This document shows, in pieces, positions 1-64,000 of a DNA stretch of 64,000 nucleotides (positions are counted from its first letter, which is position 1; each line of letters begins with the position of its first letter). Below the pieces are notes generated by a model that ran no database searches, was not told the origin of the DNA, and saw nothing but the letters and a program-made list of their open reading frames with translations. Where the stretch lies: IMG/VR virus record IMGVR_UViG_3300028569_002417, positions 161,528 to 225,527 of that record; one strand, 5' to 3'. A program made the position numbers and the translations under genes.

Positions 1-1
1 T

Positions 2-544
2 AAAAAGAATGTCGGACCCAAGATATTCTCTTGCGGTAAGACAACCCACGCCAAGATCATGCTTGCCATGCGTGGAGACGAAGCAGCTGGTGAAAAGCCA
101 CTTGGAGACATCACTCATCCAAAGGATGGACGTGACTTCAGAGTCGTTAAGAAAGTTATCAAGGGTGGTGGAGGGATGGAATATCCCAACTACGATAACA
201 GCAAGTTTGAAGAACCAACACCTGCTGGAAACCTTGATGAATTGAAATCATGGATGGAAAGCATTCATGATCTTCAGGCTCTTCGTGTGATCAAGACTTC
301 AGATGAATTGAAGCAAGCACTTCGTGTTCATCTTGGCATGGTCAAAGAAGGACCAGCTGCCAATGATACAGAACTCGATGAATTCAGGAAAGCAGGATCT
401 GCTACTCCTTCCAAACCTAAAGCAGTTGAGACAATTCGTGAAGAATTAGTCGTCAGCAGCACTCCTCCTGTTGCTAAAGAAGAGTCAAAACCAAGCGATG
501 ATCTCGCCGATGACGACTTCCTGAAAGAACTTTCAGGCATGTAA
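2..544 (+). CDS. T4 gp32-like single-stranded DNA-binding protein (5'-truncated by window)
   Basis: Frame open from base 2 (KKNVGPKIFSCGK...); 'DITHPKDGRDFRVVK...YPNYDNSKF' and acidic tail DDLADDDFLKELSGM; directly upstream of UvsX/RecA. Confidence 0.75.
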   Translation, partial: KKNVGPKIFSCGKTTHAKIMLAMRGDEAAGEKPLGDITHPKDGRDFRVVKKVIKGGGGMEYPNYDNSKFEEPTPAGNLDELKSWMESIHDLQALRVIKTSDELKQALRVHLGMVKEGPAANDTELDEFRKAGSATPSKPKAVETIREELVVSSTPPVAKEESKPSDDLADDDFLKELSGM

Positions 545-551
545 TCAAAAC

Positions 552-593
552 AGAATGGGTGTCCAGAGCATAATCTGGACACCCATTCTTTTC
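552..593 (+). terminator. Intrinsic terminator-like hairpin
   Basis: 16-bp perfect inverted repeat agaatgggtgtccaga / tctggacacccattct, 6-nt loop, short T run. Confidence 0.7.
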
Positions 594-619
594 ATTCTCT
601 CAACATAAGGTGGTGTACT

Positions 620-1837
620 ATGGCAAAGAAAAAGATAAGCGAAGGCGTGGATGATAATTTTTTTGAAAATCTCGCAGAAGAAACCGGAGGCGATGTTCTT
701 GATGCAATCGACTCAGTCAAGTATTTTGTTGACACAGGAAGCTTAGCACTTAATTATATTTGCTCAGGTCAGTTCATCACTGGAGGAATTCCCGGTGGTA
801 AGTTGACTGAAATATATGGTCCAAACAGTTCATCCAAGTCTCTTCTTGGTGCCAATATTTTGTTTGGCACACAGAAAGTCAAAGGCATTCCTGTCCTCAT
901 GGATTGTGAAAATAGCGCCAACAAAGAATTCATTCAGATTGCAAGCCATTGTAATTTGAAGCGAATAGTAAGACATACTCCAGAAACACTGGAAGCAGTT
1001 TTTTCAACAATGTACAGGGTTATTGAAAAAGCCCGTGAAAAAACAAGCAATGAAGTTCCTATCGTCATTGTTTATGACTCGATTGGAGTAAGCCCCTCTG
1101 CCCGTGAACTTCGTGAAGTTGCTCTTCCAGAAAACTACACGAAAGAACAGTTCAAAAAGATTGTAGGGGGAAATGAACAACCCGGTGAAAGAGCTAAAAT
1201 TTGCTCAAGAGAATTAAGAAAACTCAACACGGTTATGGAGAAACATAACGCAACAGTTGTGATTCTTAACCAGACTCGTGATAAAATTGGAACTTACATC
1301 CCCACCAAAACAACTGCTGGTGGTGGAAATGCCCTTCCTTTCTACGCATCTTGTCGTCTTGAAACCAAGACAATGCAGAAAATAGAAAAGAAGATAAGCG
1401 CCAAAAAGAAGAAGATTCTTGGGATTAATGTGAAGCTCAAGAATGTTAAAAATAAGACTCACAGACCTTTTGTTGAGTCTGAGAATGTTCAGCTTCTTTT
1501 TGATAAGGGAATCAATCCAATTAGTGGACTTCTCTCTTGTTTATTAGATGCTGATAGGATTGAAATATCAGGAACAGGATCATTTAAGGTTAAGCCTGCT
1601 TTTTCTAATGGTGAAGAAGTTAAATTCCGTGCAAGCATGGATCGCAATGATGTTCCTATGGACATTTTGCTAAAATGCCCAGCACTCATTGATGCCAGCA
1701 CATCTGAACAGGTTGAGACTTATCTCGAACCTTATAAGCTGGCAATTGCTAGTAGAGCAGAAGATGATTCTGATGTTGAATTGAGTGAAACTGATTCTTA
1801 CGACGATGAAAACATCGACGAAGAATTAGAAGGATAA
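620..1837 (+). CDS. RecA/UvsX-family recombinase
   Basis: DTGSLALN..GGIPGGKLTEIYGPNSSSKS (variant Walker A), IVYDSI (Walker B), LNQTRDKIG, GGNALPFYASCRL. Confidence 0.93.
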   Translation: MAKKKISEGVDDNFFENLAEETGGDVLDAIDSVKYFVDTGSLALNYICSGQFITGGIPGGKLTEIYGPNSSSKSLLGANILFGTQKVKGIPVLMDCENSANKEFIQIASHCNLKRIVRHTPETLEAVFSTMYRVIEKAREKTSNEVPIVIVYDSIGVSPSARELREVALPENYTKEQFKKIVGGNEQPGERAKICSRELRKLNTVMEKHNATVVILNQTRDKIGTYIPTKTTAGGGNALPFYASCRLETKTMQKIEKKISAKKKKILGINVKLKNVKNKTHRPFVESENVQLLFDKGINPISGLLSCLLDADRIEISGTGSFKVKPAFSNGEEVKFRASMDRNDVPMDILLKCPALIDASTSEQVETYLEPYKLAIASRAEDDSDVELSETDSYDDENIDEELEG

Positions 1838-1845
1838 TCAAAAAA

Positions 1846-1877
1846 GTTTGAGGGGCATGAAAAAATGCCCCTCAAAC
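1846..1877. terminator. Bidirectional terminator hairpin between convergent genes
   Basis: gtttgaggggcat / atgcccctcaaac inverted repeat, A run on left. Confidence 0.65.
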
Positions 1878-2903
1878 CTCTATCATGCTATATTCTTCAT
1901 GTGTGAATTTGTCTTTTTGAAAAACAATAAGATTGTTGTGTACTTCATGTATGATTACGATCTTATTGTTTCTCACACACCAAAGACCAATTGTACGAAT
2001 AAACTCTTCATCTTTTGAATTATCATCAAAAACTTTGATTCTATGATCGTCGCAAAATTCAACCAATTCTTTGTTTTCGTTGCTTCCAAATAAGAAAGTT
2101 TTATTTTTTAGTTCTTCGCATGGACTATCATTGTAAATTTCCATCCAGTCCATGAATTGTGGATTTTTATCTCTTCCAACCCAGTGAATGTGATTGAGAT
2201 GACCACTGAAAATGCTATGATGACAAATGCTAGACTCATGTGTCAGGAATGGCACTTTAGTACCATAAATTTTACACATGCGAAGACCATATGAAAGACC
2301 ATGATCTCCATATCCTTCTGCAAATTCTTTTCTTATGTTAAAGTATTTCTTTGCATCGGTATTTTCAACGAGTCTGTTGATTGCAGCAAGGCTTGTTATC
2401 CCTACTTCTTGCTCATGTGCTGGAGCTTCCATGAACTCCGTTGATTTGCTTGTTCTGTACCACCATCCATATCCCATTTTTGTCAATATTCTTTGATCAG
2501 TGGCAAAGATGTCATATAAGAATCTTGATCCTAAATGGTATTCACGATTGTGATCGAAGTCTCTTTCAAGATTAGCCATCAATCCGCCAAGATCAGTGAT
2601 GCTGTCCTCGTCCATTCTGATGTACCATTTGGCAAAATCCTTTTGTATATGCTTGCTGTAATAGTTGTAAATTCTTTGTGCTGTAAATGAATAAGGACAT
2701 ATTATGACATCAACATCAATATTTGATGGCCAATCATTTTTTAGAAAATCAGCACTTTCACCGCAATTTTTTGTGCCAAGAAATGATATGTGAATCCGCA
2801 AATCCTTAGTGTTCAAAAGACCATATTTTTTGAAGTCTTCTAATCTCATCTTGATTTGCGGACGTGTTGTGTCTGATGGTACTGCTATTTCAAAATCATA
2901 CAT
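1872..2903 (-). CDS. Putative GT-A fold glycosyltransferase
   Basis: WYIRMDEDS (DxD-type motif) and GYGDHGL; otherwise unassigned. Confidence 0.45.
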   Translation of the reverse strand: MYDFEIAVPSDTTRPQIKMRLEDFKKYGLLNTKDLRIHISFLGTKNCGESADFLKNDWPSNIDVDVIICPYSFTAQRIYNYYSKHIQKDFAKWYIRMDEDSITDLGGLMANLERDFDHNREYHLGSRFLYDIFATDQRILTKMGYGWWYRTSKSTEFMEAPAHEQEVGITSLAAINRLVENTDAKKYFNIRKEFAEGYGDHGLSYGLRMCKIYGTKVPFLTHESSICHHSIFSGHLNHIHWVGRDKNPQFMDWMEIYNDSPCEELKNKTFLFGSNENKELVEFCDDHRIKVFDDNSKDEEFIRTIGLWCVRNNKIVIIHEVHNNLIVFQKDKFTHEEYSMIEV

Positions 2904-3361
2904 TAGGCAATCCTATATGAATCTTTATCGACTTTGGCAAAACTAAAGCCTCTGGCTGATAGTTCAGCTTTAATTTCTTTCATGTAACTGCAAAGATTCG
3001 ATGAATTAATTCCATATTTTGAGTATTTTTCCTCAAGCTGCTTGATGTTTACAACTTTTTTGGACAAAAAGGCTCGACGTATTGAATTTTTAATTTTATT
3101 GGGAACGGTTTGTTTTAACTTTTTACTTGGCTTGGAAATTATTTTATTTTCAATAACGACATAATCATAATCTTGCTTTTTTTGTTTCTGATTACAAAGG
3201 ACAGGCGCAAGTTCGTCTAGATCCAACAATTCGCCATTTTTAAGCTTTACTGTTGATAAATTTGCTTTGAAACTGTTACAAAATTCAATCAACTGGTCAA
3301 AATTTTTCTCATCCGTGAAGAATTTTCTTTTATCCTTAAGTTCGATTAAAAGGCACTTCAT
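2903..3361 (-). CDS. Hypothetical protein
   Basis: ORF with GGAG upstream of ATG 3361, abuts next gene. Confidence 0.6.
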   Translation of the reverse strand: MKCLLIELKDKRKFFTDEKNFDQLIEFCNSFKANLSTVKLKNGELLDLDELAPVLCNQKQKKQDYDYVVIENKIISKPSKKLKQTVPNKIKNSIRRAFLSKKVVNIKQLEEKYSKYGINSSNLCSYMKEIKAELSARGFSFAKVDKDSYRIA

Positions 3362-3469
3362 TGATTGCTCCTTGTGTCTTGATGACACTTGTCTAAATAA
3401 TTATAGGGAAATGCAAATAAATTGCCACTCATCTTGGCTATTCTTATAATGTAATATGGAGGCATTTCG

Positions 3470-4492
3470 ATGGATTCTTACAAAGAACATATCAACTTAA
3501 ACTGCCTCCGCAGGTTTGGTTCAGAAATTGAAATCAATGCTTTTGATTTTCGCAATAGACCAGTAGGTCATAATGAGGGCAGAATGCCCGAAGGCACACA
3601 CTATATAGCAAACTTAGTGCAAAAGTCATCTGGTAAAATTGTAAAAATACACAAGTGGTCTTATGATCATAACAACAGTAATTGGATTATAAAGCCAGAT
3701 AGCAGTTGCGGAATTGAAATATGCACACCAGTACTTAAGGGCTGGGTAGGTCTTATGGAGACTTGTAGGGTAATTGATGCCCTTGGGAACGATAATAAAG
3801 TTCATGCCGATGATAGATGCAGTTTTCATGTTCATGTCGATGTGAGCGATCTTAGCGAGCAAGAATTGGCAACGGTTATCACATGGTGGATTAAATGTGA
3901 ACCTGTTTTTATGGATTCAGTTCCAATCAACAGGAAGAGAAATCAGTATTGCCAGCTTTTGGGACAGTCTGAAATATTTGAAAATGTTGAGGACGGATTC
4001 CATCCAAATGATTATCTGATCAGAAGACTTGGCTCTTGTAAGTATTACACGATTAATACTTATCATTATCACAACAATAAGCGTAAAACAATTGAATTCA
4101 GAATAATGGATGGAGATTGCTGTCTTGATCCTTGGATAGCTAAAAATTACATCAGACTTCTTCTCCATTTTATTGATAGATCATTGAAGTATGGAATGCC
4201 TAGTTCATATTATCCGGGTGATAAGTGGTCTGGTTATTGTTGGCTTGATCCAAGAGATGTGTTAGATTTTCTTGGATTTAATGAAAAACATGTTCTTTCA
4301 CCTGCATGCAAACAGGTTCATGAATGGTTTTTAGATCGTTTGCATATGAATTGTAATTACTCTAATAATCATGGGATTATGGGAAATAATGCAAGAAGAT
4401 ATGCTTATAAGGAAATAGAAGATCTTTGCGCTGAATATGGTGATATAAACATAAATCATGATGATATATTCAGCGATAAGTTTCGCACATAA
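3470..4492 (+). CDS. Amidoligase-family (COOH-NH2 ligase) protein
   Basis: FGSEIE, IKPDSS, GIEICTPVL, CSFHVHV, TIEFR motifs; GGAGG RBS. Confidence 0.8.
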   Translation: MDSYKEHINLNCLRRFGSEIEINAFDFRNRPVGHNEGRMPEGTHYIANLVQKSSGKIVKIHKWSYDHNNSNWIIKPDSSCGIEICTPVLKGWVGLMETCRVIDALGNDNKVHADDRCSFHVHVDVSDLSEQELATVITWWIKCEPVFMDSVPINRKRNQYCQLLGQSEIFENVEDGFHPNDYLIRRLGSCKYYTINTYHYHNNKRKTIEFRIMDGDCCLDPWIAKNYIRLLLHFIDRSLKYGMPSSYYPGDKWSGYCWLDPRDVLDFLGFNEKHVLSPACKQVHEWFLDRLHMNCNYSNNHGIMGNNARRYAYKEIEDLCAEYGDININHDDIFSDKFRT

Positions 4493-4504
4493 ATTTAAGG
4501 TGTT

Positions 4505-4972
4505 ATGTATTTTTACATACAATCAAAACTAGATGATATTGTAAAAGAAATGAAATCTCTTGGTGAGGTTCTCGTTCCTTTTAACTATCCATTGAAACCG
4601 ATTAGTAGTTGGGAAGACGACTTGGCAATTTTCAAAATGCGAGAAGTAACCATAGATGGTTATCAAATTTTCATTCATTATCAAAAATCAGATTATACAG
4701 AATATTTGATTGAAACATTACAAATTCATAATATGAAACATCCATTTTTACCATTTTACATAGTTTCAAAGCTTGGTAAAAGGTTCTTTGGCAAAGATTA
4801 TCTTTCGCTTATTGAAATTTACAAAGAACATCGAAAAATTTATATTTGGTCTGTTTGTTCAGATAGAAATGGCAATAAAGTGCCAATTCCTAATCAAACT
4901 GACACTGAAATGTGTGAATTTGAGGGACTTCAGTATCTTTATATGCAACCCAAAAATATAGATTTTTTCTAA
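4505..4972 (+). CDS. Hypothetical protein
   Basis: 155-aa ORF in operon context. Confidence 0.6.
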   Translation: MYFYIQSKLDDIVKEMKSLGEVLVPFNYPLKPISSWEDDLAIFKMREVTIDGYQIFIHYQKSDYTEYLIETLQIHNMKHPFLPFYIVSKLGKRFFGKDYLSLIEIYKEHRKIYIWSVCSDRNGNKVPIPNQTDTEMCEFEGLQYLYMQPKNIDFF

Positions 4973-5038
4973 TTCGCATGGTGAATATATACCTCGTAGC
5001 GTCACTCTTGGCGCTTTCCTTTAACGAGGTGTCCAAAC

Positions 5039-5338
5039 ATGAAAAAACGAAAAATTCAGGCTCTCATCGTAGAGCATCTTCTGAAACATGGACAATTGGA
5101 AATTCTTCTCCCTGATGGAGTTAAGCTGGAAATAGGCACTACTCAGGAAAATCAGAATGGTAAACTTGTAAGGAAAGATGATTATTGTTGGGTTATTGCA
5201 TCAAGAGACGATAGGTCAACAAGTCTAGACGCTTATAACATGGGTCTTAGATTTTCTGATGACGATAAGATATTGGTTTTTGAAGATAAATTCATTGATC
5301 AGGATGGCGAAAACATTAGAAGACTTGATGTTGTCTAA
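5039..5338 (+). CDS. Hypothetical protein
   Basis: ORF with GAGGT RBS. Confidence 0.6.
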   Translation: MKKRKIQALIVEHLLKHGQLEILLPDGVKLEIGTTQENQNGKLVRKDDYCWVIASRDDRSTSLDAYNMGLRFSDDDKILVFEDKFIDQDGENIRRLDVV

Positions 5339-5661
5339 ATGATATTACCATTCATTGACATGAAATTAAATTGTCCTTGTAAATCCAAAAGAAGCTCCAT
5401 AGTTCCCTCAACATAGTTGTTGGGAACTAGAGGAGCATTGAATTCAACCCATATAATAAAACCATGAGGATTAAGGCTAAACCTTGATAAGGTCATCTTT
5501 ACACCTTTGTTTTTTATTTTTTCTGGGGATATAATATCAAGGCTGCTGGCATTTTCTTGTATTTTTTGTAATACATAGGCCATCAGTTTTGAACTGTCCA
5601 GAAAGTGTGTCCAGTTGGCAACAAGGATTTTTTCCAATTTGTCAGCATCAAAAATATTCAC
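5335..5661 (-). CDS. Hypothetical protein
   Basis: 108-aa ORF, protein-like composition. Confidence 0.55.
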   Translation of the reverse strand: MNIFDADKLEKILVANWTHFLDSSKLMAYVLQKIQENASSLDIISPEKIKNKGVKMTLSRFSLNPHGFIIWVEFNAPLVPNNYVEGTMELLLDLQGQFNFMSMNGNII

Positions 5662-5685
5662 ACTCGTGTCTCTGTGAGGATTAAA

Positions 5686-5940
5686 ATGAAGAAACCTGAA
5701 GTATATCTAAGAGAGTTCTGTCTTAAGCTTTCCGACGACAATCTCCGTTCAATTCACGGAAGATTAAGTCAACGTCTTGGTGGCGATATGGCAGAAGCTG
5801 TTGACTTTTTGAGCGGAACTCGTGAAATTGACAAGTGGCTATCGTCAGCTTCTGACTGCAATGAATTTTATGACATGATTGACCTGATTTATTTTGCAGT
5901 CAATAAGGAGCACGAAAAGAGGTCTGGAGTTGTTGTTTGA
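5686..5940 (+). CDS. Hypothetical protein
   Basis: GAGGA RBS then ATG 5686 (MKKPEVYL). Confidence 0.6.
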   Translation: MKKPEVYLREFCLKLSDDNLRSIHGRLSQRLGGDMAEAVDFLSGTREIDKWLSSASDCNEFYDMIDLIYFAVNKEHEKRSGVVV

Positions 5941-6158
5941 TTAAGTACGCATTACATTTAATTCCAATGAGCCTTGCTGGTATTACCTGCTTGGCTCTTG
6001 GATTTTGTTGGGGAAGATCTCACGGTTATCGTGAAGGCGCAGCAGACGCCATCATTATGTTTGATAGCTTTGATCGATCAACAAATAGAAACGATGGACA
6101 ACGATTCAAAGAGAACAAAAAAATCCTTGATATGTTCAATGATAAAATTCCATATTGA
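5937..6158 (+). CDS. Small membrane protein
   Basis: N-terminal hydrophobic helix; overlaps upstream stop. Confidence 0.5.
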   Translation: MIKYALHLIPMSLAGITCLALGFCWGRSHGYREGAADAIIMFDSFDRSTNRNDGQRFKENKKILDMFNDKIPY

Positions 6159-6204
6159 AAACCTTGATTGATTTGCTATAATCAAAAAAAATCAAGAGGT
6201 CTTC

Positions 6205-8229
6205 ATGCCGCCCATCATCAAAGTATCAGATCAAGATGTTTGCGTAGCCACATCAGAATTTCCATTCGCCAAATGGAAATTTGAAAAATTCAATCCTGTC
6301 CAAAGCAGGATCATGGACTTCTACAATCAAGACTGCAATACACTTGTCGCAGCAAGGACAAGTGCTGGGAAAACCGTAATTGCAGAGCAGTTCCTCTCTC
6401 AAGAAATTCGTGAAAGAGGAGGAAAAGGAATGTTCCTTGCCCCTCTCAGAGCTTTAGCCCGTGAAAAGGTAACTGATTGGACAAATCCAGAATATCACCT
6501 CTCTGACCTAAAAATAAGCATCTGCACAGGTGACTACAGGTTAACCAAAGAAAGAACTCAAGAACTTGATGATGCTGATATTATCATCATGACAAGTGAA
6601 ATGCTTAGTCATCGAAGCAGGTCACACAATTCAGAACAAAGTCAATTTCTTAAGAAAATTGGTACTCTTGTCATTGATGAATTCCACACAATTGGAGTTC
6701 ATAATCGTGGAGATCACCTTGAAGTTGGATTGATGAAATTCACTCAAATCAATCCAACAGCAAGACTTGTTCTTCTTTCCGCAACAATGCCGAATGTAGA
6801 ACAACTTGCAGAATGGGTTAGTTATAGCCTTAATCAAAAGCAAACATTTGTTCTAAGGTCAGAATATAGACCTGTTCCTCTTACAATCCATTATGAAACA
6901 TATGATGACAGTATAAGAAGATATGATCTTTTAGAACAAGAAAAAATCAATAAGGCAATGGATATTGTTGAATGGTATAAAGATGATAAGTTTATCGTCT
7001 TTACTCATACCAAAAGAACTGGCGAAATGATGAAGAAAGAACTTCAATCAGCAGGGATTGATTGCCAATTTCATAGCTCTGACCTTGAATCAGCAGAAAG
7101 AGCAAAGGTAGAAGATAAGTTCCGTAACGATCCAAAATTCAAAGTAGTTGTTGCAACAAGTACTTTGGCGGCAGGTCTTAATATGCCTGCTAGAAGAGTA
7201 ATTATTTTAGGTGTCAATCGTGGTGTTGACGAAGTAGAATCTCATGAAATTATTCAGATGTGTGGGAGATCAGGAAGATATGGCATTGATCCTATGGGAG
7301 ATGCTTACATTCTTGTCCCAGAAAGCCAAGTAAATTTATATAAGCAAAAATTCAATAAGCCTAACAGGATTGAGTCTCAGCTTCTTGAAAAATCTGGGAA
7401 TAATCATAAAACATTAGCATTTCATTTAGTTAGTGAAATTTATTTTGGTGGGATCGAAACAACAGATGATGTTCGCAAGTGGTTTAAGAGATCATTGGCT
7501 TATTTTCAGAACAAGGTATTTGATGATAGTGTTGTTGATTCTACTCTTGAGTTATTGAGGAAGTGTGGGGCTATTGGTTTAGATGATGATAAGTGGAATG
7601 CCAGAACAATTGGCAAAGTTTCCAGTATGTTTTACATGAGTCCTTTTGATGTAAGCGATTTGTATTTTAACTTTAAGTCTTTGTTTGATTCTGGAAAAGA
7701 GAATGATGATCACATTCTTTCTTTGGCATTAGGCAATATTGACAGTCAAAGGTGTAATATTGTCAATAAGGCAGAGAAAGATGAAATGAGTTTGTATGCG
7801 AATCAGGCTAGATTGAAGTTTACTGGTAAGTTTTTGGCTGATGGAGCTATTAAGGCTGGATACTGTTATTATTCACTTTTGAATGGTACTAATTCACAAG
7901 CTTTGGCTAGTTTTCAAAGAAATTTACAGTTTGATTTCAATAGATTATCTCAGATTTTGATGGCTTTGGATAGCATAGGAGGTTCTTGGAATCGTTCTGG
8001 TTGGTTAAAAACTCTTGAGGGAAGAATCGCTTATGGTGTTCCTGTACACTTGATTGATTTGTGTCGAATTCCTAATGTTGGAAAAGTTAGAGCAAATAAG
8101 CTTTATGATGCAGGAATAAAAAGCATGAAACAGTTTCAATCTTGTGAAATTGGAAAACTTAAATCTCTTTTGAATATGAAAGAAGATGCAGTTAAAAAAA
8201 TGTTAGAAAAATCCTCTGATTTGAAGTAA
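6205..8229 (+). CDS. Ski2/Hel308-like SF2 DExH helicase
   Basis: FNPVQ, ARTSAGKT, APLRALA, DEFH, LSAT, ATSTLAAGLNMPA, QMCGRSGR, C-terminal HhH (IPNVGKVRA). Confidence 0.9.
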   Translation: MPPIIKVSDQDVCVATSEFPFAKWKFEKFNPVQSRIMDFYNQDCNTLVAARTSAGKTVIAEQFLSQEIRERGGKGMFLAPLRALAREKVTDWTNPEYHLSDLKISICTGDYRLTKERTQELDDADIIIMTSEMLSHRSRSHNSEQSQFLKKIGTLVIDEFHTIGVHNRGDHLEVGLMKFTQINPTARLVLLSATMPNVEQLAEWVSYSLNQKQTFVLRSEYRPVPLTIHYETYDDSIRRYDLLEQEKINKAMDIVEWYKDDKFIVFTHTKRTGEMMKKELQSAGIDCQFHSSDLESAERAKVEDKFRNDPKFKVVVATSTLAAGLNMPARRVIILGVNRGVDEVESHEIIQMCGRSGRYGIDPMGDAYILVPESQVNLYKQKFNKPNRIESQLLEKSGNNHKTLAFHLVSEIYFGGIETTDDVRKWFKRSLAYFQNKVFDDSVVDSTLELLRKCGAIGLDDDKWNARTIGKVSSMFYMSPFDVSDLYFNFKSLFDSGKENDDHILSLALGNIDSQRCNIVNKAEKDEMSLYANQARLKFTGKFLADGAIKAGYCYYSLLNGTNSQALASFQRNLQFDFNRLSQILMALDSIGGSWNRSGWLKTLEGRIAYGVPVHLIDLCRIPNVGKVRANKLYDAGIKSMKQFQSCEIGKLKSLLNMKEDAVKKMLEKSSDLK

Positions 8230-8236
8230 ATAAATT

Positions 8237-9241
8237 ATGAAAGAATATAAGATTAAGCTTCCAAGAAATTGTTGTAGAGGAAGTAAAATTTTGGAAAACA
8301 ATCCTGTATTAAAATTGCAGAATGATCTTTTCGCTAAATTAAATAAAAATAAAGATTCAATAGAAAATAAAGATTCAATAGAAAATAAAGATTCAATAGA
8401 AAATAAAGATTCAATAGAAAATAAAGATTCAATAGAAAATAATAGTAAGGTTCAAATTCTTACATCGTCTGGACCAAGATATCCAATTGCTTGCTATACT
8501 GATGCGATACCTCCATTGCCGCCGGGTCAGTGTCAATATCAAAATACTTGCGATCAAGCTGTACCATATTTTTGTATTCAAAGTTGTTGTCAAAAATTCA
8601 AAACTAGAATTTATTATGACTGGCGTGGAACAGGTAGGCGAGATGTAGATACTGCGACTAAGGCATATTACGCATTCCGTATAGAGGATGACGGTGGAGC
8701 AGATTATTTTCCAGAAGTAGTGGGTTATTCTTGTGGGGCAACGCCAAACAACGAGGGTCAGGCTCAATATTTGCAATGGTATGGAGACAATACAGGTACT
8801 GATGGTTATGAAATTGTTGATATTTATCAAAGTAAAGTTTACAGAGATGGTTTTTCTTGTAGATACAATCAAGGCTTGGGTGGTCATGTCTCTGTCGAAT
8901 TGCATGCAGGGTTTTATCCTAGAGGAGTGTCATCAGGAACAATCAAATTAATAATTTACGCTAATGTTCCTGAAGATTATGGGAATGTTAGTGATATCGA
9001 TACAACACCGCCGGGTGCAAGAAAAAAAACTTTTAATGATTTTTATATTAATTCTACATCTAGATGTTATGTAGAATCCCCTGTTTATGAGGGATTGCAA
9101 AATAACGGAAGCTATTTTACTTTATCAATTCCAACTAATATTTTTGGTGATAGGAGGGGTAAATTGATGGTGTATAGAAATTTCGGAACTTTTGGCCCAA
9201 GTAGTCCTTATCCTTATGATTATGGACCTTGGCTTGTTTGA
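8237..9241 (+). CDS. Hypothetical (possibly virion) protein with NKDSIE repeats
   Basis: 334-aa ORF; TAAATA element 4 nt before ATG. Confidence 0.6.
   Translation: MKEYKIKLPRNCCRGSKILENNPVLKLQNDLFAKLNKNKDSIENKDSIENKDSIENKDSIENKDSIENNSKVQILTSSGPRYPIACYTDAIPPLPPGQCQYQNTCDQAVPYFCIQSCCQKFKTRIYYDWRGTGRRDVDTATKAYYAFRIEDDGGADYFPEVVGYSCGATPNNEGQAQYLQWYGDNTGTDGYEIVDIYQSKVYRDGFSCRYNQGLGGHVSVELHAGFYPRGVSSGTIKLIIYANVPEDYGNVSDIDTTPPGARKKTFNDFYINSTSRCYVESPVYEGLQNNGSYFTLSIPTNIFGDRRGKLMVYRNFGTFGPSSPYPYDYGPWLV
8348..8437 (+). repeat. 5 x 18-nt tandem repeat (aataaagattcaatagaa; NKDSIE)
   Basis: Directly visible, in frame. Confidence 0.95.
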
Positions 9242-9353
9242 ATACCACGACCTTAAAAATCGGTGTTTTTTGACAAGTTAATTTATGAAAAACAATAAGC
9301 ATGATCAATATTGATAGATGAAACTAATTGCATGTAAATAGCAAACAATTATT

Positions 9354-9617
9354 TCACTTTTCGCCGAAGAAATCTTTTGGGTATTCTATTTTTACGACAC
9401 CAGAACCTTCTACTTTATTTCCTTTTTCGTCTTCGACCCACCAGCGAACTTGTTGGACTGGAATATTTAGTTCATCCATATGACATTTGTCACGAGGAAA
9501 AACAGGAAGGTGATATTCTTTTCCTTCTACTAGAACTGCAATTTTGCATTCTTTTTTTTCATTATTGTATAGAAGGCAGTTGCCACAGATTTTTTCTATT
9601 TCTTTTTTCTTAGTCAT
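9354..9617 (-). CDS. Hypothetical Cys-containing protein
   Basis: AGGAG RBS; CxxC...C...C. Confidence 0.6.
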   Translation of the reverse strand: MTKKKEIEKICGNCLLYNNEKKECKIAVLVEGKEYHLPVFPRDKCHMDELNIPVQQVRWWVEDEKGNKVEGSGVVKIEYPKDFFGEK

Positions 9618-9656
9618 GGTCTAGACTCCTATAATCTATTATAGGAGTAAGGATTT

Positions 9657-10301
9657 ATGAAGGTAATTGCAGCACTCTCGCAAATGGCTCATGGAAAAGA
9701 TGTTTTCTGTGATTATCTTTGCGAATGTCTTAATGATATTTCTTCTAAAAAAGAATGGACAAGAAGCGCATTTGCGAATGCAGTTAAAGATACTTTCTGC
9801 AACGCTTTTAATGTAGATCGTAATTTTATTGAGAATTGGAAAAGAAATTCTGAGGCTCCTGATGGATTTCTCATGCCTATTCGTCAGTGTCTTCAGTTTA
9901 TTGGAGATGGATATCGCAAAATCCGTGAAAATATTTGGATTGAAATTGCACTTAAAGATAATGGCAAAAACATTATCATAAGCGATGGAAGATATTTCAA
10001 TGAAGCAGAAGCAGTCAGAGAAAAGAATGGATTGATGTTTTTAATTTACAGACCCGGATTTATCAATGATGATCCTAATCCAAGTGAATCACAAGTAAAA
10101 CCATTGCTTCAATGGGCTTCTGGAAATTTGAAAGAAGGTCCTGTTGATTATTCAAGCAACATAATGAGATATGGAATAACTGTCCCACATGAATTGAGAT
10201 ATTTTGATTATTTCATCAAGAATGATGGAAGCATTGAGGATTTGCACAAGAAGATAAGGGAAGATGTTGTTCCTTTTGTGCTGAAAAAAATTAAAGGATG
10301 A
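9657..10301 (+). CDS. Deoxynucleoside monophosphate kinase (T4 gp1-like)
   Basis: HGKD P-loop variant, AFANAVK, RQCLQFIGD, IISDGRYFNE. Confidence 0.75.
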   Translation: MKVIAALSQMAHGKDVFCDYLCECLNDISSKKEWTRSAFANAVKDTFCNAFNVDRNFIENWKRNSEAPDGFLMPIRQCLQFIGDGYRKIRENIWIEIALKDNGKNIIISDGRYFNEAEAVREKNGLMFLIYRPGFINDDPNPSESQVKPLLQWASGNLKEGPVDYSSNIMRYGITVPHELRYFDYFIKNDGSIEDLHKKIREDVVPFVLKKIKG

Positions 10302-10786
10302 TTATTTTTGAAGAAAAAGATGATAGGTTTTATATTGCAGAATCCAAGATAAAGGGTGCTGGTAGGGGAGTTTTTGCTTCTAGGAATATTAAAAAAGACG
10401 AATTTATTTTTATAAGTGGAGTATTAGTTGAAATAGGAAGCGAGTCTGATTCGACTACTTGTTTTATGAATAACTATAAATTTGCTGCTGATCCAAAGTG
10501 GAATGGAAATTCTGTTGATATAGGCAAGTATGTGATATGTCCTTTGGGTTATGCTGCTTTGGTTAATCATAGTAATAGTCGTGAGGAGCAGAATGTTGAG
10601 ATTAGGTATTTGGGTGAGAATTCTAAAAAGAATCATCATGGCAAGGCTGTTTATTGGTTCTTGAGGGATGTTGAAAAGGACGAGGAGATACTTGGAAACT
10701 ATGGACCTATATGGTCAGGTTTCAAGAAGAAGATAAGATGTTATCGTCCTTTTTTCAGGATTGTGGGCAAGAATGGTTCCTTGTGA
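10298..10786 (+). CDS. SET-domain protein-lysine methyltransferase
   Basis: GAGRGVFA, LVNHS, RDVEKDEEILGNYG. Confidence 0.85.
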   Translation: MIIFEEKDDRFYIAESKIKGAGRGVFASRNIKKDEFIFISGVLVEIGSESDSTTCFMNNYKFAADPKWNGNSVDIGKYVICPLGYAALVNHSNSREEQNVEIRYLGENSKKNHHGKAVYWFLRDVEKDEEILGNYGPIWSGFKKKIRCYRPFFRIVGKNGSL

Positions 10787-10915
10787 ACTTTTGAACAGTT
10801 TCGTAGCCATTTTTGCCTTCGATTATTGTTCCCATTTCGGGATGTGCTCCTTGAAGCCAGCGTATTCCGCTTTCTCGAATTGAGCATTTGTATGTGACTA
10901 TTTCGTCGAGGATTT

Positions 10916-11587
10916 TTATCGATGAAGATTTTTGATTCTTTGTTTCAGTTTGCCCATACCCACTTCCGTCAAAACCATAAATCCTAATCCTCTCTGCTGG
11001 CAATACTGGTTGCATGCTGTCCATTTCGCATTATTCCTTGGCAATGTTGTTTGGTTTGCCGGTTTGATTTCCCAAATTTCAATTCTTCCGTCATCGAACA
11101 TAACTTTTAGATCAGGGTTATATTCATGAATATTCCCTTCAAATGTATATTGGACTTTAAGTGGTTCCACTTCATATCCAATAACTTCTGGCATTGCTTC
11201 CAAGCATTCGTAGACATCGCATTCCATCCCTGATCGATAATGCATTTCCTTGCCGCCGTTCTTGTTGGACATCATGTATCCTTCTCTGAACTTCGGCTTG
11301 CGTTGTTTAAGTTTACCAGTTTTTGCGGACTGGTCTTTCCATATAATAGCCTTCATCTGTCCGTTTTTCGGTATATTTTTTTCATGCGGGTGTTTCGCTC
11401 TGTAATGAGTTCGTACACAACGAACGGGACAACCACAACGAGCAAGAGGACATAAAATGTATTCTCTGCCTTCTTCATGAGATTCAATGATATGTGTTTT
11501 ATAGTCTTCAAAATTTTCATGAACAACTCCACACACAAAGCATGTGTATTTTCTTAGGCCATTATCTTTCGGGAATGGTAGCGTCAT
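10916..11587 (-). CDS. TnsA-N/gp4-like PD-(D/E)XK endonuclease with N-terminal C2H2 fingers
   Basis: YRSGMEC, EPLKVQY, YNPDL, EIKP, F.VLTE; CxxC..H..H and CxxxxC..H..H. Confidence 0.75.
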   Translation of the reverse strand: MTLPFPKDNGLRKYTCFVCGVVHENFEDYKTHIIESHEEGREYILCPLARCGCPVRCVRTHYRAKHPHEKNIPKNGQMKAIIWKDQSAKTGKLKQRKPKFREGYMMSNKNGGKEMHYRSGMECDVYECLEAMPEVIGYEVEPLKVQYTFEGNIHEYNPDLKVMFDDGRIEIWEIKPANQTTLPRNNAKWTACNQYCQQRGLGFMVLTEVGMGKLKQRIKNLHR

Positions 11588-12252
11588 AATAATTTCTTTC
11601 TTCCTTCTTTCCATCTTTCAAAATCATGTGGATAATCGAAGTCTTCAGTCCAATCGTCGATATGTGCTACATTTGGATGATATTTTACTTCTTCTATATC
11701 AGTGCATCCTGCCAAGTCAATGATTTCTTTATTTGTGAGCTTGGCCATGAGGTGATAATTCGACAGTCTCATGATCTTTTTTTCAATAATTTCATCGATA
11801 TAATTTGATATTATTTTATTCATATCTTTTTTGAAAGACAGGGCGAATGTTTCTTTATATTCGCATCCTGTGAAGCTTGATGGTGACAATCTGGCAACCC
11901 ATCTCCAATCTAGTTCGTGATTAAAAATAAGATCAATTGCATTATCGGTGTAGTAGGCATCACCAGCCATGAGAACAGTTTCGCTGTCATTTGACCAAAG
12001 GAATTCTGAAGATTTGAAAATTGAACAATCTTCCCAATTTGGGTCTTGATGTGGTATTAGTAAATTGCATCCTTCAATTTTATATTTTTCATCAGATCCT
12101 ACGATGTGAATGTCGTTGGTGTATTTTTTAACTTGTCGAACAATTCTTTCGATTAAAATTTCGCCTTCTATTTCAATGAAATGTTTTTTAACACAGAGAT
12201 AATTATCCCATCTCTTTCCGTCTCCTCCAGCTTGTATTATGATTCTTTTCAT
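11584..12252 (-). CDS. Nucleotidyltransferase (NTP_transf/LicC-like)
   Basis: IIIQAGGDGKRW...KHFIEIEGEILIER, AGDAYY, DFDYPHD. Confidence 0.75.
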   Translation of the reverse strand: MKRIIIQAGGDGKRWDNYLCVKKHFIEIEGEILIERIVRQVKKYTNDIHIVGSDEKYKIEGCNLLIPHQDPNWEDCSIFKSSEFLWSNDSETVLMAGDAYYTDNAIDLIFNHELDWRWVARLSPSSFTGCEYKETFALSFKKDMNKIISNYIDEIIEKKIMRLSNYHLMAKLTNKEIIDLAGCTDIEEVKYHPNVAHIDDWTEDFDYPHDFERWKEGRKKLL

Positions 12253-12641
12253 TTTTTCTTTGATTTCTTTTTGGAGAATTTTATCATATTATCAACAGCT
12301 TCTTCACGGGTGCAGACACTGATTTTCGGTAGATCTTTGATTCCGAATACACTTTCTGTTGATCTTTCTGGATCATTACTTAAAAATTTAATTAAATTAA
12401 ATGCAGGAAATCGTGCTTCTTGACGAAATCCGGGCATCATTGGGTCATCTTCAGTGTCCGTTTTTAGTTTCGCAAATACAACCCTGCTGTCTTCAGGAGC
12501 TCCGAAGTAGTCATCTCCTTTTTTGAAGAAAAGTATCAATTCGTGTTTGTCTAGAAGGTCGTTCATTGAATCAATATTTTCAAGATGGATATCCCAGCGA
12601 TCCATTAAGTCACGAAATGATGAAAAAGCAGGATATTTCAT
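12249..12641 (-). CDS. Hypothetical protein
   Basis: GAGGA RBS; 130 aa. Confidence 0.6.
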   Translation of the reverse strand: MKYPAFSSFRDLMDRWDIHLENIDSMNDLLDKHELILFFKKGDDYFGAPEDSRVVFAKLKTDTEDDPMMPGFRQEARFPAFNLIKFLSNDPERSTESVFGIKDLPKISVCTREEAVDNMIKFSKKKSKKK

Positions 12642-12684
12642 TTTTTTTATTCCTCATATGGTCTTTCAATACATATATAGAATT

Positions 12685-13140
12685 ATGCGGTACAGTTTGA
12701 GTGGATTTAAGAAATTCTTTGAAGAGATGGACCCATCTCAAGAGAAAGATATTTCATCTAGCGGAGGCGGTAAAAAGCAAGATTATTGGGATTCATTGGA
12801 AGACGAAGAAAAGCTGACATGGGATGATATTAAGAATACATTCCAGTCAGAGCCATGGGTTTCATCTCACTTCCCTCTTGGTCAGGGAAAGAAAGAAATT
12901 AAATATAAGTTGCAACCATGGAAGATTGTGAAGGGTTCAATGGGGCCATCAGGAGCAGATATAGAACTTATTCATAACCAAAACGATAAGAGTTATTTGA
13001 AGGGAAATAAATTAAATAAAGGTTATAGAGACACAAAGCGATATTTTGTAAAGAGAAAAGATTTACAGGATTTCCAGACAGGTGGTTGGCAACCAGCAGT
13101 TCAGGGAGCAGCAGGAGGCGGTGGCGCTCCACCGATGTAG
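12685..13140 (+). CDS. Hypothetical protein, capsid-targeting-like N-terminus
   Basis: TATATA 5 nt before ATG; MRYSLSGFKKFFEE. Confidence 0.6.
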   Translation: MRYSLSGFKKFFEEMDPSQEKDISSSGGGKKQDYWDSLEDEEKLTWDDIKNTFQSEPWVSSHFPLGQGKKEIKYKLQPWKIVKGSMGPSGADIELIHNQNDKSYLKGNKLNKGYRDTKRYFVKRKDLQDFQTGGWQPAVQGAAGGGGAPPM

Positions 13141-13141
13141 T

Positions 13142-13315
13142 ATGAAATTTAGTGAATGGATTAAATTAAGAGAAGTTGGAACAAGCACAGCTAGTGTTGC
13201 GAATGTTCCCATGAGACTCTTTGGTGGTGCTGTGCAAAGGATGTACCCAGAGCCAGTCATTATCGGTGGAAGAGAAGTTAAACATAAGAAAAAGAAGAAA
13301 GATCATAATTCTTAA
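13142..13315 (+). CDS. Small basic protein, capsid-targeting-like N-terminus
   Basis: MKFSEWIKLRE. Confidence 0.55.
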   Translation: MKFSEWIKLREVGTSTASVANVPMRLFGGAVQRMYPEPVIIGGREVKHKKKKKDHNS

Positions 13316-13328
13316 TGAAAGGTAAATC

Positions 13329-13748
13329 ATGAATTACACAATGCGCTACACACAATATTTATCTGGCATCTTGTCAGAAGCTGATTTTCATGAAATGAGC
13401 CCTGATCAAATGTCCAATGCGGCTGCACCAATGGCTCCTCAAATGGGTGGTCCTTCTCCAGTTGTTGATGATCAGGGTCTTGGTGATGATCAGGGTCTTG
13501 GTGATGATCAGGGTCTTGGTGATGCACAAGGTGGTTCAGAACCAATTGCGGGGCTTTCTAATACTACTAAAGGTCTTTTGGATAGATTGATTGCTCAGTT
13601 GTCAGCAGCTAAGAATTTACAACCAGTTGCTTCTCAAGAAATTCTTAATCGATTTATGAAAGCGTTGCCAAATCTTAAACGTGATAAATCACTTGCAACA
13701 GTTCAAAATCGTTTCAAACCACTCAAACCATTCAAACCACTACAGTAA
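13329..13748 (+). CDS. Hypothetical protein with DDQGLG repeats
   Basis: AAGGT RBS; 3 x 18-nt repeat at 13467-13520. Confidence 0.6.
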   Translation: MNYTMRYTQYLSGILSEADFHEMSPDQMSNAAAPMAPQMGGPSPVVDDQGLGDDQGLGDDQGLGDAQGGSEPIAGLSNTTKGLLDRLIAQLSAAKNLQPVASQEILNRFMKALPNLKRDKSLATVQNRFKPLKPFKPLQ

Positions 13749-13827
13749 TCATTTAGAGATTACCGTCTTTACAGTTGAAATCAATTAGTTTATAATTTGA
13801 CAGGATCACATTTCAAGAGGTTCTGTC

Positions 13828-14736
13828 ATGTCTGACATTATGGATTCTGTTGTCAATAAGACAATTAATTGCCTTGATAAAGGGCATGTGACTCTAGTCG
13901 ATGTAATGCCAAGGAATGTTCCTGAAGGTAAAACTGCTGATTATGCCATTGTTCAGGCTGCGAGAGTAAGCTATGGAGATGGAACTAAAACTGTCAATGA
14001 AGACCGTGGACTTATTCGTTACCTTCTCAGGCACCAACATACCACTCCATTAGAAATGGTAACCCTGAAATTTCATTGCAAGATGCCTATCTTTGTTTGC
14101 CGTCAATGGGCAAGGCACCGTATGAGTTCAACAAATGAAATTTCAGGTCGTTATTCGGTTATGAAAGACGAATTTTATTTTCCTCAGGCCACTGATCTAA
14201 GATCCCAGTCTCAAATAAATAAACAAGGTGGAGAAGGCACTGTTGAGGAAATAACAGCTAACTATTCAGCAGGTAAAATTGCCGATAATTGCAATTCAGC
14301 TTATGATTTTTATGAATATATGATTCATGCAGGTGTTTCAAGAGAACAGGCAAGAATGGTTCTCCCTCTCAACTTATACACAGAATTTTATTGGAAAATT
14401 GATCTTCACAATCTTTTTCACTTTTTGGCGCTAAGAGCAGATAGCCATGCCCAAAAGGAAATCAGAGTTTATGCAGAAGCAATTATTGAGATTTTACGCC
14501 AAATTGTTCCAGTAGCACTTGAAGCATGGGAAGATTATCATCCTATGCGTGGAGCAATAAAACTCACAAGACTCGAAACAGAAGCACTAAAAAGCTACAT
14601 CCAGAAATTTCAATCTTTTGCTCATGCCGAATTCCAACATGTTGTCAGCGACAACAAGCGTGAACAGTCTGAATGGATTGAGAAAGCCAAGATTCTTGGA
14701 ATCAATGTTCCTCCGATAAAACAGAATGAGGCTTAG
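13828..14736 (+). CDS. thyX: FAD-dependent thymidylate synthase
   Basis: AARVSY, HTTPLE, RQWARHRMSSTNEISGRY, REQARMVLP, HAQKEIR. Confidence 0.97.
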   Translation: MSDIMDSVVNKTINCLDKGHVTLVDVMPRNVPEGKTADYAIVQAARVSYGDGTKTVNEDRGLIRYLLRHQHTTPLEMVTLKFHCKMPIFVCRQWARHRMSSTNEISGRYSVMKDEFYFPQATDLRSQSQINKQGGEGTVEEITANYSAGKIADNCNSAYDFYEYMIHAGVSREQARMVLPLNLYTEFYWKIDLHNLFHFLALRADSHAQKEIRVYAEAIIEILRQIVPVALEAWEDYHPMRGAIKLTRLETEALKSYIQKFQSFAHAEFQHVVSDNKREQSEWIEKAKILGINVPPIKQNEA

Positions 14737-14829
14737 GATCAACTAATTGAAAGCCATGACTGGCTATGATTTGTAATGTTAGAACAATCATTGTGATCAT
14801 GGCTTTCTCCCTTGTGGACATTATAACAG

Positions 14830-16221
14830 ATGAAAAGCATTTTGCAATTTCTCGAAAGTGATAAAAAAGGCCAAACTCTTAATATTGGAGTAATTGGCGA
14901 TGCAATGATTGATGAATACTATGATGTTAAAATTAAAAGAATAAGTCCTGAATGCCCAATTCCCATCATGCATAGCAAAGAACATGAACCAAAAATTCTT
15001 CCCGGCGGAGCCGCAAATGTCGTTCATCAATTCAAGAATTTTAATGCTAAAGTCAATCTTGGTTGCTTGTTAGATTATAAAGCGAAAAGTATATTTGAAG
15101 ATGCAAGAATCAATACTGATTATTCAGTAAATATTGCTCATGATATTTCTAGAAAGAGAAGATATTACAGCGAACATATTCAGGTTGCAAGAATTGATAT
15201 AGAAAAAAATAATTATGGTTTTAATGATGATGATTTGTTCTTAAAAACCGAATCTTTGTTTGATAAATTTGTTTTGAATGATTTTCAGGCTGTTATATTT
15301 TCAGATTATGGCAAAGGAATATTTAATTTTTTCAAAAATGAATATCTTAAAAAATTCCCAATCACAGTTGTTGATCCAAAAAATGGTGATTTGACTCGTT
15401 GGCGTGGATGTACTGTTCTGAAACCAAATCAAGAAGAAGCATTGAAATTAAGTGGTAAAGATAATGTTCGTGATGCTGGTCTTTATTTATCAGAATTATT
15501 GGAATGTTCTGTTGTCATTACTCAGGCAGCACAAGGAATTAGTGTTTTTGAAAAAGGTGGAATAACTGAGATAAGACCAACAGTAAGTCCTGCTGTTGCC
15601 GAATCTGTAATTGGCGCTGGAGATGCCTTTATAACATTCTTGACAATGGCAATGTGTAGGGGATTTTCTCTTCAAGAATCTGCTGATATTGCATTTAAGG
15701 CTGGAACATTATACGTTTTGAATAAGCATAACAAACCTTTAGATAGATTTTCCATTATTCACTCTATTGATTCAATTGGTGCAAAGGTTATACCTTATGA
15801 TGAAACTAATATGTTTTGCAATAGAGATTATAAATTGGTTTTTACTAATGGCTGTTTTGATATCATGCATATGGGGCATATTGATTGCTTGAAATTTGCC
15901 AAATTACAAGGCGACAAACTTATGGTTGGATTGAATTCAGACGAGAGTGTCTCAAGATTAAAGCCCGGAAGACCGATCATGTCGGTTAAGGATCGTGCCT
16001 CTGTTCTTGCAGCATGTGAATATGTTGATTATATTGTTGTTTTTGATGATGACACACCATTAGAACTTATCAAAAAGATCAGTCCTGATGTTTTAGTAAA
16101 GGGTGCAGATTATAAGGAAGAAGATGTTGTTGGTTATGGAATTGTCCCAGAAATAAAAAGATGTCCTCTTGTGGAAGGCATCAGCACAACAAACATTATT
16201 GAAAAAATTAAAAAACTTTAG
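14830..16221 (+). CDS. hldE: Bifunctional heptose-7-P kinase / heptose-1-P adenylyltransferase
   Basis: GDAMIDEY..RISPECP, PGGAANV, SDYGKG, GAGD (PfkB); FTNGCFDIMHMGH, GLNSDESV, VKGADY. Confidence 0.92.
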   Translation: MKSILQFLESDKKGQTLNIGVIGDAMIDEYYDVKIKRISPECPIPIMHSKEHEPKILPGGAANVVHQFKNFNAKVNLGCLLDYKAKSIFEDARINTDYSVNIAHDISRKRRYYSEHIQVARIDIEKNNYGFNDDDLFLKTESLFDKFVLNDFQAVIFSDYGKGIFNFFKNEYLKKFPITVVDPKNGDLTRWRGCTVLKPNQEEALKLSGKDNVRDAGLYLSELLECSVVITQAAQGISVFEKGGITEIRPTVSPAVAESVIGAGDAFITFLTMAMCRGFSLQESADIAFKAGTLYVLNKHNKPLDRFSIIHSIDSIGAKVIPYDETNMFCNRDYKLVFTNGCFDIMHMGHIDCLKFAKLQGDKLMVGLNSDESVSRLKPGRPIMSVKDRASVLAACEYVDYIVVFDDDTPLELIKKISPDVLVKGADYKEEDVVGYGIVPEIKRCPLVEGISTTNIIEKIKKL

Positions 16222-17477
16222 CGTCTCCTTCTTCTTTTCAGATTATCTTCTGCTTGTTCAATTGTCAAAACACCAGAAAGAACTAGAAGCTGCTCACTCA
16301 TGTTCAAGCCGGGATGGAATCTTCTTTCTAATTTGGAGCCTTGAGTAAGGCCTGTGCTAATTGACGTTGCGTCATCAGGATTGACATTTACAATACCTCC
16401 TGACAACATAGTATCAAATTTGGTGTCACCAGTTTGAGGCATCGTTGTTCTTGTATTTGCTTGATCCGCTCCTGCTTTTAATTCTTTCACAATCATGGCA
16501 TTTTTTGCAATATAATTTGCAACATCTTGTGGGCTTGCGGTTTTTGCATTAGGTAGTTTTTCTTCAGGAATGTTGTCTCTAAACATCTTCAAAATTGGTT
16601 GTTGATTTTTTGCAAGTGAACCTTTGACAGGTTTATTTTTTTCATCTCTTTCCATGGTTGCTGTTTGAGTGTTTTCATTGCCCAATAGTCTCAAAACATG
16701 TTGTGAAACTTGTTCTTCACTTAAATCAAATAGATTGCTTTTTGCATCGCCACCTTCTGATGGAACTGACCCTTTTTCTGCGGCAATAGCTAAATGTACT
16801 GCTTTCAATGACTTTAGGGCGCTTGGCAAACCACTTATTATTTTTGCGCTAATTTGTTGATCTGGATTAAAACAACAGAATTGTGACCATCTATGATGTC
16901 CATCAATGATATGATATTTGTCTCCGACTTTTGAAACTATTATAGCTCCAGCAGCATTAGGGTTTGTTCCCTTGAGCATATCTGGCGTGCTTCCGTATTG
17001 GTCTTTTATTCCGGCATCAACTGAATTTTCTAGAAAAACTTCTGCTTGGGTTGGAACAACTGATCTAATACTAACATTTGCACTTGTTACTGATAGCTTA
17101 TCATTTTCGGAACCATCTTTAATTGTGGCTTGAAATTTTGGATTTGATATATACTTGTTAAGCTGTGACCAAAAGTTTCCTAAGTCGGTGCCATCATTCA
17201 TCATATTCTTGAGAATTTCTAAATATTTTGGGTCAGCAGGTGCTTTTCCATAACCGCTGACAGAAGAACCGGCAGGTTGATTATTTGGTTGATTAATTGT
17301 TAGTGGGTTTGCATTAGCGGTAGAGGCTTTATTGGAAGTATTAGTGCCTGTAAAACTATATCCACTTGGAACAGAGCCGCTATTGTTTGGAATTTGGGTT
17401 ATTGGCCCCTGCATAGATTGATTGTTTATTTCCTCTTCTTCTTTCATTTGCTGATAAAACTCAAAAAATGTCTTCAT
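16218..17477 (-). CDS. ParB/Srx-like domain protein with capsid-targeting-like N-terminus
   Basis: VPTQ...IIDGHHRW; MKTFFEFYQQMKEE. Confidence 0.6.
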   Translation of the reverse strand: MKTFFEFYQQMKEEEEINNQSMQGPITQIPNNSGSVPSGYSFTGTNTSNKASTANANPLTINQPNNQPAGSSVSGYGKAPADPKYLEILKNMMNDGTDLGNFWSQLNKYISNPKFQATIKDGSENDKLSVTSANVSIRSVVPTQAEVFLENSVDAGIKDQYGSTPDMLKGTNPNAAGAIIVSKVGDKYHIIDGHHRWSQFCCFNPDQQISAKIISGLPSALKSLKAVHLAIAAEKGSVPSEGGDAKSNLFDLSEEQVSQHVLRLLGNENTQTATMERDEKNKPVKGSLAKNQQPILKMFRDNIPEEKLPNAKTASPQDVANYIAKNAMIVKELKAGADQANTRTTMPQTGDTKFDTMLSGGIVNVNPDDATSISTGLTQGSKLERRFHPGLNMSEQLLVLSGVLTIEQAEDNLKRRRRR

Positions 17478-17489
17478 ATTATTTTCCTT

Positions 17490-17720
17490 TTATTTGCAAA
17501 AACAGTCTGTTTTTCCACATGATTCGCAGCAAGTGCAAAGATCGCAGCAAGAACCTTTTAATTCACAGCAACCTTCAACAGCACAACAGGAACAACCACA
17601 TTGGCAAATGCATTTTTCGCACAAGCATTTTGTAGATGATTTTACAAAACCAGCGCAAATAAAACCTGTAATTATAATTACAGCAATTGCTCCAAGTAAC
17701 GAATCAATCCAATTAGACAT
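17490..17720 (-). CDS. Membrane-anchored Cys-rich metallothionein-like protein
   Basis: Hydrophobic N-terminus then dense CxC/CC clusters; AAGGAG RBS. Confidence 0.55.
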   Translation of the reverse strand: MSNWIDSLLGAIAVIIITGFICAGFVKSSTKCLCEKCICQCGCSCCAVEGCCELKGSCCDLCTCCESCGKTDCFCK

Positions 17721-17772
17721 GTTTGCTCCTTTAATATATAATTATTTAGGCTATTACAGTTATAATTACATT

Positions 17773-18024
17773 ATGAGTAAGAAAAAAATTAACAAAAAAT
17801 ATGTTAAGTTGTCTTATGGAAAATGCCCTTCTTGACTGCCACAAAATAATCGAAGGAAACAAGAAGGAAGGACCGGGTTATGTGAAAGAAAATGTAGTTG
17901 TTTGCTGCGCTCTTTGTCACAGAAAATACATGCAAATATAATTAAAATCGATAGATATTACACAACAACTTTAGGAAAACAGATTTTGCACTATTGGCTC
18001 GATGGAGTTGAACATTGGGATTGA
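17773..18024 (+). pseudogene. Frameshifted HNH endonuclease remnant
   Basis: Three frames join to MSKKKINKK..GKC / LDCHKIIEG..GYVKENVVVCCALCHR / IHANIIKIDRYY..HYWLDGVEHWD. Confidence 0.65.
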
Positions 18025-18034
18025 TATATAGATC

Positions 18035-18223
18035 ATGCTTACTTTTCAACAATTTCTAGAATCTAGAAAAAGTGCCACAGGAACTTTTGGAATGGGTACT
18101 GGACAGAGTCCAGCAAAAATCATGGCCAGAGGAGCAGTTAGTCCTGCAAGTCCTACTCGTCCAAAATATCATGGATTAAGTGTTGCAAAATCTTATCCTG
18201 TTGCTAAAATTGGTAAGGTTTGA
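18035..18223 (+). CDS. Small basic protein, capsid-targeting-like N-terminus
   Basis: TATATA 4 nt before ATG; MLTFQQFLES. Confidence 0.6.
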   Translation: MLTFQQFLESRKSATGTFGMGTGQSPAKIMARGAVSPASPTRPKYHGLSVAKSYPVAKIGKV

Positions 18224-18253
18224 TCGGTAATGGCTAAAGATAGAGGGTTTTTT

Positions 18254-18664
18254 ATGCGTACATTTCATGAGTTTTGCGAGATTAAGAAAAATATTTTGAA
18301 TGAATCTGATCTGGATCATTATGCACAAATTAGTGATGAAGCATTAGATAATGCTTACCATTATGGGCGTTCAAAGCCGGGCACTTTTGGCTACGAAGCC
18401 AACAAGGGAAGTGCTAAGTTTGCTTTAGATCTAATGAAAACAGGCGAGACAGATATAGAAATGATTGCAGATGCTATCCACAAAGGCTGGGCAAGTGTCG
18501 CAACTACATACGATGATCCAATTTACGCTGTCAAGCCTGAGAAAAAAGCCAATAGATTAAATTTGGCTGATACACATTATAGTCAGCTTTCTGAAGAAGA
18601 AAAAGAAAAGGATAGAGTTGTCGCAAGAGCGTTGTTACAGGCCTATCAAGCAGAAAATGAATGA
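18254..18664 (+). CDS. RyR-repeat-like domain protein
   Basis: IHKGW...YSQLSEEEKEKDRVVA; N-terminus MRTFHEFCE. Confidence 0.6.
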   Translation: MRTFHEFCEIKKNILNESDLDHYAQISDEALDNAYHYGRSKPGTFGYEANKGSAKFALDLMKTGETDIEMIADAIHKGWASVATTYDDPIYAVKPEKKANRLNLADTHYSQLSEEEKEKDRVVARALLQAYQAENE

Positions 18665-18695
18665 TGGAATTAATATACAGGCACTATGTTAAGGC

Positions 18696-19289
18696 ATGGC
18701 TGTATCAAGTATTGGAAACGGACTTACTGTTGTAATTGAATGTGATTTTTTACCACATCATGAGTGGATGTCCTTTCTGGCATATTGGTCACTTAAAAAT
18801 AACTTGCCAGAAGCAAAAGTGATAGTTACATGTGTCAGAAGGGACATGAATATTGATATATTAAATTGGCCAAGGAAGTGTAACGTCCCAATTCTCTTCC
18901 ACAAGCCAATGGATCAAGATAATCTTAGTCATTTTGTTGCAACTCATCCAAAAATAAAGGTAACACAAGATTTTGTCTTTATAAAACCTACAATTGTTTT
19001 TCTTCGTGATTTTGAAGAATCTTCTACAAATCCTGATGTTTTTGAAAGAGGAAAAAATATTTCTGAAATACAAGGAATTGTCTCAAAAATAAATTCTGAA
19101 AATCCTACCATTTGCTGTGATTATTCTGAAGGATGGGGTAAGTTTGTGACTTCAGATTGGATAAATAAAAAAAGCATACCCTTCTCGTCAGTTAATTTTG
19201 TCGATGCAGATATGAGCTTAAACGAGAATAGGCTTGCTAGGCTTTGGAAGTCAGCTACGAAAATATACCCAAGTGTATCAAGGGGATAA
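18696..19289 (+). CDS. Hypothetical protein
   Basis: 197-aa ORF. Confidence 0.6.
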   Translation: MAVSSIGNGLTVVIECDFLPHHEWMSFLAYWSLKNNLPEAKVIVTCVRRDMNIDILNWPRKCNVPILFHKPMDQDNLSHFVATHPKIKVTQDFVFIKPTIVFLRDFEESSTNPDVFERGKNISEIQGIVSKINSENPTICCDYSEGWGKFVTSDWINKKSIPFSSVNFVDADMSLNENRLARLWKSATKIYPSVSRG

Positions 19290-19290
19290 A

Positions 19291-19569
19291 ATGAGACATT
19301 TCAATTACGACGACAATGATGAATTTCACGAAGACATTGATAAGTTTTTCGATAATGAAGATTCAGGCGGCTATGACGATCTCATTAAAGAAGAATTTGC
19401 TCTTCAAGAAGCAAGACTTGATGTTCAACATCGTGAAATCAACTATAAGATGATGAGAACAGCAATCAGGTTTTGTGAAAAAACTTTTCTTTGGTCTTTT
19501 TATTCAATACCTACTCGTTTGAAGATGATCTCTGAAACTTATAAAAGACTTCGCAAATTAGAGGAATGA
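19291..19569 (+). CDS. Hypothetical protein
   Basis: AGGGG RBS, ATG 19291. Confidence 0.6.
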   Translation: MRHFNYDDNDEFHEDIDKFFDNEDSGGYDDLIKEEFALQEARLDVQHREINYKMMRTAIRFCEKTFLWSFYSIPTRLKMISETYKRLRKLEE

Positions 19570-19570
19570 A

Positions 19571-19906
19571 ATGCCAACTTATCAGTTTTCCTGTAAACAA
19601 TGCAATACCGTTTATGAGGAACTTTGTTCACATGATCCTAAGGGCAAATATAAAGGCGTTATTTGCCCAAAATGTAAAAGTAAATCAAAAACAAAATTGA
19701 TGTCAGCTTGTAGTTATCAATTTTCAAACCCAGAAGGTACTGATCGCTGGAATAACGAATCCAGCGGTCATGATTATAGATTCAATCATAATTTGCCCAA
19801 GGTTCTGTCAGAAAGACAACGTGCCGAAGAAGCTGGTAAAAATCCAAATCCCTATAATAATATCAATGATATTGCTAATAATGACGCTTGGGGCGATGTT
19901 AAGTAA
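19571..19906 (+). CDS. FmdB-family zinc-ribbon protein
   Basis: MPTYQFSCKQC...CPKC. Confidence 0.8.
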   Translation: MPTYQFSCKQCNTVYEELCSHDPKGKYKGVICPKCKSKSKTKLMSACSYQFSNPEGTDRWNNESSGHDYRFNHNLPKVLSERQRAEEAGKNPNPYNNINDIANNDAWGDVK

Positions 19907-19910
19907 TTAT

Positions 19911-20999
19911 TTATTTTCTTTTCAGCAAGCGACTTTCCTGATAAAACCATTCTTTGAAATTTAACTTTTGTTCTGCCATTTTGCCTAAATTTCTCTGACC
20001 GACTAACGATCTTATTGATTTAGCATATCCTTCAGGATCTCTATTGTAACTGGGATTTGAGAATGGTAAATTTTCTTTTCTTGGCTCATTACTCATTGGA
20101 ACGCCTTGAGTAGGATGATATCGTACTTGTTTAACTAAAGAAGCAGCACCACTCATTACGTCTTTTATTGGAACAGTTCCTAAATCAGGTGTTGAAACAT
20201 ATACTTCTAACGATCTTTTTGTTTCTAAAAGTTTTCTTCTCTCTGCTTGCAGATTGTCTATGCTCTGATTGATTTTTTCGTCAATGTTTAGACCTCTTGG
20301 GTCTTTTTTTCCTAATTGTTTCTCAAGATCAAGTACCCACTTGTCCAATTCACTAATTCTATCAAATTTGGTTCTGTCTAAACTTATAATTTGATCATAT
20401 TCATTTTGTAAATTTTTTATACTTGATCTGATGTGTTCTTCGCTGTCGTATTTGAATTCTTTATTTTTTAATTTCTCTTCTTGAGAAGATATCCATTTTA
20501 GTAATTCTTGTGTTCTTATATATTTTTCTTCATCCAAACCTGATTTAATCTTATGATTATCTAAGCTTATAAGCTTTTCATTTATCAATGCGTTTAAGCA
20601 AGGAATTAGTTCTTTTTTCAACATGTTGCCAGAAGCAGATTTTTCGTCCCAAAAACTTACAATAATTTTATTTATACTTCTATTACCATAGCCAATTCTT
20701 CCCATCACCATATGATCATATATGTCTTTATTGTTTCGATAGCTTGCTGCTAAATCTTTTTTTCTATCTTTTACAGAAGCTAATCCTTTTTTTCTTAAAT
20801 CTTTTTCAAGCTCATCTTCAGATAGTTCTCCATATATCTTTTTAAGTTCGTTAAGAATAAATTCATTATCTTTAATAATATGGACGTGAGTGTCGGAGGA
20901 TATTTTACTGTAAAATAACCTATTCTTAAACCATATAAAAGTAATCATGTTGTCATAATCATTATGGTAATCATACATTTCATCAGGACTTTTGTACAT
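19911..20999 (-). CDS. Hypothetical protein (paralogous domain with next gene)
   Basis: GR..IVSFW..LIPCLN motif; coiled coil. Confidence 0.65.
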   Translation of the reverse strand: MYKSPDEMYDYHNDYDNMITFIWFKNRLFYSKISSDTHVHIIKDNEFILNELKKIYGELSEDELEKDLRKKGLASVKDRKKDLAASYRNNKDIYDHMVMGRIGYGNRSINKIIVSFWDEKSASGNMLKKELIPCLNALINEKLISLDNHKIKSGLDEEKYIRTQELLKWISSQEEKLKNKEFKYDSEEHIRSSIKNLQNEYDQIISLDRTKFDRISELDKWVLDLEKQLGKKDPRGLNIDEKINQSIDNLQAERRKLLETKRSLEVYVSTPDLGTVPIKDVMSGAASLVKQVRYHPTQGVPMSNEPRKENLPFSNPSYNRDPEGYAKSIRSLVGQRNLGKMAEQKLNFKEWFYQESRLLKRK

Positions 21000-21085
21000 A
21001 ATTTTTTCCTTAAATTTCTCTTATACGATCTGGCGTTATAGCATAAATAACGGGTCCCAAATTTCTTCCTAATTTATCTTTTCTT

Positions 21086-22480
21086 TCACATTAATGCTAT
21101 CTTTTCTGGAGTAGTAATATGACCCTGAGCTCCTAGCAGATCGTTTGTGATAATTATTTGTTTTCCGTTAAAAATGCCGCCGGATAATGTCCCATTCCTT
21201 TTCATTTCATAGAATGCTTTGAATTTTTCTTGAGAATAATTTCCGTAAAATGTGGCTAATGGCCTATTTTTAAGTTCTTTTGCGAGTTGTTCTTTATCAC
21301 ATTTTTTTGCAAAATCAGAATTTTCAATTACTTTTTCAACAGATAAGCCATCAGGAACAATTCTGCCAACAATATCTTCATTGCCCCCTCTTGATAGCGC
21401 ATACCAAGCTTGCTGCGCTCTTTTTGCAGCACCATATGAAATTTTGTCAAGATAGGTGATGTAGTCGGAATGACTCATATTATATCTGGGTGCTATTCCT
21501 AAACCATCAGTAGTTTTTTCACCGTTTATTTCCTTGTCGCCATTAAAGTAAAAAAATGATTTGTGAGAATTTGCCATCTTGCCATCAGATATTGCTGATG
21601 GATTAAGTAGTTGTTTTTTGAACAACTCTACAATAATTTTTTTCATATATGAGCTTATTTCCCAATCTTCCATTTTTTCAAAATTTACTTTTTCCGTTTG
21701 AATATTATTGTCAGATGCAGGAATTGCACTAGGTGCGTAGCCAAGTTTTTTACCTAGTTCTTCTTTTTCAGATGGCGTCATAACTTTTCCATTTGGCCAT
21801 CTACCTTGATGAAAAGCAAGCATTTCTGCCGTTTTATCTTTTTCATCTTCTTTGTTATAAGTCATTGATCCGCCACCAATGTAATAAGTGATCGGACGCA
21901 ATGGTTCATTTGGTATTGCAACAAATATATTTTCAATTTTACTAAAAAATACCTTGCCACCTTGATTAACCATATCGTTCAGGCAAGGTATAAGAAGAGT
22001 ATCATATAGTTTTTTGCCCGTATTTCTCAATCCTTTTTTATGTAAATAGCCACTTTCTTTTTGCTGTTCATCAGAATTACTATTCCAAAAAGAAACAATT
22101 GTTGCATATTCTTTATTGTCTGCTCCTAATTTTGAAAGAGCTTTTAATATTGGTTCATTTTTTTGATAAGGATTATCTTTTATATGCTTTTTATAATTTT
22201 CTAAAGGAAGATAAGAATATCTTCCAATTAAGCAAAATTGCATCAAATCATCATTAAAGTCAGCCCACAAATCATCGCCATATTCTTTTTTTAATGATTC
22301 GTAATTGTAAGCCATGATATCTTGGTGCGTTCCTCCTTCATAGTATTTATTTCCTATGGTGTAAACAAATCCTTTTTTTCTCATTCCTTCTATATCAAAA
22401 GACAATGCTTCGAGTGTGTGAGGGCTTATATTGCTGCTTTCCTCACTTAACAACCATTTTCTAAAACTTAAATTAATCAT
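21086..22480 (-). CDS. Hypothetical protein, capsid-targeting-like N-terminus
   Basis: MINLSFRKWLLSEE; GR..IVSFW..LIPCLN motif. Confidence 0.65.
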   Translation of the reverse strand: MINLSFRKWLLSEESSNISPHTLEALSFDIEGMRKKGFVYTIGNKYYEGGTHQDIMAYNYESLKKEYGDDLWADFNDDLMQFCLIGRYSYLPLENYKKHIKDNPYQKNEPILKALSKLGADNKEYATIVSFWNSNSDEQQKESGYLHKKGLRNTGKKLYDTLLIPCLNDMVNQGGKVFFSKIENIFVAIPNEPLRPITYYIGGGSMTYNKEDEKDKTAEMLAFHQGRWPNGKVMTPSEKEELGKKLGYAPSAIPASDNNIQTEKVNFEKMEDWEISSYMKKIIVELFKKQLLNPSAISDGKMANSHKSFFYFNGDKEINGEKTTDGLGIAPRYNMSHSDYITYLDKISYGAAKRAQQAWYALSRGGNEDIVGRIVPDGLSVEKVIENSDFAKKCDKEQLAKELKNRPLATFYGNYSQEKFKAFYEMKRNGTLSGGIFNGKQIIITNDLLGAQGHITTPEKIALM

Positions 22481-22595
22481 GAATTTATGTATAGGTTTTC
22501 AAAAAAATATTCTCAGATTTGTTCTTGATTTGTTGTTATCTTATAATTAATCTGGGAAGCCGTGGAAACCCAAAAAGCCGACAATCGGAGTAATC

Positions 22596-24674
22596 ATGAC
22601 AAGCAAACTTAAAAAAGCAATTGTAAATTTCAATCGGGATCAATTCCGTGCAATTAACACAGAAATGTCATTTGGCGAATATCTTGACTTGTGTTATGAA
22701 AATCCAAAACTTCTTCGTAACTCATGGCAAACCATTTATGACATGATTATGGATAAGGGCAGCTACACAATCGAAGAGTATCGCAAGACTTATGTGAATT
22801 ATAAGTTTTTCGATGATCCAGATTGTCCAATCGTTGGCTTGGCTCCAATGAAAGATGCACTCGTTAAGTTCATCAAGGGTGCAGCTGGAGGATATGGCAC
22901 AGAACGAAGAATCCTTCTTCTCCACGGTCCTGTTGGCTCAAGTAAGTCCACAATTCTTCGTCTTTTTAAGCGCAGTATGGAGAAATATAGCCATACAGAA
23001 GAAGGATCTTGGTACAGCTTCAAATGGGTAAACCTACCTACAGGACCAGATGGCATTTATAATGATCCTGAATGCGAATGCCCAATGCATGAACAACCTC
23101 TTAAACTTTTGCCTGTTGATATTCGTGGACCAATTCTTTTTGAACTAAATAAAATTCACGAACAACAGACATCAGAAGAACAAAGATCTGATATTTATAC
23201 ACTCAAGTGCGCTGATGAACTTGATCCTCTTTGCAAAAAGTTCATGACTGTTCTTCTCAAGAAGTATGACGGCGATATTGAGAAGGTCCTAGAAAATCAC
23301 ATCAGAGTTATCCGCAAAGTCTACTCAGAAGCTGATCGTTGCGGAATTGCAACATTCCAGCCAAAAGATGAGAAAAATCAAGATAGCACCGAACTTACAG
23401 GAGATATAAATTTCCGTAATATTGGTAATTTCGGTAGCGATTCTGATCCAAGAGCATTCAACTTTGATGGTGAATTTTGTGTCGGCAACAGAGGAATCAT
23501 CGAGTTTATTGAAGCTCTAAAGCTTGATACTGCTTTCCTTTATGATCTTCTTGGTGCTTCTCAAGAACAAAGCATCAAGCCTAAGAAGTTTGCTCAGGTA
23601 AGTATCGATGAGGCAATCTGGTGCCATACCAATGATCCAGAATTCCAGAAGTTGAAATCAAATCAATACATGGAAGCTTTCCGTGATCGCACGACAAAGA
23701 TTGATGTTCCTTACACTCTGAGGTGGAGCGAAGAGCTTAGAATCCTTGAGAAGGATTACGGTCCCGGTAAGGTTCGTCAGCACATCGCCCCTCACACTCT
23801 TGAGATTGCCGCTCTTTGGAGCATTCTCACTCGTCTTGCTGATGACAAAGATGGCAAACTCAGCTTGGTCGAGAAGGCAGAACTTTATGACGGCAAGCTT
23901 CTTCCCGGTTGGACAGAAGACAGTGTTAAAGAACTAAAGGACAAGTATCCTGATGAAGGTATGAACAGTGGAGTATCAGTTCGATACCTTCAGGATAAGA
24001 TATCCAACTGTCTTGCGAATAATCATGATTATGTGAATATGTTCATGGTTTTGAACGAACTTCGTGATGGACTTGAAAATAGTAGTCTTCTTACCAATAA
24101 GGAACAGGTGAGTCGATACATTACATGTGTTGATTTGGCGGTGAAAAAGTTGACAGAAATACTTAAAAATGAGGTTCAAAAAGCTCTTGTCGGCGACAAG
24201 GAAGCTGTTAAGCGTCTTTGCACAAATTATATTGACAACGTGATGGCTTATATCAATAAGAATAAAATTAAGGACCAAATCACTGGTCAAGATCGCAAGC
24301 CAGATGAAAGGCTTATGCGTCAAATCGAAGAAAAGATTCAAATCCCAGATACTGGATGCGATGACTTCCGCCGCCAAATCGCAGCTTTCATTGGTCATCT
24401 TGCTCATGAAGGCAAGACATTCGCTTGGGACAGTAATCCAAAGCTAAGGAAGGCTCTTGAGGCAAAGCTCTTTGAAGATGTCCGTGATACTATCAAGCTT
24501 TCTGCCTTGACAATGAGTGGAGCAGCAGTCGTTGATAAGGACTTGCAGGAAAAGATCGATGCAGTCAAGACAAGACTTGTTAAGGATTTTGGATATAACG
24601 ACAGGTCTGCCACAGACGTTTTGGACTTTGTTTCCGGTATATTCTCCAGAGGCGACTTAGCCGAAGACGAATAA
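22596..24674 (+). CDS. prkA: PrkA/YeaG-family AAA+ serine protein kinase
   Basis: LLLHGPVGSSKST, CPMHEQPL, PKDEKNQDSTELTG, SDPRAFNFDGE, IAPHTLE, PDERLMRQIEE. Confidence 0.95.
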   Translation: MTSKLKKAIVNFNRDQFRAINTEMSFGEYLDLCYENPKLLRNSWQTIYDMIMDKGSYTIEEYRKTYVNYKFFDDPDCPIVGLAPMKDALVKFIKGAAGGYGTERRILLLHGPVGSSKSTILRLFKRSMEKYSHTEEGSWYSFKWVNLPTGPDGIYNDPECECPMHEQPLKLLPVDIRGPILFELNKIHEQQTSEEQRSDIYTLKCADELDPLCKKFMTVLLKKYDGDIEKVLENHIRVIRKVYSEADRCGIATFQPKDEKNQDSTELTGDINFRNIGNFGSDSDPRAFNFDGEFCVGNRGIIEFIEALKLDTAFLYDLLGASQEQSIKPKKFAQVSIDEAIWCHTNDPEFQKLKSNQYMEAFRDRTTKIDVPYTLRWSEELRILEKDYGPGKVRQHIAPHTLEIAALWSILTRLADDKDGKLSLVEKAELYDGKLLPGWTEDSVKELKDKYPDEGMNSGVSVRYLQDKISNCLANNHDYVNMFMVLNELRDGLENSSLLTNKEQVSRYITCVDLAVKKLTEILKNEVQKALVGDKEAVKRLCTNYIDNVMAYINKNKIKDQITGQDRKPDERLMRQIEEKIQIPDTGCDDFRRQIAAFIGHLAHEGKTFAWDSNPKLRKALEAKLFEDVRDTIKLSALTMSGAAVVDKDLQEKIDAVKTRLVKDFGYNDRSATDVLDFVSGIFSRGDLAEDE

Positions 24675-24690
24675 TAAAATAACTAATATT

Positions 24691-24734
24691 AAAAATAATT
24701 GACGGTAATGTTAAAGTTACCGTCAATTATTTTT
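24691..24734 (+). terminator. Intrinsic terminator after prkA
   Basis: aaaaataattgacggtaa / ttaccgtcaattattttt inverted repeat. Confidence 0.75.
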
Positions 24735-24815
24735 AGCTAGGTTTGCTTTATCGAAATCAATGGTTTATAATTTGATAAAGGCCAATCTTTGGCTTATCCG
24801 CTAAGAGGAATTATC

Positions 24816-25031
24816 ATGCAAAACCATTGGTTAGGTACTGCCCAAAGCAGGCAACTCATGAAAGAAATTGATGATGTTGCTTTGGATATTTGGGCTCAAG
24901 ATGGCACTCTTGGCGATCTTTTAGCAGCACTTACTGATGATCATACTGACCTTTTATTCGCAATGAAAATTAAAGATTTTACAAGTGATTCAAATAATGT
25001 TACTTGTGGAATCGAACTTATTTCTCCTTGA
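24816..25031 (+). CDS. Small hypothetical protein
   Basis: GAGGA RBS, ATG 24816. Confidence 0.55.
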   Translation: MQNHWLGTAQSRQLMKEIDDVALDIWAQDGTLGDLLAALTDDHTDLLFAMKIKDFTSDSNNVTCGIELISP

Positions 25032-25072
25032 ACATTAACAAGTACTGAGAGCTAAAAAAATAGAGGTGATTC

Positions 25073-26299
25073 ATGCCAAGAAGAATAGAGGAGGATTGGT
25101 CACATTTTCGTGATGTTGTTTCTGGACGAATCCGTAAGGCTCTCAAGAAATTTATAAAAAGTGGACAAATTGTAAAAAATCGTGGGAAAAATGGCAAAAT
25201 TTCCATCACAATCCCAAAGATTGATATCCCTCATATTGTCTACGGAAGCAACGGTGAAGGTGTTGGACGTGGACAAGGCAAAGAAGGCGATGTTATCGGT
25301 AAAGATCCAAAGAACGGAAAAGGAAAAGGAAATAGCGCAGGACAAGGTGAATCAGAAGGAATCACCATCAACCTCGATCTTGATGAAGTCCTAAAATTCA
25401 TGCAGTATGAGCTTCAACTTCCTAATCTGAAGAAGAAGCCTAATGAAATTTATGATGAAATAAAAATTAAATATAACAATATTTCTTTGATTGGTCCTGA
25501 GTCCCTCAGACACAATCGTCGTACTCTTATGCAAACACTTAAGCGTCAGGCTGCTGAAGGAACTCTTGATAAGATGAAGTATGTGGCAGGAGTCAAAGAT
25601 CCTGTTCGTGTTCTTCAGCCAATCAATGAAGATAAGCGTTACAGACAGTTCAACGAAATAAAGATTCCAAGCAGCAATGCACTTATTGTTTTCGCCCGTG
25701 ATGGATCTGGATCTATGGATCAAGCTAAATGTGAAATCGTAAGCGATATGGCTTGGTGGATTGATGTCTGGATTCGTCGATTCTATGACAGAGTTGATCG
25801 CCTCTACGTCTGGCATGACAGCGAAGCAATGGAAGTAGATGAGCAAAAGTTTTATAAGTATCGATTCGGAGGAGGAACAACTTGTTCTTCAGCATTAAAA
25901 TTTGTCACTAAACAATTTGAAAACAGATATCCTCCAAATAAATGGAACATTTATGTTTTCTATTTCACAGATGGCGAAAATTGGGGTGAAGATAATCAAA
26001 TATTCATCAATTCTTTAGCTGAAGATTTCAAACCTCATGTAGTTAATTTTACAGGAATCACTCAGATTCTTGCTTCAAGTTATAATGATTCAGTCAAATT
26101 TCATGTTGATGAAGCAATCAAATCAGGAAAATTAGATAAAGAATGCGTTCGCACAGTTGCAATTGGAGGAAGCCCCGATGGAAAATCGATGTGGTCTGCC
26201 CCAGCTTTGAGCGAAGAAAATAGAAACGAACAAGTAATTGAGGCTATTCAACAATTATTGGGCAATTCAAATAAAATAGTTCAGGATTACAAGGATTGA
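25073..26299 (+). CDS. yeaH: YeaH/YhbH (DUF444) vWA-domain protein
   Basis: G-rich linker, LQLPNL, RDGSGSM, GGGTTCSSAL, WNIYVFYFTDGENW; between prkA and spoVR. Confidence 0.92.
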   Translation: MPRRIEEDWSHFRDVVSGRIRKALKKFIKSGQIVKNRGKNGKISITIPKIDIPHIVYGSNGEGVGRGQGKEGDVIGKDPKNGKGKGNSAGQGESEGITINLDLDEVLKFMQYELQLPNLKKKPNEIYDEIKIKYNNISLIGPESLRHNRRTLMQTLKRQAAEGTLDKMKYVAGVKDPVRVLQPINEDKRYRQFNEIKIPSSNALIVFARDGSGSMDQAKCEIVSDMAWWIDVWIRRFYDRVDRLYVWHDSEAMEVDEQKFYKYRFGGGTTCSSALKFVTKQFENRYPPNKWNIYVFYFTDGENWGEDNQIFINSLAEDFKPHVVNFTGITQILASSYNDSVKFHVDEAIKSGKLDKECVRTVAIGGSPDGKSMWSAPALSEENRNEQVIEAIQQLLGNSNKIVQDYKD

Positions 26300-26308
26300 G
26301 GACTCATC

Positions 26309-29107
26309 ATGTCAAGTAAATTCTTTCACGGCTCAAGTCTTCTACTTGGTGATAACACCGTTCCCGGTGTTCAATTATCAAAAGAACTTAAAGAGTATAT
26401 CCCTGTAATTCTTAAAGCCTGCCGTGATTGGGGACTCGATTTCTATCCAACCGTTGTTCAACTTCTGACATATGATGAGATCAGCGAAATTGCCGCCTAT
26501 GGTGGTTTCCCAGTCCGCTTCCCACATTGGTCCTTCGGAATGGAATACGAAGAACTTCAACGTGGATATGAATTCGGTGGCCATAAAATATACGAAATGG
26601 TAGTGAATACAGATCCCTGTTATATCTATAATCTTAGTTCTAATACTCTTGCTGATCACTTGACTGTAGTCGCACATGCAACTGGTCATAATGATTTTTT
26701 CAAAAACAATATTCACTTCAGCGCCACTGATACGAATATGTTAAATAAAATGGCGAACCATGGGACCAGAATTCGCAATTACATGGCCAGATGGGGTAAG
26801 GAAAGGGTAACTGAGTTTCTTGATCATGTCATGAGACTCGAAACCCTTATAGATGGATCTGATGCTTGGACAGAAAAAGTTGTCAAAGATAAAAACATCT
26901 ATGACGAAAGAAAATATCATAAAGCCCGCAGACTTACTGTTGATCGTGAACGCATGTATATGGAACCATTTTTGAACACGCCTGAATTCAGGCAAAAAGA
27001 AAATCAAAAGGTTCATGATAAAGATATTGCTGATGAAATTGGTTTGTTTAAGAATCCAACTAAGAACATTCTTGGATACATTCGAGACAATGCTCCACTG
27101 AAGCCTTGGCAAGCAGATATTGTTTCGATGTTGTACGAAGAGGCTATTTATTTCTTCCCACAGAGGCAAACTAAGACTTTGAACGAAGGATGGGCCTGTG
27201 GGAAAAGGGATACTCTTGTTTGTAGTGATTTGGGTATTTTGACTTTAGGAGAAATAGTTGACAATAGAATGCCAGTCACCATTTATGATGGAGAACAAGA
27301 AAGAAAAGTTACGAATTGGTTTACTTTTGAAAATCGAGATGTGTATCGCATAGAGACTCGTCGTGGATATGTTTTTGAGGGGTCTAACAATCATCGCATC
27401 ATGGGCAGTGATGATTGGATTCGTCTGGATGGAATGTCAGTTGGACAGTCATTGAAGTTGTCTTATTCGGATATTTGGTCAAATGAATTGCAAGAAATTA
27501 CTTATGAATTACCAGAAAAAAGAATTGAACTTGATGAGATTGCCGAAATGGCATCTGTTACAAAATATCAAGTAAGTTATAGGAAATATCATTACAAAGG
27601 TGAAGAAAAAAATGATGTTTTAGGAAATCTGATTCAAGAATATGATAATCAAAAAACTACTTTCATGCGAAATAAGAGGAACATGATTAGTGTTCCTGAG
27701 TATATGAGTGAAGACTTTGCTTCATTTGTTGGGTATATGATTGGTGATGGACATATTTCCCTAGTGAAAAGAACTATGGGTTTGACATCTGGGGACAAAT
27801 CACAAATTGATCATTATGCTACTTTGCTGAAAGATTTATTTGGATTGGAATGTAAGATAAGATGGGATGGATCATCGAAAAATGGCAGGTATAGGGCTTC
27901 GATTAGCTCTAAAGATTTAGAACAACTTCTTATTCATCTTGGCATGAAAACAGGAGTTTGTGCTAGAATTAAAAATATACCAGAAATTATATTGAAGTCG
28001 CCAAAGAATGTTGTTGCGGCATTTATCAGATCTTATTTTGACTGTGATGGTTATGCTGGAAATGCAGGAGTCATACTCTCCACATCGAGCGATAGTATGT
28101 CTCGACAAATCCAGAATGTGCTTTTGAATTTCAAGATTTTGTCAACAAGAAGAAAGCAAAAGGATTCATGTTGGCATATTCGGATTACTGGTTCAGAAGC
28201 GGTTAAATTTGAAGAACAAATTGGATTTAATCTTCAAAGAAAACAAGATAAATTAAGAAAATATATTTCTGATCACAAATGGTTTGTGGAACAGAAGCTT
28301 GAAGATGAGATTGTTTCTGTTGAAAAAACTGGCACAGACACAGTTTATGATATTACAGTTGAAACAAGTCATCGATATTCATCTTGCGGATTTATAAATC
28401 ATAACAGCACCGTAGATTCTGTTATCATGGCAGAGAACGGGCATATCAGTCTTGGTCAAAATTCTGATGATTGTGGTATTATTGAATATTCTAATCACAA
28501 GATGGGAGTTCTTGGCGGTAAATACAGCATGAATCCCTATAAGATGGGATATTATTTGCTTAATGACATTCGTGAGCGTTGGGACAAAGGTCAGTTTGGA
28601 GAAGAGTGGGAAGAGTGTAACGATATCCACAAAAAAGAAAACTGGAACATCCAAACAAATAAGGGTAAAGAAAAGATTTTTGAAGTCAGGAAGTTTTATG
28701 ATGATTTGACATTTATCCATGAATTTTTCACTGAGGATTTTTGTCGCAAGCAAGAGTATTTCCATTGGAAATATTATCCCAATGGTGAATACAGGTTGGA
28801 TAGTCGAGATTATCAGGTAATCAAAAAGAATCTTATGGCTAGGCATATCAATGGTGGATTGCCATCAATTAAATTGATGGAGCCCAATTATGCTGGTCGT
28901 GGGATTATGATGTTGCAGCATGAGTCTGATGGTCGAAGTCTTTACGATCCTTATATCGGTGACGTTCTTCAATCATTAAGAGCCATTTGGGGCAATGATA
29001 TCATTCTTGCCACAGCTGATGATAACGGCAAGGAAAAAATTTATTGGCAGAGATCAGCAATATTAGAGATCATGGATCGAAGCCGTCTTTCTAAACATCT
29101 TGATTAG
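26309..29107 (+). CDS. spoVR: SpoVR/YcgB-family protein containing an intein
   Basis: GFPVRFPHWSFG, KIYEMVVN, AHATGHNDFFKNN, YFFPQRQTKTLNEGWA, NPYKMG. Confidence 0.93.
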   Translation: MSSKFFHGSSLLLGDNTVPGVQLSKELKEYIPVILKACRDWGLDFYPTVVQLLTYDEISEIAAYGGFPVRFPHWSFGMEYEELQRGYEFGGHKIYEMVVNTDPCYIYNLSSNTLADHLTVVAHATGHNDFFKNNIHFSATDTNMLNKMANHGTRIRNYMARWGKERVTEFLDHVMRLETLIDGSDAWTEKVVKDKNIYDERKYHKARRLTVDRERMYMEPFLNTPEFRQKENQKVHDKDIADEIGLFKNPTKNILGYIRDNAPLKPWQADIVSMLYEEAIYFFPQRQTKTLNEGWACGKRDTLVCSDLGILTLGEIVDNRMPVTIYDGEQERKVTNWFTFENRDVYRIETRRGYVFEGSNNHRIMGSDDWIRLDGMSVGQSLKLSYSDIWSNELQEITYELPEKRIELDEIAEMASVTKYQVSYRKYHYKGEEKNDVLGNLIQEYDNQKTTFMRNKRNMISVPEYMSEDFASFVGYMIGDGHISLVKRTMGLTSGDKSQIDHYATLLKDLFGLECKIRWDGSSKNGRYRASISSKDLEQLLIHLGMKTGVCARIKNIPEIILKSPKNVVAAFIRSYFDCDGYAGNAGVILSTSSDSMSRQIQNVLLNFKILSTRRKQKDSCWHIRITGSEAVKFEEQIGFNLQRKQDKLRKYISDHKWFVEQKLEDEIVSVEKTGTDTVYDITVETSHRYSSCGFINHNSTVDSVIMAENGHISLGQNSDDCGIIEYSNHKMGVLGGKYSMNPYKMGYYLLNDIRERWDKGQFGEEWEECNDIHKKENWNIQTNKGKEKIFEVRKFYDDLTFIHEFFTEDFCRKQEYFHWKYYPNGEYRLDSRDYQVIKKNLMARHINGGLPSIKLMEPNYAGRGIMMLQHESDGRSLYDPYIGDVLQSLRAIWGNDIILATADDNGKEKIYWQRSAILEIMDRSRLSKHLD
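27197..28405 (+). mobile_element. Intein (403 aa) with LAGLIDADG homing endonuclease in SpoVR
   Basis: NEGWA|CGKRDTLV ... VYDITVETSHRYSSCGFINHN|S; FVGYMIGDG and FIRSYFDCDG motifs. Confidence 0.92.
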
Positions 29108-29116
29108 GAGACTTAA

Positions 29117-29761
29117 ATGTCAACTTACGAGAAAAATGGTCATATTCATGGTTCATTTGATGTAATCCGTCATGGGAAGTTTGAGCATGTCGGACGTGAA
29201 GCAGTAACTATGTTTTGGAAAAGTAAGGATTGGTCTGTATTTGACAATGATATTGATGAAAACGGAGAAGTTATCAAGAATCGTGCTGACTTAAGAATTG
29301 AGTTTAATGATAAAGTGATATTAATGGAAGCTGCGACTAAAAGGCATGATCTTTTCCGTTATGCTAAGTCTGGTGTGGATGTTGAAACAAGAAAATTAAA
29401 ATACAGACGTGAAGGTCAAAAAGCTTTTGTCGCAATGTGTGATTATCATTTAGATGATAATAGAAACGCTTATTTTGGCAACGAGATGCTTATTATTCCA
29501 ATGGAATGCTTGGAATTAGCACAAAGAGATTGTGGTTCAGAATTCAAGGGAATGGGTTCTGTTGGTTCATCATTTCGCTTTGTCATGCCAGATCATGGAT
29601 GTCATCGTGTGAGAAAGAAGTGCGAAAAAGGCTATAGACAGAATGGAATGGCTGAGGATTTTTACAGAATTCCTTATGAATACATCGTGCATTATAGAAA
29701 AAACGAAGAAGGATACTATCAATTAATTAGTAAACCAATTTGGAGTGCGAAAAATGGATGA
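29117..29761 (+). CDS. Hypothetical protein, possible PD-(D/E)XK nuclease fold
   Basis: AGGAG RBS; RADLRIE..LMEAATK. Confidence 0.5.
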   Translation: MSTYEKNGHIHGSFDVIRHGKFEHVGREAVTMFWKSKDWSVFDNDIDENGEVIKNRADLRIEFNDKVILMEAATKRHDLFRYAKSGVDVETRKLKYRREGQKAFVAMCDYHLDDNRNAYFGNEMLIIPMECLELAQRDCGSEFKGMGSVGSSFRFVMPDHGCHRVRKKCEKGYRQNGMAEDFYRIPYEYIVHYRKNEEGYYQLISKPIWSAKNG

Positions 29762-29972
29762 CAATTTTCTTTTGACTGATGAATTTATTGCTTTTTCGAG
29801 CAAGATTAAAACTATTTATGAAAATAAGAAGATTAAGAAGGCAGAGTTGAAGTCCTTCTACGACAAGACTCAGGCTGAGATCAAGGCACTTGATAATCAG
29901 GCCAAGTCTGTTGAGGATGAGTTCAATAAGTGGAAGGCAAGCCAGAAGGGTAGTGTAAAAACAGATGAGTGA
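29754..29972 (+). CDS. Small coiled-coil protein
   Basis: GGAG RBS; overlaps neighbours. Confidence 0.55.
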   Translation: MDDNFLLTDEFIAFSSKIKTIYENKKIKKAELKSFYDKTQAEIKALDNQAKSVEDEFNKWKASQKGSVKTDE

Positions 29973-30240
29973 AAAAAATCAACTAGGTTATTACGAACCT
30001 TGTATTCACTTGTCTGCTTTTGTCTTAGGTGTAAGTTTAATTATTTCACCTAATGGTCTTTTTTATTCTTGCGCTAATCTTGTCGCTTGTTTCTTTGTCT
30101 TATCTTTCTATTGGTGTCTTTGCCTCATTCATTGGGGCCAAGACAGAGATTGGCGAAATACATTTTATATAAGCTTGGTTTGGCTTGCCAATTTAATCTT
30201 ACAAGGCTATCACGCTTATATGTTGTCTAAACCTTATTGA
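29965..30240 (+). CDS. Small membrane protein
   Basis: Three hydrophobic segments. Confidence 0.55.
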   Translation: MSEKNQLGYYEPCIHLSAFVLGVSLIISPNGLFYSCANLVACFFVLSFYWCLCLIHWGQDRDWRNTFYISLVWLANLILQGYHAYMLSKPY

Positions 30241-30259
30241 TTATTACCAGTTGATCATG

Positions 30260-30291
30260 AATGCCTAGAAATTATTTTCTAGGCATTTTTT
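30260..30291 (+). terminator. Intrinsic terminator upstream of cas12i
   Basis: aatgcctagaaa / tttctaggcatt plus T run. Confidence 0.75.
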
Positions 30292-30292
30292 C

Positions 30293-30321
30293 TTTACAAA
30301 AAAATAAAAGTGTTGTACACT
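30293..30321 (+). promoter_or_regulatory. Sigma70-like promoter of cas12i
   Basis: TTTACA (30293-30298), 17 nt, TACACT (30316-30321); same boxes at 52716-52744. Confidence 0.65.
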
Positions 30322-30362
30322 GCTCAGTAGAAATCCGCCACAAGGGCTACAGGAGCAGTGTC

Positions 30363-33300
30363 ATGGTCAGCGATAGCACTATTCGTCCTTATGCCAGCAA
30401 ATTGGCACCAAATGATCCTAAGCTGAAAATGCTTAACGATACATTCAATTGGCTAGACCATGCATACAAGGTATTCTTTGATGTATCAGTAGCACTTTTT
30501 GGTGCTATTGAACATGAAACTGCTCAAGAATTGATAGGTGAAAAAAGTAAATTCGACGCAGATCTAATCTGTGCTATCATGTGGTTTCGCCTAGAAGAAA
30601 AATCCGATAACCCCGGACCTCTCCAAACAGTAGAACAAAGAATGAGACTGTTCCAGAAATACTCTGGACACGAACCATCTTCTTTCACACAAGAATACAT
30701 CAAAGGAAACATAGATTCAGAAAAATATGAATGGGTAGATTGTCGTCTCAAATTTATAGACTTAGCTAGAAATATTAACACAACCCAAGAATCACTCAAA
30801 ATTGATGCATACACTCTTTTCATGAATAAATTAATTCCTGTAAGCAAAGATGATGAATTCAACGCTTATGGCTTGATTTCACAACTTTTTGGAACAGGAA
30901 AGAAAGAAGACAGATCAATCAAAGCAGCAATGCTTGAAGAAATCTCAAATATTCTCGCAGACAAAAAGCCAGATACTTGGGAAGAATATCATGATTTAAT
31001 TAAAAAAAATTTCAATGTTGATAATTACAAAGAACTTAAAGAAAAATTAAGCGCAGGAAGCAGTGGCCGTGATAGTTCTCTAGTAATTGACCTCAAAGAA
31101 GAAAAAACAGGACTACTTCAACCTAACTTTATCAAAAATCGTATTGTTAAATTCAGAGAAGATGCTGATAAAAAGAAAACTGTATTTTTATTGCCCAATA
31201 GAATGAAATTGAGAGAATTTATTGCTTCACAAATTGGACCATTTGAACAAAATAGCTGGTCAGCTGTTCTAAACAGGTCTATGGCTGCAATTCAATCTAA
31301 AAATAGCAGCAACATTCTATACACTAATGAAAAAGAAGAACGTAATAATGAAATTCAGGAATTGTTAAAAAAAGACATCTTGTCAGCAGCAAGTATATTA
31401 GGCGATTTTCGTCGTGGAGAATTTAACAGATCAGTGGTTTCAAAAAACCACTTGGGAGCAAGACTCAATGAGCTTTTTGAAATATGGCAAGACTTAACAA
31501 TGGATGATGGCATTAGAAAATATGTTGATCTTTGTAAAGATAAGTTTTCCAGAAGACCTGTAAAGGCATTGCTTCAATACATTTATCCATATTTCGATAA
31601 AATTACTGCAAAGCAATTCCTTGATGCAGCTAGTTACAACACACTTGTTGAAACCAATAATCGTAAGAAGATTCATCCAACTGTCACAGGACCAACAGTT
31701 TGTAATTGGGGGCCTAAGTCTACAATTAATGGATCAATAACACCACCAAATCAAATGGTCAAAGGAAGACCAGCAGGATCTCATGGAATGATCTGGGTCA
31801 CAATGACAGTCATAGATAATGGACGTTGGATCAAGCATCACCTTCCATTCTATAACTCACGCTATTATGAAGAACACTATTGCTACAGAGAAGGTCTGCC
31901 TACAAAAAATCAACCTCGTACTAAACAACTTGGAACTCAAGTAGGATCAACAATTTCTGCCACAAGTCTTGCTGCTCTTAAATCTCAAGAAGAGCAAGAC
32001 AGAAGGAATGATCGTAAAAATCGATTCAAAGCCCATAAATCTATCATCAGATCACAAGAGAACATTGAATATAATGTTGCTTTTGATAAGTCAACTAATT
32101 TTGATGTAACACGAAAAAATGGTGAGTTTTTCATCACTATCTCTTCTAGAGTTGCTACTCCAAAATATAGTTATAAATTAAATATTGGCGATATGATCAT
32201 GGGACTGGATAATAACCAAACAGCCCCATGCACATATTCAATTTGGCGTGTAGTGGAAAAAGATACAGAAGGTAGCTTCTTTCATAATAAAATTTGGCTT
32301 CAATTGGTAACTGACGGGAAAATAACAAGCATTGTTGACAATAACCGTCAAGTCGATCAGCTTTCTTATGCTGGCATCGAATACTCCAATTTTGCAGAAT
32401 GGAGAAAAGATCGTCGCCAATTCCTTCGATCAATTAACGAAGATTACGTTAAAAAATCAGATAATTGGCGTAATATGAATCTTTATCAATGGAATGCTGA
32501 ATATTCTCGTTTGCTTCTTGATGTCATGAAAGAAAATAAGGGCAAAAATATTCAAAATACATTCCGTGCAGAAATAGAAGAATTAATTTGTGGTAAGTTC
32601 GGTATAAGATTGGGAAGTCTTTTTCATCATTCACTCCAATTTCTTACTAATTGTAAGAGTCTTATATCATCTTACTTTATGCTTAACAATAAAAAAGAAG
32701 AGTATGATCAAGAGTTGTTTGACAGTGATTTCTTTAGGTTGATGAAAAGTATTGGGGACAAACGTGTTAGGAAACGCAAAGAGAAATCCTCAAGGATTTC
32801 ATCTACAGTATTGCAAATTGCAAGGGAAAATAATATCAAGTCTTTGTGTGTTGAAGGTGATTTACCTACAGCCACAAAGAAGACTAAGCCAAAACAAAAT
32901 CAAAAATCAATAGATTGGTGCGCCCGTGCTGTTGTCAAAAAATTGAATGATGGCTGTAAGGTATTGGGAATTAATTTACAGGCCATTGATCCAAGAGACA
33001 CAAGTCACTTAGATCCATTTGTTTATTATGGAAAGAAATCTACTAAAGTTGGAAAAGAAGCTCGATATACAATTGTTGAGCCATCCAATATAAAGGAATA
33101 CATGACAAATAGATTCGATGACTGGCATCGAGGGGTTACCAAAAAGTCAAAAAAGGGTGATGTTCAAACAAGCACTACTGTTCTTCTTTATCAAGAAGCT
33201 TTAAGGCAATTTGCTAGTCATTACGAACTTGATTTTGACTCTTTGCCAAAAATGAAATTCTATGATTTGGCTAAAAGATTGGGAGATCATGAAAAAGTGA

Positions 33301-33503
33301 TTATCCCTTGTCGTGGAGGAAGAGCTTATCTGTCTACTTATCCAGTGACAAAAGATTCCTCGAAAATAACTTTCAATGGTAGAGAAAGATGGTATAATGA
33401 ATCAGATGTGGTAGCTGCTGTTAACATCGTGCTGAGAGGCATAAGAGATGAAGACGAGCAGCCTGATGATGCCAAAAAACAGGCACTCGCTCGCACAAAG
33501 TAA
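30363..33503 (+). CDS. cas12i: Type V-I CRISPR effector Cas12i (1046 aa)
   Basis: AGGAG RBS then MVSDSTIRPY; LFQKYSGHEPS, FGTGKK, RuvC I IMGLDNN, RuvC II LCVEGDL, DWCARAV, TSHLDPFV, RGGRAYL, RuvC III SDVVAAVNI; adjacent array with AGAAATCCGTC..TTGACGG handle. Confidence 0.93.
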   Translation: MVSDSTIRPYASKLAPNDPKLKMLNDTFNWLDHAYKVFFDVSVALFGAIEHETAQELIGEKSKFDADLICAIMWFRLEEKSDNPGPLQTVEQRMRLFQKYSGHEPSSFTQEYIKGNIDSEKYEWVDCRLKFIDLARNINTTQESLKIDAYTLFMNKLIPVSKDDEFNAYGLISQLFGTGKKEDRSIKAAMLEEISNILADKKPDTWEEYHDLIKKNFNVDNYKELKEKLSAGSSGRDSSLVIDLKEEKTGLLQPNFIKNRIVKFREDADKKKTVFLLPNRMKLREFIASQIGPFEQNSWSAVLNRSMAAIQSKNSSNILYTNEKEERNNEIQELLKKDILSAASILGDFRRGEFNRSVVSKNHLGARLNELFEIWQDLTMDDGIRKYVDLCKDKFSRRPVKALLQYIYPYFDKITAKQFLDAASYNTLVETNNRKKIHPTVTGPTVCNWGPKSTINGSITPPNQMVKGRPAGSHGMIWVTMTVIDNGRWIKHHLPFYNSRYYEEHYCYREGLPTKNQPRTKQLGTQVGSTISATSLAALKSQEEQDRRNDRKNRFKAHKSIIRSQENIEYNVAFDKSTNFDVTRKNGEFFITISSRVATPKYSYKLNIGDMIMGLDNNQTAPCTYSIWRVVEKDTEGSFFHNKIWLQLVTDGKITSIVDNNRQVDQLSYAGIEYSNFAEWRKDRRQFLRSINEDYVKKSDNWRNMNLYQWNAEYSRLLLDVMKENKGKNIQNTFRAEIEELICGKFGIRLGSLFHHSLQFLTNCKSLISSYFMLNNKKEEYDQELFDSDFFRLMKSIGDKRVRKRKEKSSRISSTVLQIARENNIKSLCVEGDLPTATKKTKPKQNQKSIDWCARAVVKKLNDGCKVLGINLQAIDPRDTSHLDPFVYYGKKSTKVGKEARYTIVEPSNIKEYMTNRFDDWHRGVTKKSKKGDVQTSTTVLLYQEALRQFASHYELDFDSLPKMKFYDLAKRLGDHEKVIIPCRGGRAYLSTYPVTKDSSKITFNGRERWYNESDVVAAVNIVLRGIRDEDEQPDDAKKQALARTK

Positions 33504-33630
33504 GTCCTTGTCTTCAAAAGACTTACGAAATTTGCTCTTTGACAAGTAGGTTATTCTCATGTGGGTTAAGCATAACCTCTCGCTAATTGGATCGTAAGTC
33601 CTTACTCAGTATGGTATTGTGGGACAAGCC

Positions 33631-34554
33631 CCCACAATACCTGAGAAATCCGTCCTTCGTTGACGGTGCAATCCATCATGCATAATATAATTTTCATCGC
33701 TTCCCACAATACCTGAGAAATCCGTCCTTCGTTGACGGACCTATTGCTCGCCTGCCAGTGCCTTTCCCAGCGAGTTCCCACAATACCTGAGAAATCCGTC
33801 CTACGTTGACGGCGATGAAAATATACTATGTTATGCAGAAGATTTTATCCCACAATACCTGAGAAATCCGTCCTACGTTGACGGCTATGAGTAATTTTGA
33901 AGCTACAGATAGTTTTCCATACCCACCCACAATACCTGAGAAATCCGTCCTACGTTGACGGTCAAGTAATTCGATGCGTGTTTTATTTGTTTGAACCACC
34001 CACAATACCTGAGAAATCCGTCCTACGTTGACGGCTCCATCGAGACTTGTCGGCCCCACAATACCTGAGAAATCCGTCCTACGTTGACGGCTTGGGCAGT
34101 CCCGAAGGGTCTAACTGCAAAACGCTACCCACAATACCTAAGAAATCCGTCCTACGTTGACGGGGACTAGAGGCGCAGCAGGCTGAAGTTGAAGCTTATG
34201 CCCACAATACCTGAGAAATCCGTCCTCCGTTGACGGCCTGAGCCATGCCGCCAGTTGCTTGGCTTTAGAATTCCCACAATACCTGAGAAATCCGTCCTAC
34301 GTTGACGGGGTTGGAAGAAAAGAAGGGACGATCTTTTTGTTTTGTCCCACAATACCTGAGAAATCCGTCCTACGTTGACGGTGCGATTCAAAAGAGAATG
34401 TTGGGCTTGGCCAGTGGGCCCCACAATACCTGAGAAATCCGTCCTACGTTGATGGGCCGTGTTCTCGATGACGACCCACAATACCTGAGAAATCCGTCCT
34501 GCGTTGACGGAATGAGGTGACCTTCGTAAAGGTAGGCCCACAACACCCAAGAAA
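33631..34554 (+). CRISPR. CRISPR array: 13 full 36-nt repeats, 1 truncated terminal repeat, 13 spacers
   Basis: Consensus CCCACAATACCTGAGAAATCCGTCCTACGTTGACGG starting at 33631, 33703, 33777, 33849, 33926, 33999, 34055, 34128, 34201, 34273, 34346, 34420, 34475; degenerate at 34537. Spacer lengths 36,38,36,41,37,20,37,37,36,37,38,19,26. Confidence 0.98.
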
Positions 34555-34567
34555 GAAGAGGTAAAAG

Positions 34568-35002
34568 ATGTTAAGTCTTGGTCTTTGTGAAGAAGAATCA
34601 TCTTCCGTTGAATTGACTTGCAGTAAAAATTGTTTTGGTATCAAAGGATATCATGGCAGTTGTTGTCGATTGGAAGACAGAGATTTTATAATTGGTCCAA
34701 TTCATGACCCAAAAGAATTTTTAGAAAGATTGAATCGTCATTTTAACCGTGAATTTTCTTGGTCAGATGTTTTTATTGACTATGAAGAAGGTTCTAAAAT
34801 GTTTCCTAACAAATCAACATGGCAAAGCACAACAGCCTATCCTGCTCTGAAAATTGATCTTGATTCTTACGACAAGCGTTGTATATTCTATAATAATCAC
34901 TTAAGGGCCTGTTCAGTTTACGAAATAAGGTCAGTGACGTGTTCACGATTCCAATGCGATCACCTCAAATCAGTTCTGAAGTCGAATGAAGTGAAAGGGT
35001 AG
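34568..35002 (+). CDS. YkgJ-family cysteine-cluster protein
   Basis: CSKNC...SCC, CIFY...CSVYEIRSVTCSRFQC. Confidence 0.75.
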   Translation: MLSLGLCEEESSSVELTCSKNCFGIKGYHGSCCRLEDRDFIIGPIHDPKEFLERLNRHFNREFSWSDVFIDYEEGSKMFPNKSTWQSTTAYPALKIDLDSYDKRCIFYNNHLRACSVYEIRSVTCSRFQCDHLKSVLKSNEVKG

Positions 35003-35042
35003 TCAGATGACTCAAATTTTTACGAAAGGAGGCCAGTCGCAA

Positions 35043-36457
35043 GTGGAGATAGTCGGTTTTGAACATCTTCACTTGCACTAGTTTACTCCGATTTTTCTGT
35101 ATTAGATGGTTTTGGATCTGTAGAAGAGTATTGTGTTCGTGCTCCTCAGATCAATCAAAAGTTTTTAACAATTAGCGATCACGGTATGATGGGAGCAATT
35201 CCACGTCAGATTCGTGGATGTGAAAAAATTAATGACAAGTATGGCAAAGACACTCTTAGCCCCATATTTGCAGTCGAACTGTATATGAATCGTCTTCAGC
35301 CTGAGATGACAGAGCAGGACGAAGGAAAGAAAATATATTCAAGTCTGACAGAAGAAGAGCAAAGCGAATTTAAGTCTAGCAGTCATTTGCTCGCTATTGC
35401 CTACAGCAACGAAGGATATAAGAATCTTGTTCGTCTTTCTAGTTGGGGCTGGACAAAGGGATTTTATCGTCGCCCAAGAGTCAACTACGAACAATTACTG
35501 AAATATAAAGAAGGAATTATTTTCACAAGTTGTTGTTATGCCAGTGAGATTGGAAGAGCATTTGACAAAGGTGGAGAAGAAGCTGGATTCGCTATGGTCG
35601 AGCGTTATGTTGAAATGTTCGGCAAAGAACATTTCTATCTCGAAATAATGCTTTTGGATTTCAAAAAGCAAAAACCATATGATGAATTTATTGTAAAAGC
35701 AAAGGAAAAGTATGGTCTTAAAATCATACTCACAAATGATTGCCATTATTGCAACAAAGAAGATAGTCAATATCAGAGACTTATGTTGATGATGCAGACT
35801 AATCGTACTATTGCCGAAATTGAAAAGGCAATGAAGGAAGATTCAAATCAAGATTTCTTTGAGTTGCAGGATGCGAATCTTTGGATGAAGAGCGAAGAGG
35901 AATTGAATGATAAGTGGTTGAGTGATTATCAAGATTCAATTCCTTATGAGATTTTTTGCGAGGCCAAGAGGACAACTGTTGATATTTGCAAAAAGGCAAA
36001 GGGAGTTCAGCTTGATCGTAGTTTGAAATTACCATTTATTCCCGATGGTGATGAAAAATTGAGGGAAGAAATCATGATTGGTTTCCAAAAAAGGAAGCTC
36101 CCAAAGACAAGGGAATATCTTGATAGAATCAAGGAAGAATACAGTCTTATCATCAGGAAGGGATTTACGAGTTACTTTTTGATTCAAAAGATGATGACAG
36201 ATGAGGCTCGTAGAGTCTGTCGTGATTTGCTTGGATTTGGTGACGGCTCACAGGCTGTTGGTCCCGCTAGAGGCTCAGCAGCAGGTTCACTTATTTGCTA
36301 TTGTCTAGGCATCACTAGTGTCGATCCTGTGCGTGAAGGCTTACTCTTCAGTCGTTTCATGAGTGAAGCTCGTGGAGGAAGAAGCTTGCAGTTAGAATTC
36401 AAGAATATCGATCCTCTTCCACTAGAGGAGTTGGAATTGAGGCAGTCGGGGTTGTGA
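35043..36457 (+). CDS. dnaE: DNA polymerase III alpha, N-terminal PHP part; frame interrupted by 8 nt at 35079-35086
   Basis: AGGAGG + GTG gives MEIVGFEHLHLH, stop; second frame SDFSVLDG..ISDHG..HLLAIA..EGYKNL..TNDCHY..RGSAAGSLICYCLGIT..LLFSRF. Confidence 0.88.
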
Positions 36458-36462
36458 ATAAG

Positions 36463-37080
36463 TCAAGCATTGATTGCAGTGATGTCAGCTTCTTTTTCTG
36501 GTTCTGGAGAAACAGGTTCTTCTATGCAGCCCCTGTAACTTATTTGACCCTCTACTTCTCTTGTTTTATCTGTCATTTGTCTTGAATTTTCTCTTGCTAG
36601 ATCAGCTTGATATGTTGCTTCGTCATCGTTCGGAATTAGTATGCTGTGTGGAAGCCCAGACAACATTGTGTTAATGAGGTTTGAAACTTTTGTAAATAGT
36701 TCTTTTTCCATGAAAAGTTTTTGGCAAATTGTGATTTGTCTTCTTGTTGTTGCTTCACTTATTGAATCTCTTACTTCATCATAATTCATAAGACGATGTC
36801 TCATCATGTTGATGAAAACAGTTTTTGAGTTTGAAAAACCTCTTTCTCTGCCTCTCATTTCTGCTTCTAGTTCTTTTACATATTGTTCTTTGCTTTCTCT
36901 TTCAATGTTTTTTATAGAGAAAAATCGTTTATCTCTTTTACCACTTGATTTCATCGCACCTATGATGACCATTTCAAGCTTTGGAAAAGATACAACTTTT
37001 GTTCTTGTTGCTGCTTCAAAGAGAAACTGATTGCATTCAAGTATTTCTCTTTCAACAAGCCATTCAATGAATGAAAACAT
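36463..37080 (-). CDS. Hypothetical protein, capsid-targeting-like N-terminus
   Basis: MFSFIEWLVERE. Confidence 0.6.
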   Translation of the reverse strand: MFSFIEWLVEREILECNQFLFEAATRTKVVSFPKLEMVIIGAMKSSGKRDKRFFSIKNIERESKEQYVKELEAEMRGRERGFSNSKTVFINMMRHRLMNYDEVRDSISEATTRRQITICQKLFMEKELFTKVSNLINTMLSGLPHSILIPNDDEATYQADLARENSRQMTDKTREVEGQISYRGCIEEPVSPEPEKEADITAINA

Positions 37081-37105
37081 ATTTTACCTTTTTTAGAAAC
37101 TTTAA

Positions 37106-37912
37106 TTATTTATGCATGGTTGACAACAGTTTTTGAGGACAAACTTTATTATTTATTGTTATAATTTGATAATTATCTGGGTTGCAGCAAGGAATGGTAG
37201 ATGGTTCATAATCCATAATTTCAGGGACGTTAAATATAAATTTAACTATATCTTTCTGCCAACTTATTCTTTCACGAACTTTAGTTTCATCTGGATAAAG
37301 AAGAGTCATTCTTGGATGGTTAATAGAACCAGCATAATGGCTTGTTCCTGTATCGCATCCAACATAGTATTTTGATTTTTGAATATATTTGAATGTTGTG
37401 TGGATATCATCACTATAAACAACATTCTTGTCATTCAAAGGAAATAAATTTTTCTTTTCCGAATCGATCACACAGATTGTATCTTTGAATTTAGATTTAA
37501 GTGCGTAAAATAATTCTTGTGGGTTATTTATTGCTCTGGGAGTATTGTATTCAGGTGAAAGACAAGGTATGAAAACACAGTCATACTGAATTTCTGATTC
37601 ATTATATTTATATTGGCTTTCTGTGTAAAAGCCATTTTTCGACAGAAAAGGCGACCAAATCCATAAGTTTATGAAATTAACATTTGGATTTGAATTGATG
37701 TTATCAGGCAAGAAACGAACAAGATTGTCTGGAAACAATGATAATGCTGATATATGTGTGTTTGAATCTTTGTAGTCAATATTTATATTTTTTGATTTGA
37801 TGTATTTGTACAAAGCAGTACATTGAATTTCATCTCCAATCCTATTGGTGTAATTGGATTGGTAGATTGAATGACTGACAGAATCCCAGATTTCTTTGAA
37901 TTTATTAAACAT
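37106..37912 (-). CDS. GT9-like (heptosyltransferase-type) glycosyltransferase
   Basis: RIGDEI, YYVGCDTGTSHYAG. Confidence 0.65.
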   Translation of the reverse strand: MFNKFKEIWDSVSHSIYQSNYTNRIGDEIQCTALYKYIKSKNINIDYKDSNTHISALSLFPDNLVRFLPDNINSNPNVNFINLWIWSPFLSKNGFYTESQYKYNESEIQYDCVFIPCLSPEYNTPRAINNPQELFYALKSKFKDTICVIDSEKKNLFPLNDKNVVYSDDIHTTFKYIQKSKYYVGCDTGTSHYAGSINHPRMTLLYPDETKVRERISWQKDIVKFIFNVPEIMDYEPSTIPCCNPDNYQIITINNKVCPQKLLSTMHK

Positions 37913-37922
37913 ATAAAAAAAA

Positions 37923-37948
37923 TTAAGGGGAGAAAAATCTCCCCTTAA
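37923..37948. terminator. Hairpin, probable terminator on minus strand
   Basis: ttaaggggaga / tctccccttaa with A run on left. Confidence 0.6.
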
Positions 37949-37972
37949 CAATTGAGTTATGATTATTTATTT

Positions 37973-38893
37973 TCACTCATCTTCATCTTCATCTTCATCT
38001 TCATCTTCATCTTCATCTTCATCTTCATCTTCATCTTCATCTTCATCTTCATCTTCATCTTCATCTTCATCTTCATCTTCATCTTCGTCTTCTTCTTCAT
38101 CTTCGTCTTCGTCTTCATCTTCATCTTCATCTTCATCTTCATCTTCATCTTCATCTTCATCTTCATCTTCATCTTCATCTTCATCTTCATCTTCATCTTC
38201 GTCTTCATCTTCGTCTTCGTCTTCATCTTCATCTTCGTCTTCATTTGAAGCTATTTCAAAGATTGATTGGTTGAGTTTACGATTGAAGGATTCGTTGGTG
38301 GCAACTAGTGTTGCGATTGTTTCTATTGCTTCTGGCTGTTGTGACATGGTTAGCAAGAAAGCTTCAAAAAGACCTGTGCGCTTCATTTGGAGAACTGCGT
38401 CAAGGATATACTTTTCGTTTTCTTCGCAAACAGAGATTGCCTCTTTGATTGCTTCGTAGGCATGAGAAGGGTTGACGCTAAGACCAGCAAGTCTTTCGTT
38501 ACGAACCTTTTTTGTGAATTCGGCAAGGCTTAGTCTTTTGTTGCTATCAAGCCATTCTTGAGTCGTTTTGACATGAGGATAGCTACCTTTTTCTTTTGGT
38601 TCTTCGCCATGTGCTTTGGTTGGCATTTTTTCATAACCTTTGCCACCTTTATGACCAAGACCGTCAGAACCGAATCCTTTGTTGCGGTCAGCAGCATCTT
38701 TTCCGCCCTTGTAGGGAGAAACGCTACCGCTTTGGCTTTTGCCACCTGCATTTTTAGGGGTTTTGCCAAGACTTGGTGCTGTTGGTGTTGGGCCTTCATA
38801 ATCTGCTACGATATCGACTCTTGCTTTTTGTCCTTTGTCGTGAGCCTTTTTTCTCATTGACTCAACATAGGACTGAAAATTTTGGTTTACCAT
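37973..38893 (-). CDS. Protein with 89-residue Asp/Glu C-terminal tract
   Basis: GGAG RBS, MVNQNFQSYVES; (ED)n tail. Confidence 0.7.
   Translation of the reverse strand: MVNQNFQSYVESMRKKAHDKGQKARVDIVADYEGPTPTAPSLGKTPKNAGGKSQSGSVSPYKGGKDAADRNKGFGSDGLGHKGGKGYEKMPTKAHGEEPKEKGSYPHVKTTQEWLDSNKRLSLAEFTKKVRNERLAGLSVNPSHAYEAIKEAISVCEENEKYILDAVLQMKRTGLFEAFLLTMSQQPEAIETIATLVATNESFNRKLNQSIFEIASNEDEDEDEDEDEDEDEDEDEDEDEDEDEDEDEDEDEDEDEDEDEDEDEDEEEDEDEDEDEDEDEDEDEDEDEDEDEDEDEDEDEDEDEDE
37976..38242 (-). repeat. Hexanucleotide microsatellite (GAAGAT)n encoding (ED)n
   Basis: Directly visible; occasional GAC variants and one EEE. Confidence 0.97.
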
Positions 38894-38972
38894 TTTTTCT
38901 CCGTTTGCGTAAAACAACCTGTTAATCTATATAATCAATTAAAATTAAAAAAAACGTACTAAATAAAATTAC

Positions 38973-39324
38973 GGGGCCGTATTTAGAATTCGATTCGGAT
39001 GGACGGCTTGTGAGTGGCATGTAGAGGTTGGTCAGAAGGCCTCTTAAAAAATCTGACTAAAGCCTTAACTGGCGAAACTGTTTACGCTATGGCTGCATAA
39101 GTGCAACCACAGACTTAGGTAGCGATGCTAGTAGCGACCGAAAGTTTGATGTAAAATCTGGCTGGTCATATGCATTTCAATGGGCAAATGACGAGATAAA
39201 GTTGATAGTGCTGAAAAAGGTTTTATTTGTTGTACCTTTTCAGATGACATCAAGCAATAAAATAAACATGTAGAGGCTCACAGGTAGTTATGCGAAGACA
39301 GCGGGGCGGGTCCGCTCGGCTCCA
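38973..39324 (+). ncRNA. ssrA: tmRNA; tag peptide (A)GETVYAMAA
   Basis: 5' GGGGCCG pairs with 3' CGGCTCC-A including G3-U; ATTCGA motif; TAACT-GGC resume codon 39071, stop 39098-39100; 352 nt. Confidence 0.9.
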
Positions 39325-39370
39325 CTTGCCATGAAGACCTCTTGTTCATAAAATAGAACAAGGGGTCTTT

Positions 39371-40591
39371 ATGCTTATTTCTATTTTCACGCCAACTCAT
39401 AATACAAAATATCTTAATCGTTTATATCAAACCATAAAAAATCAAACTTACCAGCAATGGGAATGGATTATTTGTCCCAATAATGGTGCTGTTGTTGATA
39501 TTAAGGATGATCCTAGAGTTAAGGTTTTTCCAACAAACGGCTCTACCAATATTGGTTATTTGAAGAAATATGCTGCGAGTAAGTGTAAGGGCGAAGCAAT
39601 CATGGAAGTTGACCATGATGATGAGCTTTTTCCTAATGCTGTTGAGGAATGTGCAAAGGCATTTGAAGATTCGACTGTTGATTTTGCATATTCAAATTGC
39701 TGTGACGTGCAGGAAAATTATGAGCCAAGATTTTTTAATGAGAAATTTGGCTGGGTAAACAGACCATGTGTTTATGATGGTCGTAATCTTGTTGAGATGG
39801 TTGCATTTCCTCCTGATCCTGCGAGTATAAGCAAGATTTGGTATGCTCCCAACCATTTTAGATCTTGGCGCAAATCATTTTATGATCGTATTGGTGGTCA
39901 CGATGAGAGCATGGATGTTCTTGATGATCAAGATATAATGTGTAGAACTTATATTCATGGCAAGATGTTTCATATTGACAAGCCATTATATGTTTATCAT
40001 TTGCATCCAGAAAACACTTGTTATGGCGAAAAGAATGCTAAGATTCAGGAATTGTGCGTTGAATTGCATGACAAATACATTTACAAACTTGTTGAAAAGT
40101 GGTGTGATGTCAACAATTTGAGAAAAATTGATTTATGTGGTGGATTTAGCAGGCCAATTGGATATGAAAGTGTCGATCTTGAAGGTGCTGATATTACTGC
40201 TGATTTGAATGAGCGTTGGCCTTTTGAAGATGGAAGTGTTGGTGTTTTTAGGGCTCATGATGCTCTTGAACATTTGAAAAATCCTATTCACGCTATGAAA
40301 GAAGCATATCGTTGTCTTGCTCCTAATGGTTGGTTTTTAACATTAACTCCAAGTACTGATGGTCGTGGTGCTTTCCAAGATCCTACTCACATTTCTTTTT
40401 GGAACAGCAATAGTTTTTGGTATTATACAAAAGCAGAGCAGGCCAAATATATTGGCACTCCTGTTAAGTTTCAGTTGAATAGGATCAAGAATTTTTATCC
40501 AAGTGATTGGCATAAGTTTCATCAGATTTTGTATGTAAAAGCAGATTTGCTGAAATTTTCTGGTCGTGTTGCAGGTGGGGTTGAGATTTAA
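39371..40591 (+). CDS. GT2 glycosyltransferase fused to SAM-methyltransferase-like domain
   Basis: ISIFTPTHN, EVDHDD, IGGHDE; IDLCGG, ADLNERWPF, HDALEHL, AFQDPTH. Confidence 0.85.
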   Translation: MLISIFTPTHNTKYLNRLYQTIKNQTYQQWEWIICPNNGAVVDIKDDPRVKVFPTNGSTNIGYLKKYAASKCKGEAIMEVDHDDELFPNAVEECAKAFEDSTVDFAYSNCCDVQENYEPRFFNEKFGWVNRPCVYDGRNLVEMVAFPPDPASISKIWYAPNHFRSWRKSFYDRIGGHDESMDVLDDQDIMCRTYIHGKMFHIDKPLYVYHLHPENTCYGEKNAKIQELCVELHDKYIYKLVEKWCDVNNLRKIDLCGGFSRPIGYESVDLEGADITADLNERWPFEDGSVGVFRAHDALEHLKNPIHAMKEAYRCLAPNGWFLTLTPSTDGRGAFQDPTHISFWNSNSFWYYTKAEQAKYIGTPVKFQLNRIKNFYPSDWHKFHQILYVKADLLKFSGRVAGGVEI

Positions 40592-40670
40592 TGATGGATG
40601 TTGTTTTTTCACATGAATATGGCGGGGAAATAGTCTTGTTTTGAGGATTGTTTCTTTGTATTATCGGGTG

Positions 40671-41990
40671 ATGAGCAAGCAAAGATTCCTAGATGTTTGT
40701 GTCGCTTCTCTTCGTGCAAAGGGTTTGTACGAAGAGCAGCGTTATGCCAAAAGATTGAAGTGGGAAACAGAAGAGATCATTGCGAAGGAAAAGCACGAAT
40801 ATTTCCTTGATTTGTATGATAAGAAGGTGAAGTATCCTAAAAATCAAAACAATCTTTTGGTTTGTTGGCTTTTAGGTTTAGTTCCAGATCATGACATTGA
40901 GAAAGATCCTTCAAATGTATTCACGGGTGACTTGCCCGATGTAGACATTGATTATATTCCAATGGTTCGTGATTATTTGAAGAATGAATGGGCACCGAAA
41001 ACATTTGGCGAAGATTATGTTTGTAACATTGGTAACTATACGACATTTGGAATTAAATCGGCATTGATTGACATGGCTCGTGTTCATGGCGAAAGTCGTG
41101 AAGAGGTCATGGCAATCACTAAGAATCTTGATGCTAAGGATGATGAAGGCAAACCAATCACATGGGATGCAGCATTAAGGCTTGACCCTGAATTCAAAGC
41201 ATATACTGAGAAATATCCGTCAATTGCTCAAGCAACAAAAAAATTAATTAATCGCAATCGTGGCATGGGAGTACATGCTGGTGGATTGATTGTTTCGAGA
41301 ATTCCACTTCATGATCTTGTTCCTTTGGTTAAAAGGAAAGGTAATCCTCAAGCTAGTGCATGGGTAGAGGGACTACATGGGCAGGATTTGCAGCCTGTTG
41401 GCCTTGTTAAATTTGACTTACTTGTGATTAGTAATCTTTTGCAAATTGCTCGTTGTTGCGAGACTGTTAGAATCAATCATGGTGTTACTTCAATTTGTGC
41501 CAAGCCCGGAGAGCCAGATTGGTCTGATGTTGATTGTTGGAGGAATGATCCTGATTCAATTGCAATGGCTAATCGTGGTGATTTGAAATGTATATTTCAA
41601 TTTGATTCTGAGGGAATGAGGGCATTGGTTAGGGCTGGAGGAGTTGATCGATTTGAAGATTTAGTGGCATATTCCAGTTTATTCCGACCCGGCTGTATTA
41701 AATGTTTGCAAAAAGATTCTTTTGTTATGTTATACAATGGTCAAAAAGAAATAAAAAATTTGCAGCCGGGCCTTGATAATATAGCGTATCTAAATTCTCA
41801 AAGAAAAGTAAATTACACAAAAAGATATTTTGTCATAAATTCTGGTTATAAAAAAATATTGAGAATCACAACTAAAAGTGGCAAAGTCTTGCTTCTCTCG
41901 CCTGATCATCCAGTCTTGACTGATAAATTGAAATATATAAAGGCAGGAGTTCTTAAAATTGGAGATAAAGTTGGAGTAATTAAAAAATAA
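40671..41990 (+). CDS. dnaE: DnaE middle part (catalytic palm) ending in N-intein
   Basis: LPDVDIDY, GVHAGGL, GLVKFDLL, IFQFDSEG, LFRPG then intein block A. Confidence 0.92.
   Translation: MSKQRFLDVCVASLRAKGLYEEQRYAKRLKWETEEIIAKEKHEYFLDLYDKKVKYPKNQNNLLVCWLLGLVPDHDIEKDPSNVFTGDLPDVDIDYIPMVRDYLKNEWAPKTFGEDYVCNIGNYTTFGIKSALIDMARVHGESREEVMAITKNLDAKDDEGKPITWDAALRLDPEFKAYTEKYPSIAQATKKLINRNRGMGVHAGGLIVSRIPLHDLVPLVKRKGNPQASAWVEGLHGQDLQPVGLVKFDLLVISNLLQIARCCETVRINHGVTSICAKPGEPDWSDVDCWRNDPDSIAMANRGDLKCIFQFDSEGMRALVRAGGVDRFEDLVAYSSLFRPGCIKCLQKDSFVMLYNGQKEIKNLQPGLDNIAYLNSQRKVNYTKRYFVINSGYKKILRITTKSGKVLLLSPDHPVLTDKLKYIKAGVLKIGDKVGVIKK
41703..41987 (+). mobile_element. Split intein N-half (95 aa)
   Basis: CLQKDSFV (block A), GKVLLLSPDHPVLT (block B), LKIGDKV then stop. 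Confidence 0.88.
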
Positions 41991-42025
41991 TTCATATATA
42001 TCCTTGCACAGAGCGGGAGATATAT

Positions 42026-43039
42026 ATGATTTGTAAAATATGCAATAAAGAGGTATCAGAAAAATTTTATCGCCATCTAAATAGTAGTCATAAGATGAAA
42101 AAAGGAGATTATCTAAATTTGTTTCCAGAGCAAAAAGAGGAGTACAAAAGTCAAATTTCTGTTTTGTGGAACAAAGGAAAAACCAAGTGCGATGATGATC
42201 GCATCATGGCGATTGCCGATAAGATAAAAAAATTCACAGGACAGGAACACATACGAAAGCAAAGATCGGAAAACATGAAAAAAATGTATCAAAATGGTGA
42301 TATGTTGTCCCCTGAGATGAGAGCTTATGTGCAAAAAAAAGGCACAGATGGATGGGTCAAAAAGGTTAAGGAATCTTCTTTTGAAGAAAGAAAGATATTA
42401 TTAAAGAATTTTTCTGATGCTGGCAACAAAAAAATACAAGAAAATAAAATAAATCGCACGCCTGAAGATTATATGCGAATTTGCAAAAATGCCAAAGGAA
42501 AAGCTCAATATGGTAATTGTGCAGAATGCGGAAATCAAATTGTAATATGGGTTGGAGGCAAGCCACGACCTAAACAAAGATTTTGTAATCAATCATGTCA
42601 AAAAATATATCAAAAAAAACATCCTTTTTATACATTATCTCATGTTGGAAAGCATTATTTTTCAGAAAAAATGCAATGTGAATTTTATCTAAGATCAAAA
42701 TTAGAAATTTGGCTTGCAGAAATGTTAGATGTAAATGAAAAAGTGAATTCTTGGCATATTACACCATTCGCTGTAAGCTACGAGTTTCATGGAAAAAAAC
42801 GATTGTATTACCCAGATTTCATGATAAACTCAAAGTGGGTTGTTGAATTGAAATCTGGTTATATATTTGACATCGATGCCGACAAAAATAGAGCAAAGTT
42901 TATGGCTGCACAAGATTATTCAGAGGAGATAAATTGTGAGTTTTTTTATTGGCAATTTGATAATCACAATATGACAAAAAAGTTATTTGAAAAAGATCAA
43001 AGGGTGATTGATTTCTTTTCATTTTTACAGGAAGCATGA
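42026..43039 (+). CDS. Free-standing putative homing endonuclease (Zn fingers + TnsA-N-like PD-(D/E)XK)
   Basis: CKIC..HL..H, GKTK..D.RI, CAEC..FCNQSC, LRSKLE, YYPDF, VELKS; lies between split-intein halves. Confidence 0.8.
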   Translation: MICKICNKEVSEKFYRHLNSSHKMKKGDYLNLFPEQKEEYKSQISVLWNKGKTKCDDDRIMAIADKIKKFTGQEHIRKQRSENMKKMYQNGDMLSPEMRAYVQKKGTDGWVKKVKESSFEERKILLKNFSDAGNKKIQENKINRTPEDYMRICKNAKGKAQYGNCAECGNQIVIWVGGKPRPKQRFCNQSCQKIYQKKHPFYTLSHVGKHYFSEKMQCEFYLRSKLEIWLAEMLDVNEKVNSWHITPFAVSYEFHGKKRLYYPDFMINSKWVVELKSGYIFDIDADKNRAKFMAAQDYSEEINCEFFYWQFDNHNMTKKLFEKDQRVIDFFSFLQEA

Positions 43040-43040
43040 A

Positions 43041-43172
43041 ATGCTTGATTTTGAAGAAATAGTTCAGATTGAAGAGGTTGGTGAAGATGATTGTTATGAT
43101 ATTATGTTGTTAGAAAAAGACTTGTATTTGGACGAGCCAAATTTTATAGCTAACGATATTGTTGTTCACAAT
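43041..43172 (+). mobile_element. Split intein C-half (44 aa)
   Basis: EIVQIEEVGEDDCYDI...NFIANDIVVHN followed by Cys+1. Confidence 0.9.
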
Positions 43173-45560
43173 TGTGGCATGGACAAGCGTTATGTTGAGC
43201 GTAAGAAGGGTCATGAAAAATATGAAATTCATCATTTAATCAAGCCTATTCTTGAAAAAACATATGGAGTTATGATTTATCAAGAGCAAATCATGCAGAT
43301 ATTGAATGTTGTTGGTGAAATTCCTTTGAAGGATTGTGAAGCTGTAAGAAAAGCTATATCAAAGAAGAAAATAGAATCTATTGAAAAATATAAAGATATG
43401 TTTATTAAGAATGGGCAGAAAAATTTAAGTTTTACAAAAGAACAAATGGAAGAGTTTTTTAATCAAATATTGTCTTGGAGTGAATATGGCTTTAATAAAA
43501 CTTTGACCGAAGACACAATTATAAATTGTGTTGATGGCGCAAAGCAAATAAAAGACATTTGTGCCGGAGACATAGTTTATTCTATAAATGAAAAGGGAGA
43601 ACAGGTACAAACTGAAGTTGCGGCAGTTCATGATCATGGCGTGGTCAATGTTGTGGAGGCGACATTTGATGACGGCTATGTTGTGAGGTGTACTTATGAT
43701 CACAAATTTTTGACTGAAGAAGGACAAGTTCCTCTTTGGTTAATTGTTAAAGACAACATGGTTGTGCTGAGTTCTCCGTTGGGAGAACATGCAGGGGAAG
43801 AAAAAGAATGGTCATCTGGCAAGGTGTGGACAAATAATAAAAACTCTGGAAAAGATGAAAGAGCATCGAGAGAATTGCAAGGAGTGCAACTATCTGAAGT
43901 GGAGGCTGGAGGGAAAGAAATACATTTCCAGATGCGGAGTGGAATTTCTGCGTTCACCTCAACTGGTCCAAAATCATCAGAAAACTGGAGAAATGAATTC
44001 GGAGTGGTTCACTTCACTCCAGAGTATGCTTCTATCACCAATACCCGGAATTTGGTGTCTAGGAGAATATTACGAGTTGTGACCGTGGGTAAAAGACAAT
44101 GTTACGATCTTGAAGTCGCCATCTCAACTCACAACTTTATTCTTCCGAATGGAATAATCACATCGAACTCACATGCTGTGGCTTATACTTACATCAGCAT
44201 GTATCTTTTGTATTTGAAGGTTCATTACCCTCATGAATTTTATGCTAGCATGTTATCATGTGAGACTTTGGCTGAGAAGATAAAAGACATTAAGATGGAG
44301 GCTAAGATACATGGTGTTGAGATGCATCGTCTTGACATTAACAAATCTGGCATTAATTTTGAGCTTAAGGATAATTTAATTTATTTTGGTTTTAGTAATG
44401 TGAAGGGTATAGGAGAGGGTCCTGCTCAAAAGATAGTGGCTGGTCAGCCGTATCGTAGTTTTGAGGATTTCCTTTATCGATGTGGAACAGATGCTTCGAT
44501 GTTGAAGCCGATACTTGGTTTAAGATGTTTTAGGGATCGTGATCCAATTACTTTGTGGAAATTTGCAGAGCATTTCAAAGAATGTTTTAAGAAAAACGAA
44601 GAGAAGCGCAAGCGTTTTGGTACTTCTTTGGAGAGGTACGAAGACGAGTTAAGGGAGCTTATTCCTGAAGTTGAATTCAAATTATCTGATTTGAGTGGTG
44701 ATTCACCATTTGATAACATTGAGTATCAGCAAAAATATGATAAGGAAGAGGAGATTACTGTTCTCAAGGAGTATGAGTGTAAGGAAGGGGATGGTGTTGG
44801 AAGGATTGAGATGGTATATGTTCCTGTTGATGGGACTGATGTTGTGATTGAGCGTGAGGTGATGAGATATTACAAGAAGATTGCTACTAAGAGGCCTTGG
44901 AACAGGTGGAAGGATCTTAAGAATCTTTGGAATAAAAGAAAGAGAACTATAGCGAGATTTTCTGATGCTGATTTCAAGACATTGCCAAGATTGATTGATT
45001 TCGATCCAGACCAATATGATATACCTAAGGATTTGGCTAAGGAGTTTAAGAATCCGGTTGTTTCAGAAGAAAAGTTTTATGGATTTGCTTGGATTCATGA
45101 GCTTGAGAGAAGTCCTGATTATAGAGGGAATTTGACATTTGATTCTTTGAGAAGTGACATTGACAGTTCTTCTGGTCCTGTTGAGTTGAGGGTTAAGAAA
45201 GTAATTCAGATGACTAGTAAAAAGGGTTCTACTTATTCTCAGGTATTGGCGGAAGATGTTACTGGTCAAGAGAATAAGATTAATGTTTGGTCTGATGACT
45301 GGGATCGTTGGCATAAAGAATTAAGTGAAGGTAACTTAATTAGGATAAGATTGCAACCTCCTTCTGGTGGTTTCAATACATTCTTGTTGGAATCAAATCA
45401 GAATGGCAAGTATAGAGGTCAGAAGAGATATCGAGACAAGGATGATGATCCTCGTGTTATTGTCATGAGAGTTGGCTTAAAAGAAGAAGAGAAATTCATG
45501 ACAGATGAAGAGGTTTTGGAACTTTTTAATAATTTAGGTATGGAAAATAAAAATGACTGA
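43041..45560 (+). CDS. dnaE: DnaE C-terminal part, starting with C-intein and containing a cis intein
   Basis: ILEKTYGVMIYQEQIMQ, YGFNK..SHAVAY, YLKVHYP, DINKS, VKGIG, OB-fold end. Confidence 0.92.
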   Translation: MLDFEEIVQIEEVGEDDCYDIMLLEKDLYLDEPNFIANDIVVHNCGMDKRYVERKKGHEKYEIHHLIKPILEKTYGVMIYQEQIMQILNVVGEIPLKDCEAVRKAISKKKIESIEKYKDMFIKNGQKNLSFTKEQMEEFFNQILSWSEYGFNKTLTEDTIINCVDGAKQIKDICAGDIVYSINEKGEQVQTEVAAVHDHGVVNVVEATFDDGYVVRCTYDHKFLTEEGQVPLWLIVKDNMVVLSSPLGEHAGEEKEWSSGKVWTNNKNSGKDERASRELQGVQLSEVEAGGKEIHFQMRSGISAFTSTGPKSSENWRNEFGVVHFTPEYASITNTRNLVSRRILRVVTVGKRQCYDLEVAISTHNFILPNGIITSNSHAVAYTYISMYLLYLKVHYPHEFYASMLSCETLAEKIKDIKMEAKIHGVEMHRLDINKSGINFELKDNLIYFGFSNVKGIGEGPAQKIVAGQPYRSFEDFLYRCGTDASMLKPILGLRCFRDRDPITLWKFAEHFKECFKKNEEKRKRFGTSLERYEDELRELIPEVEFKLSDLSGDSPFDNIEYQQKYDKEEEITVLKEYECKEGDGVGRIEMVYVPVDGTDVVIEREVMRYYKKIATKRPWNRWKDLKNLWNKRKRTIARFSDADFKTLPRLIDFDPDQYDIPKDLAKEFKNPVVSEEKFYGFAWIHELERSPDYRGNLTFDSLRSDIDSSSGPVELRVKKVIQMTSKKGSTYSQVLAEDVTGQENKINVWSDDWDRWHKELSEGNLIRIRLQPPSGGFNTFLLESNQNGKYRGQKRYRDKDDDPRVIVMRVGLKEEEKFMTDEEVLELFNNLGMENKND
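43500..44168 (+). mobile_element. Cis intein (223 aa) at YGFNK|SH, begins with Thr
   Basis: TLTEDT, CTYDHKFLT, CYDLEV..HNFILPNGIITSN|S. Confidence 0.88.
43789..44082 (+). CDS. Overprinted alternative-frame ORF inside the intein (Cys/His-rich)
   Basis: GGGAG RBS + ATG; spans the intein linker and ends just inside the C-terminal splicing region. Confidence 0.45.
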   Translation: MQGKKKNGHLARCGQIIKTLEKMKEHRENCKECNYLKWRLEGKKYISRCGVEFLRSPQLVQNHQKTGEMNSEWFTSLQSMLLSPIPGIWCLGEYYEL

Positions 45561-46047
45561 TGAATTAATTATCGATGAAAATAATTTTAGTACTTATTTC
45601 AGGGATTGTCGTTTGCATCGTCCTGAAAGAAGTGATGTCATGGCAAGATATTCTGCAATTGCAGAGTTTATTGATGGTCAGATGAAGAAAGATATCATTA
45701 ATTTGCTTTCAAGTTATGACAGTAAGGCTATTGCTGCTACTCAGGTTATGAGGAAGCTTGGATGTGCTACAGAAGGCGAATCTATAAGAATATGCAGGGA
45801 GGTAGCAGAAGATTTAGCTAATGGTATGGGGCCATTGGAAGTTGAGAATAAAGTTTACAAATATAAGATGGAAGTTTTTTATTATACGAAGAGGGAATAC
45901 GTTCCTGTTGATGATCCACATTGGACAGTAATTAGTATTGCAAATTTGGATAAATTCTTGGATAATGCAAATCAATTGGTTTCGATTAAGTCAAAAATCA
46001 TTGAACCGGAGAGTTCAAATGAGATACAAGTTGAGCAACATGTCTGA
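45553..46047 (+). CDS. Hypothetical protein
   Basis: Overlaps dnaE stop. Confidence 0.6.
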   Translation: MTDELIIDENNFSTYFRDCRLHRPERSDVMARYSAIAEFIDGQMKKDIINLLSSYDSKAIAATQVMRKLGCATEGESIRICREVAEDLANGMGPLEVENKVYKYKMEVFYYTKREYVPVDDPHWTVISIANLDKFLDNANQLVSIKSKIIEPESSNEIQVEQHV

Positions 46048-46594
46048 TGAAGTTGTTCTGATTGATACTCCTTACTGTCCTGATGCTGGTAATTTTGCAA
46101 GAACTCGAAAGATTGTTGAAGAAAAATATAAAATTGATAATTGGTTTTATTGTCGTGATCTTTTCCATAATGTTTTATGGAATTTGAAAATATTTTTCTT
46201 TAGCCACAATTGGAACAGGGGTTCTTCTGTGGCTGCTTTTATGAAAAAAATTGAAGATATTCTTGATGTTGAACCAAGATCTCAGTTTGGTCGAACCCAA
46301 ATAAAAAGGGTTATGTGGGTCAAACCGAGTGTTTGGTGGATAAAGCAAGGAATGAGAAGATCTTTGTTTACGATACTTTTGCGTGTAGGCGTTAAGTATG
46401 TGGTTTCCAAAGATAATTTTGAAGAAGTTATCAAATCAGAAAAATATTTACATCAAACTTATTATGCTTTTGAAAGATTTATGAATGGCAATACGAAGTA
46501 CAAAGGTCATAAACGTGGTTGGTACAAGCAATTTTGTGAAATAAATATGTCGAATGAAGAGATAGATAAGTTGTTAGTTATGCCAAAAAAATAA
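46040..46594 (+). CDS. Hypothetical protein
   Basis: Overlaps upstream stop. Confidence 0.6.
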   Translation: MSDEVVLIDTPYCPDAGNFARTRKIVEEKYKIDNWFYCRDLFHNVLWNLKIFFFSHNWNRGSSVAAFMKKIEDILDVEPRSQFGRTQIKRVMWVKPSVWWIKQGMRRSLFTILLRVGVKYVVSKDNFEEVIKSEKYLHQTYYAFERFMNGNTKYKGHKRGWYKQFCEINMSNEEIDKLLVMPKK

Positions 46595-46681
46595 TTTTAT
46601 CGGCATAGATAAGAATAATTCTTTATTAAAGAAAAAAGACTGATTAAAAGGATTTTTAAGTTGCCGGAAAAAGGACAAAAT

Positions 46682-47308
46682 ATGAACAGTATGAGTAGCA
46701 TGATGGATGATATCAACAAATATGCAGATATTTGGGACAAGGCTTTAGCAAAGGGCATTTTTAATGGTGCTCCTAAGCCTCCTACTCCAATTGAGCCAGA
46801 AGCTAGTGCTGATTTCTTTGGTCAGATGAAGACTGGCGAGTATGACATTGATGCTCCTTTGAATGAAGGAGAGGCCAAATACTGGAGGGATGTTTCCCGC
46901 AGTGCTGCTGGTCGTTCTTCCTATCATATGCCTCTTAATGAAGAGCGTGAAGTAGACAAGAAGTCGATTAAGAAGGCTTCTAACCGTCTTGGAAGCACCT
47001 TTAATCCTGTCTACAACAATACTGTTGGCAAGGATCAAGATTTGGGTACTCCTGACAAGGTTACCAAGAATTGGGGTGTTGGTGGTAAGGATCTGAATGA
47101 TCTAGAAGACCTTAAGAAGCGCCTTTATAATCTTGAAGTAGAATTAAGTAAGGCTGGTATCATTAAGGGTGAAAAGGGCAAAAAAAAGGCTGATTCAGAA
47201 AGCACCATCCTTAAGAGCATGGACGATTTGAAGAAAGACATTGATGGTCTTAGCGACAAGTTAAATGGCAATCGCACAGACGAGAGCATTCGTCGCAGAA
47301 GAAAATAA
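46682..47308 (+). CDS. Hypothetical protein
   Basis: AAGGA RBS; PLNE motif twice; coiled coil. Confidence 0.6.
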   Translation: MNSMSSMMDDINKYADIWDKALAKGIFNGAPKPPTPIEPEASADFFGQMKTGEYDIDAPLNEGEAKYWRDVSRSAAGRSSYHMPLNEEREVDKKSIKKASNRLGSTFNPVYNNTVGKDQDLGTPDKVTKNWGVGGKDLNDLEDLKKRLYNLEVELSKAGIIKGEKGKKKADSESTILKSMDDLKKDIDGLSDKLNGNRTDESIRRRRK

Positions 47309-47364
47309 CTTTGATTTAATGTTATGTCCCCCTTAGAATTTTATAAGTTCTAAGGGGTATTTTT

Positions 47365-47907
47365 ATGTCTGCTAATCCGTGGAAAGCATCTGATGAGGTC
47401 ATTCAGATTCTAAATCTTGTCAAGTCTAAGCATCATTCTCCTAGACTTGATGATTTTAGAGTTGCTGTTTGTTTTGATGACAGCAAGCCTTTTGTTAAGA
47501 ATAAGCTTAATCTTGGAAAATTGAGTAAGTTTAGTGCCACTGCTAGGTTATGGCAGAGGGAGAAGTATGATTTTTGTTTGATTATTCCGATGGAGTTGTG
47601 GACTACTGCTTTGAAGGTTGATCAGAGGGAAGCATATCTTGATCTTATGTTGACTCGTTGTGACATGGAATATGTTCCAGAAGTTATTGAGGAGAACGGG
47701 AAAAAAATCAAGCTTACGGATGAATTTGGCAGGATTAAATACAGTAAAGTTCCGAAAGAGGATAAGGAAGGAAATGTTAAGTGGAAAATAGATCCTTTGG
47801 ATCTTGAGGTTTTTGCCAAGAATGTTCGTAAATATGGATTATGGCAAGAAGATTTGTTGATTTTCAAAGAAGCGATCTTAGCCGTTGATGGGGGCTTAGG
47901 TGGGTAA
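47365..47907 (+). CDS. Phage metallopeptidase-like protein lacking HExxH
   Basis: YDFCLII..W..QREAYLDLMLTRC..PLDLEVF..VRKYGLW. Confidence 0.5.
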   Translation: MSANPWKASDEVIQILNLVKSKHHSPRLDDFRVAVCFDDSKPFVKNKLNLGKLSKFSATARLWQREKYDFCLIIPMELWTTALKVDQREAYLDLMLTRCDMEYVPEVIEENGKKIKLTDEFGRIKYSKVPKEDKEGNVKWKIDPLDLEVFAKNVRKYGLWQEDLLIFKEAILAVDGGLGG

Positions 47908-48316
47908 ATCAAAACTGATTGAGATTGTTGTGCTGGGTTTGTGGCTTCTTATTGCTATTGTTTTATTTGTAAGGTTGCAGCCCAGCGCACAATATGTTCC
48001 TTCTTCTCCGGAAGGCATTATTAATCCAGAAAAATCTTATGATGTTAAGAAAATATCGATAGTTGATGGTAATACTTTTGATTTAATTTTGAATGATAAT
48101 TCTGTTTCGAGGATATTGGCGGAAATTCCTGTGAAGACTGTAATTGAAGCAAAGAAAAAATTAATTGATCTTTTCAACAATTGTGAGAAGCCAAGAGTTG
48201 TTTTGAAGAAAAAAGATTCTGATGGGAAGTGGATTGTAGATTTCTATATTCATATTAATTCTAAAGAAATTGATCTTATTGATTGGATGAGGTCTAATAA
48301 TTTGGTATATCAATAA
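47900..48316 (+). CDS. Membrane-anchored thermonuclease (SNase)-like protein
   Basis: TM helix; ISIVDGNTFDL; KDSDGKWIVD. Confidence 0.45.
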   Translation: MGKSKLIEIVVLGLWLLIAIVLFVRLQPSAQYVPSSPEGIINPEKSYDVKKISIVDGNTFDLILNDNSVSRILAEIPVKTVIEAKKKLIDLFNNCEKPRVVLKKKDSDGKWIVDFYIHINSKEIDLIDWMRSNNLVYQ

Positions 48317-48328
48317 CTCTTGTAAGTT

Positions 48329-48517
48329 ATGGAAAAGAACTTCATGGTTAGGTGTCACAAGTGCAGATGGGCGAGGTTATCAACAGGTTTATCCTCTGAT
48401 CTTGCCGATTTGAAGGAAATTATTTCTTGTCCAACTTGTGGCAAGGCTAGACAATTTAAGTGTCCAAAGTGTGGTCTTGTGGCTAAGTTGACTAGAGTCA
48501 AGAGAACTGATGGATGA
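48329..48517 (+). CDS. Small zinc-ribbon protein
   Basis: Three CxxC pairs. Confidence 0.6.
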   Translation: MEKNFMVRCHKCRWARLSTGLSSDLADLKEIISCPTCGKARQFKCPKCGLVAKLTRVKRTDG

Positions 48518-49686
48518 AATTAATTAGTTTTTGTCGGCGCAATCCCGGCAATGGTAAGTTGCTATCCAAAGAAGTATTAATTCCTTCTTTGAAATTTACT
48601 GTATTCAAATTCAATAAAAGACCTAAGCCAGAGAATGTTAAAAGAATACTGATAATTAGTTGTTTTTCTGAGTTTGGTTGTGAAACAATTGGTTTGATGT
48701 ATTGTATTCCCAAGATCATTTCGAGTAATCCCGGTGCTTATGTAATTTGTGTTGGTTGGTATGGGAGAGAATATCTTTACAGGCATCTTGTTGATGAGTT
48801 TTGGGAAATTGAAGAAAACGTCATGAATTTGCGTGAATATTCAAATGCTTTTTATAATTCTTCTTTTAATATTCGTCGTCTTGAAAAGTGTCTTGAAAAT
48901 TATGGTGTAGTTTTCAAGTGTGCCAATATGGGACAATTATGTGTCAATAATACTTGTGAAATTTGTAAAAAAGTTTGGGCTTCTGACAATGTTTCCACTG
49001 GATGTCCTTCTTGTTATTCTCAAAAAATAAAAAAAGGTTATCTTGCCGATGTTGCTTATCATCGTAAGTTTGCTGTACAGATTCCAAGACCATCTATGAA
49101 AGTTCAGAATAAAGCTAAAGATTATTTGAAGCCAAATTCTGTTGGTATTTTTGCAAGAGGCAGGACGATGTATGGTCGTAATCTATCTCCAGAATTTTAT
49201 ATAAAGCTTATAAAATGTTTGGAGGAAAAGGGTTACAATCCTATATGGCTGGGTGAAAAGCAGAGTGTCATTCCTTGTCCTGTTGATCACATCATTGATT
49301 TTAGTCGTCTTCCTGAATCAAGGGATTTGGAACTTACTTTGGCGATTATATCAAATTTGCAATTTACTGTTCAGTTTTGGACAGCTTCTACGAGGCTGGC
49401 TGGAATGATGGGTGTTCCTTGGATATTATTTGAAAGTCCTGATCAAATAGCGGGTAATGGGCAAGAGGGCAAGAGGATTGTTCTTACGACTGATTACAAC
49501 AAGAAAAAATTAATTTTGGCTCATTATTTTAATGTTGTTGAAGATCATGAAAAAGCATTGAAAATCTTGGATCAGGCTATAGACGAAATGAATGAAGACA
49601 ATTGGGAAGATATGCTGGGTTTGATAGAAGATGCTGGCATAGTTAACGATATGCTTAAAAAACAACTTGAATGGAGGTCGATGTGA
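48514..49686 (+). CDS. GT9-like (GT-B) glycosyltransferase with Zn-ribbon insert
   Basis: RILII..EFG, RNLSPEFY, IWLGE, TASTRLAGMMGVP. Confidence 0.55.
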   Translation: MKLISFCRRNPGNGKLLSKEVLIPSLKFTVFKFNKRPKPENVKRILIISCFSEFGCETIGLMYCIPKIISSNPGAYVICVGWYGREYLYRHLVDEFWEIEENVMNLREYSNAFYNSSFNIRRLEKCLENYGVVFKCANMGQLCVNNTCEICKKVWASDNVSTGCPSCYSQKIKKGYLADVAYHRKFAVQIPRPSMKVQNKAKDYLKPNSVGIFARGRTMYGRNLSPEFYIKLIKCLEEKGYNPIWLGEKQSVIPCPVDHIIDFSRLPESRDLELTLAIISNLQFTVQFWTASTRLAGMMGVPWILFESPDQIAGNGQEGKRIVLTTDYNKKKLILAHYFNVVEDHEKALKILDQAIDEMNEDNWEDMLGLIEDAGIVNDMLKKQLEWRSM

Positions 49687-50825
49687 GTTCGGTTGCTGAT
49701 TTTTTACGCAGGGCAGCGGAGCGTAATGGTTTCCATAGAGATCGTTATGAAGAGAAGAGGATTCCAACTGACTTCACGAATGTTTGCATTTTGCCTTTTT
49801 TTGGTGATTTGAGAAGCATGACGATTTTGTCAAGTTATATTCTGCATCGATATCGTGATGAGTCAAGAGGTTCAAAATATTTTATAGTTGCTTCATGGCC
49901 CGGATTTCAGGGTTTGTTTCCATATGCTGATGAGTATTGGTCTTTGACTGATGATTCGATTATGAAGAGGTTTTACGATCATTCTGAGGGAATGCGTAAT
50001 AGTTCTGATTTGAATGTTTCGTACATGAGGAATATGAATGAGTTTTTCAGGGATGTGATTGATGCGGTTGAGATTCAGAAGTATTATCGGAATGGATTTA
50101 CTAATTACTTTTTTGATAAATTTCAGGACACGAAAAGATTTTTACCTTTTATTCCGAGTTCATCAATTATTGGTAAGGAATTCAATAGAAGTTTGATAAC
50201 GAAGCCGGGTTATAAGGTATTTTTACATCCATCTATTTATTGTAGGTTTTGGCATAATGGTATAAGCGACCACATGAAGGTCAAGAAAGAATTTTATATT
50301 GATTTGGTTAATTTCTTGTCCAATAAGGATGTTACTTGTGTTTTGTGGCAAAATGCATTTTCTTATGATCTTGCTGATTCTCTTGAAGAAAAGTGTGTGT
50401 TTTTGAGAGAGCAGGACGTAACAAAGGCTTTGGCAGCGATGCGTGCTTGTGGTTGTGTTCTTGACACGTTCAATGGTTTGTCGAGGTTGTCTTTGCTGGC
50501 AAGAACTCCCTTTTTGTCTATTGATGAAAGGTCGAGGTTTTCAGGAACGAAGGAATTCGAGATTGATCATTTGAGTGGCAATCAAATTCCGTATCAGTAT
50601 ATTTTTTCATTTTCTACTATCATAACTGATGGCGATGCTGGTTTGTGGAAGAGTGATATTTTTCCAAGTATTTATCGAAAGCTTGAGGAATTTTTACCTA
50701 GCCTAAACCGTGATGAATGGCCTTCTACTGCGGAGAGTATTGAAAATTTACCTTATGAAGATTTTGTGCAACCGCAGAAAAAAAAGAAACTTGGCACAAG
50801 ATTTATCAAGGTAGCAAAAGAATAA
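49683..50825 (+). CDS. GT9-like (GT-B) glycosyltransferase
   Basis: FFGDL, PYADEYW, VFLHP, NGLSRLSLLARTP. Confidence 0.5.
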   Translation: MSSVADFLRRAAERNGFHRDRYEEKRIPTDFTNVCILPFFGDLRSMTILSSYILHRYRDESRGSKYFIVASWPGFQGLFPYADEYWSLTDDSIMKRFYDHSEGMRNSSDLNVSYMRNMNEFFRDVIDAVEIQKYYRNGFTNYFFDKFQDTKRFLPFIPSSSIIGKEFNRSLITKPGYKVFLHPSIYCRFWHNGISDHMKVKKEFYIDLVNFLSNKDVTCVLWQNAFSYDLADSLEEKCVFLREQDVTKALAAMRACGCVLDTFNGLSRLSLLARTPFLSIDERSRFSGTKEFEIDHLSGNQIPYQYIFSFSTIITDGDAGLWKSDIFPSIYRKLEEFLPSLNRDEWPSTAESIENLPYEDFVQPQKKKKLGTRFIKVAKE

Positions 50826-50835
50826 GGAATAAAGT

Positions 50836-51123
50836 ATGGCTTGTAAAGTTGAATTGCGTGATCTTCCTATGAATCCAAGTTGGTATGAAAAGGAGATTGC
50901 ATTCAAAAAAATGTTTACTGCTTTCAAAAAGCAGGTTGCGGAAGCTGGTATTCTGCATGATTTTAAGAAGAGAGAGTACTATGAGACTCCCGGTCAAATT
51001 CGTCGCCGTAAGAGTCGTGAGGCGGAAAATGTGCGTTTGAAGGAAAAGCTGCGTGAGAATTTCCCAGAAAGACGTAAGCCGAAGAAGTCTGATAACAAGA
51101 AAACAAAAGCCAAGGGTGAATAA
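50836..51123 (+). CDS. rpsU: Ribosomal protein bS21-like
   Basis: FKKQVAEAGILHDFKKREYYETPGQIRRRK. Confidence 0.85.
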   Translation: MACKVELRDLPMNPSWYEKEIAFKKMFTAFKKQVAEAGILHDFKKREYYETPGQIRRRKSREAENVRLKEKLRENFPERRKPKKSDNKKTKAKGE

Positions 51124-51386
51124 TGCCATCTAAAAAAGGTACGATCATGAGCCTGAATGTTGATCCCAGCATTCAGGAAAAGATGAAGGCAGTTGCCAAG
51201 AGGCGAAACATTAGTGTTTCCAAGCTTGTTCGTGATTTGGTTGACAATAATCTTCCAGATGCTGACGAGGAAGTAGATGTTGTGATCTTTAAGATTCCAA
51301 CTGCCATGAGGACAACTCCTGATTCTCTTAAGCAATGGCTGCAAAATCGTATTGATGCTGTAGTAAGGGCTTTGACAACATCATGA
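51123..51386 (+). CDS. Ribbon-helix-helix DNA-binding protein
   Basis: MSLNVDPSIQEKMKAVAKRRNISVSKLVRDLV. Confidence 0.7.
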   Translation: MPSKKGTIMSLNVDPSIQEKMKAVAKRRNISVSKLVRDLVDNNLPDADEEVDVVIFKIPTAMRTTPDSLKQWLQNRIDAVVRALTTS

Positions 51387-51877
51387 AATTCAAAGAACCT
51401 CTGAAAATTGTTCCAGTTGCTGATATCCCTAAGGCAAAAGATGTTCCTCTTGAAAGCCTTATGGATATATTCCGTCTTTGCACAAAGATGGAAAAAATTT
51501 GCGATGAAAATGATGGAATAGGTTTATCAGCAGTTCAAGTTGGAGTTCCATGGAATCTTTTCATTGTTAAGCGCAATCGTCATTTTGAATATTATGTCAA
51601 TTGCGAGTATACAGGCCATGGAGACAAGATAAAGTCAGTTGAGGGCTGCTTGTCTCTTAGGAATGAGGATGGCACTTTTAGAAGGTTTGAGGTTGAGAGA
51701 TTTTCTAAGACACGAATAAAAGGCAAGCAACTTGTTGTTTCAGGGATGCCTTCTCTTGTTTTGAATGATGTTGATCGTGAAGAGATTAATCTTTTCAGTA
51801 TTGTTTTTCAGCATGAATGCGATCACAGTCGAGATGTACTCGTTTCGCAAATAGGTCGTGAGGTGGAATTGGCCTAA
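51383..51877 (+). CDS. def: Peptide deformylase
   Basis: GIGLSAVQVG, EGCLS, QHECDH. Confidence 0.92.
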   Translation: MKFKEPLKIVPVADIPKAKDVPLESLMDIFRLCTKMEKICDENDGIGLSAVQVGVPWNLFIVKRNRHFEYYVNCEYTGHGDKIKSVEGCLSLRNEDGTFRRFEVERFSKTRIKGKQLVVSGMPSLVLNDVDREEINLFSIVFQHECDHSRDVLVSQIGREVELA

Positions 51878-51903
51878 GAAATCCGTCTTCCGTTAAAGGA
51901 CGG
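51873..51903 (+). repeat. Solitary degenerate Cas12i repeat
   Basis: CCTAAGAAATCCGTC-TTCCGTTAAAG-GACGG; first 15 nt identical to part of array repeat 8; CCGTC/GACGG stem intact. Confidence 0.7.
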
Positions 51904-51920
51904 AGCTAAGGGAATGAATT

Positions 51921-52199
51921 ATGTTAAGTCTCAAACAATTAGAAGATGTGTGTCTGAATTCAGATGCGACTTCTCAAAAATGTCGATATATTTGTCAAGA
52001 TGAAGTTGACAAAAATAAGTTTTACTGCTTAAAACTTTCTGCTAAAGCTAGCAAAATAGATAATGAAATTGAAAATTATATCAAAGTAATTAGCTTAAAA
52101 GGCAGAGATCCTTCTGATGAAAATTTACCATTAGGGGACAATTGTTCTGGTTATCCTTTTCTTAGGCATATCGAACAAGGTTACGACAAGAAAAATTAG
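51921..52199 (+). CDS. Hypothetical Cys-containing protein
   Basis: AAGGGA RBS; 92 aa. Confidence 0.6.
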   Translation: MLSLKQLEDVCLNSDATSQKCRYICQDEVDKNKFYCLKLSAKASKIDNEIENYIKVISLKGRDPSDENLPLGDNCSGYPFLRHIEQGYDKKN

Positions 52200-52696
52200 A
52201 GACTTTCTAGTCTCTCTCTGATTATCTGGTAGATATCCTTTCCTTTGTTTTCTTCAACAGCAGAGGAAAGGATATTTGCTTCTAGCTCATTACTGTTAAA
52301 TCTTGCTATCTCTCTTACCATTAGTTCGTTCGTCTTTTCGCTGCTTATAGCTCTGTTTCGATAGTAGAACAATAGCATTGCTATGACAACTAATGCGAAG
52401 ATGAAGATTAGTGCTCCATCGCCTTGGATTATTTGAACTCCTGTGTTTTCGTTTCGTGAAATTGCGCCGTTTATGTTGACTAGGCCGCTTTGTATTTCTT
52501 TCAGAAGACTATTTTGGGCTGATAGATCTTGCCTAGTCTTCATGAGTTCGGCCATTACCCCATTTTGGTTTGTGCGTATATCCTCTATTTTACCATTTTG
52601 ATTTTGTATTTTGGGGTTGTTTCTTGGGTTGAAGTTTGCACATCCTACCAAGTTTAACAAGGTTGCGGCTGCAATAATCAACAAAAATTTGTACAT
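52196..52696 (-). CDS. Putative lipoprotein with second TM helix
   Basis: GGAGG RBS; MYKFLLII..LVGC lipobox. Confidence 0.6.
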   Translation of the reverse strand: MYKFLLIIAAATLLNLVGCANFNPRNNPKIQNQNGKIEDIRTNQNGVMAELMKTRQDLSAQNSLLKEIQSGLVNINGAISRNENTGVQIIQGDGALIFIFALVVIAMLLFYYRNRAISSEKTNELMVREIARFNSNELEANILSSAVEENKGKDIYQIIRERLESL

Positions 52697-52715
52697 ACAT
52701 CCTCCACAATATGTA

Positions 52716-52744
52716 TTTACAAGTGGGGAATTTCTTTGTACACT
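52716..52744 (+). promoter_or_regulatory. Sigma70-like promoter, same boxes as cas12i promoter
   Basis: TTTACA (52716-52721), 17 nt, TACACT (52739-52744). Confidence 0.65.
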
Positions 52745-52747
52745 ATG

Positions 52748-52773
52748 CTGAGAAATCCGTTTCATGTTGACGG
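52748..52773 (+). repeat. Solitary Cas12i repeat handle (crRNA-like leader)
   Basis: CTGAGAAATCCGTTTCATGTTGACGG vs array CTGAGAAATCCGTCCTACGTTGACGG: 22/26 identical, same length, stem kept by a U-G pair. Confidence 0.85.
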
Positions 52774-52799
52774 ATGATCAACCCGCTGGAGGATTTGGC

Positions 52800-53210
52800 G
52801 TGGCTCAAGGCAAGGATGTTTTTTTCTTTGGTGATGAATTTGATGATGAAAATTCATCAAGTGAAAGCGCACAGATTGCAAATGAATTTAAGCAGAATGC
52901 TAATTCATTAGTTGTACATCATTTGTCAAATTACTTCAAGGACAAGATGTTGCACACAGGAGGAAATGTTCCTGATCAATTACTAAATAGTCATAAAAGA
53001 ATATCTATGGTTTTGAACTACACTGTTTCTAATGGTGTAGATCATGCTCATGAAAGACTAGAATTTTCTGAGGGGAGAAACAATGATGATGAGAATTCAG
53101 AGCTTATCGTCACTGTTCTTCATGGAATAGCCAAAAGTGGTGTTCCGAAGGAATTTGCTGGTGGTATGCTTTGTCTGCACTTGGAATTAATAGAAGGGAT
53201 AGATTTTTGA
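52800..53210 (+). CDS. Hypothetical acidic protein
   Basis: GGAGGA 52788-52793 then GTG (MAQGKDVFFFG). Confidence 0.6.
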   Translation: MAQGKDVFFFGDEFDDENSSSESAQIANEFKQNANSLVVHHLSNYFKDKMLHTGGNVPDQLLNSHKRISMVLNYTVSNGVDHAHERLEFSEGRNNDDENSELIVTVLHGIAKSGVPKEFAGGMLCLHLELIEGIDF

Positions 53211-53521
53211 ATCTTGATTTATTATTGTTGTCAAGGCAATTTGAGACTGTCGAATTGCCGAAGGAAAAGAAATACCTCCTGAGATATTTTGAAAATCCAG
53301 TTCAGGAGGCTTTTCTTAAATATTTCTTTGTATTTGGTAATTATGTTAATTTTTGTGACCACACTGGTCATTTCGTGCAGAAAAAATGGTTAAAACATCT
53401 GCATGAAAAATTAAAAACAATTGAAAAAGCCCACAAAGATGCCAGATCTAACTTTGACATGGCTGGACTTGTTGAAATTGAAAAAGGTGAATTCAAATTC
53501 AGTCGTCATCTTCCTAAATAG
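53207..53521 (+). CDS. Hypothetical protein
   Basis: TTG overlapping upstream stop. Confidence 0.55.
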   Translation: MNLDLLLLSRQFETVELPKEKKYLLRYFENPVQEAFLKYFFVFGNYVNFCDHTGHFVQKKWLKHLHEKLKTIEKAHKDARSNFDMAGLVEIEKGEFKFSRHLPK

Positions 53522-53524
53522 TGT

Positions 53525-53767
53525 ATGGCACTAATATCATTCGGCGATTGGCGTAAAAAATTTGATGAAGCAAGCCCTACTACAAGATTAAGGGCTGGAA
53601 TTGAGGCGGGTAATTATCCCATGTCTGCTGGGGTGGCTATGTCTCGATCCACACCAAGCCCATCTTTTGTAAAGAAGGCAATTGAAGAATTAGGATCACC
53701 TGAACATCCTAAAAGGAAAAATAAGACTAAAAAGAAACGTAGGAATTCCAAGAAAAGGGAAAAATGA
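53525..53767 (+). CDS. Small basic protein, capsid-targeting-like N-terminus
   Basis: TAAATA 4 nt before ATG; MALISFGDWRKKFDE. Confidence 0.6.
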   Translation: MALISFGDWRKKFDEASPTTRLRAGIEAGNYPMSAGVAMSRSTPSPSFVKKAIEELGSPEHPKRKNKTKKKRRNSKKREK

Positions 53768-54162
53768 TTTTTTTCAATGAATGGATGCAGGAAAGATTCG
53801 ATGAGGCTAAAAAGTCTCGTCGCACCCCTGTTCCTCATTCTGATATTGAAAAATGGATGCGTTCTTTAGAGCTTCTCAAGAAAGATCTTGAGGAATTGCA
53901 GAAAGCCAAGAAGAATGCTGCCCAAAGATTTGCTAGAGAAGCAAAAATCAAGAAGGAAAAAGAAAAGAAGGCTAAAGATGCCAAGAAGTTAAAAAAGAAA
54001 AAAGATTCAGAAATAGATAAAAAATCTGAAAAAGAACCTGAAGTTGAGAAGAAAGATAAAAAACCTGAAGTCAAAAAATATGATTCCAAGAAAAATGTTG
54101 TATCTGATAAGTTCAGACAGATTAAGAGTCAAAGGCGTAAAAATAATAAGCCTAGAGACTAA
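53764..54162 (+). CDS. Lys-rich protein, capsid-targeting-like N-terminus
   Basis: MIFFNEWMQERFDE. Confidence 0.6.
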   Translation: MIFFNEWMQERFDEAKKSRRTPVPHSDIEKWMRSLELLKKDLEELQKAKKNAAQRFAREAKIKKEKEKKAKDAKKLKKKKDSEIDKKSEKEPEVEKKDKKPEVKKYDSKKNVVSDKFRQIKSQRRKNNKPRD

Positions 54163-54212
54163 TTATTTTTAAGTTGGCAGTCTCCACTATAATTAAATAG
54201 CGGAGATAGATC

Positions 54213-54659
54213 ATGAGTACTGAAAATATTTGCAACGATGATTCCTTAGATCAATCTAAGGCAAAAAATGCCAGAGATGTTCTGAAAGGCATTATTGTTT
54301 CAGAATCAAATCTTGAAACATATTTAATTGCAGTAGCTGTTCATAAAGATTCATCCAAGAATTTTATCAATAGAATAAGTTGTAAGAAGGGCATACCTCT
54401 TGATGGATATGTTTATGATGCTCAATCAGACAGTTATTTCATAGAATGCACTGATTTTTTGCATGTAGGGGTAATTCCTGTTTCTTTTGTTGCTACTGCT
54501 AAAGATTCTTATTTTTGGAAAATGAATATACCTTTGCCTGAAGCTGTCATTAAAAAGTATTTGACTGAGATCCAAAAGAAGGATTTGAAAAACTTTAAGA
54601 GTCATTTTAGCTCTCAAGATTACATGATTAATTATGTTCAAATGGTTAATCCAAACTGA
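54213..54659 (+). CDS. Hypothetical protein
   Basis: GGAG RBS. Confidence 0.6.
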   Translation: MSTENICNDDSLDQSKAKNARDVLKGIIVSESNLETYLIAVAVHKDSSKNFINRISCKKGIPLDGYVYDAQSDSYFIECTDFLHVGVIPVSFVATAKDSYFWKMNIPLPEAVIKKYLTEIQKKDLKNFKSHFSSQDYMINYVQMVNPN

Positions 54660-54697
54660 ATTCATGTTTTTCTGGTTCTTCTGCCATAAATAATTTC

Positions 54698-55525
54698 ATG
54701 GCATGCTCATCTACTGGAATAGGCTGTACTACTACAACTGCAAAAAGTTGTCCTGACGAATATGGATGCGTTAGCGGCGTATGTGCCGATTTCATCATTC
54801 GTAGGCATGATACTAAACCATCTTTCAAGGTTAAGATCGAAGATTGCGATGGACCTCTTGATCTTACAGATCTTGTTCTTGAGGCCACAATGTGGGCCAA
54901 GGGGAAGCTTAAGGTTTCTCTTGATCAGAATGATTCAGTTATTGGTTTGGCTGATAATATTGGCTTTAATCAAGTAATGCAGGGCGATGTGATTATCATG
55001 GATCAGGCTAGATTGCCTGAGAAGATGCTTGTTGTTGGATTTGATGAAGTAAATCGCCTCATTCGTGTCCAGAGAGGTTATCATGGAACCCCAGTGCAAA
55101 ACTGGAGACGTGGCACAGGATTGAAAATCATTAAGTTTTCTAACGCAACTGCTACAACTGAAATGTTGTATCAGGACATCATTAACATTGATGGAACAAC
55201 GACTAAGGATGTTTTAGTCGATAGTTTTTTAATTTATGATTGGCAGAGTGAAGACACATGTCTTCCGGGTTGTTATTATTTGGAATTTAAGCTTTTGAAA
55301 ATGGTGGTTTCTTTTGCTCTTGCTTATGATTCTTCTGTCCCAAGCAATCAAATTCCTAGTAATCTTTTGCCTGATGGAGTTATTCCGAGTTTTACTGATC
55401 CAAGTTTTATACCTTCCGATTTTGGTTGTTCTATGAATCCACTTGTTGAATGGATAAGAAGGTTTCCTATTGATAAAGAAGGCTTTATAATTAAAATAAC
55501 GAATACTTTTACGGCTGATGATTGA
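54698..55525 (+). CDS. Probable virion structural protein (BppU-N-like)
   Basis: FIIRRHDTKP..PLDLT..YDWQSEDT..GCYYLEFK; TAAATA before ATG. Confidence 0.5.
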   Translation: MACSSTGIGCTTTTAKSCPDEYGCVSGVCADFIIRRHDTKPSFKVKIEDCDGPLDLTDLVLEATMWAKGKLKVSLDQNDSVIGLADNIGFNQVMQGDVIIMDQARLPEKMLVVGFDEVNRLIRVQRGYHGTPVQNWRRGTGLKIIKFSNATATTEMLYQDIINIDGTTTKDVLVDSFLIYDWQSEDTCLPGCYYLEFKLLKMVVSFALAYDSSVPSNQIPSNLLPDGVIPSFTDPSFIPSDFGCSMNPLVEWIRRFPIDKEGFIIKITNTFTADD

Positions 55526-55591
55526 CATCATAGAATTTAAGTCGTATTTTTGTATAGGGTCTTTTTTATGTTGGAGCATGGATTTCACAAG

Positions 55592-56137
55592 ATGCAGCAA
55601 AACAAATTTCCTAGAGAGCGAAGCGAAGATCAAAACAGAGTTAACTGGCAGATAAGAGTGCCACAAGTTAGGGTTGTTCGTGAAGAAGAGCAACTTGGCA
55701 TTATGGCTACTGATGAGGCAAGAAAACTTGCCATGGACAATGGTCTTGATCTAGTAGAGATCGCTCCTACTGCGAAGCCTCCTGTTTGTAGGATTATGGA
55801 TTATGGTCGTTATAAATACGAACTGAAAATCAAGAAAAAAGAAGCTGCAAAGAAGCAGCGTGAGTCACAAGTCCAGATAAAGGAAATTAGACTTCGTCCT
55901 GCTATTCAAGATCATGATATTGAAACAAAAATTAATCAGGCGAAGAATTTTCTTGAAGAAGGTTGTAAGGTTCAATTTTACCTTCAATTCAAGGGTTACC
56001 GTGAATTGAATCATAAAGAGCAGGGTTTCGCTGTTATGAAAAAAATTGTTGAAACAATGGAGCAATTTGGAGTCGTAGAGAAAAGACCTGCGATGGAAGG
56101 CAATCGAATTACATGCTTTTTTACTCCCAAAGTATAG
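55592..56137 (+). CDS. infC: Translation initiation factor IF-3 (start could be 55568)
   Basis: VNWQIRVPQVRVV, LDLVEIAPTAKPPVCRIMDYGRYKYE, KEIRLRPAIQDHD. Confidence 0.95.
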   Translation: MQQNKFPRERSEDQNRVNWQIRVPQVRVVREEEQLGIMATDEARKLAMDNGLDLVEIAPTAKPPVCRIMDYGRYKYELKIKKKEAAKKQRESQVQIKEIRLRPAIQDHDIETKINQAKNFLEEGCKVQFYLQFKGYRELNHKEQGFAVMKKIVETMEQFGVVEKRPAMEGNRITCFFTPKV

Positions 56138-56148
56138 TGGGAAACATC

Positions 56149-57357
56149 ATGATTGATAATGTTTTGGCCAAAAAGGTCAACGATGTTCAGAATGAATTCA
56201 ATCGTCGATTATATCATCATGTTCAACTAAGAGATAATTCATCAGGTCCTCCTCTTTTTTTTAGAATGATTCATGATTCCAATCAGGATCTTCTTGAATT
56301 TGCATTTGGTCATTTTGGTAAGAATCTTGGTGATTTGACTCATGTCCTAGACATGACTCATCCAGACCTTGTAACCATATTTGATGGTAGTTTTTCAGAC
56401 GAGCATATTTTTTCAAAGCAATGTATAGAATTTTTGGCGATGGCACAATATGCTAAAAACAATGGAATGAGTCATATTTTCCCGTTATTGGGAAATCTTT
56501 TGATCAAAGAATCATTAGATAAAACTATTGTCAAAAAGATTGATGGTGCAAATTACAATAAATCTTATGTTCGTCTTATTCTCGATTCAGAAGAGAGAGA
56601 TGCAATAAGATTTTGCAAGAAAATGCAAGTTATTGATCTTCAGGCCTTTTATAAAAAAGGCGAAGAATCATGGAATGCACAGCCAGATTCTTTTAAGCAA
56701 TTTATCAGATATGATTCTGCATATATGCGTGAATTAAAGCAAGCTGAAAAGAAAATGAAGAGATATGAGGATTTGGGTTGTCAAAGTCTTGCTTCTGAAA
56801 TTTCTAAGAGTATTGAAGTTTTCCGTGAAAACATGGAACAGGCATATTATGGATTCAATCGCATTACAATGACTAATGCTGCTATTATTTTAGCAAAATC
56901 AATGTCTTACAACTATAGTCCTTCCTGCCAGATTTCTGCTGGTGGGCATATAATGAAAATTGAAGCTCAGGTTACAATAAATCGTTCATTCTTCAAAGAT
57001 ATTTATTTTGATTCTTCCCTTGTAGTTGACGCAACTTATCATTATGAGCCAAAAGTATATCCTTTCCATGAACTTAAAGATGTGGCTTCGGATGAAGTTC
57101 TCCAAACGATAAAAATGCTTGAAAACTTCCCAGAAGCAAACAATAAACCAATATTCGATCATTTTGGCGTTATTGTGCCTTCAATAGCTTATAGGAATAA
57201 AATGTTTAAGAATGAGAAAGGTATATTGCAGGATTATGCCGTTTTAGAAGATTGTCAAAAAGAAATGGACAAAATGTTCATCAGGAATAAATGTTTTTAT
57301 CCGATAATTGTTGGCGAGAAAGATGGAAAATGCTTTTTTATATGTTATTGGACTTGA
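56149..57357 (+). CDS. Hypothetical protein
   Basis: About 400-aa ORF; C-terminal PIIVGE..FFICYW. Confidence 0.65.
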   Translation: MIDNVLAKKVNDVQNEFNRRLYHHVQLRDNSSGPPLFFRMIHDSNQDLLEFAFGHFGKNLGDLTHVLDMTHPDLVTIFDGSFSDEHIFSKQCIEFLAMAQYAKNNGMSHIFPLLGNLLIKESLDKTIVKKIDGANYNKSYVRLILDSEERDAIRFCKKMQVIDLQAFYKKGEESWNAQPDSFKQFIRYDSAYMRELKQAEKKMKRYEDLGCQSLASEISKSIEVFRENMEQAYYGFNRITMTNAAIILAKSMSYNYSPSCQISAGGHIMKIEAQVTINRSFFKDIYFDSSLVVDATYHYEPKVYPFHELKDVASDEVLQTIKMLENFPEANNKPIFDHFGVIVPSIAYRNKMFKNEKGILQDYAVLEDCQKEMDKMFIRNKCFYPIIVGEKDGKCFFICYWT

Positions 57358-57366
57358 GGTTGCGTA

Positions 57367-57618
57367 ATGATTTATAATTTAACGAAGGAAGAACTTCTGG
57401 AATTTGCACATGTGATTTACGAGCAATCTGTGAATGGTTATTTAGATCTGAAAGAAAGTACTTGTCACAAGTTGCTAGTAAATTTTTTAGCAAACAAAAA
57501 AACTTCTATTCCAGATACTAATGTAAACATGAGTACTAATTTTGTGGATACAAATCAGATTTTTAATTCTGATGTTTTCACGGTAACAGAAAGTTTCATC
57601 ATCAGTCAAACTCAATGA
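57367..57618 (+). CDS. Hypothetical protein
   Basis: GAGGT RBS. Confidence 0.55.
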   Translation: MIYNLTKEELLEFAHVIYEQSVNGYLDLKESTCHKLLVNFLANKKTSIPDTNVNMSTNFVDTNQIFNSDVFTVTESFIISQTQ

Positions 57619-57642
57619 GTTTGTAAATTTACGGGGATAATT

Positions 57643-58014
57643 ATGTCGAAGAGTAAGATTCTCACTCCTATGGGTTCAGTTTATGATTCTACTATTATTG
57701 GTGGTGGATCAAAAGTTCCTAAAATCAAATCTGTCAAGCCAACTGGTTCGCAGGTTCTAATTGAATTCTTGACATCTCAGGAAATGCTTGGGACAAGTCT
57801 AGCTGTCAATGAAAAAACAGATTTGAAAGTTCCTTTGCAAGGCTATGTTCGCTCTGTAGGCCCTAACTTCAAATCATCAGATTATGGGTTTAATATAGGC
57901 GACAGAGTCACTGTTTCAGGTCCCGGTATTCATGTTCCTAATTGGGACAATATTCACCGTGATCGCTTCCTTATGGAACCTTCTTCAATTAAAGGCGTGA
58001 TCATAGAAGAATGA
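57643..58014 (+). CDS. GroES/gp31-like co-chaperonin
   Basis: VKPTGSQVLIE, GYVRSVGP, IGDRV, IKGVI. Confidence 0.7.
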   Translation: MSKSKILTPMGSVYDSTIIGGGSKVPKIKSVKPTGSQVLIEFLTSQEMLGTSLAVNEKTDLKVPLQGYVRSVGPNFKSSDYGFNIGDRVTVSGPGIHVPNWDNIHRDRFLMEPSSIKGVIIEE

Positions 58015-59066
58015 AAGACTACTATGTCGTTCTAGGTATTCCTAGAAATGCATCTAAAGAAGATATTGTTAGGGCATACCGCAAGGGTGCCCAAACACAT
58101 CATCCTGACCGTAATCCCGGCGACTCAGAAGCCGAAAAGAGATTTCGTGAAATTCAGGAAGCGTATGAGATATTAAACGATCCAGAAAAACGTGCTGAAT
58201 ATGACAGTGGAGGCCACTCCATGCATTTCAGGATGCGTGGATTTGAGGGTAATCCTTTCAGTGGTTCATTTGGTGATATTTTCCAGAATAGTTCTTATCG
58301 TGGAAGAAATCTAACAGTAAGATTAGAAATTGATTTATCAGAAGCTTATAACGGTTGTAACAAAGAAATAATTATAAAAGTTAAAAATACATGCACGACA
58401 TGTAAGGGTCAAGGCCAGATAAGTAATGAATCATGTGCTAATTGTAATGGTCAAGGATTCACTAAAGTAAATAATGCTCCTTTTGAATTCAGAACAAATT
58501 GTCCAATTTGTAATGGTTTGGGAAAGATAAATCCAATCACATGCGTTGATTGCAGTGGTTCTGGAATGCTTTCTGGATATAAGGAAAAAAAGATACAGGT
58601 TCAAATTCCATGTGGAGTTGACAGTGGAATTAATCTGAGAATGCCCGGTCAAGGAGAGGAATCAATCAGGGGAGGAAATCCCGGTGATTTAATTATTCAT
58701 GTCTTGGTTAAAGAACATGAATATTTTCAAAGAGAAGGAATAGATCTTCTTGTTGATGTCCCTCTTTCCTTTTCCCAGTTGACATTTGGCTGTGAAGTCG
58801 AAATACCTACAATTTGCGACGAGACGCTTACTTGTAAAATTCCATTGGGAACACAAAGCCACGCCAAGTTTAAGCTTGGAGGCAAAGGAATGAAACTTCC
58901 AAATGGTGTTTATGGTGATATGATTGTTACTGTAAAAGTTGAGATACCAAAAGGAATAACAGGTGAATATAAAGAAGCAATTTTGAAACTACAGGATTTT
59001 GAAAAAAATAACTTTGGATCTAGAAGACAAAGATGGCAAAAAATTGTAGGCAAAAAAGATAAATAA
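58011..59066 (+). CDS. dnaJ: DnaJ chaperone
   Basis: DYYVVLG..HPDRN J-domain, four CxxCxGxG, C-terminal domain. Confidence 0.95.
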   Translation: MKDYYVVLGIPRNASKEDIVRAYRKGAQTHHPDRNPGDSEAEKRFREIQEAYEILNDPEKRAEYDSGGHSMHFRMRGFEGNPFSGSFGDIFQNSSYRGRNLTVRLEIDLSEAYNGCNKEIIIKVKNTCTTCKGQGQISNESCANCNGQGFTKVNNAPFEFRTNCPICNGLGKINPITCVDCSGSGMLSGYKEKKIQVQIPCGVDSGINLRMPGQGEESIRGGNPGDLIIHVLVKEHEYFQREGIDLLVDVPLSFSQLTFGCEVEIPTICDETLTCKIPLGTQSHAKFKLGGKGMKLPNGVYGDMIVTVKVEIPKGITGEYKEAILKLQDFEKNNFGSRRQRWQKIVGKKDK

Positions 59067-59086
59067 AAGTTAACTAGGAGAAGAAA

Positions 59087-59290
59087 ATGAATGCTTTGCA
59101 CAATAAGTTTTTTTGGGTAGTCGCCGCTCTTACCGCAGCACTTTTAATTTTTGGAATTGGCGGTAAGTTATTTGTGGACAAGGTTGCTGATGTTGTTATT
59201 GAAAAGCTGAAAAAAGACTATAGCCCTTCTCCTTACGGTCCCGGTATTGATCCTGATAAGATTGATGTTACTAAAATTAAGAAAAATTAA
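59087..59290 (+). CDS. Small membrane protein
   Basis: GGAG RBS; TM helix. Confidence 0.55.
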   Translation: MNALHNKFFWVVAALTAALLIFGIGGKLFVDKVADVVIEKLKKDYSPSPYGPGIDPDKIDVTKIKKN

Positions 59291-59637
59291 ATAACGTGAC
59301 AGCTTTTTATTTGAGAAGGAGCGAGGCTGTTGTCATGCGACAGCCTTAACATTTTTATTACCATTGTTTTTCCAGTTTCTGGTTGGCCCTTTATCCTTCT
59401 AAATTCATCATGTGTAAAATAAAGTTTTGTCCCATCACCTAGTTGAATATAAATAGGGTTCTTTTTTCGTATGATGATGTGAATTTTTGCTCTTTTTTCT
59501 ATTACTGGTAAGTCTAAATCAATATTTGGCAAAATATAAGATTTTGCCCAATCAAAATTTTCTGAAACAGAAAAAGCCCCAATTCTATCTAGGCAATCTC
59601 TTATATTGATAAATTCTTGAAAATTACTGCTCATCAT
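59287..59637 (-). CDS. Hypothetical protein, capsid-targeting-like N-terminus
   Basis: TAAATA 4 nt before ATG; MMSSNFQEFIN. Confidence 0.6.
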   Translation of the reverse strand: MMSSNFQEFINIRDCLDRIGAFSVSENFDWAKSYILPNIDLDLPVIEKRAKIHIIIRKKNPIYIQLGDGTKLYFTHDEFRRIKGQPETGKTMVIKMLRLSHDNSLAPSQIKSCHVI

Positions 59638-59654
59638 TACTTATTTAGTTTACT

Positions 59655-59957
59655 ATGTCTGGAAAATACAAGATTGTTTCATCTTCCAATATTATCACGA
59701 TGGTCATCAATTTCAAGGATGAGAATGATGAAAATAGAACTGTTAATGTTGGAGTTGATTATTTGATGAGCAAAGTATATTTTTTCGACGAAATTTCAAA
59801 AAAAATAGATTATGATGAACTAGAAAAGACTATTCTAAATCATATCATTCCTGATATATGCGATTTACCTGAAATACCAGAAGATTTATTGATCAAGGTT
59901 GATGAAATTCGTCAGGGCAAGTTTGACAATGAAAGTCTTTTTAACATGCAAGGATAA
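59655..59957 (+). CDS. Hypothetical protein
   Basis: 100-aa ORF. Confidence 0.55.
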   Translation: MSGKYKIVSSSNIITMVINFKDENDENRTVNVGVDYLMSKVYFFDEISKKIDYDELEKTILNHIIPDICDLPEIPEDLLIKVDEIRQGKFDNESLFNMQG

Positions 59958-59959
59958 AG

Positions 59960-60334
59960 ATGGCAAATAATAATACAGAAAGATTTGGATTTAGTGTATC
60001 TGCTGGAAACAATAGGCCAGATCCATGTAACTTGAGAATTATGACTTTGGAGCGTGTCAATAAAATCATAGAAAATAAAAGATACGAGCCAAAACTAACT
60101 TCTCAACTTAAGAAAATGGCATCTTTGTATCCACAACAAGCATTGGAAAATTTTGTTCAAAATTTTGATCATCATTTACTAAAGGCAAGACAAGCGATAA
60201 GAATAAGTAAGCCAACTACATCGCCTGTAGAAGTCACTGAGGTTGCTGAAATAACTGAAGTCACTGAGGTTGCTGTAGAAGAAATTGTCACTCACGAGAA
60301 TTCACATGCCCCGTCAGTCGAAGAATTTGAGTAA
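59960..60334 (+). CDS. Hypothetical protein
   Basis: AAGGA RBS; EVTEVA repeats. Confidence 0.55.
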   Translation: MANNNTERFGFSVSAGNNRPDPCNLRIMTLERVNKIIENKRYEPKLTSQLKKMASLYPQQALENFVQNFDHHLLKARQAIRISKPTTSPVEVTEVAEITEVTEVAVEEIVTHENSHAPSVEEFE

Positions 60335-60809
60335 AGAACTACCTTTGCCGGGATCAAAAATTCCAGTAAAGATTGTAGCAGATAGCCCACAGTTTGTGCC
60401 GAAATATAAAACTTCTGGTGCGGCAGCAGCAGACTTAGTTGCTAATATTCCCACAAATGATGCTGGTCATAATTTTGTCAGTGTCATGCCAAGCCAGACA
60501 GAAGTGATCGATTGTGGATTCAGCATGTCTCTTCCTCAAGGCTGGGAAGCGCAAATCAGAGCAAGAAGCGGTCTTGCAGTTCAAGGTCTACAAGTAACCA
60601 ATGGACCCGGAACTATCGATAGTGATTTTACCGGAAGAATCAAAGTAATTGTCAATAGTGCAAGCAAAAACATCATCAGGATCACTCATGGTGATCGTGT
60701 AGCACAGATTTTAATAAAACCTGTGTGGCAAATTGATTGGGTTGAAGTTGATTCTTTAGAAGTTACTGAGCGTGGTGATAAAGGTTTTGGTTCAACAGGA
60801 AAAAATTGA
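60327..60809 (+). CDS. dut: dUTPase (start uncertain)
   Basis: AAAADL, RSGLA, GTIDSDFTG, GDRVAQ, RGDKGFGSTG. Confidence 0.95.
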   Translation: MSKELPLPGSKIPVKIVADSPQFVPKYKTSGAAAADLVANIPTNDAGHNFVSVMPSQTEVIDCGFSMSLPQGWEAQIRARSGLAVQGLQVTNGPGTIDSDFTGRIKVIVNSASKNIIRITHGDRVAQILIKPVWQIDWVEVDSLEVTERGDKGFGSTGKN

Positions 60810-60816
60810 GGTTAAA

Positions 60817-61032
60817 ATGAAAATATTTGCTGTAATTAGCGTTGCCAGACAAGTAGACGGAGAATGGGTCTGTGTCAAAACAGAAAAAGCATTCAAGAGT
60901 TCTTCTTCGGCAGAAAAATATGCAAATAATTTAGCAAGAAATTATGCAGAAAAGATCACTACTGCTAGTGGTGTAATGAATTGTATTTGTGAAAGAGGAG
61001 TTTTTGAAATAGATGTTGATGAACAGGAATAA
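60817..61032 (+). CDS. Hypothetical protein
   Basis: GAGGT RBS. Confidence 0.55.
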   Translation: MKIFAVISVARQVDGEWVCVKTEKAFKSSSSAEKYANNLARNYAEKITTASGVMNCICERGVFEIDVDEQE

Positions 61033-61070
61033 TCAACATTAACCCCATTATAATTAACTGAGGAGAATCC

Positions 61071-61808
61071 ATGGCCACACAGAATAATTACAATCCACTT
61101 GAAGGCGACCGTCCAGAAATGACGGTAAAGCTTCACGAAAATTCTGACGATCATATTTCAATTATTGTCGTCCATAGAGATAGACCTGAATATTTGAACA
61201 TTTGCCTTCAGTCAATTGCAGTCACCAGCTTCAACAACAACTACGAAATCATCGTTGTCGATAACGGAAGCGGCAAGGAATCACAAGAATTCCTTAAGGA
61301 TATCGAAGGGGAAGTCAAGGTCGTAAAGAATGAGAAGAATCTTTACTGGTCAGCAGCTTGTAATAAAGGCGTACAGGCTGCTGATAAAAACAGTAAATAT
61401 TTTATCTTCATGCATTGTGACATCGTAGTAATCAATCCTGCTTGGATTGACTTGCTTGTAAATGTGTCAGAAGCACAACATTCAGGATTCGTTGGGGTTG
61501 ACACTCAATCCTATATGATGGGAAATCAAAAGGTTGATTTCCTCCAAGATCATATTACCTTGATAACAAGAGAAGCTTGGAGTGATATTGGTCCTTGGCC
61601 AGAACAACTTCCACAAATAGGCCCATCTTTCATTCTCACAATCAGAGCTCAACAGAAGGGCCATAAGCCTCAGATTATGAAAAATCCAATCATCCATCAC
61701 TACAAGATTTTTAGCATGGATATTTCAGAATATGAAAGAATGACAGAGCAGGCGATGACAACATTACCAAAACTAATGACTGATGTTTACTCAAAGGCTG
61801 TTTCATGA
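61071..61808 (+). CDS. GT2 glycosyltransferase
   Basis: ISIIVV, EIIVVDNGS, ACNKG, FMHCD. Confidence 0.85.
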   Translation: MATQNNYNPLEGDRPEMTVKLHENSDDHISIIVVHRDRPEYLNICLQSIAVTSFNNNYEIIVVDNGSGKESQEFLKDIEGEVKVVKNEKNLYWSAACNKGVQAADKNSKYFIFMHCDIVVINPAWIDLLVNVSEAQHSGFVGVDTQSYMMGNQKVDFLQDHITLITREAWSDIGPWPEQLPQIGPSFILTIRAQQKGHKPQIMKNPIIHHYKIFSMDISEYERMTEQAMTTLPKLMTDVYSKAVS

Positions 61809-62458
61809 AACAGGTCGTAAGGACCGATAAATTCGCAATTTTTGATGATGTGTTCAAACAAGATTTGTTTGACACATTGGTTAGACATTTTTGCGAAATT
61901 GATTTCGTAAAACATAATCAAAACTTGATTAAAGTTTGGAAAATAAGCGATGGAGAAATTTTTGGTGGAGAATCTCATAGCTCCAAAAAATTTCCCTTTA
62001 ACAGTCCTTTGGATTTTGTCCATAATACTGTTTACTATCTTGCTAAAAATAATATTCAAGATTTGGTTGGAAAAGAAGGAGAAGAATGGACAGAAATAAT
62101 TTATCGTCCTTACATTTACCCAGTAGGAACAAAAATATCTTGGCATAATGATTCAGGTTATACTGCTGCATGTATTTTTTATTGCCATAGAGAATGGAGT
62201 CCTTTTTGGGGTGGCGAATTAATGATTGCAAACACTCCAAATAGCGAACAATATCCAGAATTGAAATCTAGCCCAGACGATCTTTTTTCTAAAGACTATA
62301 CTAAACCTTTTTTGAATTACTTTGGATTTGGTCAATACATCACACCTATTCCAAATAGAATGGTTTTCACTAAAGGTGGAGTTTGGCATGGGATTAACAG
62401 AGTCGATGTGGCAGCAGGAGATAACCTTAGATTTTCAATTGTAGCTTTCTTCAAGTGA
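61805..62458 (+). CDS. 2OG-Fe(II) oxygenase
   Basis: WHND, WGGEL, PNRMVF, WHG, RFSI. Confidence 0.85.
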   Translation: MKQVVRTDKFAIFDDVFKQDLFDTLVRHFCEIDFVKHNQNLIKVWKISDGEIFGGESHSSKKFPFNSPLDFVHNTVYYLAKNNIQDLVGKEGEEWTEIIYRPYIYPVGTKISWHNDSGYTAACIFYCHREWSPFWGGELMIANTPNSEQYPELKSSPDDLFSKDYTKPFLNYFGFGQYITPIPNRMVFTKGGVWHGINRVDVAAGDNLRFSIVAFFK

Positions 62459-62462
62459 GAAA

Positions 62463-62942
62463 CTAATCTTTCTTTGTATTTTCTAAATTCTTGACAAAAT
62501 TAATCCAATCTTCATTAACCCATATAACTGGTGAATGGGTGCAGTATGCTGCTGCATAACTCATGCAGAAAATTTCTTCTGCATTTTGTTGCAAGGCATG
62601 TTTTTGTTCCTTATGTGGGAATTTATCTATTTGCGTTTGCTTAGTCTTCTTGACTAATTCTTCCCATTTCTTCTTCAAATCTTTGGTCATAATATATTCC
62701 CAGACCAAATGAGCAATTTCATGCAATGTTGTGAACGCTCTGCTGTAGTTCCATGGAGCAGCTACAACGATCCTGTTTTTGAAAATATAACCAATATGAT
62801 CATTATCGCCGTCTAAAGTGTTGCCACTTGTATATTTGAATTTATATCCATTGAGAAGATCACGATGTTTCTTAGGAAGAGAAGAAATTAACTTCTCAAC
62901 ATCTTTTTGTTCTTCAGATTCAAGAAAAGTTTTGAATTCCAT
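62463..62942 (-). CDS. HExxH zinc-metalloprotease-like protein, capsid-targeting-like N-terminus
   Basis: TLHEIAH..EEIFC; MEFKTFLESEE. Confidence 0.6.
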   Translation of the reverse strand: MEFKTFLESEEQKDVEKLISSLPKKHRDLLNGYKFKYTSGNTLDGDNDHIGYIFKNRIVVAAPWNYSRAFTTLHEIAHLVWEYIMTKDLKKKWEELVKKTKQTQIDKFPHKEQKHALQQNAEEIFCMSYAAAYCTHSPVIWVNEDWINFVKNLENTKKD

Positions 62943-63026
62943 CTTTTTCTCCCAAGATATAAATGATTCAACCATATTATTTAACAATAAATTCGACTAT
63001 ATTGTTTTCAAATTCCTAATACATAA

Positions 63027-63269
63027 CATCACAATGGAAATGTTCAATATGATACTTCAGCGACATCTTTGGCAAGTGGAAGTGGTACTGATGTCATAGG
63101 TGGTTATGTGAATAAACAAGGCAGTTTGGATATTACTAGCATAAATCAATTCAACTTCCAGATTGGAAGGTTTTTGGATGGCACGAGTGAAGTTATCACA
63201 GTTGCTTTTGCCCCAACATCAGCAAACACTAAGGTTTTGGCTGATTTGGCTTGGTTTGAAATTGTTTGA
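63027..63269 (+). pseudogene. Probable C-terminal gene fragment
   Basis: Protein-like HNGNVQYDTSATSL..LADLAWFEIV with no plausible start or RBS. Confidence 0.35.
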
Positions 63270-63334
63270 TAATTTGGTAAAAAAAACCACTCAAATATTT
63301 TTATTTGAGTGGTTTTACTGTAAAAAATAAATTT

Positions 63335-64000
63335 TTAGACTATTGCAGATGTGTCAACACTCTTCCATGCTCCGCCAACATAGACCTCTATGTTGCCTGT
63401 CGCTGTGTTGTAGCAGAACATACCGTTAGTTGCAGTGCCAGCAGCAGCGTTTCTTGCAGTATTGTCTGCATAGACTGGCATTCTTGGCATAGAATTCAAA
63501 TAAATATGACCATTTCTACCAGCACCAGAATTAGTGCCACAAGTAAGGTTCATATCACCAGCACGATCTGTGCCAACGCTATTACCAGAAATCAAGGTTA
63601 AATCGCCACCACGACCATCAACAGTGCCATCTCCAGCTTCAATAGCAATATCTCCACCATCTATATCTGTAGTGGCTAATGAATTACCAGCATATATAAA
63701 TATGTCACCTGCTTCTGGATCATCTCCAGTGCTACCATCTCCATTGCCACTATCGCCAGCACGAATAGTTACATCTCCAGCTTGACCATCATCACCAGCT
63801 ACGCCAGCTTCTAATGTAATATTGCCACCATCGCTGTCACCAATGCCAGTAGATGCGGAACCACCATATATGAATACATCTCCTGCATCGGAATTATCGG
63901 CAGCATCTGCATTGCCACCTCTAATCGTTACATCTCCAGCGTTTGCATCTGGACCATCTCCAGTATTGCCAGCTTCGATGTTGATGTTTCCGCCTTCGCC
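63335..64000 (-). CDS. Gly-rich repeat tail-fibre-like protein (5'-truncated by window)
   Basis: Repeated (A/G)GD.xI.AG units; C-terminal GMFCYNTATGNIEVYVGGAW. Confidence 0.65.
   Translation of the reverse strand, partial: GEGGNINIEAGNTGDGPDANAGDVTIRGGNADAADNSDAGDVFIYGGSASTGIGDSDGGNITLEAGVAGDDGQAGDVTIRAGDSGNGDGSTGDDPEAGDIFIYAGNSLATTDIDGGDIAIEAGDGTVDGRGGDLTLISGNSVGTDRAGDMNLTCGTNSGAGRNGHIYLNSMPRMPVYADNTARNAAAGTATNGMFCYNTATGNIEVYVGGAWKSVDTSAIV

Follow-up and report, generated by a model that had tools for sequence, protein, structure and literature searches.

The replicative DNA polymerase (DnaE) of a huge freshwater phage is spread over three genes, designated here P1, P2 and P3, which raises the question of how one enzyme is obtained from this locus. 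Two kinds of break are present in the window, i.e., the whole stretch of 64,000 nucleotides that was analysed: an old, intein-free break through the active-site domain and a newer one that is repaired by protein splicing. Taken as a whole, the locus is likely to be best explained by a two-subunit DnaE with non-covalent assembly, a break of single origin, later inteins and an 8-nt hop in P1. The features of the locus are as follows.

35043-36457, + strand: P1, whole gene; PHP domain and NTP-binding half of the palm
35043-35078, + strand: P1 segment a; GTG start and 12 codons to the PHP HxH motif (..EHLHLH)
35079-35086, + strand: non-coding 8-nt insert TAGTTTAC, directly after the HxH codons
35087-36457, + strand: P1 segment b; remaining PHP, N-terminal NTP-binding/GS-loop palm half and invariant tail (..RGGRSLQLEF..)
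36463-37951, - strand: two ORFs of 205 and 281 aa, function unknown; variable filler of the P1-P2 gap
37973-38917, - strand: revDE, Asp/Glu-rich repeat gene, conserved between P1 and P2 across the clade
38973-39327, + strand: phage tmRNA gene (Rfam RF00023, 100 bits)
39330-39373, after the tmRNA: terminator-like hairpin (terminator scan)
39371-40591, + strand: glycosyltransferase-2 and methyltransferase fusion gene in the gap (Pfam), found in 18 related loci
40671-41990, + strand: P2, whole gene, starting 4.2 kb downstream of P1
40671-40934, + strand: P2 N-terminal extension of 88 aa; diverged palm N-half copy (hhalign, alignments A1 and A3)
40935-41702, + strand: P2 extein; catalytic palm half (PDVDID; third Asp in ..KFDLL..), thumb and start of the fingers, ending ..RPGCIK (Pfam)
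41703-41990, + strand: split intein N-half, 95 aa and stop codon; starts CLQKDSF, block B SPDH (extein colinearity with intein-free relatives)
41987-42034, + strand: RNA hairpin sequestering the endonuclease start codon (-20.5 kcal/mol, z -5.9, 0 of 200 shuffles as stable)
42026-43039, + strand: free-standing endonuclease-like gene, 337 aa; N-terminal Cys motifs and C-terminal PD-(D/E)xK/TnsA-N-like domain
43041-45560, + strand: P3, whole gene, joined to P2 via the split intein
43041-43172, + strand: split intein C-half, 44 aa; ends ..VVHN, +1 Cys
43173-43499, + strand: P3 extein 1; rest of the fingers to ..YGFNK (Pfam DNA_pol3_finger)
43500-44168, + strand: contiguous intein, 223 aa; begins with Thr (TLTEDT..), ends ..TSN, +1 Ser (Pfam Intein_splicing, 42.6 bits)
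44169-45560, + strand: P3 extein 2; SHAVAY.., HhH domain, C-terminal region and stop (Pfam HHH_6)

The preliminary description of this DNA spoke of a DnaE built from three genes, which holds for the window; by sequence comparison, the clade has conserved a two-gene form, in which P1 is accompanied by a P2-P3 fusion of 907-950 aa, and the three-gene form is a recent overlay. Apart from the two dnaE halves, no dnaE was found either in the contig of the window or in five relatives (245-381 kb), so that P1 has no other dnaE to pair with in those contigs. No PolB was found in the contigs examined, where a PolA-like ORF of ~446 aa was the only one present.

The boundary between P1 and P2 cuts the palm. 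P1, preceded by AAGGAGG ~9 nt upstream of its GTG start, ends with ...LLFSRFMSEARGG... and a stop at 36455-36457, directly before the expected PDxDxD, just as had been described, and the Pfam DNA_pol3_alpha profile is accordingly divided between P1 (positions 2-98, next to Pfam PHP) and P2 (positions 100-259, followed by the finger domain). No intein motif was found in P1, in agreement with the earlier reading. The gene had also been called a separate PHP subunit; it is indeed a separate gene with a PHP domain, but it additionally carries the NTP-binding half of the palm and is thus more than that.

Near its 5' end, the P1 frame runs into TAG after ...FEHLHLH at 35079, and the remainder of the gene lies in the -1 frame. 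This frame break was absent from the preliminary description. The responsible insert, TAGTTTAC, is missing in a 97%-identical relative (P0122) and present in four independent assemblies (L004, L006, L036, L037) and in a contig of an independent DNA run (X3); it is real DNA. It places a stop codon directly after the His codon, and its final three bases, TAC, equal CAC at positions 2 and 3. Uninterrupted P1 alleles have a constant length at this site, while interrupted relatives carry stop-first inserts of 5-8 nt, hairpins of ~40 nt (40-47 nt) or group I introns. A stop codon follows the take-off codon directly in all 19 distinct short-insert variants, and the final triplet matches the take-off codon at no fewer than two of three positions in 18 of the 19, a statistic that ignores shared ancestry; three variants read CTY TAA CTN with matched Leu codons. 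Across 13 distinct alleles with an interruption, the codons upstream of it are kept, with mostly synonymous changes. Such a pattern suggests a programmed ribosomal hop, and full-length P1 probably requires such non-standard decoding of the 8-nt break. The ribosome (less likely an RNA-level step) would skip the insert after the HxH codons, most plausibly by a short hop in which peptidyl-tRNA-His leaves the last His codon, CAC, and lands on UAC beyond the UAG.

Bypass of this kind has precedents. Gene 60 of T4 contains a 50-nt bypass. It speaks against a hop in P1 that unprogrammed hops over stop codons are inefficient, of the order of 1% in E. coli. Short hops of the CUU UAG CUA type in E. coli were reportedly described by Weiss et al. 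in 1987, and the three CTY TAA CTN relatives resemble them. P1 shares with these systems a stop directly after the take-off codon, a similar landing codon and one colinear protein, but its nascent chain would have only 12 residues, its landing codon matches at two of three positions, and the mechanism is one proposed from sequence. Compared with gene 60, the gap is only 5-8 nt long and no take-off stem-loop was detectable at the window's site. The lack of a detectable hop signal lends some weight to a solution other than hopping, namely a +1 or -1/+2 frameshift adding 1-3 residues, removal of the insert from the RNA, or a P1 made without the HxH strand. RNA-level solutions do exist at the site, where L079 and L088 harbor the group I introns, and the 40-47-nt hairpin inserts could serve as processing signals. 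One fixed frameshift, however, cannot handle inserts of 5, 6, 7 and 8 nt alike, all of which restore the same downstream frame; a stop codon at the head of every short insert is relevant to a ribosome and not to splicing; and the landing triplets resemble the take-off codon. These alternatives are therefore less probable than a hop.

The second gene begins at an ATG (40671) that matches its homologues, at the 4.2-kb distance noted earlier, and it had been claimed to open with a diverged second copy of the region preceding the catalytic motif. Both motif pairs quoted for this claim are present. Pfam returned no match for the 88 N-terminal residues of P2 alone, and BLASTP against the P1 C-terminal region gave a weak, colinear similarity (E 0.04 and 0.09); hhalign of the P2 N-terminus (103 sequences) against the P1 C-terminus (107 sequences) yielded E 2.9e-7 in local and 9.5e-8 in global mode, i.e., about 1e-7 to 3e-7, with a probability of 92-93%. 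Colinearity extends over the whole of P2 1-88, P2 lacking ~20 residues that surround the GPxRGS loop. As judged by these alignments, the extension is homologous to the P1 C-terminus beyond chance, at the profile level only. With its profile, the extension was recognised at the N-terminus of 256 cluster representatives. Independently, tblastn places P2, from residue 5-25 on, without interruption on undivided DnaE genes from unrelated phages; on one of these (LR756511), the regions matched by P1 and by P2 share 258 nt. The losses are reciprocal and fit the proposed duplication: P2 keeps the DxD and has no GS loop, whereas P1 keeps an invariant GS loop and has no DxD. Two results count against the two-subunit reading: taken by itself, the P1 tail shows no significant homology to the DxD strand, and with P2 modelled as a single chain its extension superposes only loosely on E. 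coli residues 287-390 (rmsd ~11 A). Invariant residues of P2 include R28, N58 and N61 of the extension (NxNN) as well as D90, D92 and D249, and P2 model residues 83-341 match known DnaE structures (Z 13.1 for 4iqj, 11.9 for 5lew).

Complex structure prediction, suggested earlier as a check, gave P1-P2 an ipSAE of 0.82 (three runs: 0.75, 0.82, 0.82), while the best of 3 controls reached 0.10. The P1-P2 score may reflect the model's memory of intact DnaE structures, i.e., reassembly of a known fold and not binding of these copies. Of 80 solved complexes, 58 attained the ipSAE mark, as did 2 of 110 mismatched pairs. The runs agreed in no fewer than 84% of their contacts, with partner pLDDT at or above 84; in P1 modelled alone, the GS loop (392-397) and the tail (423-439) stayed below pLDDT 50. 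P1 and P2 are thus predicted to bind each other. In the complex model, the P1 strand preceding the GS loop pairs with the P2 DxD strand (V391 to Y95), and the invariant P1 tail with the invariant NxNN loop of P2 (Q435 to residues 60, 81 and 82). From these contact lists we infer a strand swap in which the active site would be completed in trans and the P1 tail would dock on the degenerate P2 copy, making the duplicated junction a reciprocal handshake. With its NTP-binding half set against the P2 catalytic strand in the model, P1 appears to be an indispensable component of the polymerase core.

The GS loop of Pol-beta-fold enzymes binds the incoming triphosphate. Such binding has been stated for Pol III as well (Iyer 2021, PMC7824862). 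This bears on the unlikely alternative that P1 acts independently as a PHP 3'-5' exonuclease or phosphoesterase whose palm remnant is only a docking handle, P2-P3 being self-sufficient with its N-terminal copy as palm N-half. The P2 N-terminal helical module is complete, confidently folded (pLDDT 95-98) and colinear with DnaE residues 287-390, and the aligned PHP ligand positions of P1 are invariant (family alignment A2), as this reading would have it. Against it, the P2 copy lacks the triphosphate-binding loop, that loop is invariant in P1 despite the absence of a catalytic Asp of its own, and the complex model sets it and its strand beside the P2 DxD strand.

In all 56 locus pairs with both genes (~45 distinct viral contigs), P1 precedes P2 on the same strand at a distance of 1.0-9.4 kb, and by sequence the break is old. 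The unsplit relative LR756511 shows revDE (- strand), tmRNA and dnaE in this order, and in the split clade P1 stands on the far side of the revDE-tmRNA block; this arrangement fits a partial duplication or transposition of the dnaE 5' part. By tblastn, revDE occurs in 48 loci (at 10712-11647 in L001) and upstream of the intact dnaE in LR756511. The tmRNA, not called by ARAGORN on the window, has the same position in L008, L020, L079 and L088 and lies upstream of dnaE in L001. The filler ORFs of 205 and 281 aa were found in only 5 and 12 related loci. That a mobile homing-endonuclease cassette made the break, with terminal extensions as element-derived assembly tails and not a dnaE duplication, is very doubtful: such cassettes do equip split proteins with C- and N-terminal extensions through which they re-assemble (T4 gp39/gp60 with MobA, Aeh1 NrdA with MobE), and selfish elements abound at the locus, but the homology of the P2 extension is to the DnaE palm itself, Pfam and PHROGs find no endonuclease gene in the window's P1-P2 gap, and the conserved gap content, revDE and tmRNA, is ancestral synteny.

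Decay of P1 into a non-functional pseudogene, with the frame break and the truncation before DxD as damage, is highly improbable. An in-frame TAG does follow 12 codons, and the downstream frame has no ATG, GTG or TTG before 35186; yet 456 codons run without another stop, the P1 family alignment averages 72% column identity and has an invariant GS loop and invariant catalytic-type residues (in the tail also R429, G430, G431 and F438), P1 occurs in every relative and co-diverges with P2 (identities to the window correlate at r 0.945 over the 56 locus pairs), and the interrupted alleles cover 58-100% identity with both flanks still coding. By these alignments P1 is under strong purifying selection. 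The source is a metagenome-assembled contig, but a chimeric assembly or indel error can be practically dismissed, since dozens of independent IMG/VR contigs share the architecture, most of the stretch is present in 17 runs from at least 12 studies, and an independent DNA contig has no indel difference at 35079-35086.

The trans-splicing proposed for P2 and P3 is supported by the intein motifs, the intervening endonuclease gene and extein colinearity, which place the N-intein start at 41703 (CLQKDSF) and not directly after RPG; P3 extein 2 is colinear with the LR756511 DnaE. At the contiguous-intein site, the inteins of relatives begin with Ser1 or Cys1. The endonuclease-like gene matched Pfam DUF7487 (29.1 bits, cut-off 27), TnsA-like_N below the cut-off (E 8e-5) and a PHROG endonuclease family; no match to PDB sequences was obtained for its protein. 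P2 and P3 are fused in most relatives, and the inteins hence appear to be recent additions; an intein-free relative (P0002) is 96% identical. Together with the endonuclease gene they would be later selfish elements.

Two known systems come closest, the split minimal Pol III of jumbo phages and the "fractured genes". In group 2.2 jumbo phages, a minimal Pol III alpha is split without inteins, its NTP-binding and Mg-/template-binding subdomains lying in separate genes with a single reconstituted enzyme predicted (Iyer, Anantharaman, Krishnan, Burroughs, Aravind 2021, PMC7824862). This split falls at the very boundary that separates P1 from P2, but the jumbo-phage version lacks PHP and other DnaE domains, accompanies a family B polymerase and has distant genes, whereas here the DnaE is full-length and includes a PHP domain, no PolB was found in the contigs examined, and the genes lie 1-9 kb apart in fixed order with the junction duplicated in both. 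Fractured genes carry split intein halves around a free-standing homing endonuclease gene, with a hairpin over its start codon, and include three DnaE loci; an intein-free break like P1|P2 is not described among them (Dassa et al. 2009, PMC2677866). The window shares their P2/endonuclease/P3 layout, tight spacing, start-codon hairpin, ~330-aa protein with a type-II-restriction-like domain in the C-terminal third, and further intein in the same host gene; their endonucleases are Vsr-like, whereas the one here matches only DUF7487 and TnsA-N-like families. Cyanobacterial DnaE, too, is split over two genes whose products are rejoined by protein trans-splicing, but its halves lie at separate loci, with neither the endonuclease gene nor the non-covalent split of the window. 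The Ssp/Npu DnaE intein has its integration point in the vicinity of ..EY|CFNKSH.., which corresponds closely to the second, contiguous intein of the window, the split intein here being at RPGCIK|C. T4 topoisomerase gp39/gp60 and Aeh1 NrdA are essential enzymes split without an intein that re-assemble through new C- and N-terminal extensions, as proposed here, and the split topoisomerase has a translational bypass in the same gene, like the proposed P1 hop; their extensions arrive with a mobile endonuclease cassette, whereas the N-terminal extension of P2 is a paralogous copy of its own domain beside a gap without endonuclease.

The locus would thus give one replicative C-family polymerase made of two polypeptides held together non-covalently. 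The first, P1 (~468 aa), would contribute an intact-looking PHP domain, the GS-loop NTP-binding half of the Pol-beta-like palm and a clade-specific tail; the second (~916 aa), produced by ligation of P2 to P3 through the split intein and self-removal of the contiguous one, would contribute a degenerate extra palm N-half with NxNN replacing GS, the three catalytic Asp, thumb, fingers, HhH and C-terminus. The break between them probably arose once, by partial duplication of the dnaE 5' part across the revDE-tmRNA block and reciprocal degeneration of the copies, and would have become fixed in a large clade of huge freshwater phages.

Our analysis of the window placed its DnaE polymerase on three genes, termed here P1, P2 and P3, with the following features.

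DnaE genes and associated features in the window
35043, forward strand: GTG start of P1 (35043-36457), with a strong AAGGAGG ahead of it; encodes (M)EIVGFEHLHLH
Up to the stop codon at 36455-36457, forward strand: remainder of P1 (..SDFSVLDG..), in the -1 frame relative to the start segment
40671, forward strand: ATG start of P2 (40671-41990), shared with homologues
41703-41987, forward strand: N-intein half, 95 aa (CLQKDSF.., SPDH), directly after the end of the P2 extein (..RPGCIK)
42026-43039, forward strand: endonuclease-like ORF, 337 aa, separated from the P2 stop by 35 nt and from the P3 start by 1 nt
From 43041, forward strand: C-intein half, 44 aa (..VVHN, then C), at the start of P3 (43041-45560)
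43500-44168, forward strand: contiguous intein, 223 aa, between ..GFNK and SHAVAY..

As proposed in the preliminary description, the PHP gene stops before the catalytic Asp residues. Pfam recognized in P1 the PHP domain (E 2e-21) and positions 2-98 of the DNA_pol3_alpha profile, in P2 positions 100-259 of the same profile followed by the finger domain, and in P3 finger, HhH and intein matches. The fingers (PF17657) extend across P2 and P3, HhH (PF14579) lies in P3, and no OB domain was found by Pfam in the DnaE pieces. The catalytic residues D90, D92 and D249 are all on P2, while the GS loop is on P1, where R395, G396 and S397 are invariant in the P1 family alignment (mean column identity 72%). 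Also invariant in this alignment are the DH, E, H, C and D.H positions of PHP, equated with metal ligands by motif reading, and R429, G430, G431 and F438 of a P1 tail that is absent from canonical DnaE. Compared with bacterial DnaE, PHP, the Pol-beta-like palm with its GS loop and three Asp residues, fingers and HhH are thus all present, but they reside on separate polypeptides.

The N-terminal 88 residues of P2, referred to here as the extension, are a diverged second copy of the junction region at the C-terminus of P1, as had been claimed from inspection of the sequence. Comparison of the P2 N-terminus and P1 C-terminus alignments (103 versus 107 sequences) by hhalign gave E-values of 2.9e-7 (local) and 9.5e-8 (global) with a probability of 92-93%, and the alignment was colinear across the entire extension, P2 being without about 20 residues around the GPxRGS loop. 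A pairwise BLASTP comparison of both copies was marginal, and Pfam gave no match to the extension alone (86-96 residues), so that a profile-profile comparison is needed to see the duplication. Furthermore, in tblastn searches P2 aligned from residue 5-25 onwards as a single segment to intact DnaE of Rhodococcus, Gordonia and Escherichia phages, and on the phage record LR756511 the matches of P1 and P2 share 258 nt. Over 100 homologues carry the extension, including ones with identities as low as 40%, and R28, N58 and N61 are invariant among them; the extension is not decaying. A profile search of 1.84 billion cluster representatives matched 256 of them; in all of the best 150 of these the extension is N-terminal, in proteins of about 820-1340 aa, and among the same 150 there was no independent match of the extension profile to canonical DnaE, a match that tblastn did give.

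Two IMG/VR scans yielded 92 loci for studying the distribution of the split. In all 56 locus pairs showing both genes (about 45 distinct contigs), P1 preceded P2 on the same strand at a distance of 1.0-9.4 kb, and the identities of P1 and P2 to the window were correlated (r 0.945). P1 ended in a stop codon also in about 45 distinct related contigs, no single polypeptide running from PHP to the C-terminus. Pairing of P1 with a different dnaE, which would have spoken against a split polymerase, was not observed: the two halves were the only dnaE sequences found in the window's contig and in five relatives measuring 245-381 kb. A search for PolB in the window's contig and four relatives, every one of them incomplete, was likewise negative. 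The sole other DNA polymerase homologue found was a short family A (PolA-like) ORF of about 446 aa at 149792-150601 of the same contig, outside the window, which also occurs in three relatives.

The gap between P1 and P2 always contained a reverse-strand Asp/Glu-rich gene (revDE; 48 loci) and tmRNA, and is not a mobile insert. In the window the tmRNA gene lies at 38973-39327 on the forward strand (Rfam, 100 bits), is followed by a terminator-like hairpin at 39330-39373, and has the same place in relatives; ARAGORN made no call for it, though Rfam matched, while the LR756511 tmRNA was called by ARAGORN with the tag ANPEFAMAA. A long trinucleotide repeat at 37977-38300 gives the reverse-strand gene its Asp/Glu run; read from the opposite strand, the repeat encodes poly-Ser. 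LR756511 was the only unsplit relative, with dnaE in one 1183-codon frame and neither inteins nor extension. Its gene order is revDE on the reverse strand, tmRNA on the forward strand, AAA ATPase, a small ORF and dnaE, which places P1 on the far side of the ancestral block. This arrangement fits a split that arose when the 5' portion of dnaE was partially duplicated or transposed, after which the downstream copy would have dropped PHP and the GS loop and the upstream copy everything past the junction. The proposed duplication with reciprocal loss is hence largely supported by the LR756511 gene order and the GS loop missing from the P2 copy. Gene fission by partial duplication and reciprocal degeneration would pass through no dead intermediate and would be unlike splitting mediated by inteins or endonuclease cassettes.

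Structure prediction was consistent with the two polypeptides acting together. The P2 model had a mean pLDDT of 86 (95-98 in the extension), and its residues 83-341 matched DnaE palm and thumb with Z-scores of 13.1 (4iqj, rmsd 6.3 Å over 230 residues) and 11.9 (5lew). The predicted complex of P1 with P2(1-360) reached an ipSAE of 0.82 (runs 0.75, 0.82 and 0.82), a mark also attained by 58 of 80 solved complexes and by 2 of 110 mismatched pairs, versus 0.10 for the best of 3 controls; the runs had at least 84% of contacts in common and partner pLDDT of at least 84. This score may reflect the model's memory of intact DnaE structures; what it shows is likeness and not binding. In the model, P2 Y95, just past DxDxD, is in contact with V391 of the P1 strand that precedes the GS loop, P1 helices 353-378 contact P2 helix 97-112, and P1 tail residue 435 contacts P2 residues 60, 81 and 82; when P1 was folded alone, the GS loop and the tail were its low-confidence parts. 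We infer from the model that the two chains may complete one active site in trans, and that the two clade-specific invariant elements may form a further contact that is catalytically dead. In such a strand exchange, the GS strand of P1 would pair with the P2 DxD strand, and what is left of a DxD strand in P1, itself dead, would pair with the dead P2 copy that has no GS loop. Of the earlier suggestion that P1 is a separate PHP, possibly proofreading, subunit, the separateness stands, but its GS loop and the complex model predict that P1 is half of the polymerase core and more than a proofreading accessory.

Among known systems, the present enzyme is closest to the split minimal Pol III alpha described from group 2.2 jumbo phages (Iyer 2021, PMC7824862), which is divided at the same boundary of NTP- and Mg-binding subdomains, also with no intein. 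That enzyme is without PHP or other DnaE domains and has PolB alongside, whereas the window has PHP, fingers and HhH and no PolB was found; a duplicated junction was not reported for it (PMC7824862). No description of the present split between P1 and P2 was found in the literature searched.

The division between P2 and P3 is of a different kind. Intein motifs at both ends and the joined exteins RPGCIK+CGMDKRY, colinear and equal in length to those of intein-free relatives, bear out the idea of a trans-spliced polymerase subunit, with a spliced chain of 344 + 109 + 463 = 916 residues by coordinates and uninterrupted ORFs of 907-950 aa in relatives. The N-intein half alone gave a Pfam match under the cut-off (E 0.005). 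Thr (ACT) is the first residue of the contiguous intein, and its final Asn is preceded by Ser in place of His; same-site inteins of relatives start with Ser (loci L011 and L015) or Cys (protein P0022). To our knowledge, Thr is very rare as the first residue of inteins. The endonuclease-like ORF matched DUF7487 above the cut-off and a TnsA-N-like family (E 8e-5), both of the restriction-endonuclease fold, and also a PHROG endonuclease family; phmmer against PDB sequences gave no match and NCBIfam just sub-threshold TnsA-like matches. A hairpin (-20.5 kcal/mol, z -5.9) buries its start codon.

The arrangement of P2, endonuclease and P3 fits a fractured gene, in which split intein halves restore a colinear host protein (Dassa et al. 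2009, PMC2677866), and resembles it in the free-standing endonuclease between the halves on the same strand, the tight packing and the hairpin over the endonuclease start; the fractured-gene endonuclease belongs to a Vsr-like family, and for the window's endonuclease no Vsr match was obtained by sequence. In most relatives P2 and P3 are fused, and the others carry, at RPG..|C, GFNK|S or both sites, an intein that is either split or contiguous, differing even at 96% identity; the inteins are recent, sporadic additions. At the RPG intein site, six relatives had seemed to have short gaps, but these were no more than the ends of BLAST segments. Thus, the three genes initially described are real in the window, but the conserved state is two genes, and the third was made recently by a fractured-gene element. 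Some P1 homologues (P0126, P0132, P0154-P0166, P0230, P0236 and P0238) are 596-811 aa long, with inteins inside the PHP/palm piece (Intein_splicing, Hint or LAGLIDADG domains), so that in this clade inteins target each of the three DnaE pieces.

P1 itself is interrupted near its 5' end. Relative to the 97%-identical homologue P0122 (..HLHLHSDFSVLDG..), the window carries an insertion of 8 bases, TAGTTTAC, which separates CAC from TCC, 3' of the HxH motif of PHP, with TAG at 35079 directly after CAC; the insert recurs in independent assemblies and in a contig of an independent DNA run. P1 comprises 12 + 456 codons by coordinates, and the uninterrupted ORFs of relatives encode 471-484 aa. Judged from the reading frames, full-length P1 would need recoding. 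Sorting of 81 related loci gave 51 distinct P1 sequences, of which 22 are without an insert, 21 have 5-8 nt (for example in loci L017, L014, L054, L071, L074, L068, L072 and L078), 6 have 40-47 nt forming an 11-18-bp stem of -23 to -39 kcal/mol (L008, L020, L032, L039, L077 and L095), and 2 have a group I intron. The introns (L079:9767-9992 and L088:9769-9996; Rfam RF00028, 91 and 102 bits) follow ..HTDFSL and, since they lie in the same PHP N-terminal codons, mark the site as a homing hotspot. About half of the relatives have stop-first or hairpin inserts, which fall at three neighbouring sites within the first 20 codons of the PHP gene.

We consider it about an even chance that the peptidyl-tRNA makes a short hop over the stop codon. 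In each of the 19 distinct short inserts the first triplet is a stop codon, immediately 3' of the last upstream sense codon, and in 18 of them the last triplet matches this sense codon at two or more of the three positions (nominal binomial P 2e-10 with ancestry ignored), with NAY after His CAY and CTT or CTA after Leu CTY, exactly in the Leu cases only; the ORF call of P0124 implies CAC to CAC. Inserts of 5, 6, 7 and 8 nt lead into the same downstream frame, and the uninterrupted alleles have a constant length there. The 11 upstream codons show mostly synonymous changes among interrupted alleles. On a quick IQ-TREE phylogeny of P1 the insert states are dispersed and switch between close relatives, at least 8-10 changes being forced by well-supported branches. 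A hop accounts for the stop-first inserts, the triplet match, the restored frame, the synonymous upstream codons and the scattered states. As in T4 gene 60 bypass, the take-off codon is immediately followed by the stop (CAC TAG in the window), and the 40-47-nt inserts of relatives form stems as in that type of bypass. The landing codon in the T4 gene 60 type is cognate to the take-off codon. Unlike T4 gene 60, where the coding gap is about 50 nt, the window's gap is 8 nt with no take-off stem-loop and no significant structure at the hop site (local fold z 0.7 to 1.4).

Alternatively, the insert may be removed at the RNA level; contigs from three RNA runs covered 36397-36658 and 36959-37125 only, clear of the insert. 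A fixed frameshift does not account for the insert pattern. Recoding of TAG was rejected, since 5-, 7- and 8-nt inserts are out of frame, some relatives have TAA or TGA, and readthrough reaches another TAG within 9 codons without conserved sequence. An internal start was dismissed because the downstream frame has no ATG, GTG or TTG before 35186. Under programmed ribosomal hopping, both short and hairpin inserts would be read through, and they are perhaps kept because they destroy a homing-endonuclease target.

The window forms the final 64 kb of a 225.5-kb IMG/VR viral contig that is 52% complete by CheckV, and most of the window was present in 17 lake or freshwater metagenome runs from at least 12 studies. 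The closest deposited phage record is LR756511, an uncultured huge phage of 595 kb. Long ORFs extend across the window under the standard genetic code. Upstream of P1 lies a phage-borne type V-I CRISPR locus (30261-34520) with a 1080-aa Cas12i ORF (phmmer against 6ltp Cas12i2, E 1e-101) and, 3' of it, an array at 33630-34520 of 13 repeats of about 36 nt spaced 72-74 nt, which ends about 500 nt before P1. At 22596-29107 there is a phage gene trio of PrkA kinase, DUF444 (YeaH-like) and SpoVR-like protein, the SpoVR homologue (26309-29107) having a LAGLIDADG-containing intein.

That both readings hold together, a replicative polymerase active site built in trans by strand exchange between modules and a PHP 5' end that is a hotspot of hopped inserts and a large natural family of bypass sites beyond T4 gene 60, we advance tentatively, at somewhat below even chance. 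Annotation pipelines will miscall P1 across the clade, as in the ORF calls of P0123, P0124 and P0127, and for protein ligation the split intein and also the one with Thr1 are candidate tools. If true, strand exchange would show how partial duplication makes an intein-free gene split viable, and the split would offer a natural test of which parts of a C-family active site work in trans and how PHP communicates with the palm. Among relatives, one gene hosts a split intein with its endonuclease, contiguous inteins whose first residue is Thr, Ser or Cys, and, besides these, group I introns as well as short gaps that open with a stop codon; if the gaps are hopped, natural bypass sites would rise from essentially one family to dozens of variants of differing lengths.

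Follow-up and report, generated by a model that had tools for sequence, protein, structure and literature searches.

The dnaE gene of a huge freshwater (lake-water) phage, IMG/VR record IMGVR_UViG_3300028569_002417, is broken by a split intein. The most probable reading of its sequence is that a mini-intein in the fingers region of the polymerase has been interrupted by a free-standing homing-endonuclease gene, so that this is a fractured dnaE for which trans-splicing and homing are predicted. The window analyzed here is a stretch of 64,000 nucleotides (positions 161,528 to 225,527 of that record), and its features are collected in Table 1. Judged from the sequence, the locus is a genuine fractured gene of the kind described by Dassa, London, Stoddard, Schueler-Furman and Pietrokovski in 2009, whose set included DnaE-1, DnaE-2 and DnaE-3 as well as the split inteins gp41-1, NrdJ-1 and IMPDH-1 (PMC2677866). 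The original prediction had rightly called this layout a known one, and it had placed a split intein at 41703-43172, with an IntN of 95 aa and an IntC of 44 aa, all of whose coordinates and sequences proved correct. Since the nuclease gene occupies the place where an endonuclease domain is usually nested in an intein, the polymerase would be made as two polypeptides.

Table 1. Features of the fractured dnaE locus (window positions)
Feature	Position	Strand	Basis
DnaE piece A: PHP domain and first third of palm (PF07733 positions 2-98)	35186..36457	+	Pfam PHP 2e-21, DNA_pol3_alpha 8e-24
DnaE piece B (N-extein): remaining palm (PF07733 positions 100-259) and first fingers half	40671..41702	+	Pfam, alignment with relatives
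IntN, 95 aa, net charge +13	41703..41987	+	Block A Cys1-Leu2, block B S-P-D-H; stop 41988-41990
RNA hairpin pairing the nuclease ribosome site GGGAG and ATG	41987..42034	+	dG -20.5 kcal/mol
Free-standing putative homing endonuclease gene, 337 aa	42026..43039	+	22 homologue clusters, AlphaFold model pLDDT 87.5
N-terminal C2H2-type zinc finger (C3, C6, H17, H22)	42032..42091	+	Four residues invariant in 22 sequences
Second zinc module, four-cysteine ribbon (C165, C168, C187, C191)	42518..42598	+	Invariant in 22 sequences
PD-(D/E)xK core, TnsA / endonuclease I type	42644..42958	+	Pfam, PDB profile search, Foldseek
AGGAAG ribosome site for the IntC gene, within the nuclease ORF 3' end	43029..43034	+	Sequence
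IntC, 44 aa, net charge -13	43041..43172	+	Block F DDCYDI, block G NDIVVHN; Cys+1 at 43173
C-extein first segment: second fingers half (CGMDKRYVERKKG ... SEYGFNK)	43173..43499	+	Pfam; aligned with the DnaE of Taq and of E. coli
Second, contiguous mini-intein, 223 aa, at GFNK|SHA (E. coli K758|S759)	43500..44168	+	Pfam Intein_splicing 7e-11
C-extein remainder: SHAVAY motif, HhH domain, DnaE C-terminal region	44169..45560	+	Pfam HHH_6 2e-12; alignment to Taq DnaE 815-925

The first break in the polymerase carries no intein, piece A being a separate gene 4.2 kb upstream. Piece B, for which a TTG at 40641 upstream of 40671 is an alternative start, ends in ...AYSSLFRPGCIK, and its open reading frame (40641/40671-41990) passes through LFRPGCIK and continues directly as CLQKDSFV...VGVIKK up to the stop. 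The fingers domain is divided accordingly, with Pfam DNA_pol3_finger positions 27-107 matched upstream of the break and positions 82-165 downstream. The 96-aa head of piece B was considered as a degenerate copy of a piece A region, and this idea was dropped, as the BLASTP match was not significant (E 0.16). The second intein of the gene begins with Thr (ACT) and ends in TSN followed by Ser+1, its aligned homologues begin with Ser or Cys, and its site is empty in seven related loci (L006, L007, L009, L013-L015 and L020); it is this intein only that gave matches, which are weak, to the PDB structures of the Ssp and Npu DnaE inteins. A repeat region upstream is a CRISPR array according to direct-repeat analysis, and Tandem Repeats Finder gave no result there. 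Promoter and terminator consensus sites between 40400 and 45800 were no more frequent than in shuffled sequence, and consequently no transcription model was drawn. A blastn search with the 4.9-kb locus found no match among 50,697 phage records.

A family A polymerase ORF is present elsewhere in the record, and thus DnaE may not be the sole polymerase of this phage. Together with the division of the gene into three pieces bearing two inteins, this could be taken to mean that the fractured dnaE is dispensable or dying, with replication carried out by the family A polymerase or a host enzyme. Such a fate is extremely unlikely given that all pieces are open with their motifs intact (PDVDIDY, RPG, GFNK/SHA and HhH), that the three-piece layout is kept in relatives at 48-71% identity, and that lake metagenomes dated 2019 to 2025 still contain the element. 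A pseudogene was rejected for the same open pieces and intact motifs and for the full-length homologues of the nuclease.

The two intein halves are bounded precisely, with the TGT of Cys1 at 41703, the last IntN codon ending at 41987, and the VVHN that closes IntC ending at 43172 and followed by CGMDKRYVERKKG (VVHN|C, 43161-43175). Cys1, an SxxH block B, a terminal HN and Cys+1 assign the pair to the split class-1 inteins. In the alignment with relatives, four lineages share Cys1, Leu2 and the Ser and His of block B without exception; the Cys-Leu pair is also invariant among 23 cluster representatives that carry IntN at this position of DnaE. HN|C is kept in L004, L006, L018 and L020, and a contiguous relative (P0048) has HN|S. 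In all searches the intein halves and the exteins were used separately. Pfam Intein_splicing gave weak matches on the N piece. Remote PDB matches of IntN were inteins only (best Pho RadA, E 0.005; gp41-1, E 0.86), and those of IntC were weak, with DnaB inteins (best E 0.68) as the only inteins beside one unrelated protein of similar score. Neither half matched the Npu or Ssp DnaE intein structures at E values up to 10. When modelled together, IntN and IntC formed one intertwined domain with 229 contacts, a partner pLDDT of 92 and 100% agreement between runs; the complex score was 0.92 against 0.01 for the best control, a value that may reflect memory of solved inteins. Of 78 solved complexes, 51 attained the mark used for this score, as did 2 of 108 mismatched pairs. 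The GC content of the element (0.29-0.32) is close to that of the adjacent C-extein (0.29) and therefore gives no compositional signal.

The element amounts to 1470 nt and is in frame, and its removal rejoins the DnaE fingers segment RPGxLx|(S/C)GM colinearly with intein-free relatives. When the flanks (150 nt on each side, a 300-nt join) were compared with the uninterrupted gene of the related locus L007, the alignment was gap-free at 84% nucleotide identity (E 2e-93), which marks the 1470 nt as a precise in-frame insertion. The insertion site corresponds to Q644|S645 of E. coli DnaE, as given by alignment to residues 636-660 of that protein (RPGPLQ|SGM at 641-647). Restoration of a conserved DnaE segment, as had been predicted, was thus seen without gaps against both intein-free alleles and E. 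coli DnaE. The further claim that the site is unlike the cyanobacterial split site also held, because the Ssp/Npu junction AEY|CFNKSH, equivalent to Y754|G755 in E. coli numbering, lies about 110 residues downstream. A position before CFNKSH combined with similarity to Ssp/Npu, the marks of the cyanobacterial DnaE split intein allele, was not found here.

Among related phages, this site exists in three states: empty, occupied by a contiguous mini-intein, and fractured. The contiguous form is represented by residues 352-490 of P0048, which align to both IntN and IntC. IntN matched 115 representatives, among which 23 stop in an IntN at this site and 3 (P0048, P0073 and P0103) have a contiguous intein in that position. 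The split layout with a nuclease between the DnaE halves was found at seven related loci (L004, L005, L006, L016, L018, L020 and L025), and in four lineages the element has a length of 1460-1474 nt. Empty alleles read RPGCLA|SGM, RPGCLK|MGM or RPGPLG|MKM, and occupied alleles read RPGxxx|C...HN|CGM, so Cys+1 is restricted to the occupied ones.

These alleles bear on whether the halves splice at all. They might instead dock the polymerase pieces non-covalently, with the splicing chemistry lost and a B+C complex that keeps the intein. A fragmented phage enzyme assembled without splicing does exist in the NrdA of Aeh1 (PMC3045599), and piece A of the same DnaE is itself a separate gene lacking an intein. 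Nevertheless, docking alone is very unlikely: lineages whose identity is as low as 48-71% all keep Cys1, the Ser and His of block B, the closing His-Asn and Cys+1, the confinement of Cys+1 to occupied alleles is what would be expected if the nucleophile is needed, and a retained 139-aa HINT domain in the fingers would adjoin conserved polymerase motifs. That splicing is under selection is an assumption of this reading.

Sequence and fold comparison place the nuclease between the halves among the TnsA-like PD-(D/E)xK enzymes; it is conserved, has two zinc modules and was seen only at this DnaE site. Its homologues form 22 clusters at 30-98% identity, all full length, and every context examined, down to 30% identity, was the gap between a DnaE IntN and IntC, including differently built DnaE genes. 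The catalytic candidates E227, D264 (in YYPDF) and E274-x-K276 are invariant in the 22 sequences, as are P263, E274-L-K276 and the eight zinc ligands. The BFVD look-alikes of the N-terminal finger are annotated as C2H2 zinc fingers, and in the AlphaFold model the second module appears as two beta hairpins at residues 159-176. For the core, Pfam PF08722 (Tn7_TnsA-like_N) matched at 8e-5 (23.6 bits, under the cut-off of 26.5), and PF24308 (DUF7487) matched at 1e-6 (29.1 bits, above the cut-off of 27), with the match limited to profile positions 158-215; most homologues carry precomputed matches to both families. TnsA headed the PDB profile search (0.011), followed by T7 endonuclease I (0.036), and also took ranks 1-4 in Foldseek (1t0f/1f1z, E 2e-4 to 1e-3, probability 1.0). 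These Pfam, profile and fold matches, along with the two invariant zinc modules, bear out the original description of the nuclease as TnsA-N-like with Zn fingers.

Other nuclease families fit less well. No GIY-YIG or Vsr family match was obtained in Pfam or PHROG, and neither Vsr nor 3r3p appeared in the PDB sequence profile search; in Foldseek, 3r3p stood at rank 33 (E 0.26). The EDxHD motif is absent, as no His outside the zinc finger is invariant in the 22 sequences, and the invariant residues of the nuclease domain are E227, D264, E274, K276 and aromatic and Pro residues only. A Tn7-like transposon context (TnsB, TnsC or transposon ends) was found at none of the loci, the neighbors being DnaE pieces in every case. 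Our literature searches, which covered inteins and Pol III of huge phages and naturally split inteins with free-standing endonucleases, found neither this type of locus nor a TnsA-type homing endonuclease linked to a split intein.

PHROG and BFVD look-alikes of the core are labelled head closure, head completion nuclease or Holliday junction resolvase, which could suggest that the protein is not a homing enzyme and is instead a passenger serving another phage function (e.g., DNA processing) or a decaying remnant. We consider this improbable. The homologues in all 22 clusters have their full length and keep each catalytic residue and zinc ligand unchanged, so the gene is not decaying. Furthermore, in every context examined the gene is confined to the gap of this split intein, a distribution that one expects of a site-specific selfish element rather than of a housekeeping gene, and in L024 a related IntN at another position in DnaE has a different nuclease, of Vsr-like type, as its partner.

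The expression signals of the locus also follow the fractured-gene pattern, in which a hairpin over the 5' ribosome site of the endonuclease gene has been described (PMC2677866). The hairpin in the window has z values of -5.3 to -6.5, and none of 200 shuffles was as good. Hairpins over the same elements occur in L004, L005 and L006 (z -2.5 to -4.8); these use other base pairs, and for that reason they lend no covariation support. The T4-type late promoter TATAAATA, reported at 10 of the 2009 fractured loci (PMC2677866), is absent from the nuclease leader in the window. At the other end of the gene, the AGGAAG lies inside the nuclease ORF and the IntC ATG (43041) stands one base after the nuclease TGA (43037-43039), an arrangement that implies translational coupling; a stop/start overlap or a 2-nt gap is likewise found in L004, L005, L006, L016 and L020. 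The nuclease leader was also considered as a relic of the target site and this was rejected, since only in L004 and L005, and not in the window or L006, does the N-extein junction give its best 30-nt match. That match in L004 and L005 is not counted as evidence.

The element sequence is also found in a second IMG/VR record (L008, at 100%) and in lake metagenome contigs from several studies, and hence it is not an assembly artefact. The metagenome evidence comes from Logan contigs, not raw reads, searched with a 5,001-letter query. In the lake metagenome X8, the flanks have a word depth of about 95 and the element contig 7.5. One joint runs from 41696 to 43179 with 12 other letters, so that on balance exactly 1470 nt are lost, and has a depth of 8.1; a second joint (41674>43228) has a depth of 78.9. 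The joints have only 30 letters on the shorter side and were matched at 90% likeness, where joints can derive from related organisms. In X8, empty and fractured alleles of the same phage appear to coexist. The patchy presence of the element could nonetheless result from precise loss by recombination with intein-free relatives and not from ongoing homing. The RNA signal consists of three short contigs from one metatranscriptome, where DNA carry-over is possible.

The allelic record also bears on what the nuclease would cut at present, and we lean, by a little, toward the empty dnaE site as its target. Alternatively, the target would be the contiguous intein allele, which the nuclease would convert to the split form, the empty/occupied polymorphism then arising from ordinary phage recombination. 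This alternative is how Dassa et al. 2009 explained the origin of such loci (PMC2677866); contiguous relatives exist at the same site (P0048, P0073 and P0103), and the nuclease gene occupies the canonical endonuclease-domain position of an intein. It is nevertheless rather unlikely, since the other allele in X8, differing by exactly 1470 nt, is the empty site and not a contiguous intein, and contiguous alleles are scarce, with 3 against 23 split representatives and none at the Q644|S645 site in nine related IMG/VR loci.

Under the fractured-gene reading, the basic IntN (+13) and acidic IntC (-13) would associate and fold into one HINT domain, which would splice LFRPGCIK to CGMDKRY in trans and yield a continuous B-C polymerase chain. 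The hairpin would hold the nuclease at a low level, and the nuclease would cut DnaE alleles that lack the element. During co-infection, repair from the element-bearing genome would then copy IntN, nuclease and IntC as one unit. The fractured state itself would go back to an earlier entry of the nuclease gene into a contiguous intein of the P0048 type, in line with the model that Dassa et al. put forward in 2009.

The work of 2009 already contained fractured dnaE genes with split inteins (PMC2677866), so no new principle is involved. The locus and its relatives add to the 2009 model complete huge-phage genomes, all three allelic states (empty, contiguous and fractured) at a single site, and an apparent coexistence of alleles within a sample, which that model lacked. 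With the TnsA-like zinc-module enzyme, which is tied to one target site, the nuclease families known to fracture genes would number three. Somewhat tentatively, we propose that this protein founds an uncharacterised homing endonuclease family, specific for the DnaE Q644|S645 region, that moves the whole split intein as one cassette and is distinct from the LAGLIDADG, HNH, His-Cys box, GIY-YIG, I-Ssp6803I-type PD-(D/E)xK and EDxHD families. If this is true, lake populations with both alleles would offer a natural system for watching endonuclease-driven gene fracturing, and the +13/-13 intein halves would be a new, fast, orthogonal trans-splicing pair. Split inteins from fractured genes (gp41-1, NrdJ-1 and IMPDH-1) have become leading protein-ligation tools; IntN and IntC, remote in sequence from every solved intein and strongly charge-complementary, might possibly act as an orthogonal split intein and are a reasonable candidate for such a tool. 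The locus also makes it testable whether the host gene or the intein is the target of a free-standing enzyme, and how a TnsA-like core with zinc fingers would read a long DNA site.

In the Npu DnaE intein, the charge polarity of the halves is opposite to that of the phage pair, with its basic IntN and acidic IntC. The Ssp and Npu DnaE inteins are otherwise alike in being naturally split class-1 inteins in the fingers of Pol III alpha, with Cys1, Cys+1 and oppositely charged halves; their halves lie at distant loci, whereas those of the phage are adjacent with a nuclease gene between them. The TnsA of Tn7 (PDB 1f1z and 1t0f) has the same order of catalytic residues, E...PD...(E/Q)xK, and is the best structural and profile match of the core. 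Identity is 14-15%, however, and the phage enzyme has no TnsB/TnsC/transposon context and no TnsA C-terminal domain; its core is joined to zinc modules and lies within an intein. I-Ssp6803I is an intron-encoded, small, tetrameric enzyme without zinc modules, and it was not among the top 50 Foldseek matches of the nuclease. This enzyme of a cyanobacterial tRNA intron is likewise a homing endonuclease on the PD-(D/E)xK fold (PMC2677866). With mobE in the split nrdA of Aeromonas phage Aeh1 (PMC2677866; PMC3045599), a free-standing endonuclease gene also splits an essential replication-related phage gene, and its translation is similarly damped by a hairpin over the ribosome site; there, in contrast, the enzyme is of HNH type and the halves assemble non-covalently with no intein.

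The EDxHD family, with its composite E, D, x, H, D motif and catalytic histidine, is found in introns and between split intein halves, and its member I-Bth0305I has the same modular plan of an N-terminal DNA-binding region and a C-terminal restriction-endonuclease-like nuclease (PMC3239194). The phage enzyme differs from it in having invariant E, D and E-x-K with no catalytic His, and zinc fingers in place of the NUMOD/HTH modules. The closest parallels to the locus as a whole are the fractured genes of Dassa et al. 2009 (PMC2677866), and Q644|S645 may coincide with one of their three GOS DnaE sites. The shared features are adjacent same-strand halves that each bear an intein half, an endonuclease ORF between them, a 5' hairpin over the endonuclease ribosome site, environmental phage-like replication genes, and a DnaE host split at non-cyanobacterial sites; one of the 2009 DnaE loci likewise has a second intein. 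The nucleases of those loci were GIY-YIG or Vsr-like (later EDxHD) enzymes with NUMOD/HTH modules, whereas the one described here is a TnsA / endonuclease I-like E-PD-ExK enzyme with C2H2 and Cys4 zinc modules.

The first open reading frame (ORF) of the fractured gene, piece B, ends in LFRPGCIK followed by 95 residues starting CLQKDSFV, and the third ORF, whose ATG at 43041 lies in a frame opened by an upstream TTG at 43008, begins with 44 residues ending NDIVVHN, followed by CGMDKRYVERKKG. The original prediction of a split intein with boundaries at 41703 and 43172 and halves of 95 (IntN) and 44 aa (IntC) matches these ORFs exactly. Nine related IMG/VR loci were retrieved using the N-extein as query; one (L008) is identical to the window locus, and in seven the gene is uninterrupted at the insertion point. 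These empty alleles read RPGCLA-SGMTKRY (L007, protein 89% identical), RPGCLK-MGMDKRY, RPGPLG-MKMQERY, and similar variants, and the 150 + 150 nt flanking the element align with L007 without gaps at 84% identity. Joined DNA of the two flanks (90-300 nt) was used for these comparisons with the retrieved loci, and the protein pieces entered the searches individually. By alignment of L007 to Escherichia coli, the junction corresponds to DnaE Q644/S645 (RPGPLQ/SGM), and the +1 residue is Cys in occupied alleles versus Ser or Met in empty ones. At the sequence level, these comparisons show that the element has been inserted precisely, within a conserved stretch of the polymerase. The cyanobacterial split site (Ssp and Npu, junction AEY/CFNKSH), the equivalent of Y754/G755, differs in lying 110 residues downstream.

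Coordinates of the features discussed, by position in the window
Feature	Position	Strand	Remarks
SpoVR-like protein, 932 aa	26309-29107		Interrupted by a full LAGLIDADG intein, the third intein in the window
Phage CRISPR system	30261-34520		1080-aa protein with end-to-end Cas12i match (PADLOC, 1584 bits, E 0)
Piece A gene	35186-36457		PHP domain and first DnaE palm segment; 4.2 kb upstream of piece B
314-aa protein	37973-38917	-	C-terminal run of ~100 alternating Asp/Glu
First ORF (piece B)	40641/40671-41990	+	DNA_pol3_alpha positions 100-259, finger positions 27-107 (Pfam)
Second ORF (nuclease)	42026-43039	+	Abuts first and third ORFs
Third ORF	43041-45560	+	Finger 82-165, internal Intein_splicing, HHH_6 (Pfam)
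Second mini-intein, contiguous, 223 aa	43500-44168		At GFNK/SHA (E. coli K758/S759), same DnaE piece

The window is the final 64 kb of a 225.5-kb IMG/VR record, and since CheckV rates this record only about half complete, it comes from a huge phage. The break between DnaE pieces A and B is without an intein; this separation also occurs in the related locus L005, with other intervening genes. Here, three minus-strand genes of unknown function and a glycosyltransferase-methyltransferase fusion lie between the two pieces (36463-40591). Outside the window, a 446-aa open frame of the same record (G000:C1:149792-150601) has a domain of the family A DNA polymerases (PF00476, 1.7e-30). The essentiality of DnaE is therefore an assumption, and it may not be the sole polymerase of the phage.

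An exhaustive HMMER search with IntN over 1.84 billion representatives gave 115 matches. In 23 of them the protein ends in this IntN right after (R/H)PGxxx; another 25 end in a related IntN elsewhere, several of them at a different DnaE site, after FQFDTxLAK; 3 are contiguous inteins at the same RPG site, and in the remaining 64 the match is internal and in another context. The contiguous form is represented by P0048 (1027 aa), with a 139-aa mini-intein at residues 352-490 that aligns with the window IntN through GDKV and with IntC from position 4, which places the nuclease gene in the usual loop of nested endonuclease domains. The alleles compared show three states of the Q644/S645 site: empty, contiguous, and fractured. 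In a more distant DnaE that shares this split intein (L025:5360-7251), two genes occupy the gap: one for a DUF7487 nuclease of 341 aa, and one ORF of 289 aa that faintly matches T5orf172/MUG113, GIY-YIG-like families.

The stretch was found in lake-water metagenomes from about ten studies (2019-2025), and Logan contigs of four runs were aligned to 40600-45600 at a likeness threshold of 90%. Runs X3 and X7 contain the whole arrangement at >99% identity. The contigs that cover the extein flanks in X8 have a word depth of ~95, and the one with 41667-43224 has a depth of 7.5. Two joints bridge the element in this run, taken from contigs rather than reads and with a shorter side of 30 letters each: 41696 to 43179 with 12 other letters (depth 8.1), a net loss of exactly 1470 nt that yields RPGCLK-ALMDKRY, and 41674 to 43228 (depth 78.9). 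The second intein follows the same pattern, with a joint from 43396 to 44172 at depth 91 versus a contig depth of 10.5. We read these depths as indicating that, in this lake, both inteins would be missing from most genomes of the lineage and present in a minority. In the metatranscriptome X17, three short contigs, one within the nuclease gene and two within the second intein, are compatible with transcription.

In lineages that share 48-71% extein identity, no variation is seen at Cys1-Leu2, at the Ser and His of block B, at the His-Asn that ends the intein, or at Cys+1. Searches against PDB with IntN returned inteins only, all remote (Pho RadA, E 0.005; gp41-1, E 0.86), and with IntC the sole intein matches were weak ones to DnaB inteins (best E 0.68), alongside a similar-scoring unrelated protein. 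The halves carry opposite net charges (IntN, +13; IntC, -13). Modeled as two chains, the halves had an interface score of 0.92, versus 0.01 for the best of three controls; the model has 229 contacts and a partner pLDDT of 92, and the runs agreed fully. Of 78 solved complexes, 51 attained the mark for this score, as did 2 of 108 mismatched pairs, and the model may draw on solved inteins. This modeling supports the proposed association of IntN and IntC.

The 337-aa nuclease has 22 homologue clusters (30-98% identity), all of similar length. Its invariant residues (C3, C6, H17, and H22; C165, C168, C187, and C191; and, in the catalytic part, E227, P263-D264-F265, E274, and K276) indicate two zinc modules and a canonical E...PD...ExK site. 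Pfam assigned DUF7487 (29.1 bits; cut-off, 27), with Tn7_TnsA-like_N under its cut-off (23.6 bits; cut-off, 26.5). The profile search of PDB put TnsA first (0.011), followed by T7 endonuclease I (0.036), and matched neither Vsr nor I-Bth0305I. TnsA structures were also the best match of the AlphaFold model (pLDDT 87.5; E 2e-4 to 1e-3, probability 1.0), with I-Bth0305I at rank 33 (E 0.26). The EDxHD family, defined by E, D, x, H, and D with NUMOD/HTH modules (PMC3239194), differs from the window nuclease, which lacks its motif. The TnsA-N-like nuclease with zinc fingers originally predicted is borne out by both rankings and by the eight invariant Cys/His residues. In BFVD, the zinc-finger and nuclease build is common to many phage proteins, some annotated as endonuclease or putative homing endonuclease; as far as we found, this common phage architecture is uncharacterized.

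In all homologue contexts examined (L004, L005, L006, L016, L018, and L020, plus the differently built DnaE of L025), the nuclease follows a DnaE piece that has IntN at its end and precedes a piece that begins with IntC. They include the L016 homologue, with 30% identity and a much smaller DnaE. In four lineages, the cassette is 1460-1474 nt long. By contrast, another locus (L024:2-4731) has a DnaE piece that stops with a related IntN at FQFDTDLAK/C, and its intervening gene encodes a 554-aa protein of a different family, with a DUF723 match and a weak MTES_1575 match, presumably of the Vsr-like kind; this locus may correspond to a fractured DnaE locus of the type reported in 2009 (Dassa et al. 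2009, PMC2677866). A nuclease family tied to a single site is the prediction for a homing endonuclease, and the pattern in these sequences appears to match it.

The 35 nt between the piece B stop and the nuclease ATG form, with the first codons, a hairpin that pairs GGGAG and the ATG (dG -20.5 kcal/mol, z -5.3 to -6.5). Hairpins cover the same elements in L004, L005, and L006 (z -2.5, -4.8, and -4.4), and because their pairings differ, we make no claim of covariation. Of 16 loci in Dassa et al. (2009, PMC2677866), 15 had such hairpins, which the authors linked to the case of mobE in Aeh1. The IntC gene starts one base past the nuclease TGA, with AGGAAG seven bases upstream, and overlap or near-abutment of this stop and start is kept in relatives. 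Scans for consensus promoters and terminators added nothing.

The nuclease leader (window 41985-42028; L004:4961-5003; L005:4960-5003) resembles dnaE coding DNA just upstream of the insertion point. In L004 (19/30) and L005 (21/30), its best 30-nt match within ~6.5 kb precedes the intein start by 29-32 nt; the match near the intein start ranks fourth in L020 and outside the top four in the window and L006. In frame, the leader of L004 and of P0017 reads KSYI(S/T)LYR(P/Q)GG. A relic of the target site, mimicry of a binding site, or chance could each explain the resemblance.

The second intein lies four residues from the cyanobacterial split site, starts with Thr (ACT), and ends in TSN without a penultimate His, followed by Ser+1; Thr would be an uncommon nucleophile at position 1 of an intein. 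Homologous inteins at GFNK/SHA start with Ser (L005, L010, and L011) or Cys (L018), and contigs of three other runs have the same ACT codon, the intein being apparently missing from most X8 genomes. At the same site, L004 (6469-7140) carries a different intein (Cys1), itself split, whose IntN ORF ends at 6789 and IntC ORF starts at 6973; the gap of ~190 nt is without a nuclease gene, an arrangement similar to the stage of the 2009 model at which the endonuclease has been lost (gp41-7). Elsewhere in the window, the SpoVR-like protein matches SpoVR (1e-97), LAGLIDADG_3 (2e-20), and Intein_splicing (1e-10) in Pfam. The Cas12i-like gene is followed by an array of 13 copies of a 36-nt repeat (CCCACAATACCTGAGAAATCCGTCCTACGTTGACGG) spaced by 72-77 nt, with two spacings of 55-56 nt. 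The 314-aa protein had no Pfam match, and a long trinucleotide repeat of the GA(T/A) type encodes its Asp/Glu run.

We propose that IntN and IntC would associate by electrostatic steering and then trans-splice into a continuous B-C chain, which would work with the separately encoded PHP piece A. The nuclease would be made at a low, hairpin-limited level and would cut element-free dnaE during co-infection, and repair would copy the whole cassette. What the comparisons show is conservation of the intein and nuclease catalytic residues, site fidelity, the hairpin, and translational coupling signals. The element probably originated by invasion of a P0048-type contiguous intein, as in the 2009 model.

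In the literature searched, we found no description of a TnsA/endonuclease I-like zinc-finger nuclease fracturing genes, of a strict tie of such a nuclease to Q644/S645, or of the empty, contiguous, and fractured allele set with its apparent coexistence in one sample. The intein allele itself may already be present, as a fragment, among the 2009 DnaE sequences. The fractured-gene layout, as originally noted, was known: Dassa et al. (2009, PMC2677866) already reported it, together with a DnaE host, non-cyanobacterial sites, a second intein in the gene, and the hairpin.

What the first reader, a model, noticed from the sequence alone, without database searches (positions are those of the whole stretch)
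43781..44082. Overprinted ORF hidden in the intein linker
The linker in the DnaE frame reads like off-frame sequence. Another frame has its own RBS and ATG and encodes a basic Cys/His pattern (RCG..EHRENCKEC..RCG..H), spanning the linker. It may be an alternative-frame homing endonuclease remnant or a small Zn-binding protein; no nuclease motif is visible.
Basis: partly seen in the sequence, partly recalled or inferred. Interest (0 to 1): 0.6.

Follow-up and report, generated by a model that had tools for sequence, protein, structure and literature searches.

The report
Relic of out-of-frame intein endonuclease
The hidden small ORF is real: it is the cut-down leftover of a homing-endonuclease gene that related lake phages carry complete, in a second reading frame, inside the same self-splicing DnaE intein. 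It is a decaying relic, not a new protein, and this kind of arrangement has recently been described for other inteins.

Summary
Window 43789-44082 is a 97-codon +1-frame ORF with its own GGGAG and ATG. It lies in the linker of a 223-aa DnaE mini-intein (43500-44168).

Related freshwater jumbo-phage contigs carry the same intein at the same FNK|SH site with a linker of about 1 kb. That linker has no stops in the DnaE frame, and its +1 frame encodes a 285-330 aa protein. The protein has tandem zinc fingers and a Vsr-like (EDxHD-type) nuclease fold.

In eight such alleles no stop-risk codon context carries a T (0 of 64-119 each). Substitutions follow the HEN frame's codon pattern. So both frames are kept open, but only the HEN frame is conserved as a protein.

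The same HEN family also occurs free-standing between split-intein halves ("fractured" DnaE).

The window allele lost about 165-170 codons, including the nuclease core. A lake strain about 99% identical still reads on into HEN sequence at that junction. Other independently shortened inteins carry broken remnants.

Out-of-frame HENs in inteins are already published, so this is a new variant of a known kind.

The parts
43500..44168 (+). Intein #2 of DnaE (223 aa), inserted between FNK and SHAVAY. It is contiguous with DnaE and begins with Thr.
   Evidence: boundaries; Pfam Intein_splicing, E 6.9e-11; HINT fold, best match Npu DnaE intein 4kl5_A, E 7.6e-9, TM by target 0.86; an intein-less relative reads FNK|SHA.
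43500..43796 (+). N-terminal splicing domain of the intein (residues 1-99; block B is TYDH).
   Evidence: pLDDT 93-98; invariant H68, K69, F70.
43797..44018 (+). Intein linker in the DnaE frame (residues 100-173). It is predicted disordered and poorly conserved, but has no stops.
   Evidence: pLDDT below 50; identity to relatives 24-40% in this frame against 44-60% in +1; all 5 strain SNPs in the ORF are non-synonymous in this frame.
44019..44168 (+). C-terminal splicing domain (residues 174-223; blocks F and G; ends in Asn, followed by Ser+1).
   Evidence: invariant D203, H211, N212, F213, N223.
43781..43785 (+). Shine-Dalgarno-like GGGAG, 3 nt upstream of the +1-frame ATG. It is encoded by the Leu-Gly-Glu codons of the intein frame.
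   Evidence: GGAG lies 3-7 nt before the ATG in all six DnaE full-length alleles examined: L003, L005, L011, L012, L021, L022.
43789..44082 (+). +1-frame ORF of 97 codons plus TGA: a truncated relic of a zinc-finger / Vsr-like homing-endonuclease gene.
43819..43887 (+). Zinc-finger-like motif 1 of the relic (C-x12-H-x3-C-x2-C), intact.
   Evidence: coordinates; the repeat is conserved in full-length relatives; beta-beta-alpha fingers in the model of the full protein, with CTCF-like matches.
43927..43977 (+). Zinc-finger-like motif 2, truncated. Its closing C-x2-C is lost at the deletion.
   Evidence: (strain X17 continues here with LAEHHRVCEKC).
43966..43975 (+). Deletion junction. About 165-170 codons of the HEN are missing here: the end of finger 3, the helical region and the nuclease core.
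   Evidence: window aa 1-62 match L005 HEN aa 1-53 plus scraps, and window aa 63-97 match L005 aa 229-263; X17 contigs leave the window at exactly 43966 and 43975.
43981..44079 (+). C-terminal tail of the HEN (the KTGEM...SPIPGIWCLGEYYEL stretch). It overlaps the start of the intein's C-terminal splicing domain.
   Evidence: 63% identity to L003; the P-G...G..Y motif is conserved even in free-standing family members.
44080..44082 (+). TGA stop of the relic. It is premature relative to full-length alleles (which read ...YELCPW...) and is polymorphic.
   Evidence: 44082 A>C in run X17 gives TGC Cys in +1 and Thr195Pro in the intein frame.
43041..45560 (+). DnaE C-terminal gene piece. It holds IntC of split intein #1 (43041-43172), the finger domain, intein #2 and the HHH domain.
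40641..41990 (+). DnaE N-terminal gene piece, ending in IntN of split intein #1 (41703-41987). This is context only.
42026..43039 (+). Free-standing endonuclease-like ORF (337 aa, TnsA-like / DUF7487) between the halves of split intein #1. This is the 'fractured gene' layout. The ORF is unrelated to the HEN of intein #2.
   Evidence: PF24308 E 1.1e-6, PF08722 E 7.8e-5; no similarity to the L003 HEN.

Best explanation
The +1 ORF at 43789-44082 is what is left of a homing-endonuclease (HEN) gene that is overprinted on the linker of a DnaE intein.

In the intact form (shown in relatives), one stretch of about 0.9-1 kb is read in two frames. [quoted passage not shown] The ribosome reads through it, and the whole intein is inferred to be removed afterwards by protein splicing. 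In the +1 frame, from its own Shine-Dalgarno and ATG, it encodes a protein of about 285-330 aa. This protein has three tandem zinc fingers, a helical region and a Vsr-like (EDxHD-type) nuclease domain. It is inferred to cut intein-less DnaE alleles and so drive homing of the intein.

In the window's phage, an in-frame deletion of about 165-170 codons removed the end of finger 3, the helical region and the whole nuclease core. A later point change made a premature TGA. The relic is still open because the deletion had to be a multiple of three (DnaE must be read through), because the parent sequence had no stops in either frame, and because the deletion is recent.

The relic cannot be a nuclease. 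It may still be translated, since SD and ATG are intact, but it is most likely on its way to decay. The element now works as a plain mini-intein.

Shown here: homology, dual open frames, frame-specific constraint, folds, the deletion junction, strain polymorphism. Inferred: translation of the +1 ORF, cleavage and homing by the full-length protein, and splicing with Thr at position 1.
For: 1. Full-length alleles occupy the same site. L003 has a 428-aa intein, no stops in the DnaE frame, and a +1 ORF of 315-325 aa. L005, L011, L012, L021 and L022 show the same, and L014 and L016 show it in other host genes. L023/L024 look the same, but scaffold N-gaps shift their frames, so they were not counted. 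About 40 database DnaE proteins called as one gene carry 386-467 aa inteins with this linker.
2. The +1 product is a real protein family. It has 17 homologues and conserved motifs. The AlphaFold model has pLDDT 86.6. The N-terminal part matches tandem zinc fingers (Ros finger 2jsp, E 0.0026). Residues 178-311 match Vsr 1cw0_A (Z 10.1, 119 aligned) and I-Bth0305I 3r3p_B (Z 8.2, 90 of 98 aligned).
3. There is selection to keep the DnaE frame open. In eight alleles, none of the 64-119 codons that precede AA/AG/GA-starting codons ends in T, against 25-35% elsewhere (Fisher p from 3e-8 to 3e-17). Synonymous shuffles give 9-20 stops on average and never zero in 5000 trials. Split alleles L006, L008 and L009 have 30-55 stops in that frame.
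4. Protein-level constraint lies in the HEN frame. In all 28 allele pairs, differences rank HEN position 3 > 1 > 2. Amino-acid identity is about twice that of the DnaE-frame linker.
5. [quoted passage not shown]
6. The deletion is recent. Contigs of lake run X17 are 98-99% identical up to 43966 and from 43975 on. They then continue with letters that read in +1 as LAEHHRVCEKC and MLLRLSLSLF before HQKTGEM, which are family motifs. X17 also has TGC where the window has TGA.
7. Remnants in other shortened inteins decay: stops in L020, L025 and L026, and no ATG in L027.
8. The intein's splicing domains are intact and the linker is disordered.
Against: There is no direct evidence that the +1 frame is translated, either in the window or in full-length alleles. 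The one metatranscriptome contig set (X20) covers only 43509-43793 and may be DNA carry-over.

Nuclease activity and target site are inferred from fold and context only. Sequence profiles did not reach Vsr or I-Bth0305I, and Pfam and PHROGs give nothing.

The relic is open in all three near-identical strains sampled, and 2 of its 5 SNPs are synonymous in +1 against 0 of 5 in the DnaE frame. Residual constraint on the relic therefore cannot be excluded with so few changes.

Confidence: 0.85

Rival explanations
1. The 97-aa product is a functional small zinc-finger DNA-binding protein. It would have been kept after loss of the nuclease, for example to bind the DnaE homing site or regulate something.
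For: SD and ATG are intact and finger 1 is complete. The ORF is open in the three near-identical strains. Of its 5 strain SNPs, 2 are synonymous in +1 and none in the DnaE frame. The L017/L018 remnant (76 aa) is also open.
Against: Independent shortened inteins do not keep such a product. L020, L025 and L026 have stops, L027 lacks the ATG, and P0040-42 lost the whole linker. The deletions have different endpoints, so no common small protein is preserved. Finger 2 is truncated, and the tail is a torn-off piece of the nuclease domain. The stop position is polymorphic. The deletion is too recent for openness to mean anything. No homologue of similar length was found.
Confidence: 0.08
2. It is a chance ORF: an off-frame run without stops, produced by the purine-rich, somewhat GC-richer composition of the linker.
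For: Runs of 100 or more codons occur 8 times in +1 frames of this genome. A minus-strand ORF of 85 aa (43700-43957) also overlaps the region and has no family hit.
Against: Both ends of the ORF align specifically to a conserved protein family. Start and SD positions are conserved. The codon-position substitution pattern follows the +1 frame. A longer allele exists in a near-identical strain.
Confidence: 0.02
3. In the full-length alleles the endonuclease is not made from its own start. It is made by a +1 ribosomal frameshift out of the intein frame, giving an intein-N/HEN fusion. The window ORF would then be the relic of such a recoding site.
For: In the window and in L003 the +1 frame is open for some codons upstream of the ATG. 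The two frames are on one mRNA.
Against: GGAG 3-7 nt before an ATG is conserved in the six DnaE full-length alleles examined. In L005, L026 and L027 a +1 stop lies directly upstream of the start region. Free-standing family members start at the same N-terminus. No slippery motif was looked for or seen.
Confidence: 0.04

Closest known systems
Non-canonical inteins with the homing endonuclease in another frame or strand. These are the actinophage inteins (bioRxiv 10.1101/2025.01.02.630785), the cyanobacterial dnaX intein with a +2-frame LAGLIDADG (bioRxiv 10.64898/2026.09.14.751524), and Gorbalenya 1998 as cited there.
   Same: The intein is contiguous. Its central region is open but unstructured in the host frame. 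A HEN ORF with its own SD lies in another frame. Purifying selection is on the HEN frame. Mini-inteins and intein-free alleles co-exist (searches compared).
   Different: In those texts the HEN types and frames are: antisense LAGLIDADG, antisense VSR-like, sense frame-3 endonuclease-VII-like, and sense +2 LAGLIDADG. Here it is a sense-strand +1 Vsr-like nuclease fused to tandem zinc fingers, in DnaE of large freshwater phages. The window copy is a deleted relic, not an intact HEN.
Fractured genes: split inteins with a free-standing Vsr-like endonuclease between the halves (Dassa et al. 2009, PMC2677866)
   Same: The HEN family is the same (Vsr-like), as are the host gene type (phage DnaE) and the aquatic viral origin. 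Relatives L008, L009 and L006 have exactly this layout at the same FNK|S site, and L006 has a 58-nt overlap of the HEN 3' end with IntC. Intein #1 of the window's own DnaE is fractured too, although its free-standing endonuclease ORF belongs to a different family (TnsA-like/DUF7487).
   Different: In the window and in L003, L005, L011, L012, L021 and L022, intein #2 is not split. There is no stop between the halves, and the HEN overlaps the intein ORF over its whole length instead of 6-69 bp. That paper's model foresees in-frame fusion (step IIIa) but not an out-of-frame contiguous form.
I-Bth0305I / EDxHD homing endonucleases (Taylor et al. 2011, PMC3239194; PDB 3r3p)
   Same: The full-length relatives have a Vsr-like catalytic fold (Z 8.2 to 3r3p_B, Z 10.1 to Vsr 1cw0_A). 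The acidic/His residues are invariant: D37, E46, D48, H52 and D74 of alignment A4. The build is bipartite, with DNA-binding and nuclease parts.
   Different: The DNA-binding part is made of zinc fingers, not NUMOD/HTH. The protein is encoded inside an intein in a second frame, not in a group I intron. No sequence-level match was found. The window relic lacks the catalytic domain altogether.
HEN-less mini-inteins (for example Npu DnaE, Ssp DnaB mini-intein)
   Same: The window intein's folded parts superpose on them (4kl5_A, rmsd 1.8, TM by target 0.86). As in the classical homing cycle, the HEN has been lost.
   Different: It keeps a 74-residue disordered linker that still carries an open second frame. 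It begins with Thr rather than Cys or Ser.

Membership tests
Intein (HINT domain, class 1 type) | Nucleophilic residue at intein position 1 (Cys or Ser in known natural inteins) | tested here: inconclusive
   Position 1 is Thr in the window and in at least 15 relatives, and Ser in others. Thr has a hydroxyl, and an S1T mutant of another intein splices. However, natural Thr1 inteins were reported as unseen in 2009 (PMC2807308).
Intein (HINT domain, class 1 type) | Block B Thr-x-x-His, block F/G motifs, C-terminal Asn followed by Ser/Thr/Cys | tested here: met
   TYDH is at residues 65-68. H68, D203, H211, N212, F213 and N223 are invariant in 22 sequences, and Ser is at +1.
Intein (HINT domain, class 1 type) | HINT fold | tested here: met
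   In the AlphaFold model, residues 1-99 and 174-223 have pLDDT of 88 or more. Foldseek's best match is the Npu DnaE intein 4kl5_A (E 7.6e-9), and 58 intein/Hedgehog hits have E of 1e-3 or less.
Intein (HINT domain, class 1 type) | In-frame insertion in a conserved host motif, with the host sequence continuous without it | tested here: met
   The host reads FNK / SHAVAY around the insert. A related intein-less contig reads EYGFNKSHACSYTY. Pfam DNA_pol3_finger and HHH_6 flank the insert.
Intein (HINT domain, class 1 type) | Protein splicing activity | not testable with these tools
   This needs expression of the precursor and detection of ligated exteins.
Vsr-like / EDxHD homing endonuclease (the window's +1 ORF itself) | Vsr-like nuclease domain with the conserved E, D, H, D residues | tested here: not met
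   The window ORF aligns only to HEN residues about 1-62 and 229-263 of L005 numbering. The segment carrying the VD...IEVDG..HF...D motifs is deleted.
Vsr-like / EDxHD homing endonuclease (full-length +1 ORFs of relatives) | Vsr-like nuclease fold and conserved catalytic residues | tested here: met
   Z is 10.1 to Vsr 1cw0_A and 8.2 to I-Bth0305I 3r3p_B over residues 178-311. D37, E46, D48, H52 and D74 are invariant in A4. Residue-by-residue equivalence to I-Bth0305I E170/D196/H213/D222 is inferred from order and spacing, not from an alignment.
Vsr-like / EDxHD homing endonuclease (full-length +1 ORFs of relatives) | Site-specific cleavage of the element-free allele | not testable with these tools
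   This needs purified protein and a target DNA assay.
Non-canonical intein with out-of-frame HEN | Host frame open through the HEN region; HEN in another frame with its own start; constraint on the HEN frame | tested here: met
   This is met for full-length relatives. For the window, both frames are open and SD/ATG are present. Constraint on the relic is undecided, with only 5 SNPs.
Fractured gene (split intein + free-standing HEN) | Stop codon after IntN, separate HEN gene, and a new start for IntC | tested here: not met
   Intein #2 of the window is one uninterrupted ORF. The feature is met in relatives L006, L008 and L009 and for intein #1 of the window.
C2H2 / Ros-MucR-like zinc finger (N-terminal repeats of the HEN) | Beta-beta-alpha fold with four Cys/His zinc ligands | tested here: inconclusive
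   The full-length model has three beta-beta-alpha units with weak CTCF-type matches (E 1.8e-3). The family profile hits Ros 2jsp at E 0.0026. The window keeps one complete C..H..C..C unit. Metal binding was not tested.

The most novel reading that the evidence does not exclude
Beyond the relic itself, a widespread lineage of inteins in large freshwater phages encodes a zinc-finger / Vsr-like homing endonuclease entirely in the sense +1 frame of the intein linker. Every potential stop in the host frame has been purged by synonymous-site selection.

The same endonuclease family sits free-standing between split-intein halves at the same DnaE site. The overprinted composite has also moved into at least two other host genes.

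One insertion site would then show the whole series: empty site, fractured gene, overprinted contiguous intein, and decaying mini-intein. The overprinted form would be a missing, stable intermediate between fractured genes and ordinary inteins. The probability given is that this is both real and not yet described for this HEN type and frame.
Probability: 0.5. Interest if true: 0.6.

Novelty: new variant of a known kind. Interest (0 to 1): 0.5.

Why it matters
For annotation, gene callers treat these loci inconsistently. Some call one 1250-1370 aa DnaE. Others call DnaE-N, a "hypothetical protein" and DnaE-C. Knowing that the linker is dual-coding settles what is there.

For intein biology, the locus family gives a clean natural example of two-frame coding. 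One frame is selected only for the absence of stops (0 of about 780 risk contexts across eight alleles). The other frame is selected as a protein.

The family also links the fractured-gene layout of Dassa et al. with the recently reported out-of-frame HEN inteins, at one insertion site. Empty, full, split and decayed alleles co-occur in lake phage populations, so the homing cycle could be studied there.

The Thr1 splice junction is a further testable oddity.

The window's own ORF is an ordinary decaying relic.

Tried and rejected
- blastn of the region against the phage collection found no match.
- A word-based protein search with the 97-aa ORF found no candidates. This says little, given the length window and the deletion.
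- Pfam gave nothing for the relic or the minus-strand ORF 43700-43957. Pfam and PHROGs gave nothing credible for the full-length HEN.
- Sequence profiles against PDB reached only the Ros zinc finger. With the nuclease domain alone they gave only chance-level hits. The Vsr relationship came from structure only.
- Foldseek on the whole HEN model listed only zinc-finger proteins.
- The search for related loci with the broad alignment A2 failed for lack of a conserved stretch. The closer set A3 worked.
- The window's other endonuclease-like ORF (42026-43039) was tested as a possible relative of the overprinted HEN and rejected.
- ORF length as evidence on its own was rejected after the genome-wide count. 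The longest alt-frame runs in the genome are collagen-like repeats, not further overprinted genes.
- DNA for mini-intein allele P0048 could not be fetched.
- A HEN tree separates a free-standing/split clade from a clade of overprinted alleles plus the split L006. It does not resolve whether overprinting or splitting came first.
- A class 3 (WCT) intein mechanism was considered for the Thr1 junction. It was set aside by reading the motifs: the usual Asp, not Cys, sits in the block F YDLEV motif, and Phe, not Trp, follows the block B His. No tool test was run.
- Complex prediction and the large representative search were not used, because no claim here rests on binding or on the absence of relatives.
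Full report
SETTING

The window is part of a 225-kb IMG/VR virus record estimated at 52% complete, so it comes from a phage with a very large genome. Near-identical DNA occurs in freshwater and lake metagenomes from at least seven studies.

The region holds a bacterial-type DNA polymerase III alpha (DnaE) gene in pieces:
- 40641-41990: the DnaE N part, ending in the N half of split intein #1 (41703-41987).
- 42026-43039: a free-standing TnsA-like/DUF7487 ORF.
- 43041-45560: the C half of intein #1, more DnaE, a second and contiguous intein, and the rest of DnaE.

The finding concerns intein #2, at 43500-44168. It is 223 aa and lies between FNK and SHAVAY.

THE OBSERVATION

The +1 frame is stop-free for 103 codons and holds an ORF at 43789-44082, preceded by GGGAG at 43781-45. 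Its product has one complete and one truncated Cys/His unit.

An AlphaFold model of the intein folds residues 1-99 and 174-223 with confidence as a HINT domain. The best match is the Npu DnaE intein 4kl5_A, at E 7.6e-9. Residues 100-173 have pLDDT below 50.

ORF length alone would not carry the case. Eight +1 runs of at least 100 codons occur in crude genes of this genome, and the longest lie in collagen-like repeats.

WHAT IT IS

A scan of viral contigs with the intein found L003, from a 459-kb contig. There DnaE is one 1347-aa ORF with the same intein at the same site, but the intein is 428 aa long. Its linker of about 1 kb has no stop in the DnaE frame and reads like noise. The +1 frame holds a 315-325 aa ORF.

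The window ORF aligns to the two ends of that ORF (47% over 59 aa and 63% over 35 aa). The long ORF has 17 database homologues, all unnamed.

Every homologue whose context I fetched lies in a phage DnaE gene between the finger and HHH domains. They fall into four layouts.
- Truly fractured: IntN followed by a stop, a separate HEN gene, then IntC with a new start (L008, L009). In L006 the HEN 3' end overlaps IntC by 58 nt.
- Contiguous and overprinted: L003, L005, L011, L012, L021, L022. L023/L024 look the same, but scaffold N-gaps shift their frames, so they were not counted.
- Contiguous and overprinted in two other host proteins: L014/L015 and L016.
- Shortened inteins with remnants: the window, L017/L018, L020, L025, L026, L027.

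About 40 further database DnaE proteins, called as single genes of 1236-1370 aa, contain 386-467 aa versions of the intein. A dozen contain independent short versions of 132-242 aa.

THE +1 PRODUCT IS A REAL ENDONUCLEASE-LIKE PROTEIN

With the family alignment, the L003 product folds at mean pLDDT 86.6.
- The N-terminus has three beta-beta-alpha units that match tandem zinc fingers. The family profile hits the Ros finger 2jsp at E 0.0026.
- A helical region follows, containing the most conserved sequence motif.
- Residues 178-311 form an alpha/beta domain. Its best structural matches are Vsr endonuclease 1cw0_A (Z 10.1, 119 residues) and the homing endonuclease I-Bth0305I 3r3p_B (Z 8.2, 90 of 98 residues).
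- Asp, Glu, Asp, His and Asp are invariant in this domain.

This is the "Vsr-like" family that Dassa et al. found free-standing in fractured genes, including a DnaE locus. Taylor et al. later named it EDxHD.

BOTH FRAMES ARE MAINTAINED, FOR DIFFERENT REASONS

A stop in the DnaE frame needs a HEN codon that ends in T followed by one that starts with AA, AG or GA.

In the eight overprinted alleles, 0 of 64-119 such contexts carry the T, while 25-35% of other codons end in T (Fisher p from 3e-8 to 3e-17). Synonymous shuffles give 9-20 stops on average and never zero in 5000 trials. In the split alleles the same frame holds 30-55 stops, with no bias.

Across all 28 pairs of overprinted alleles, differences are most frequent at HEN codon position 3, then 1, then 2. 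Amino-acid identity is roughly twice as high in the HEN frame as in the DnaE-frame linker.

So the HEN frame is under protein-level selection, and the host frame is selected only to stay open. GGAG 3-7 nt before the HEN ATG is conserved in all six DnaE full-length alleles examined.

THE WINDOW ALLELE

Relative to its closest full-length relative with DNA (L005), the window keeps HEN residues 1 to about 62 and about 229-263. It lacks the end of finger 3, the helical region and the nuclease core.

The ORF ends at a TGA where long alleles read Cys-Pro-Trp. In the intein frame this is a Pro-to-Thr change.

Contigs from lake metagenomes were laid on 43300-44400, with these results.
- Runs X3 and X11 have the window's deleted form, with 2-5 differences.
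- In run X17, contigs that are 98-99% identical stop matching at 43966 and resume at 43975. Their overhangs read in +1 as LAEHHRVCEKC and MLLRLSLSLF before HQKTGEM. These are the family motifs expected on either side of the missing segment.
- The X17 contig that resumes at 43975 carries 505 more bases beyond the junction. X17 also has TGC instead of TGA at 44080-82.

The deletion and the premature stop are therefore recent events within one phage lineage.

Run X11 also holds a contig from a relative about 85% identical that joins 43499 to 44183 and reads FNK|SHA, which is an intein-free site.

Among the 5 strain SNPs inside the ORF, all are non-synonymous in the intein frame. In +1, two are synonymous, two are non-synonymous and one touches the stop. 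That is too few to judge constraint.

The other shortened inteins arose by different deletions, and their remnants are mostly broken. This is what neutral decay predicts, and it argues against a conserved small zinc-binding protein.

MECHANISM

Shown:
- the anatomy of the locus;
- dual coding in relatives;
- the fold of the HEN;
- intact splicing motifs in the window intein;
- co-occurrence of empty, full and deleted alleles.

Inferred:
- The precursor DnaE is translated through the linker and the intein splices out.
- In full-length alleles the HEN is translated from its own start and cuts empty DnaE sites, so that repair copies the intein in.
- In the window this drive is lost, and the ORF is a translated or silent relic.

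WHAT IS KNOWN

Inteins with the HEN in another frame or on the other strand are published.
- Gorbalenya 1998, as cited in the two preprints below.
- The 2025 actinophage survey reports antisense LAGLIDADG, antisense VSR-like, and a sense frame-3 endonuclease-VII-like HEN.
- The 2026 dnaX preprint reports a +2 LAGLIDADG with an SD and lower dN/dS in the HEN frame.
- The 'ShiLan' hidden HNH is known to me from its title and abstract only.

Full-text searches for overprinting or different reading frames in inteins found nothing closer.

A sense +1 Vsr-like zinc-finger HEN in a contiguous DnaE intein does not appear in those texts. Nor does its link to the fractured form at the same site. I therefore call it a new variant of a known kind. 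The window's ORF itself is a decayed member.

DIRECTION OF EVOLUTION

A HEN tree separates a free-standing/split clade from a clade that holds all overprinted alleles plus the split L006 (both 100/100). The order of events is unresolved.

OPERATORS' NOTES

No alternative genetic code was used. No step had to be referred.

Noticed in passing
window 43500-43502 (and relatives): Intein #2 begins with Thr. At least 15 distinct relatives also start with Thr, and others start with Ser. A 2009 paper states that Thr1 had not been seen in natural inteins, although an S1T mutant splices (PMC2807308). These essential DnaE genes suggest that natural Thr1 inteins work.
   Followed up: partly
window 41703-43172: The same DnaE is also a 'fractured gene'. 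Split intein #1 has IntN at 41703-41987 and IntC at 43041-43172. Between them lies a free-standing 337-aa TnsA-like/DUF7487 endonuclease-like ORF (42026-43039), whose TGA lies 1 nt before the IntC ATG. So one gene carries two inteins with two unrelated endonuclease types in two different layouts.
   Followed up: partly
L014:1522-3801 and L016:1-4086: A related intein with the overprinted +1 Vsr-like HEN (no stops in the host frame) sits in two host proteins that are not DnaE. In L016 a second intein-like insert (starting CLDAETE) seems to lie upstream in the same protein. The host proteins were not identified.
   Followed up: partly
window 43499/44183 (run X11): A lake metagenome contig from a relative about 85% identical joins the two extein sides and reads EYGFNK|SHACSYTY, which is an intein-free DnaE allele. 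In X11 the summed contig depth over the exteins (about 96-139) is about ten times that over the intein (10.5). This fits many intein-less or differently occupied relatives, but summed depth is a weak measure.
   Followed up: partly
G000 genome 138348-144538 (outside the window): Two large genes with collagen-like/low-complexity triplet repeats have the longest alternative-frame open runs in the genome (up to 292 codons). This is a by-product of the repeats, not overprinting.
   Followed up: partly
window 43700-43957, minus strand: An 85-aa antisense ORF overlaps the linker. It has no Pfam family and no further support. It is probably a by-product of the purine-rich sense strand.
   Followed up: partly
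L005, L006, L021, L023 against P0020-P0078: Gene callers treat overprinted loci inconsistently. Some call one long DnaE, and others call DnaE-N, a hypothetical protein and DnaE-C from an internal start. Some loci catalogued as split may in fact be contiguous.
   Followed up: partly
window 43509-43793 (run X20): Metatranscriptome contigs at 99% identity or more cover the N-terminal part of the intein and stop 5 nt into the +1 ORF. This cannot distinguish RNA from DNA carry-over and says nothing about translation.
   Followed up: no
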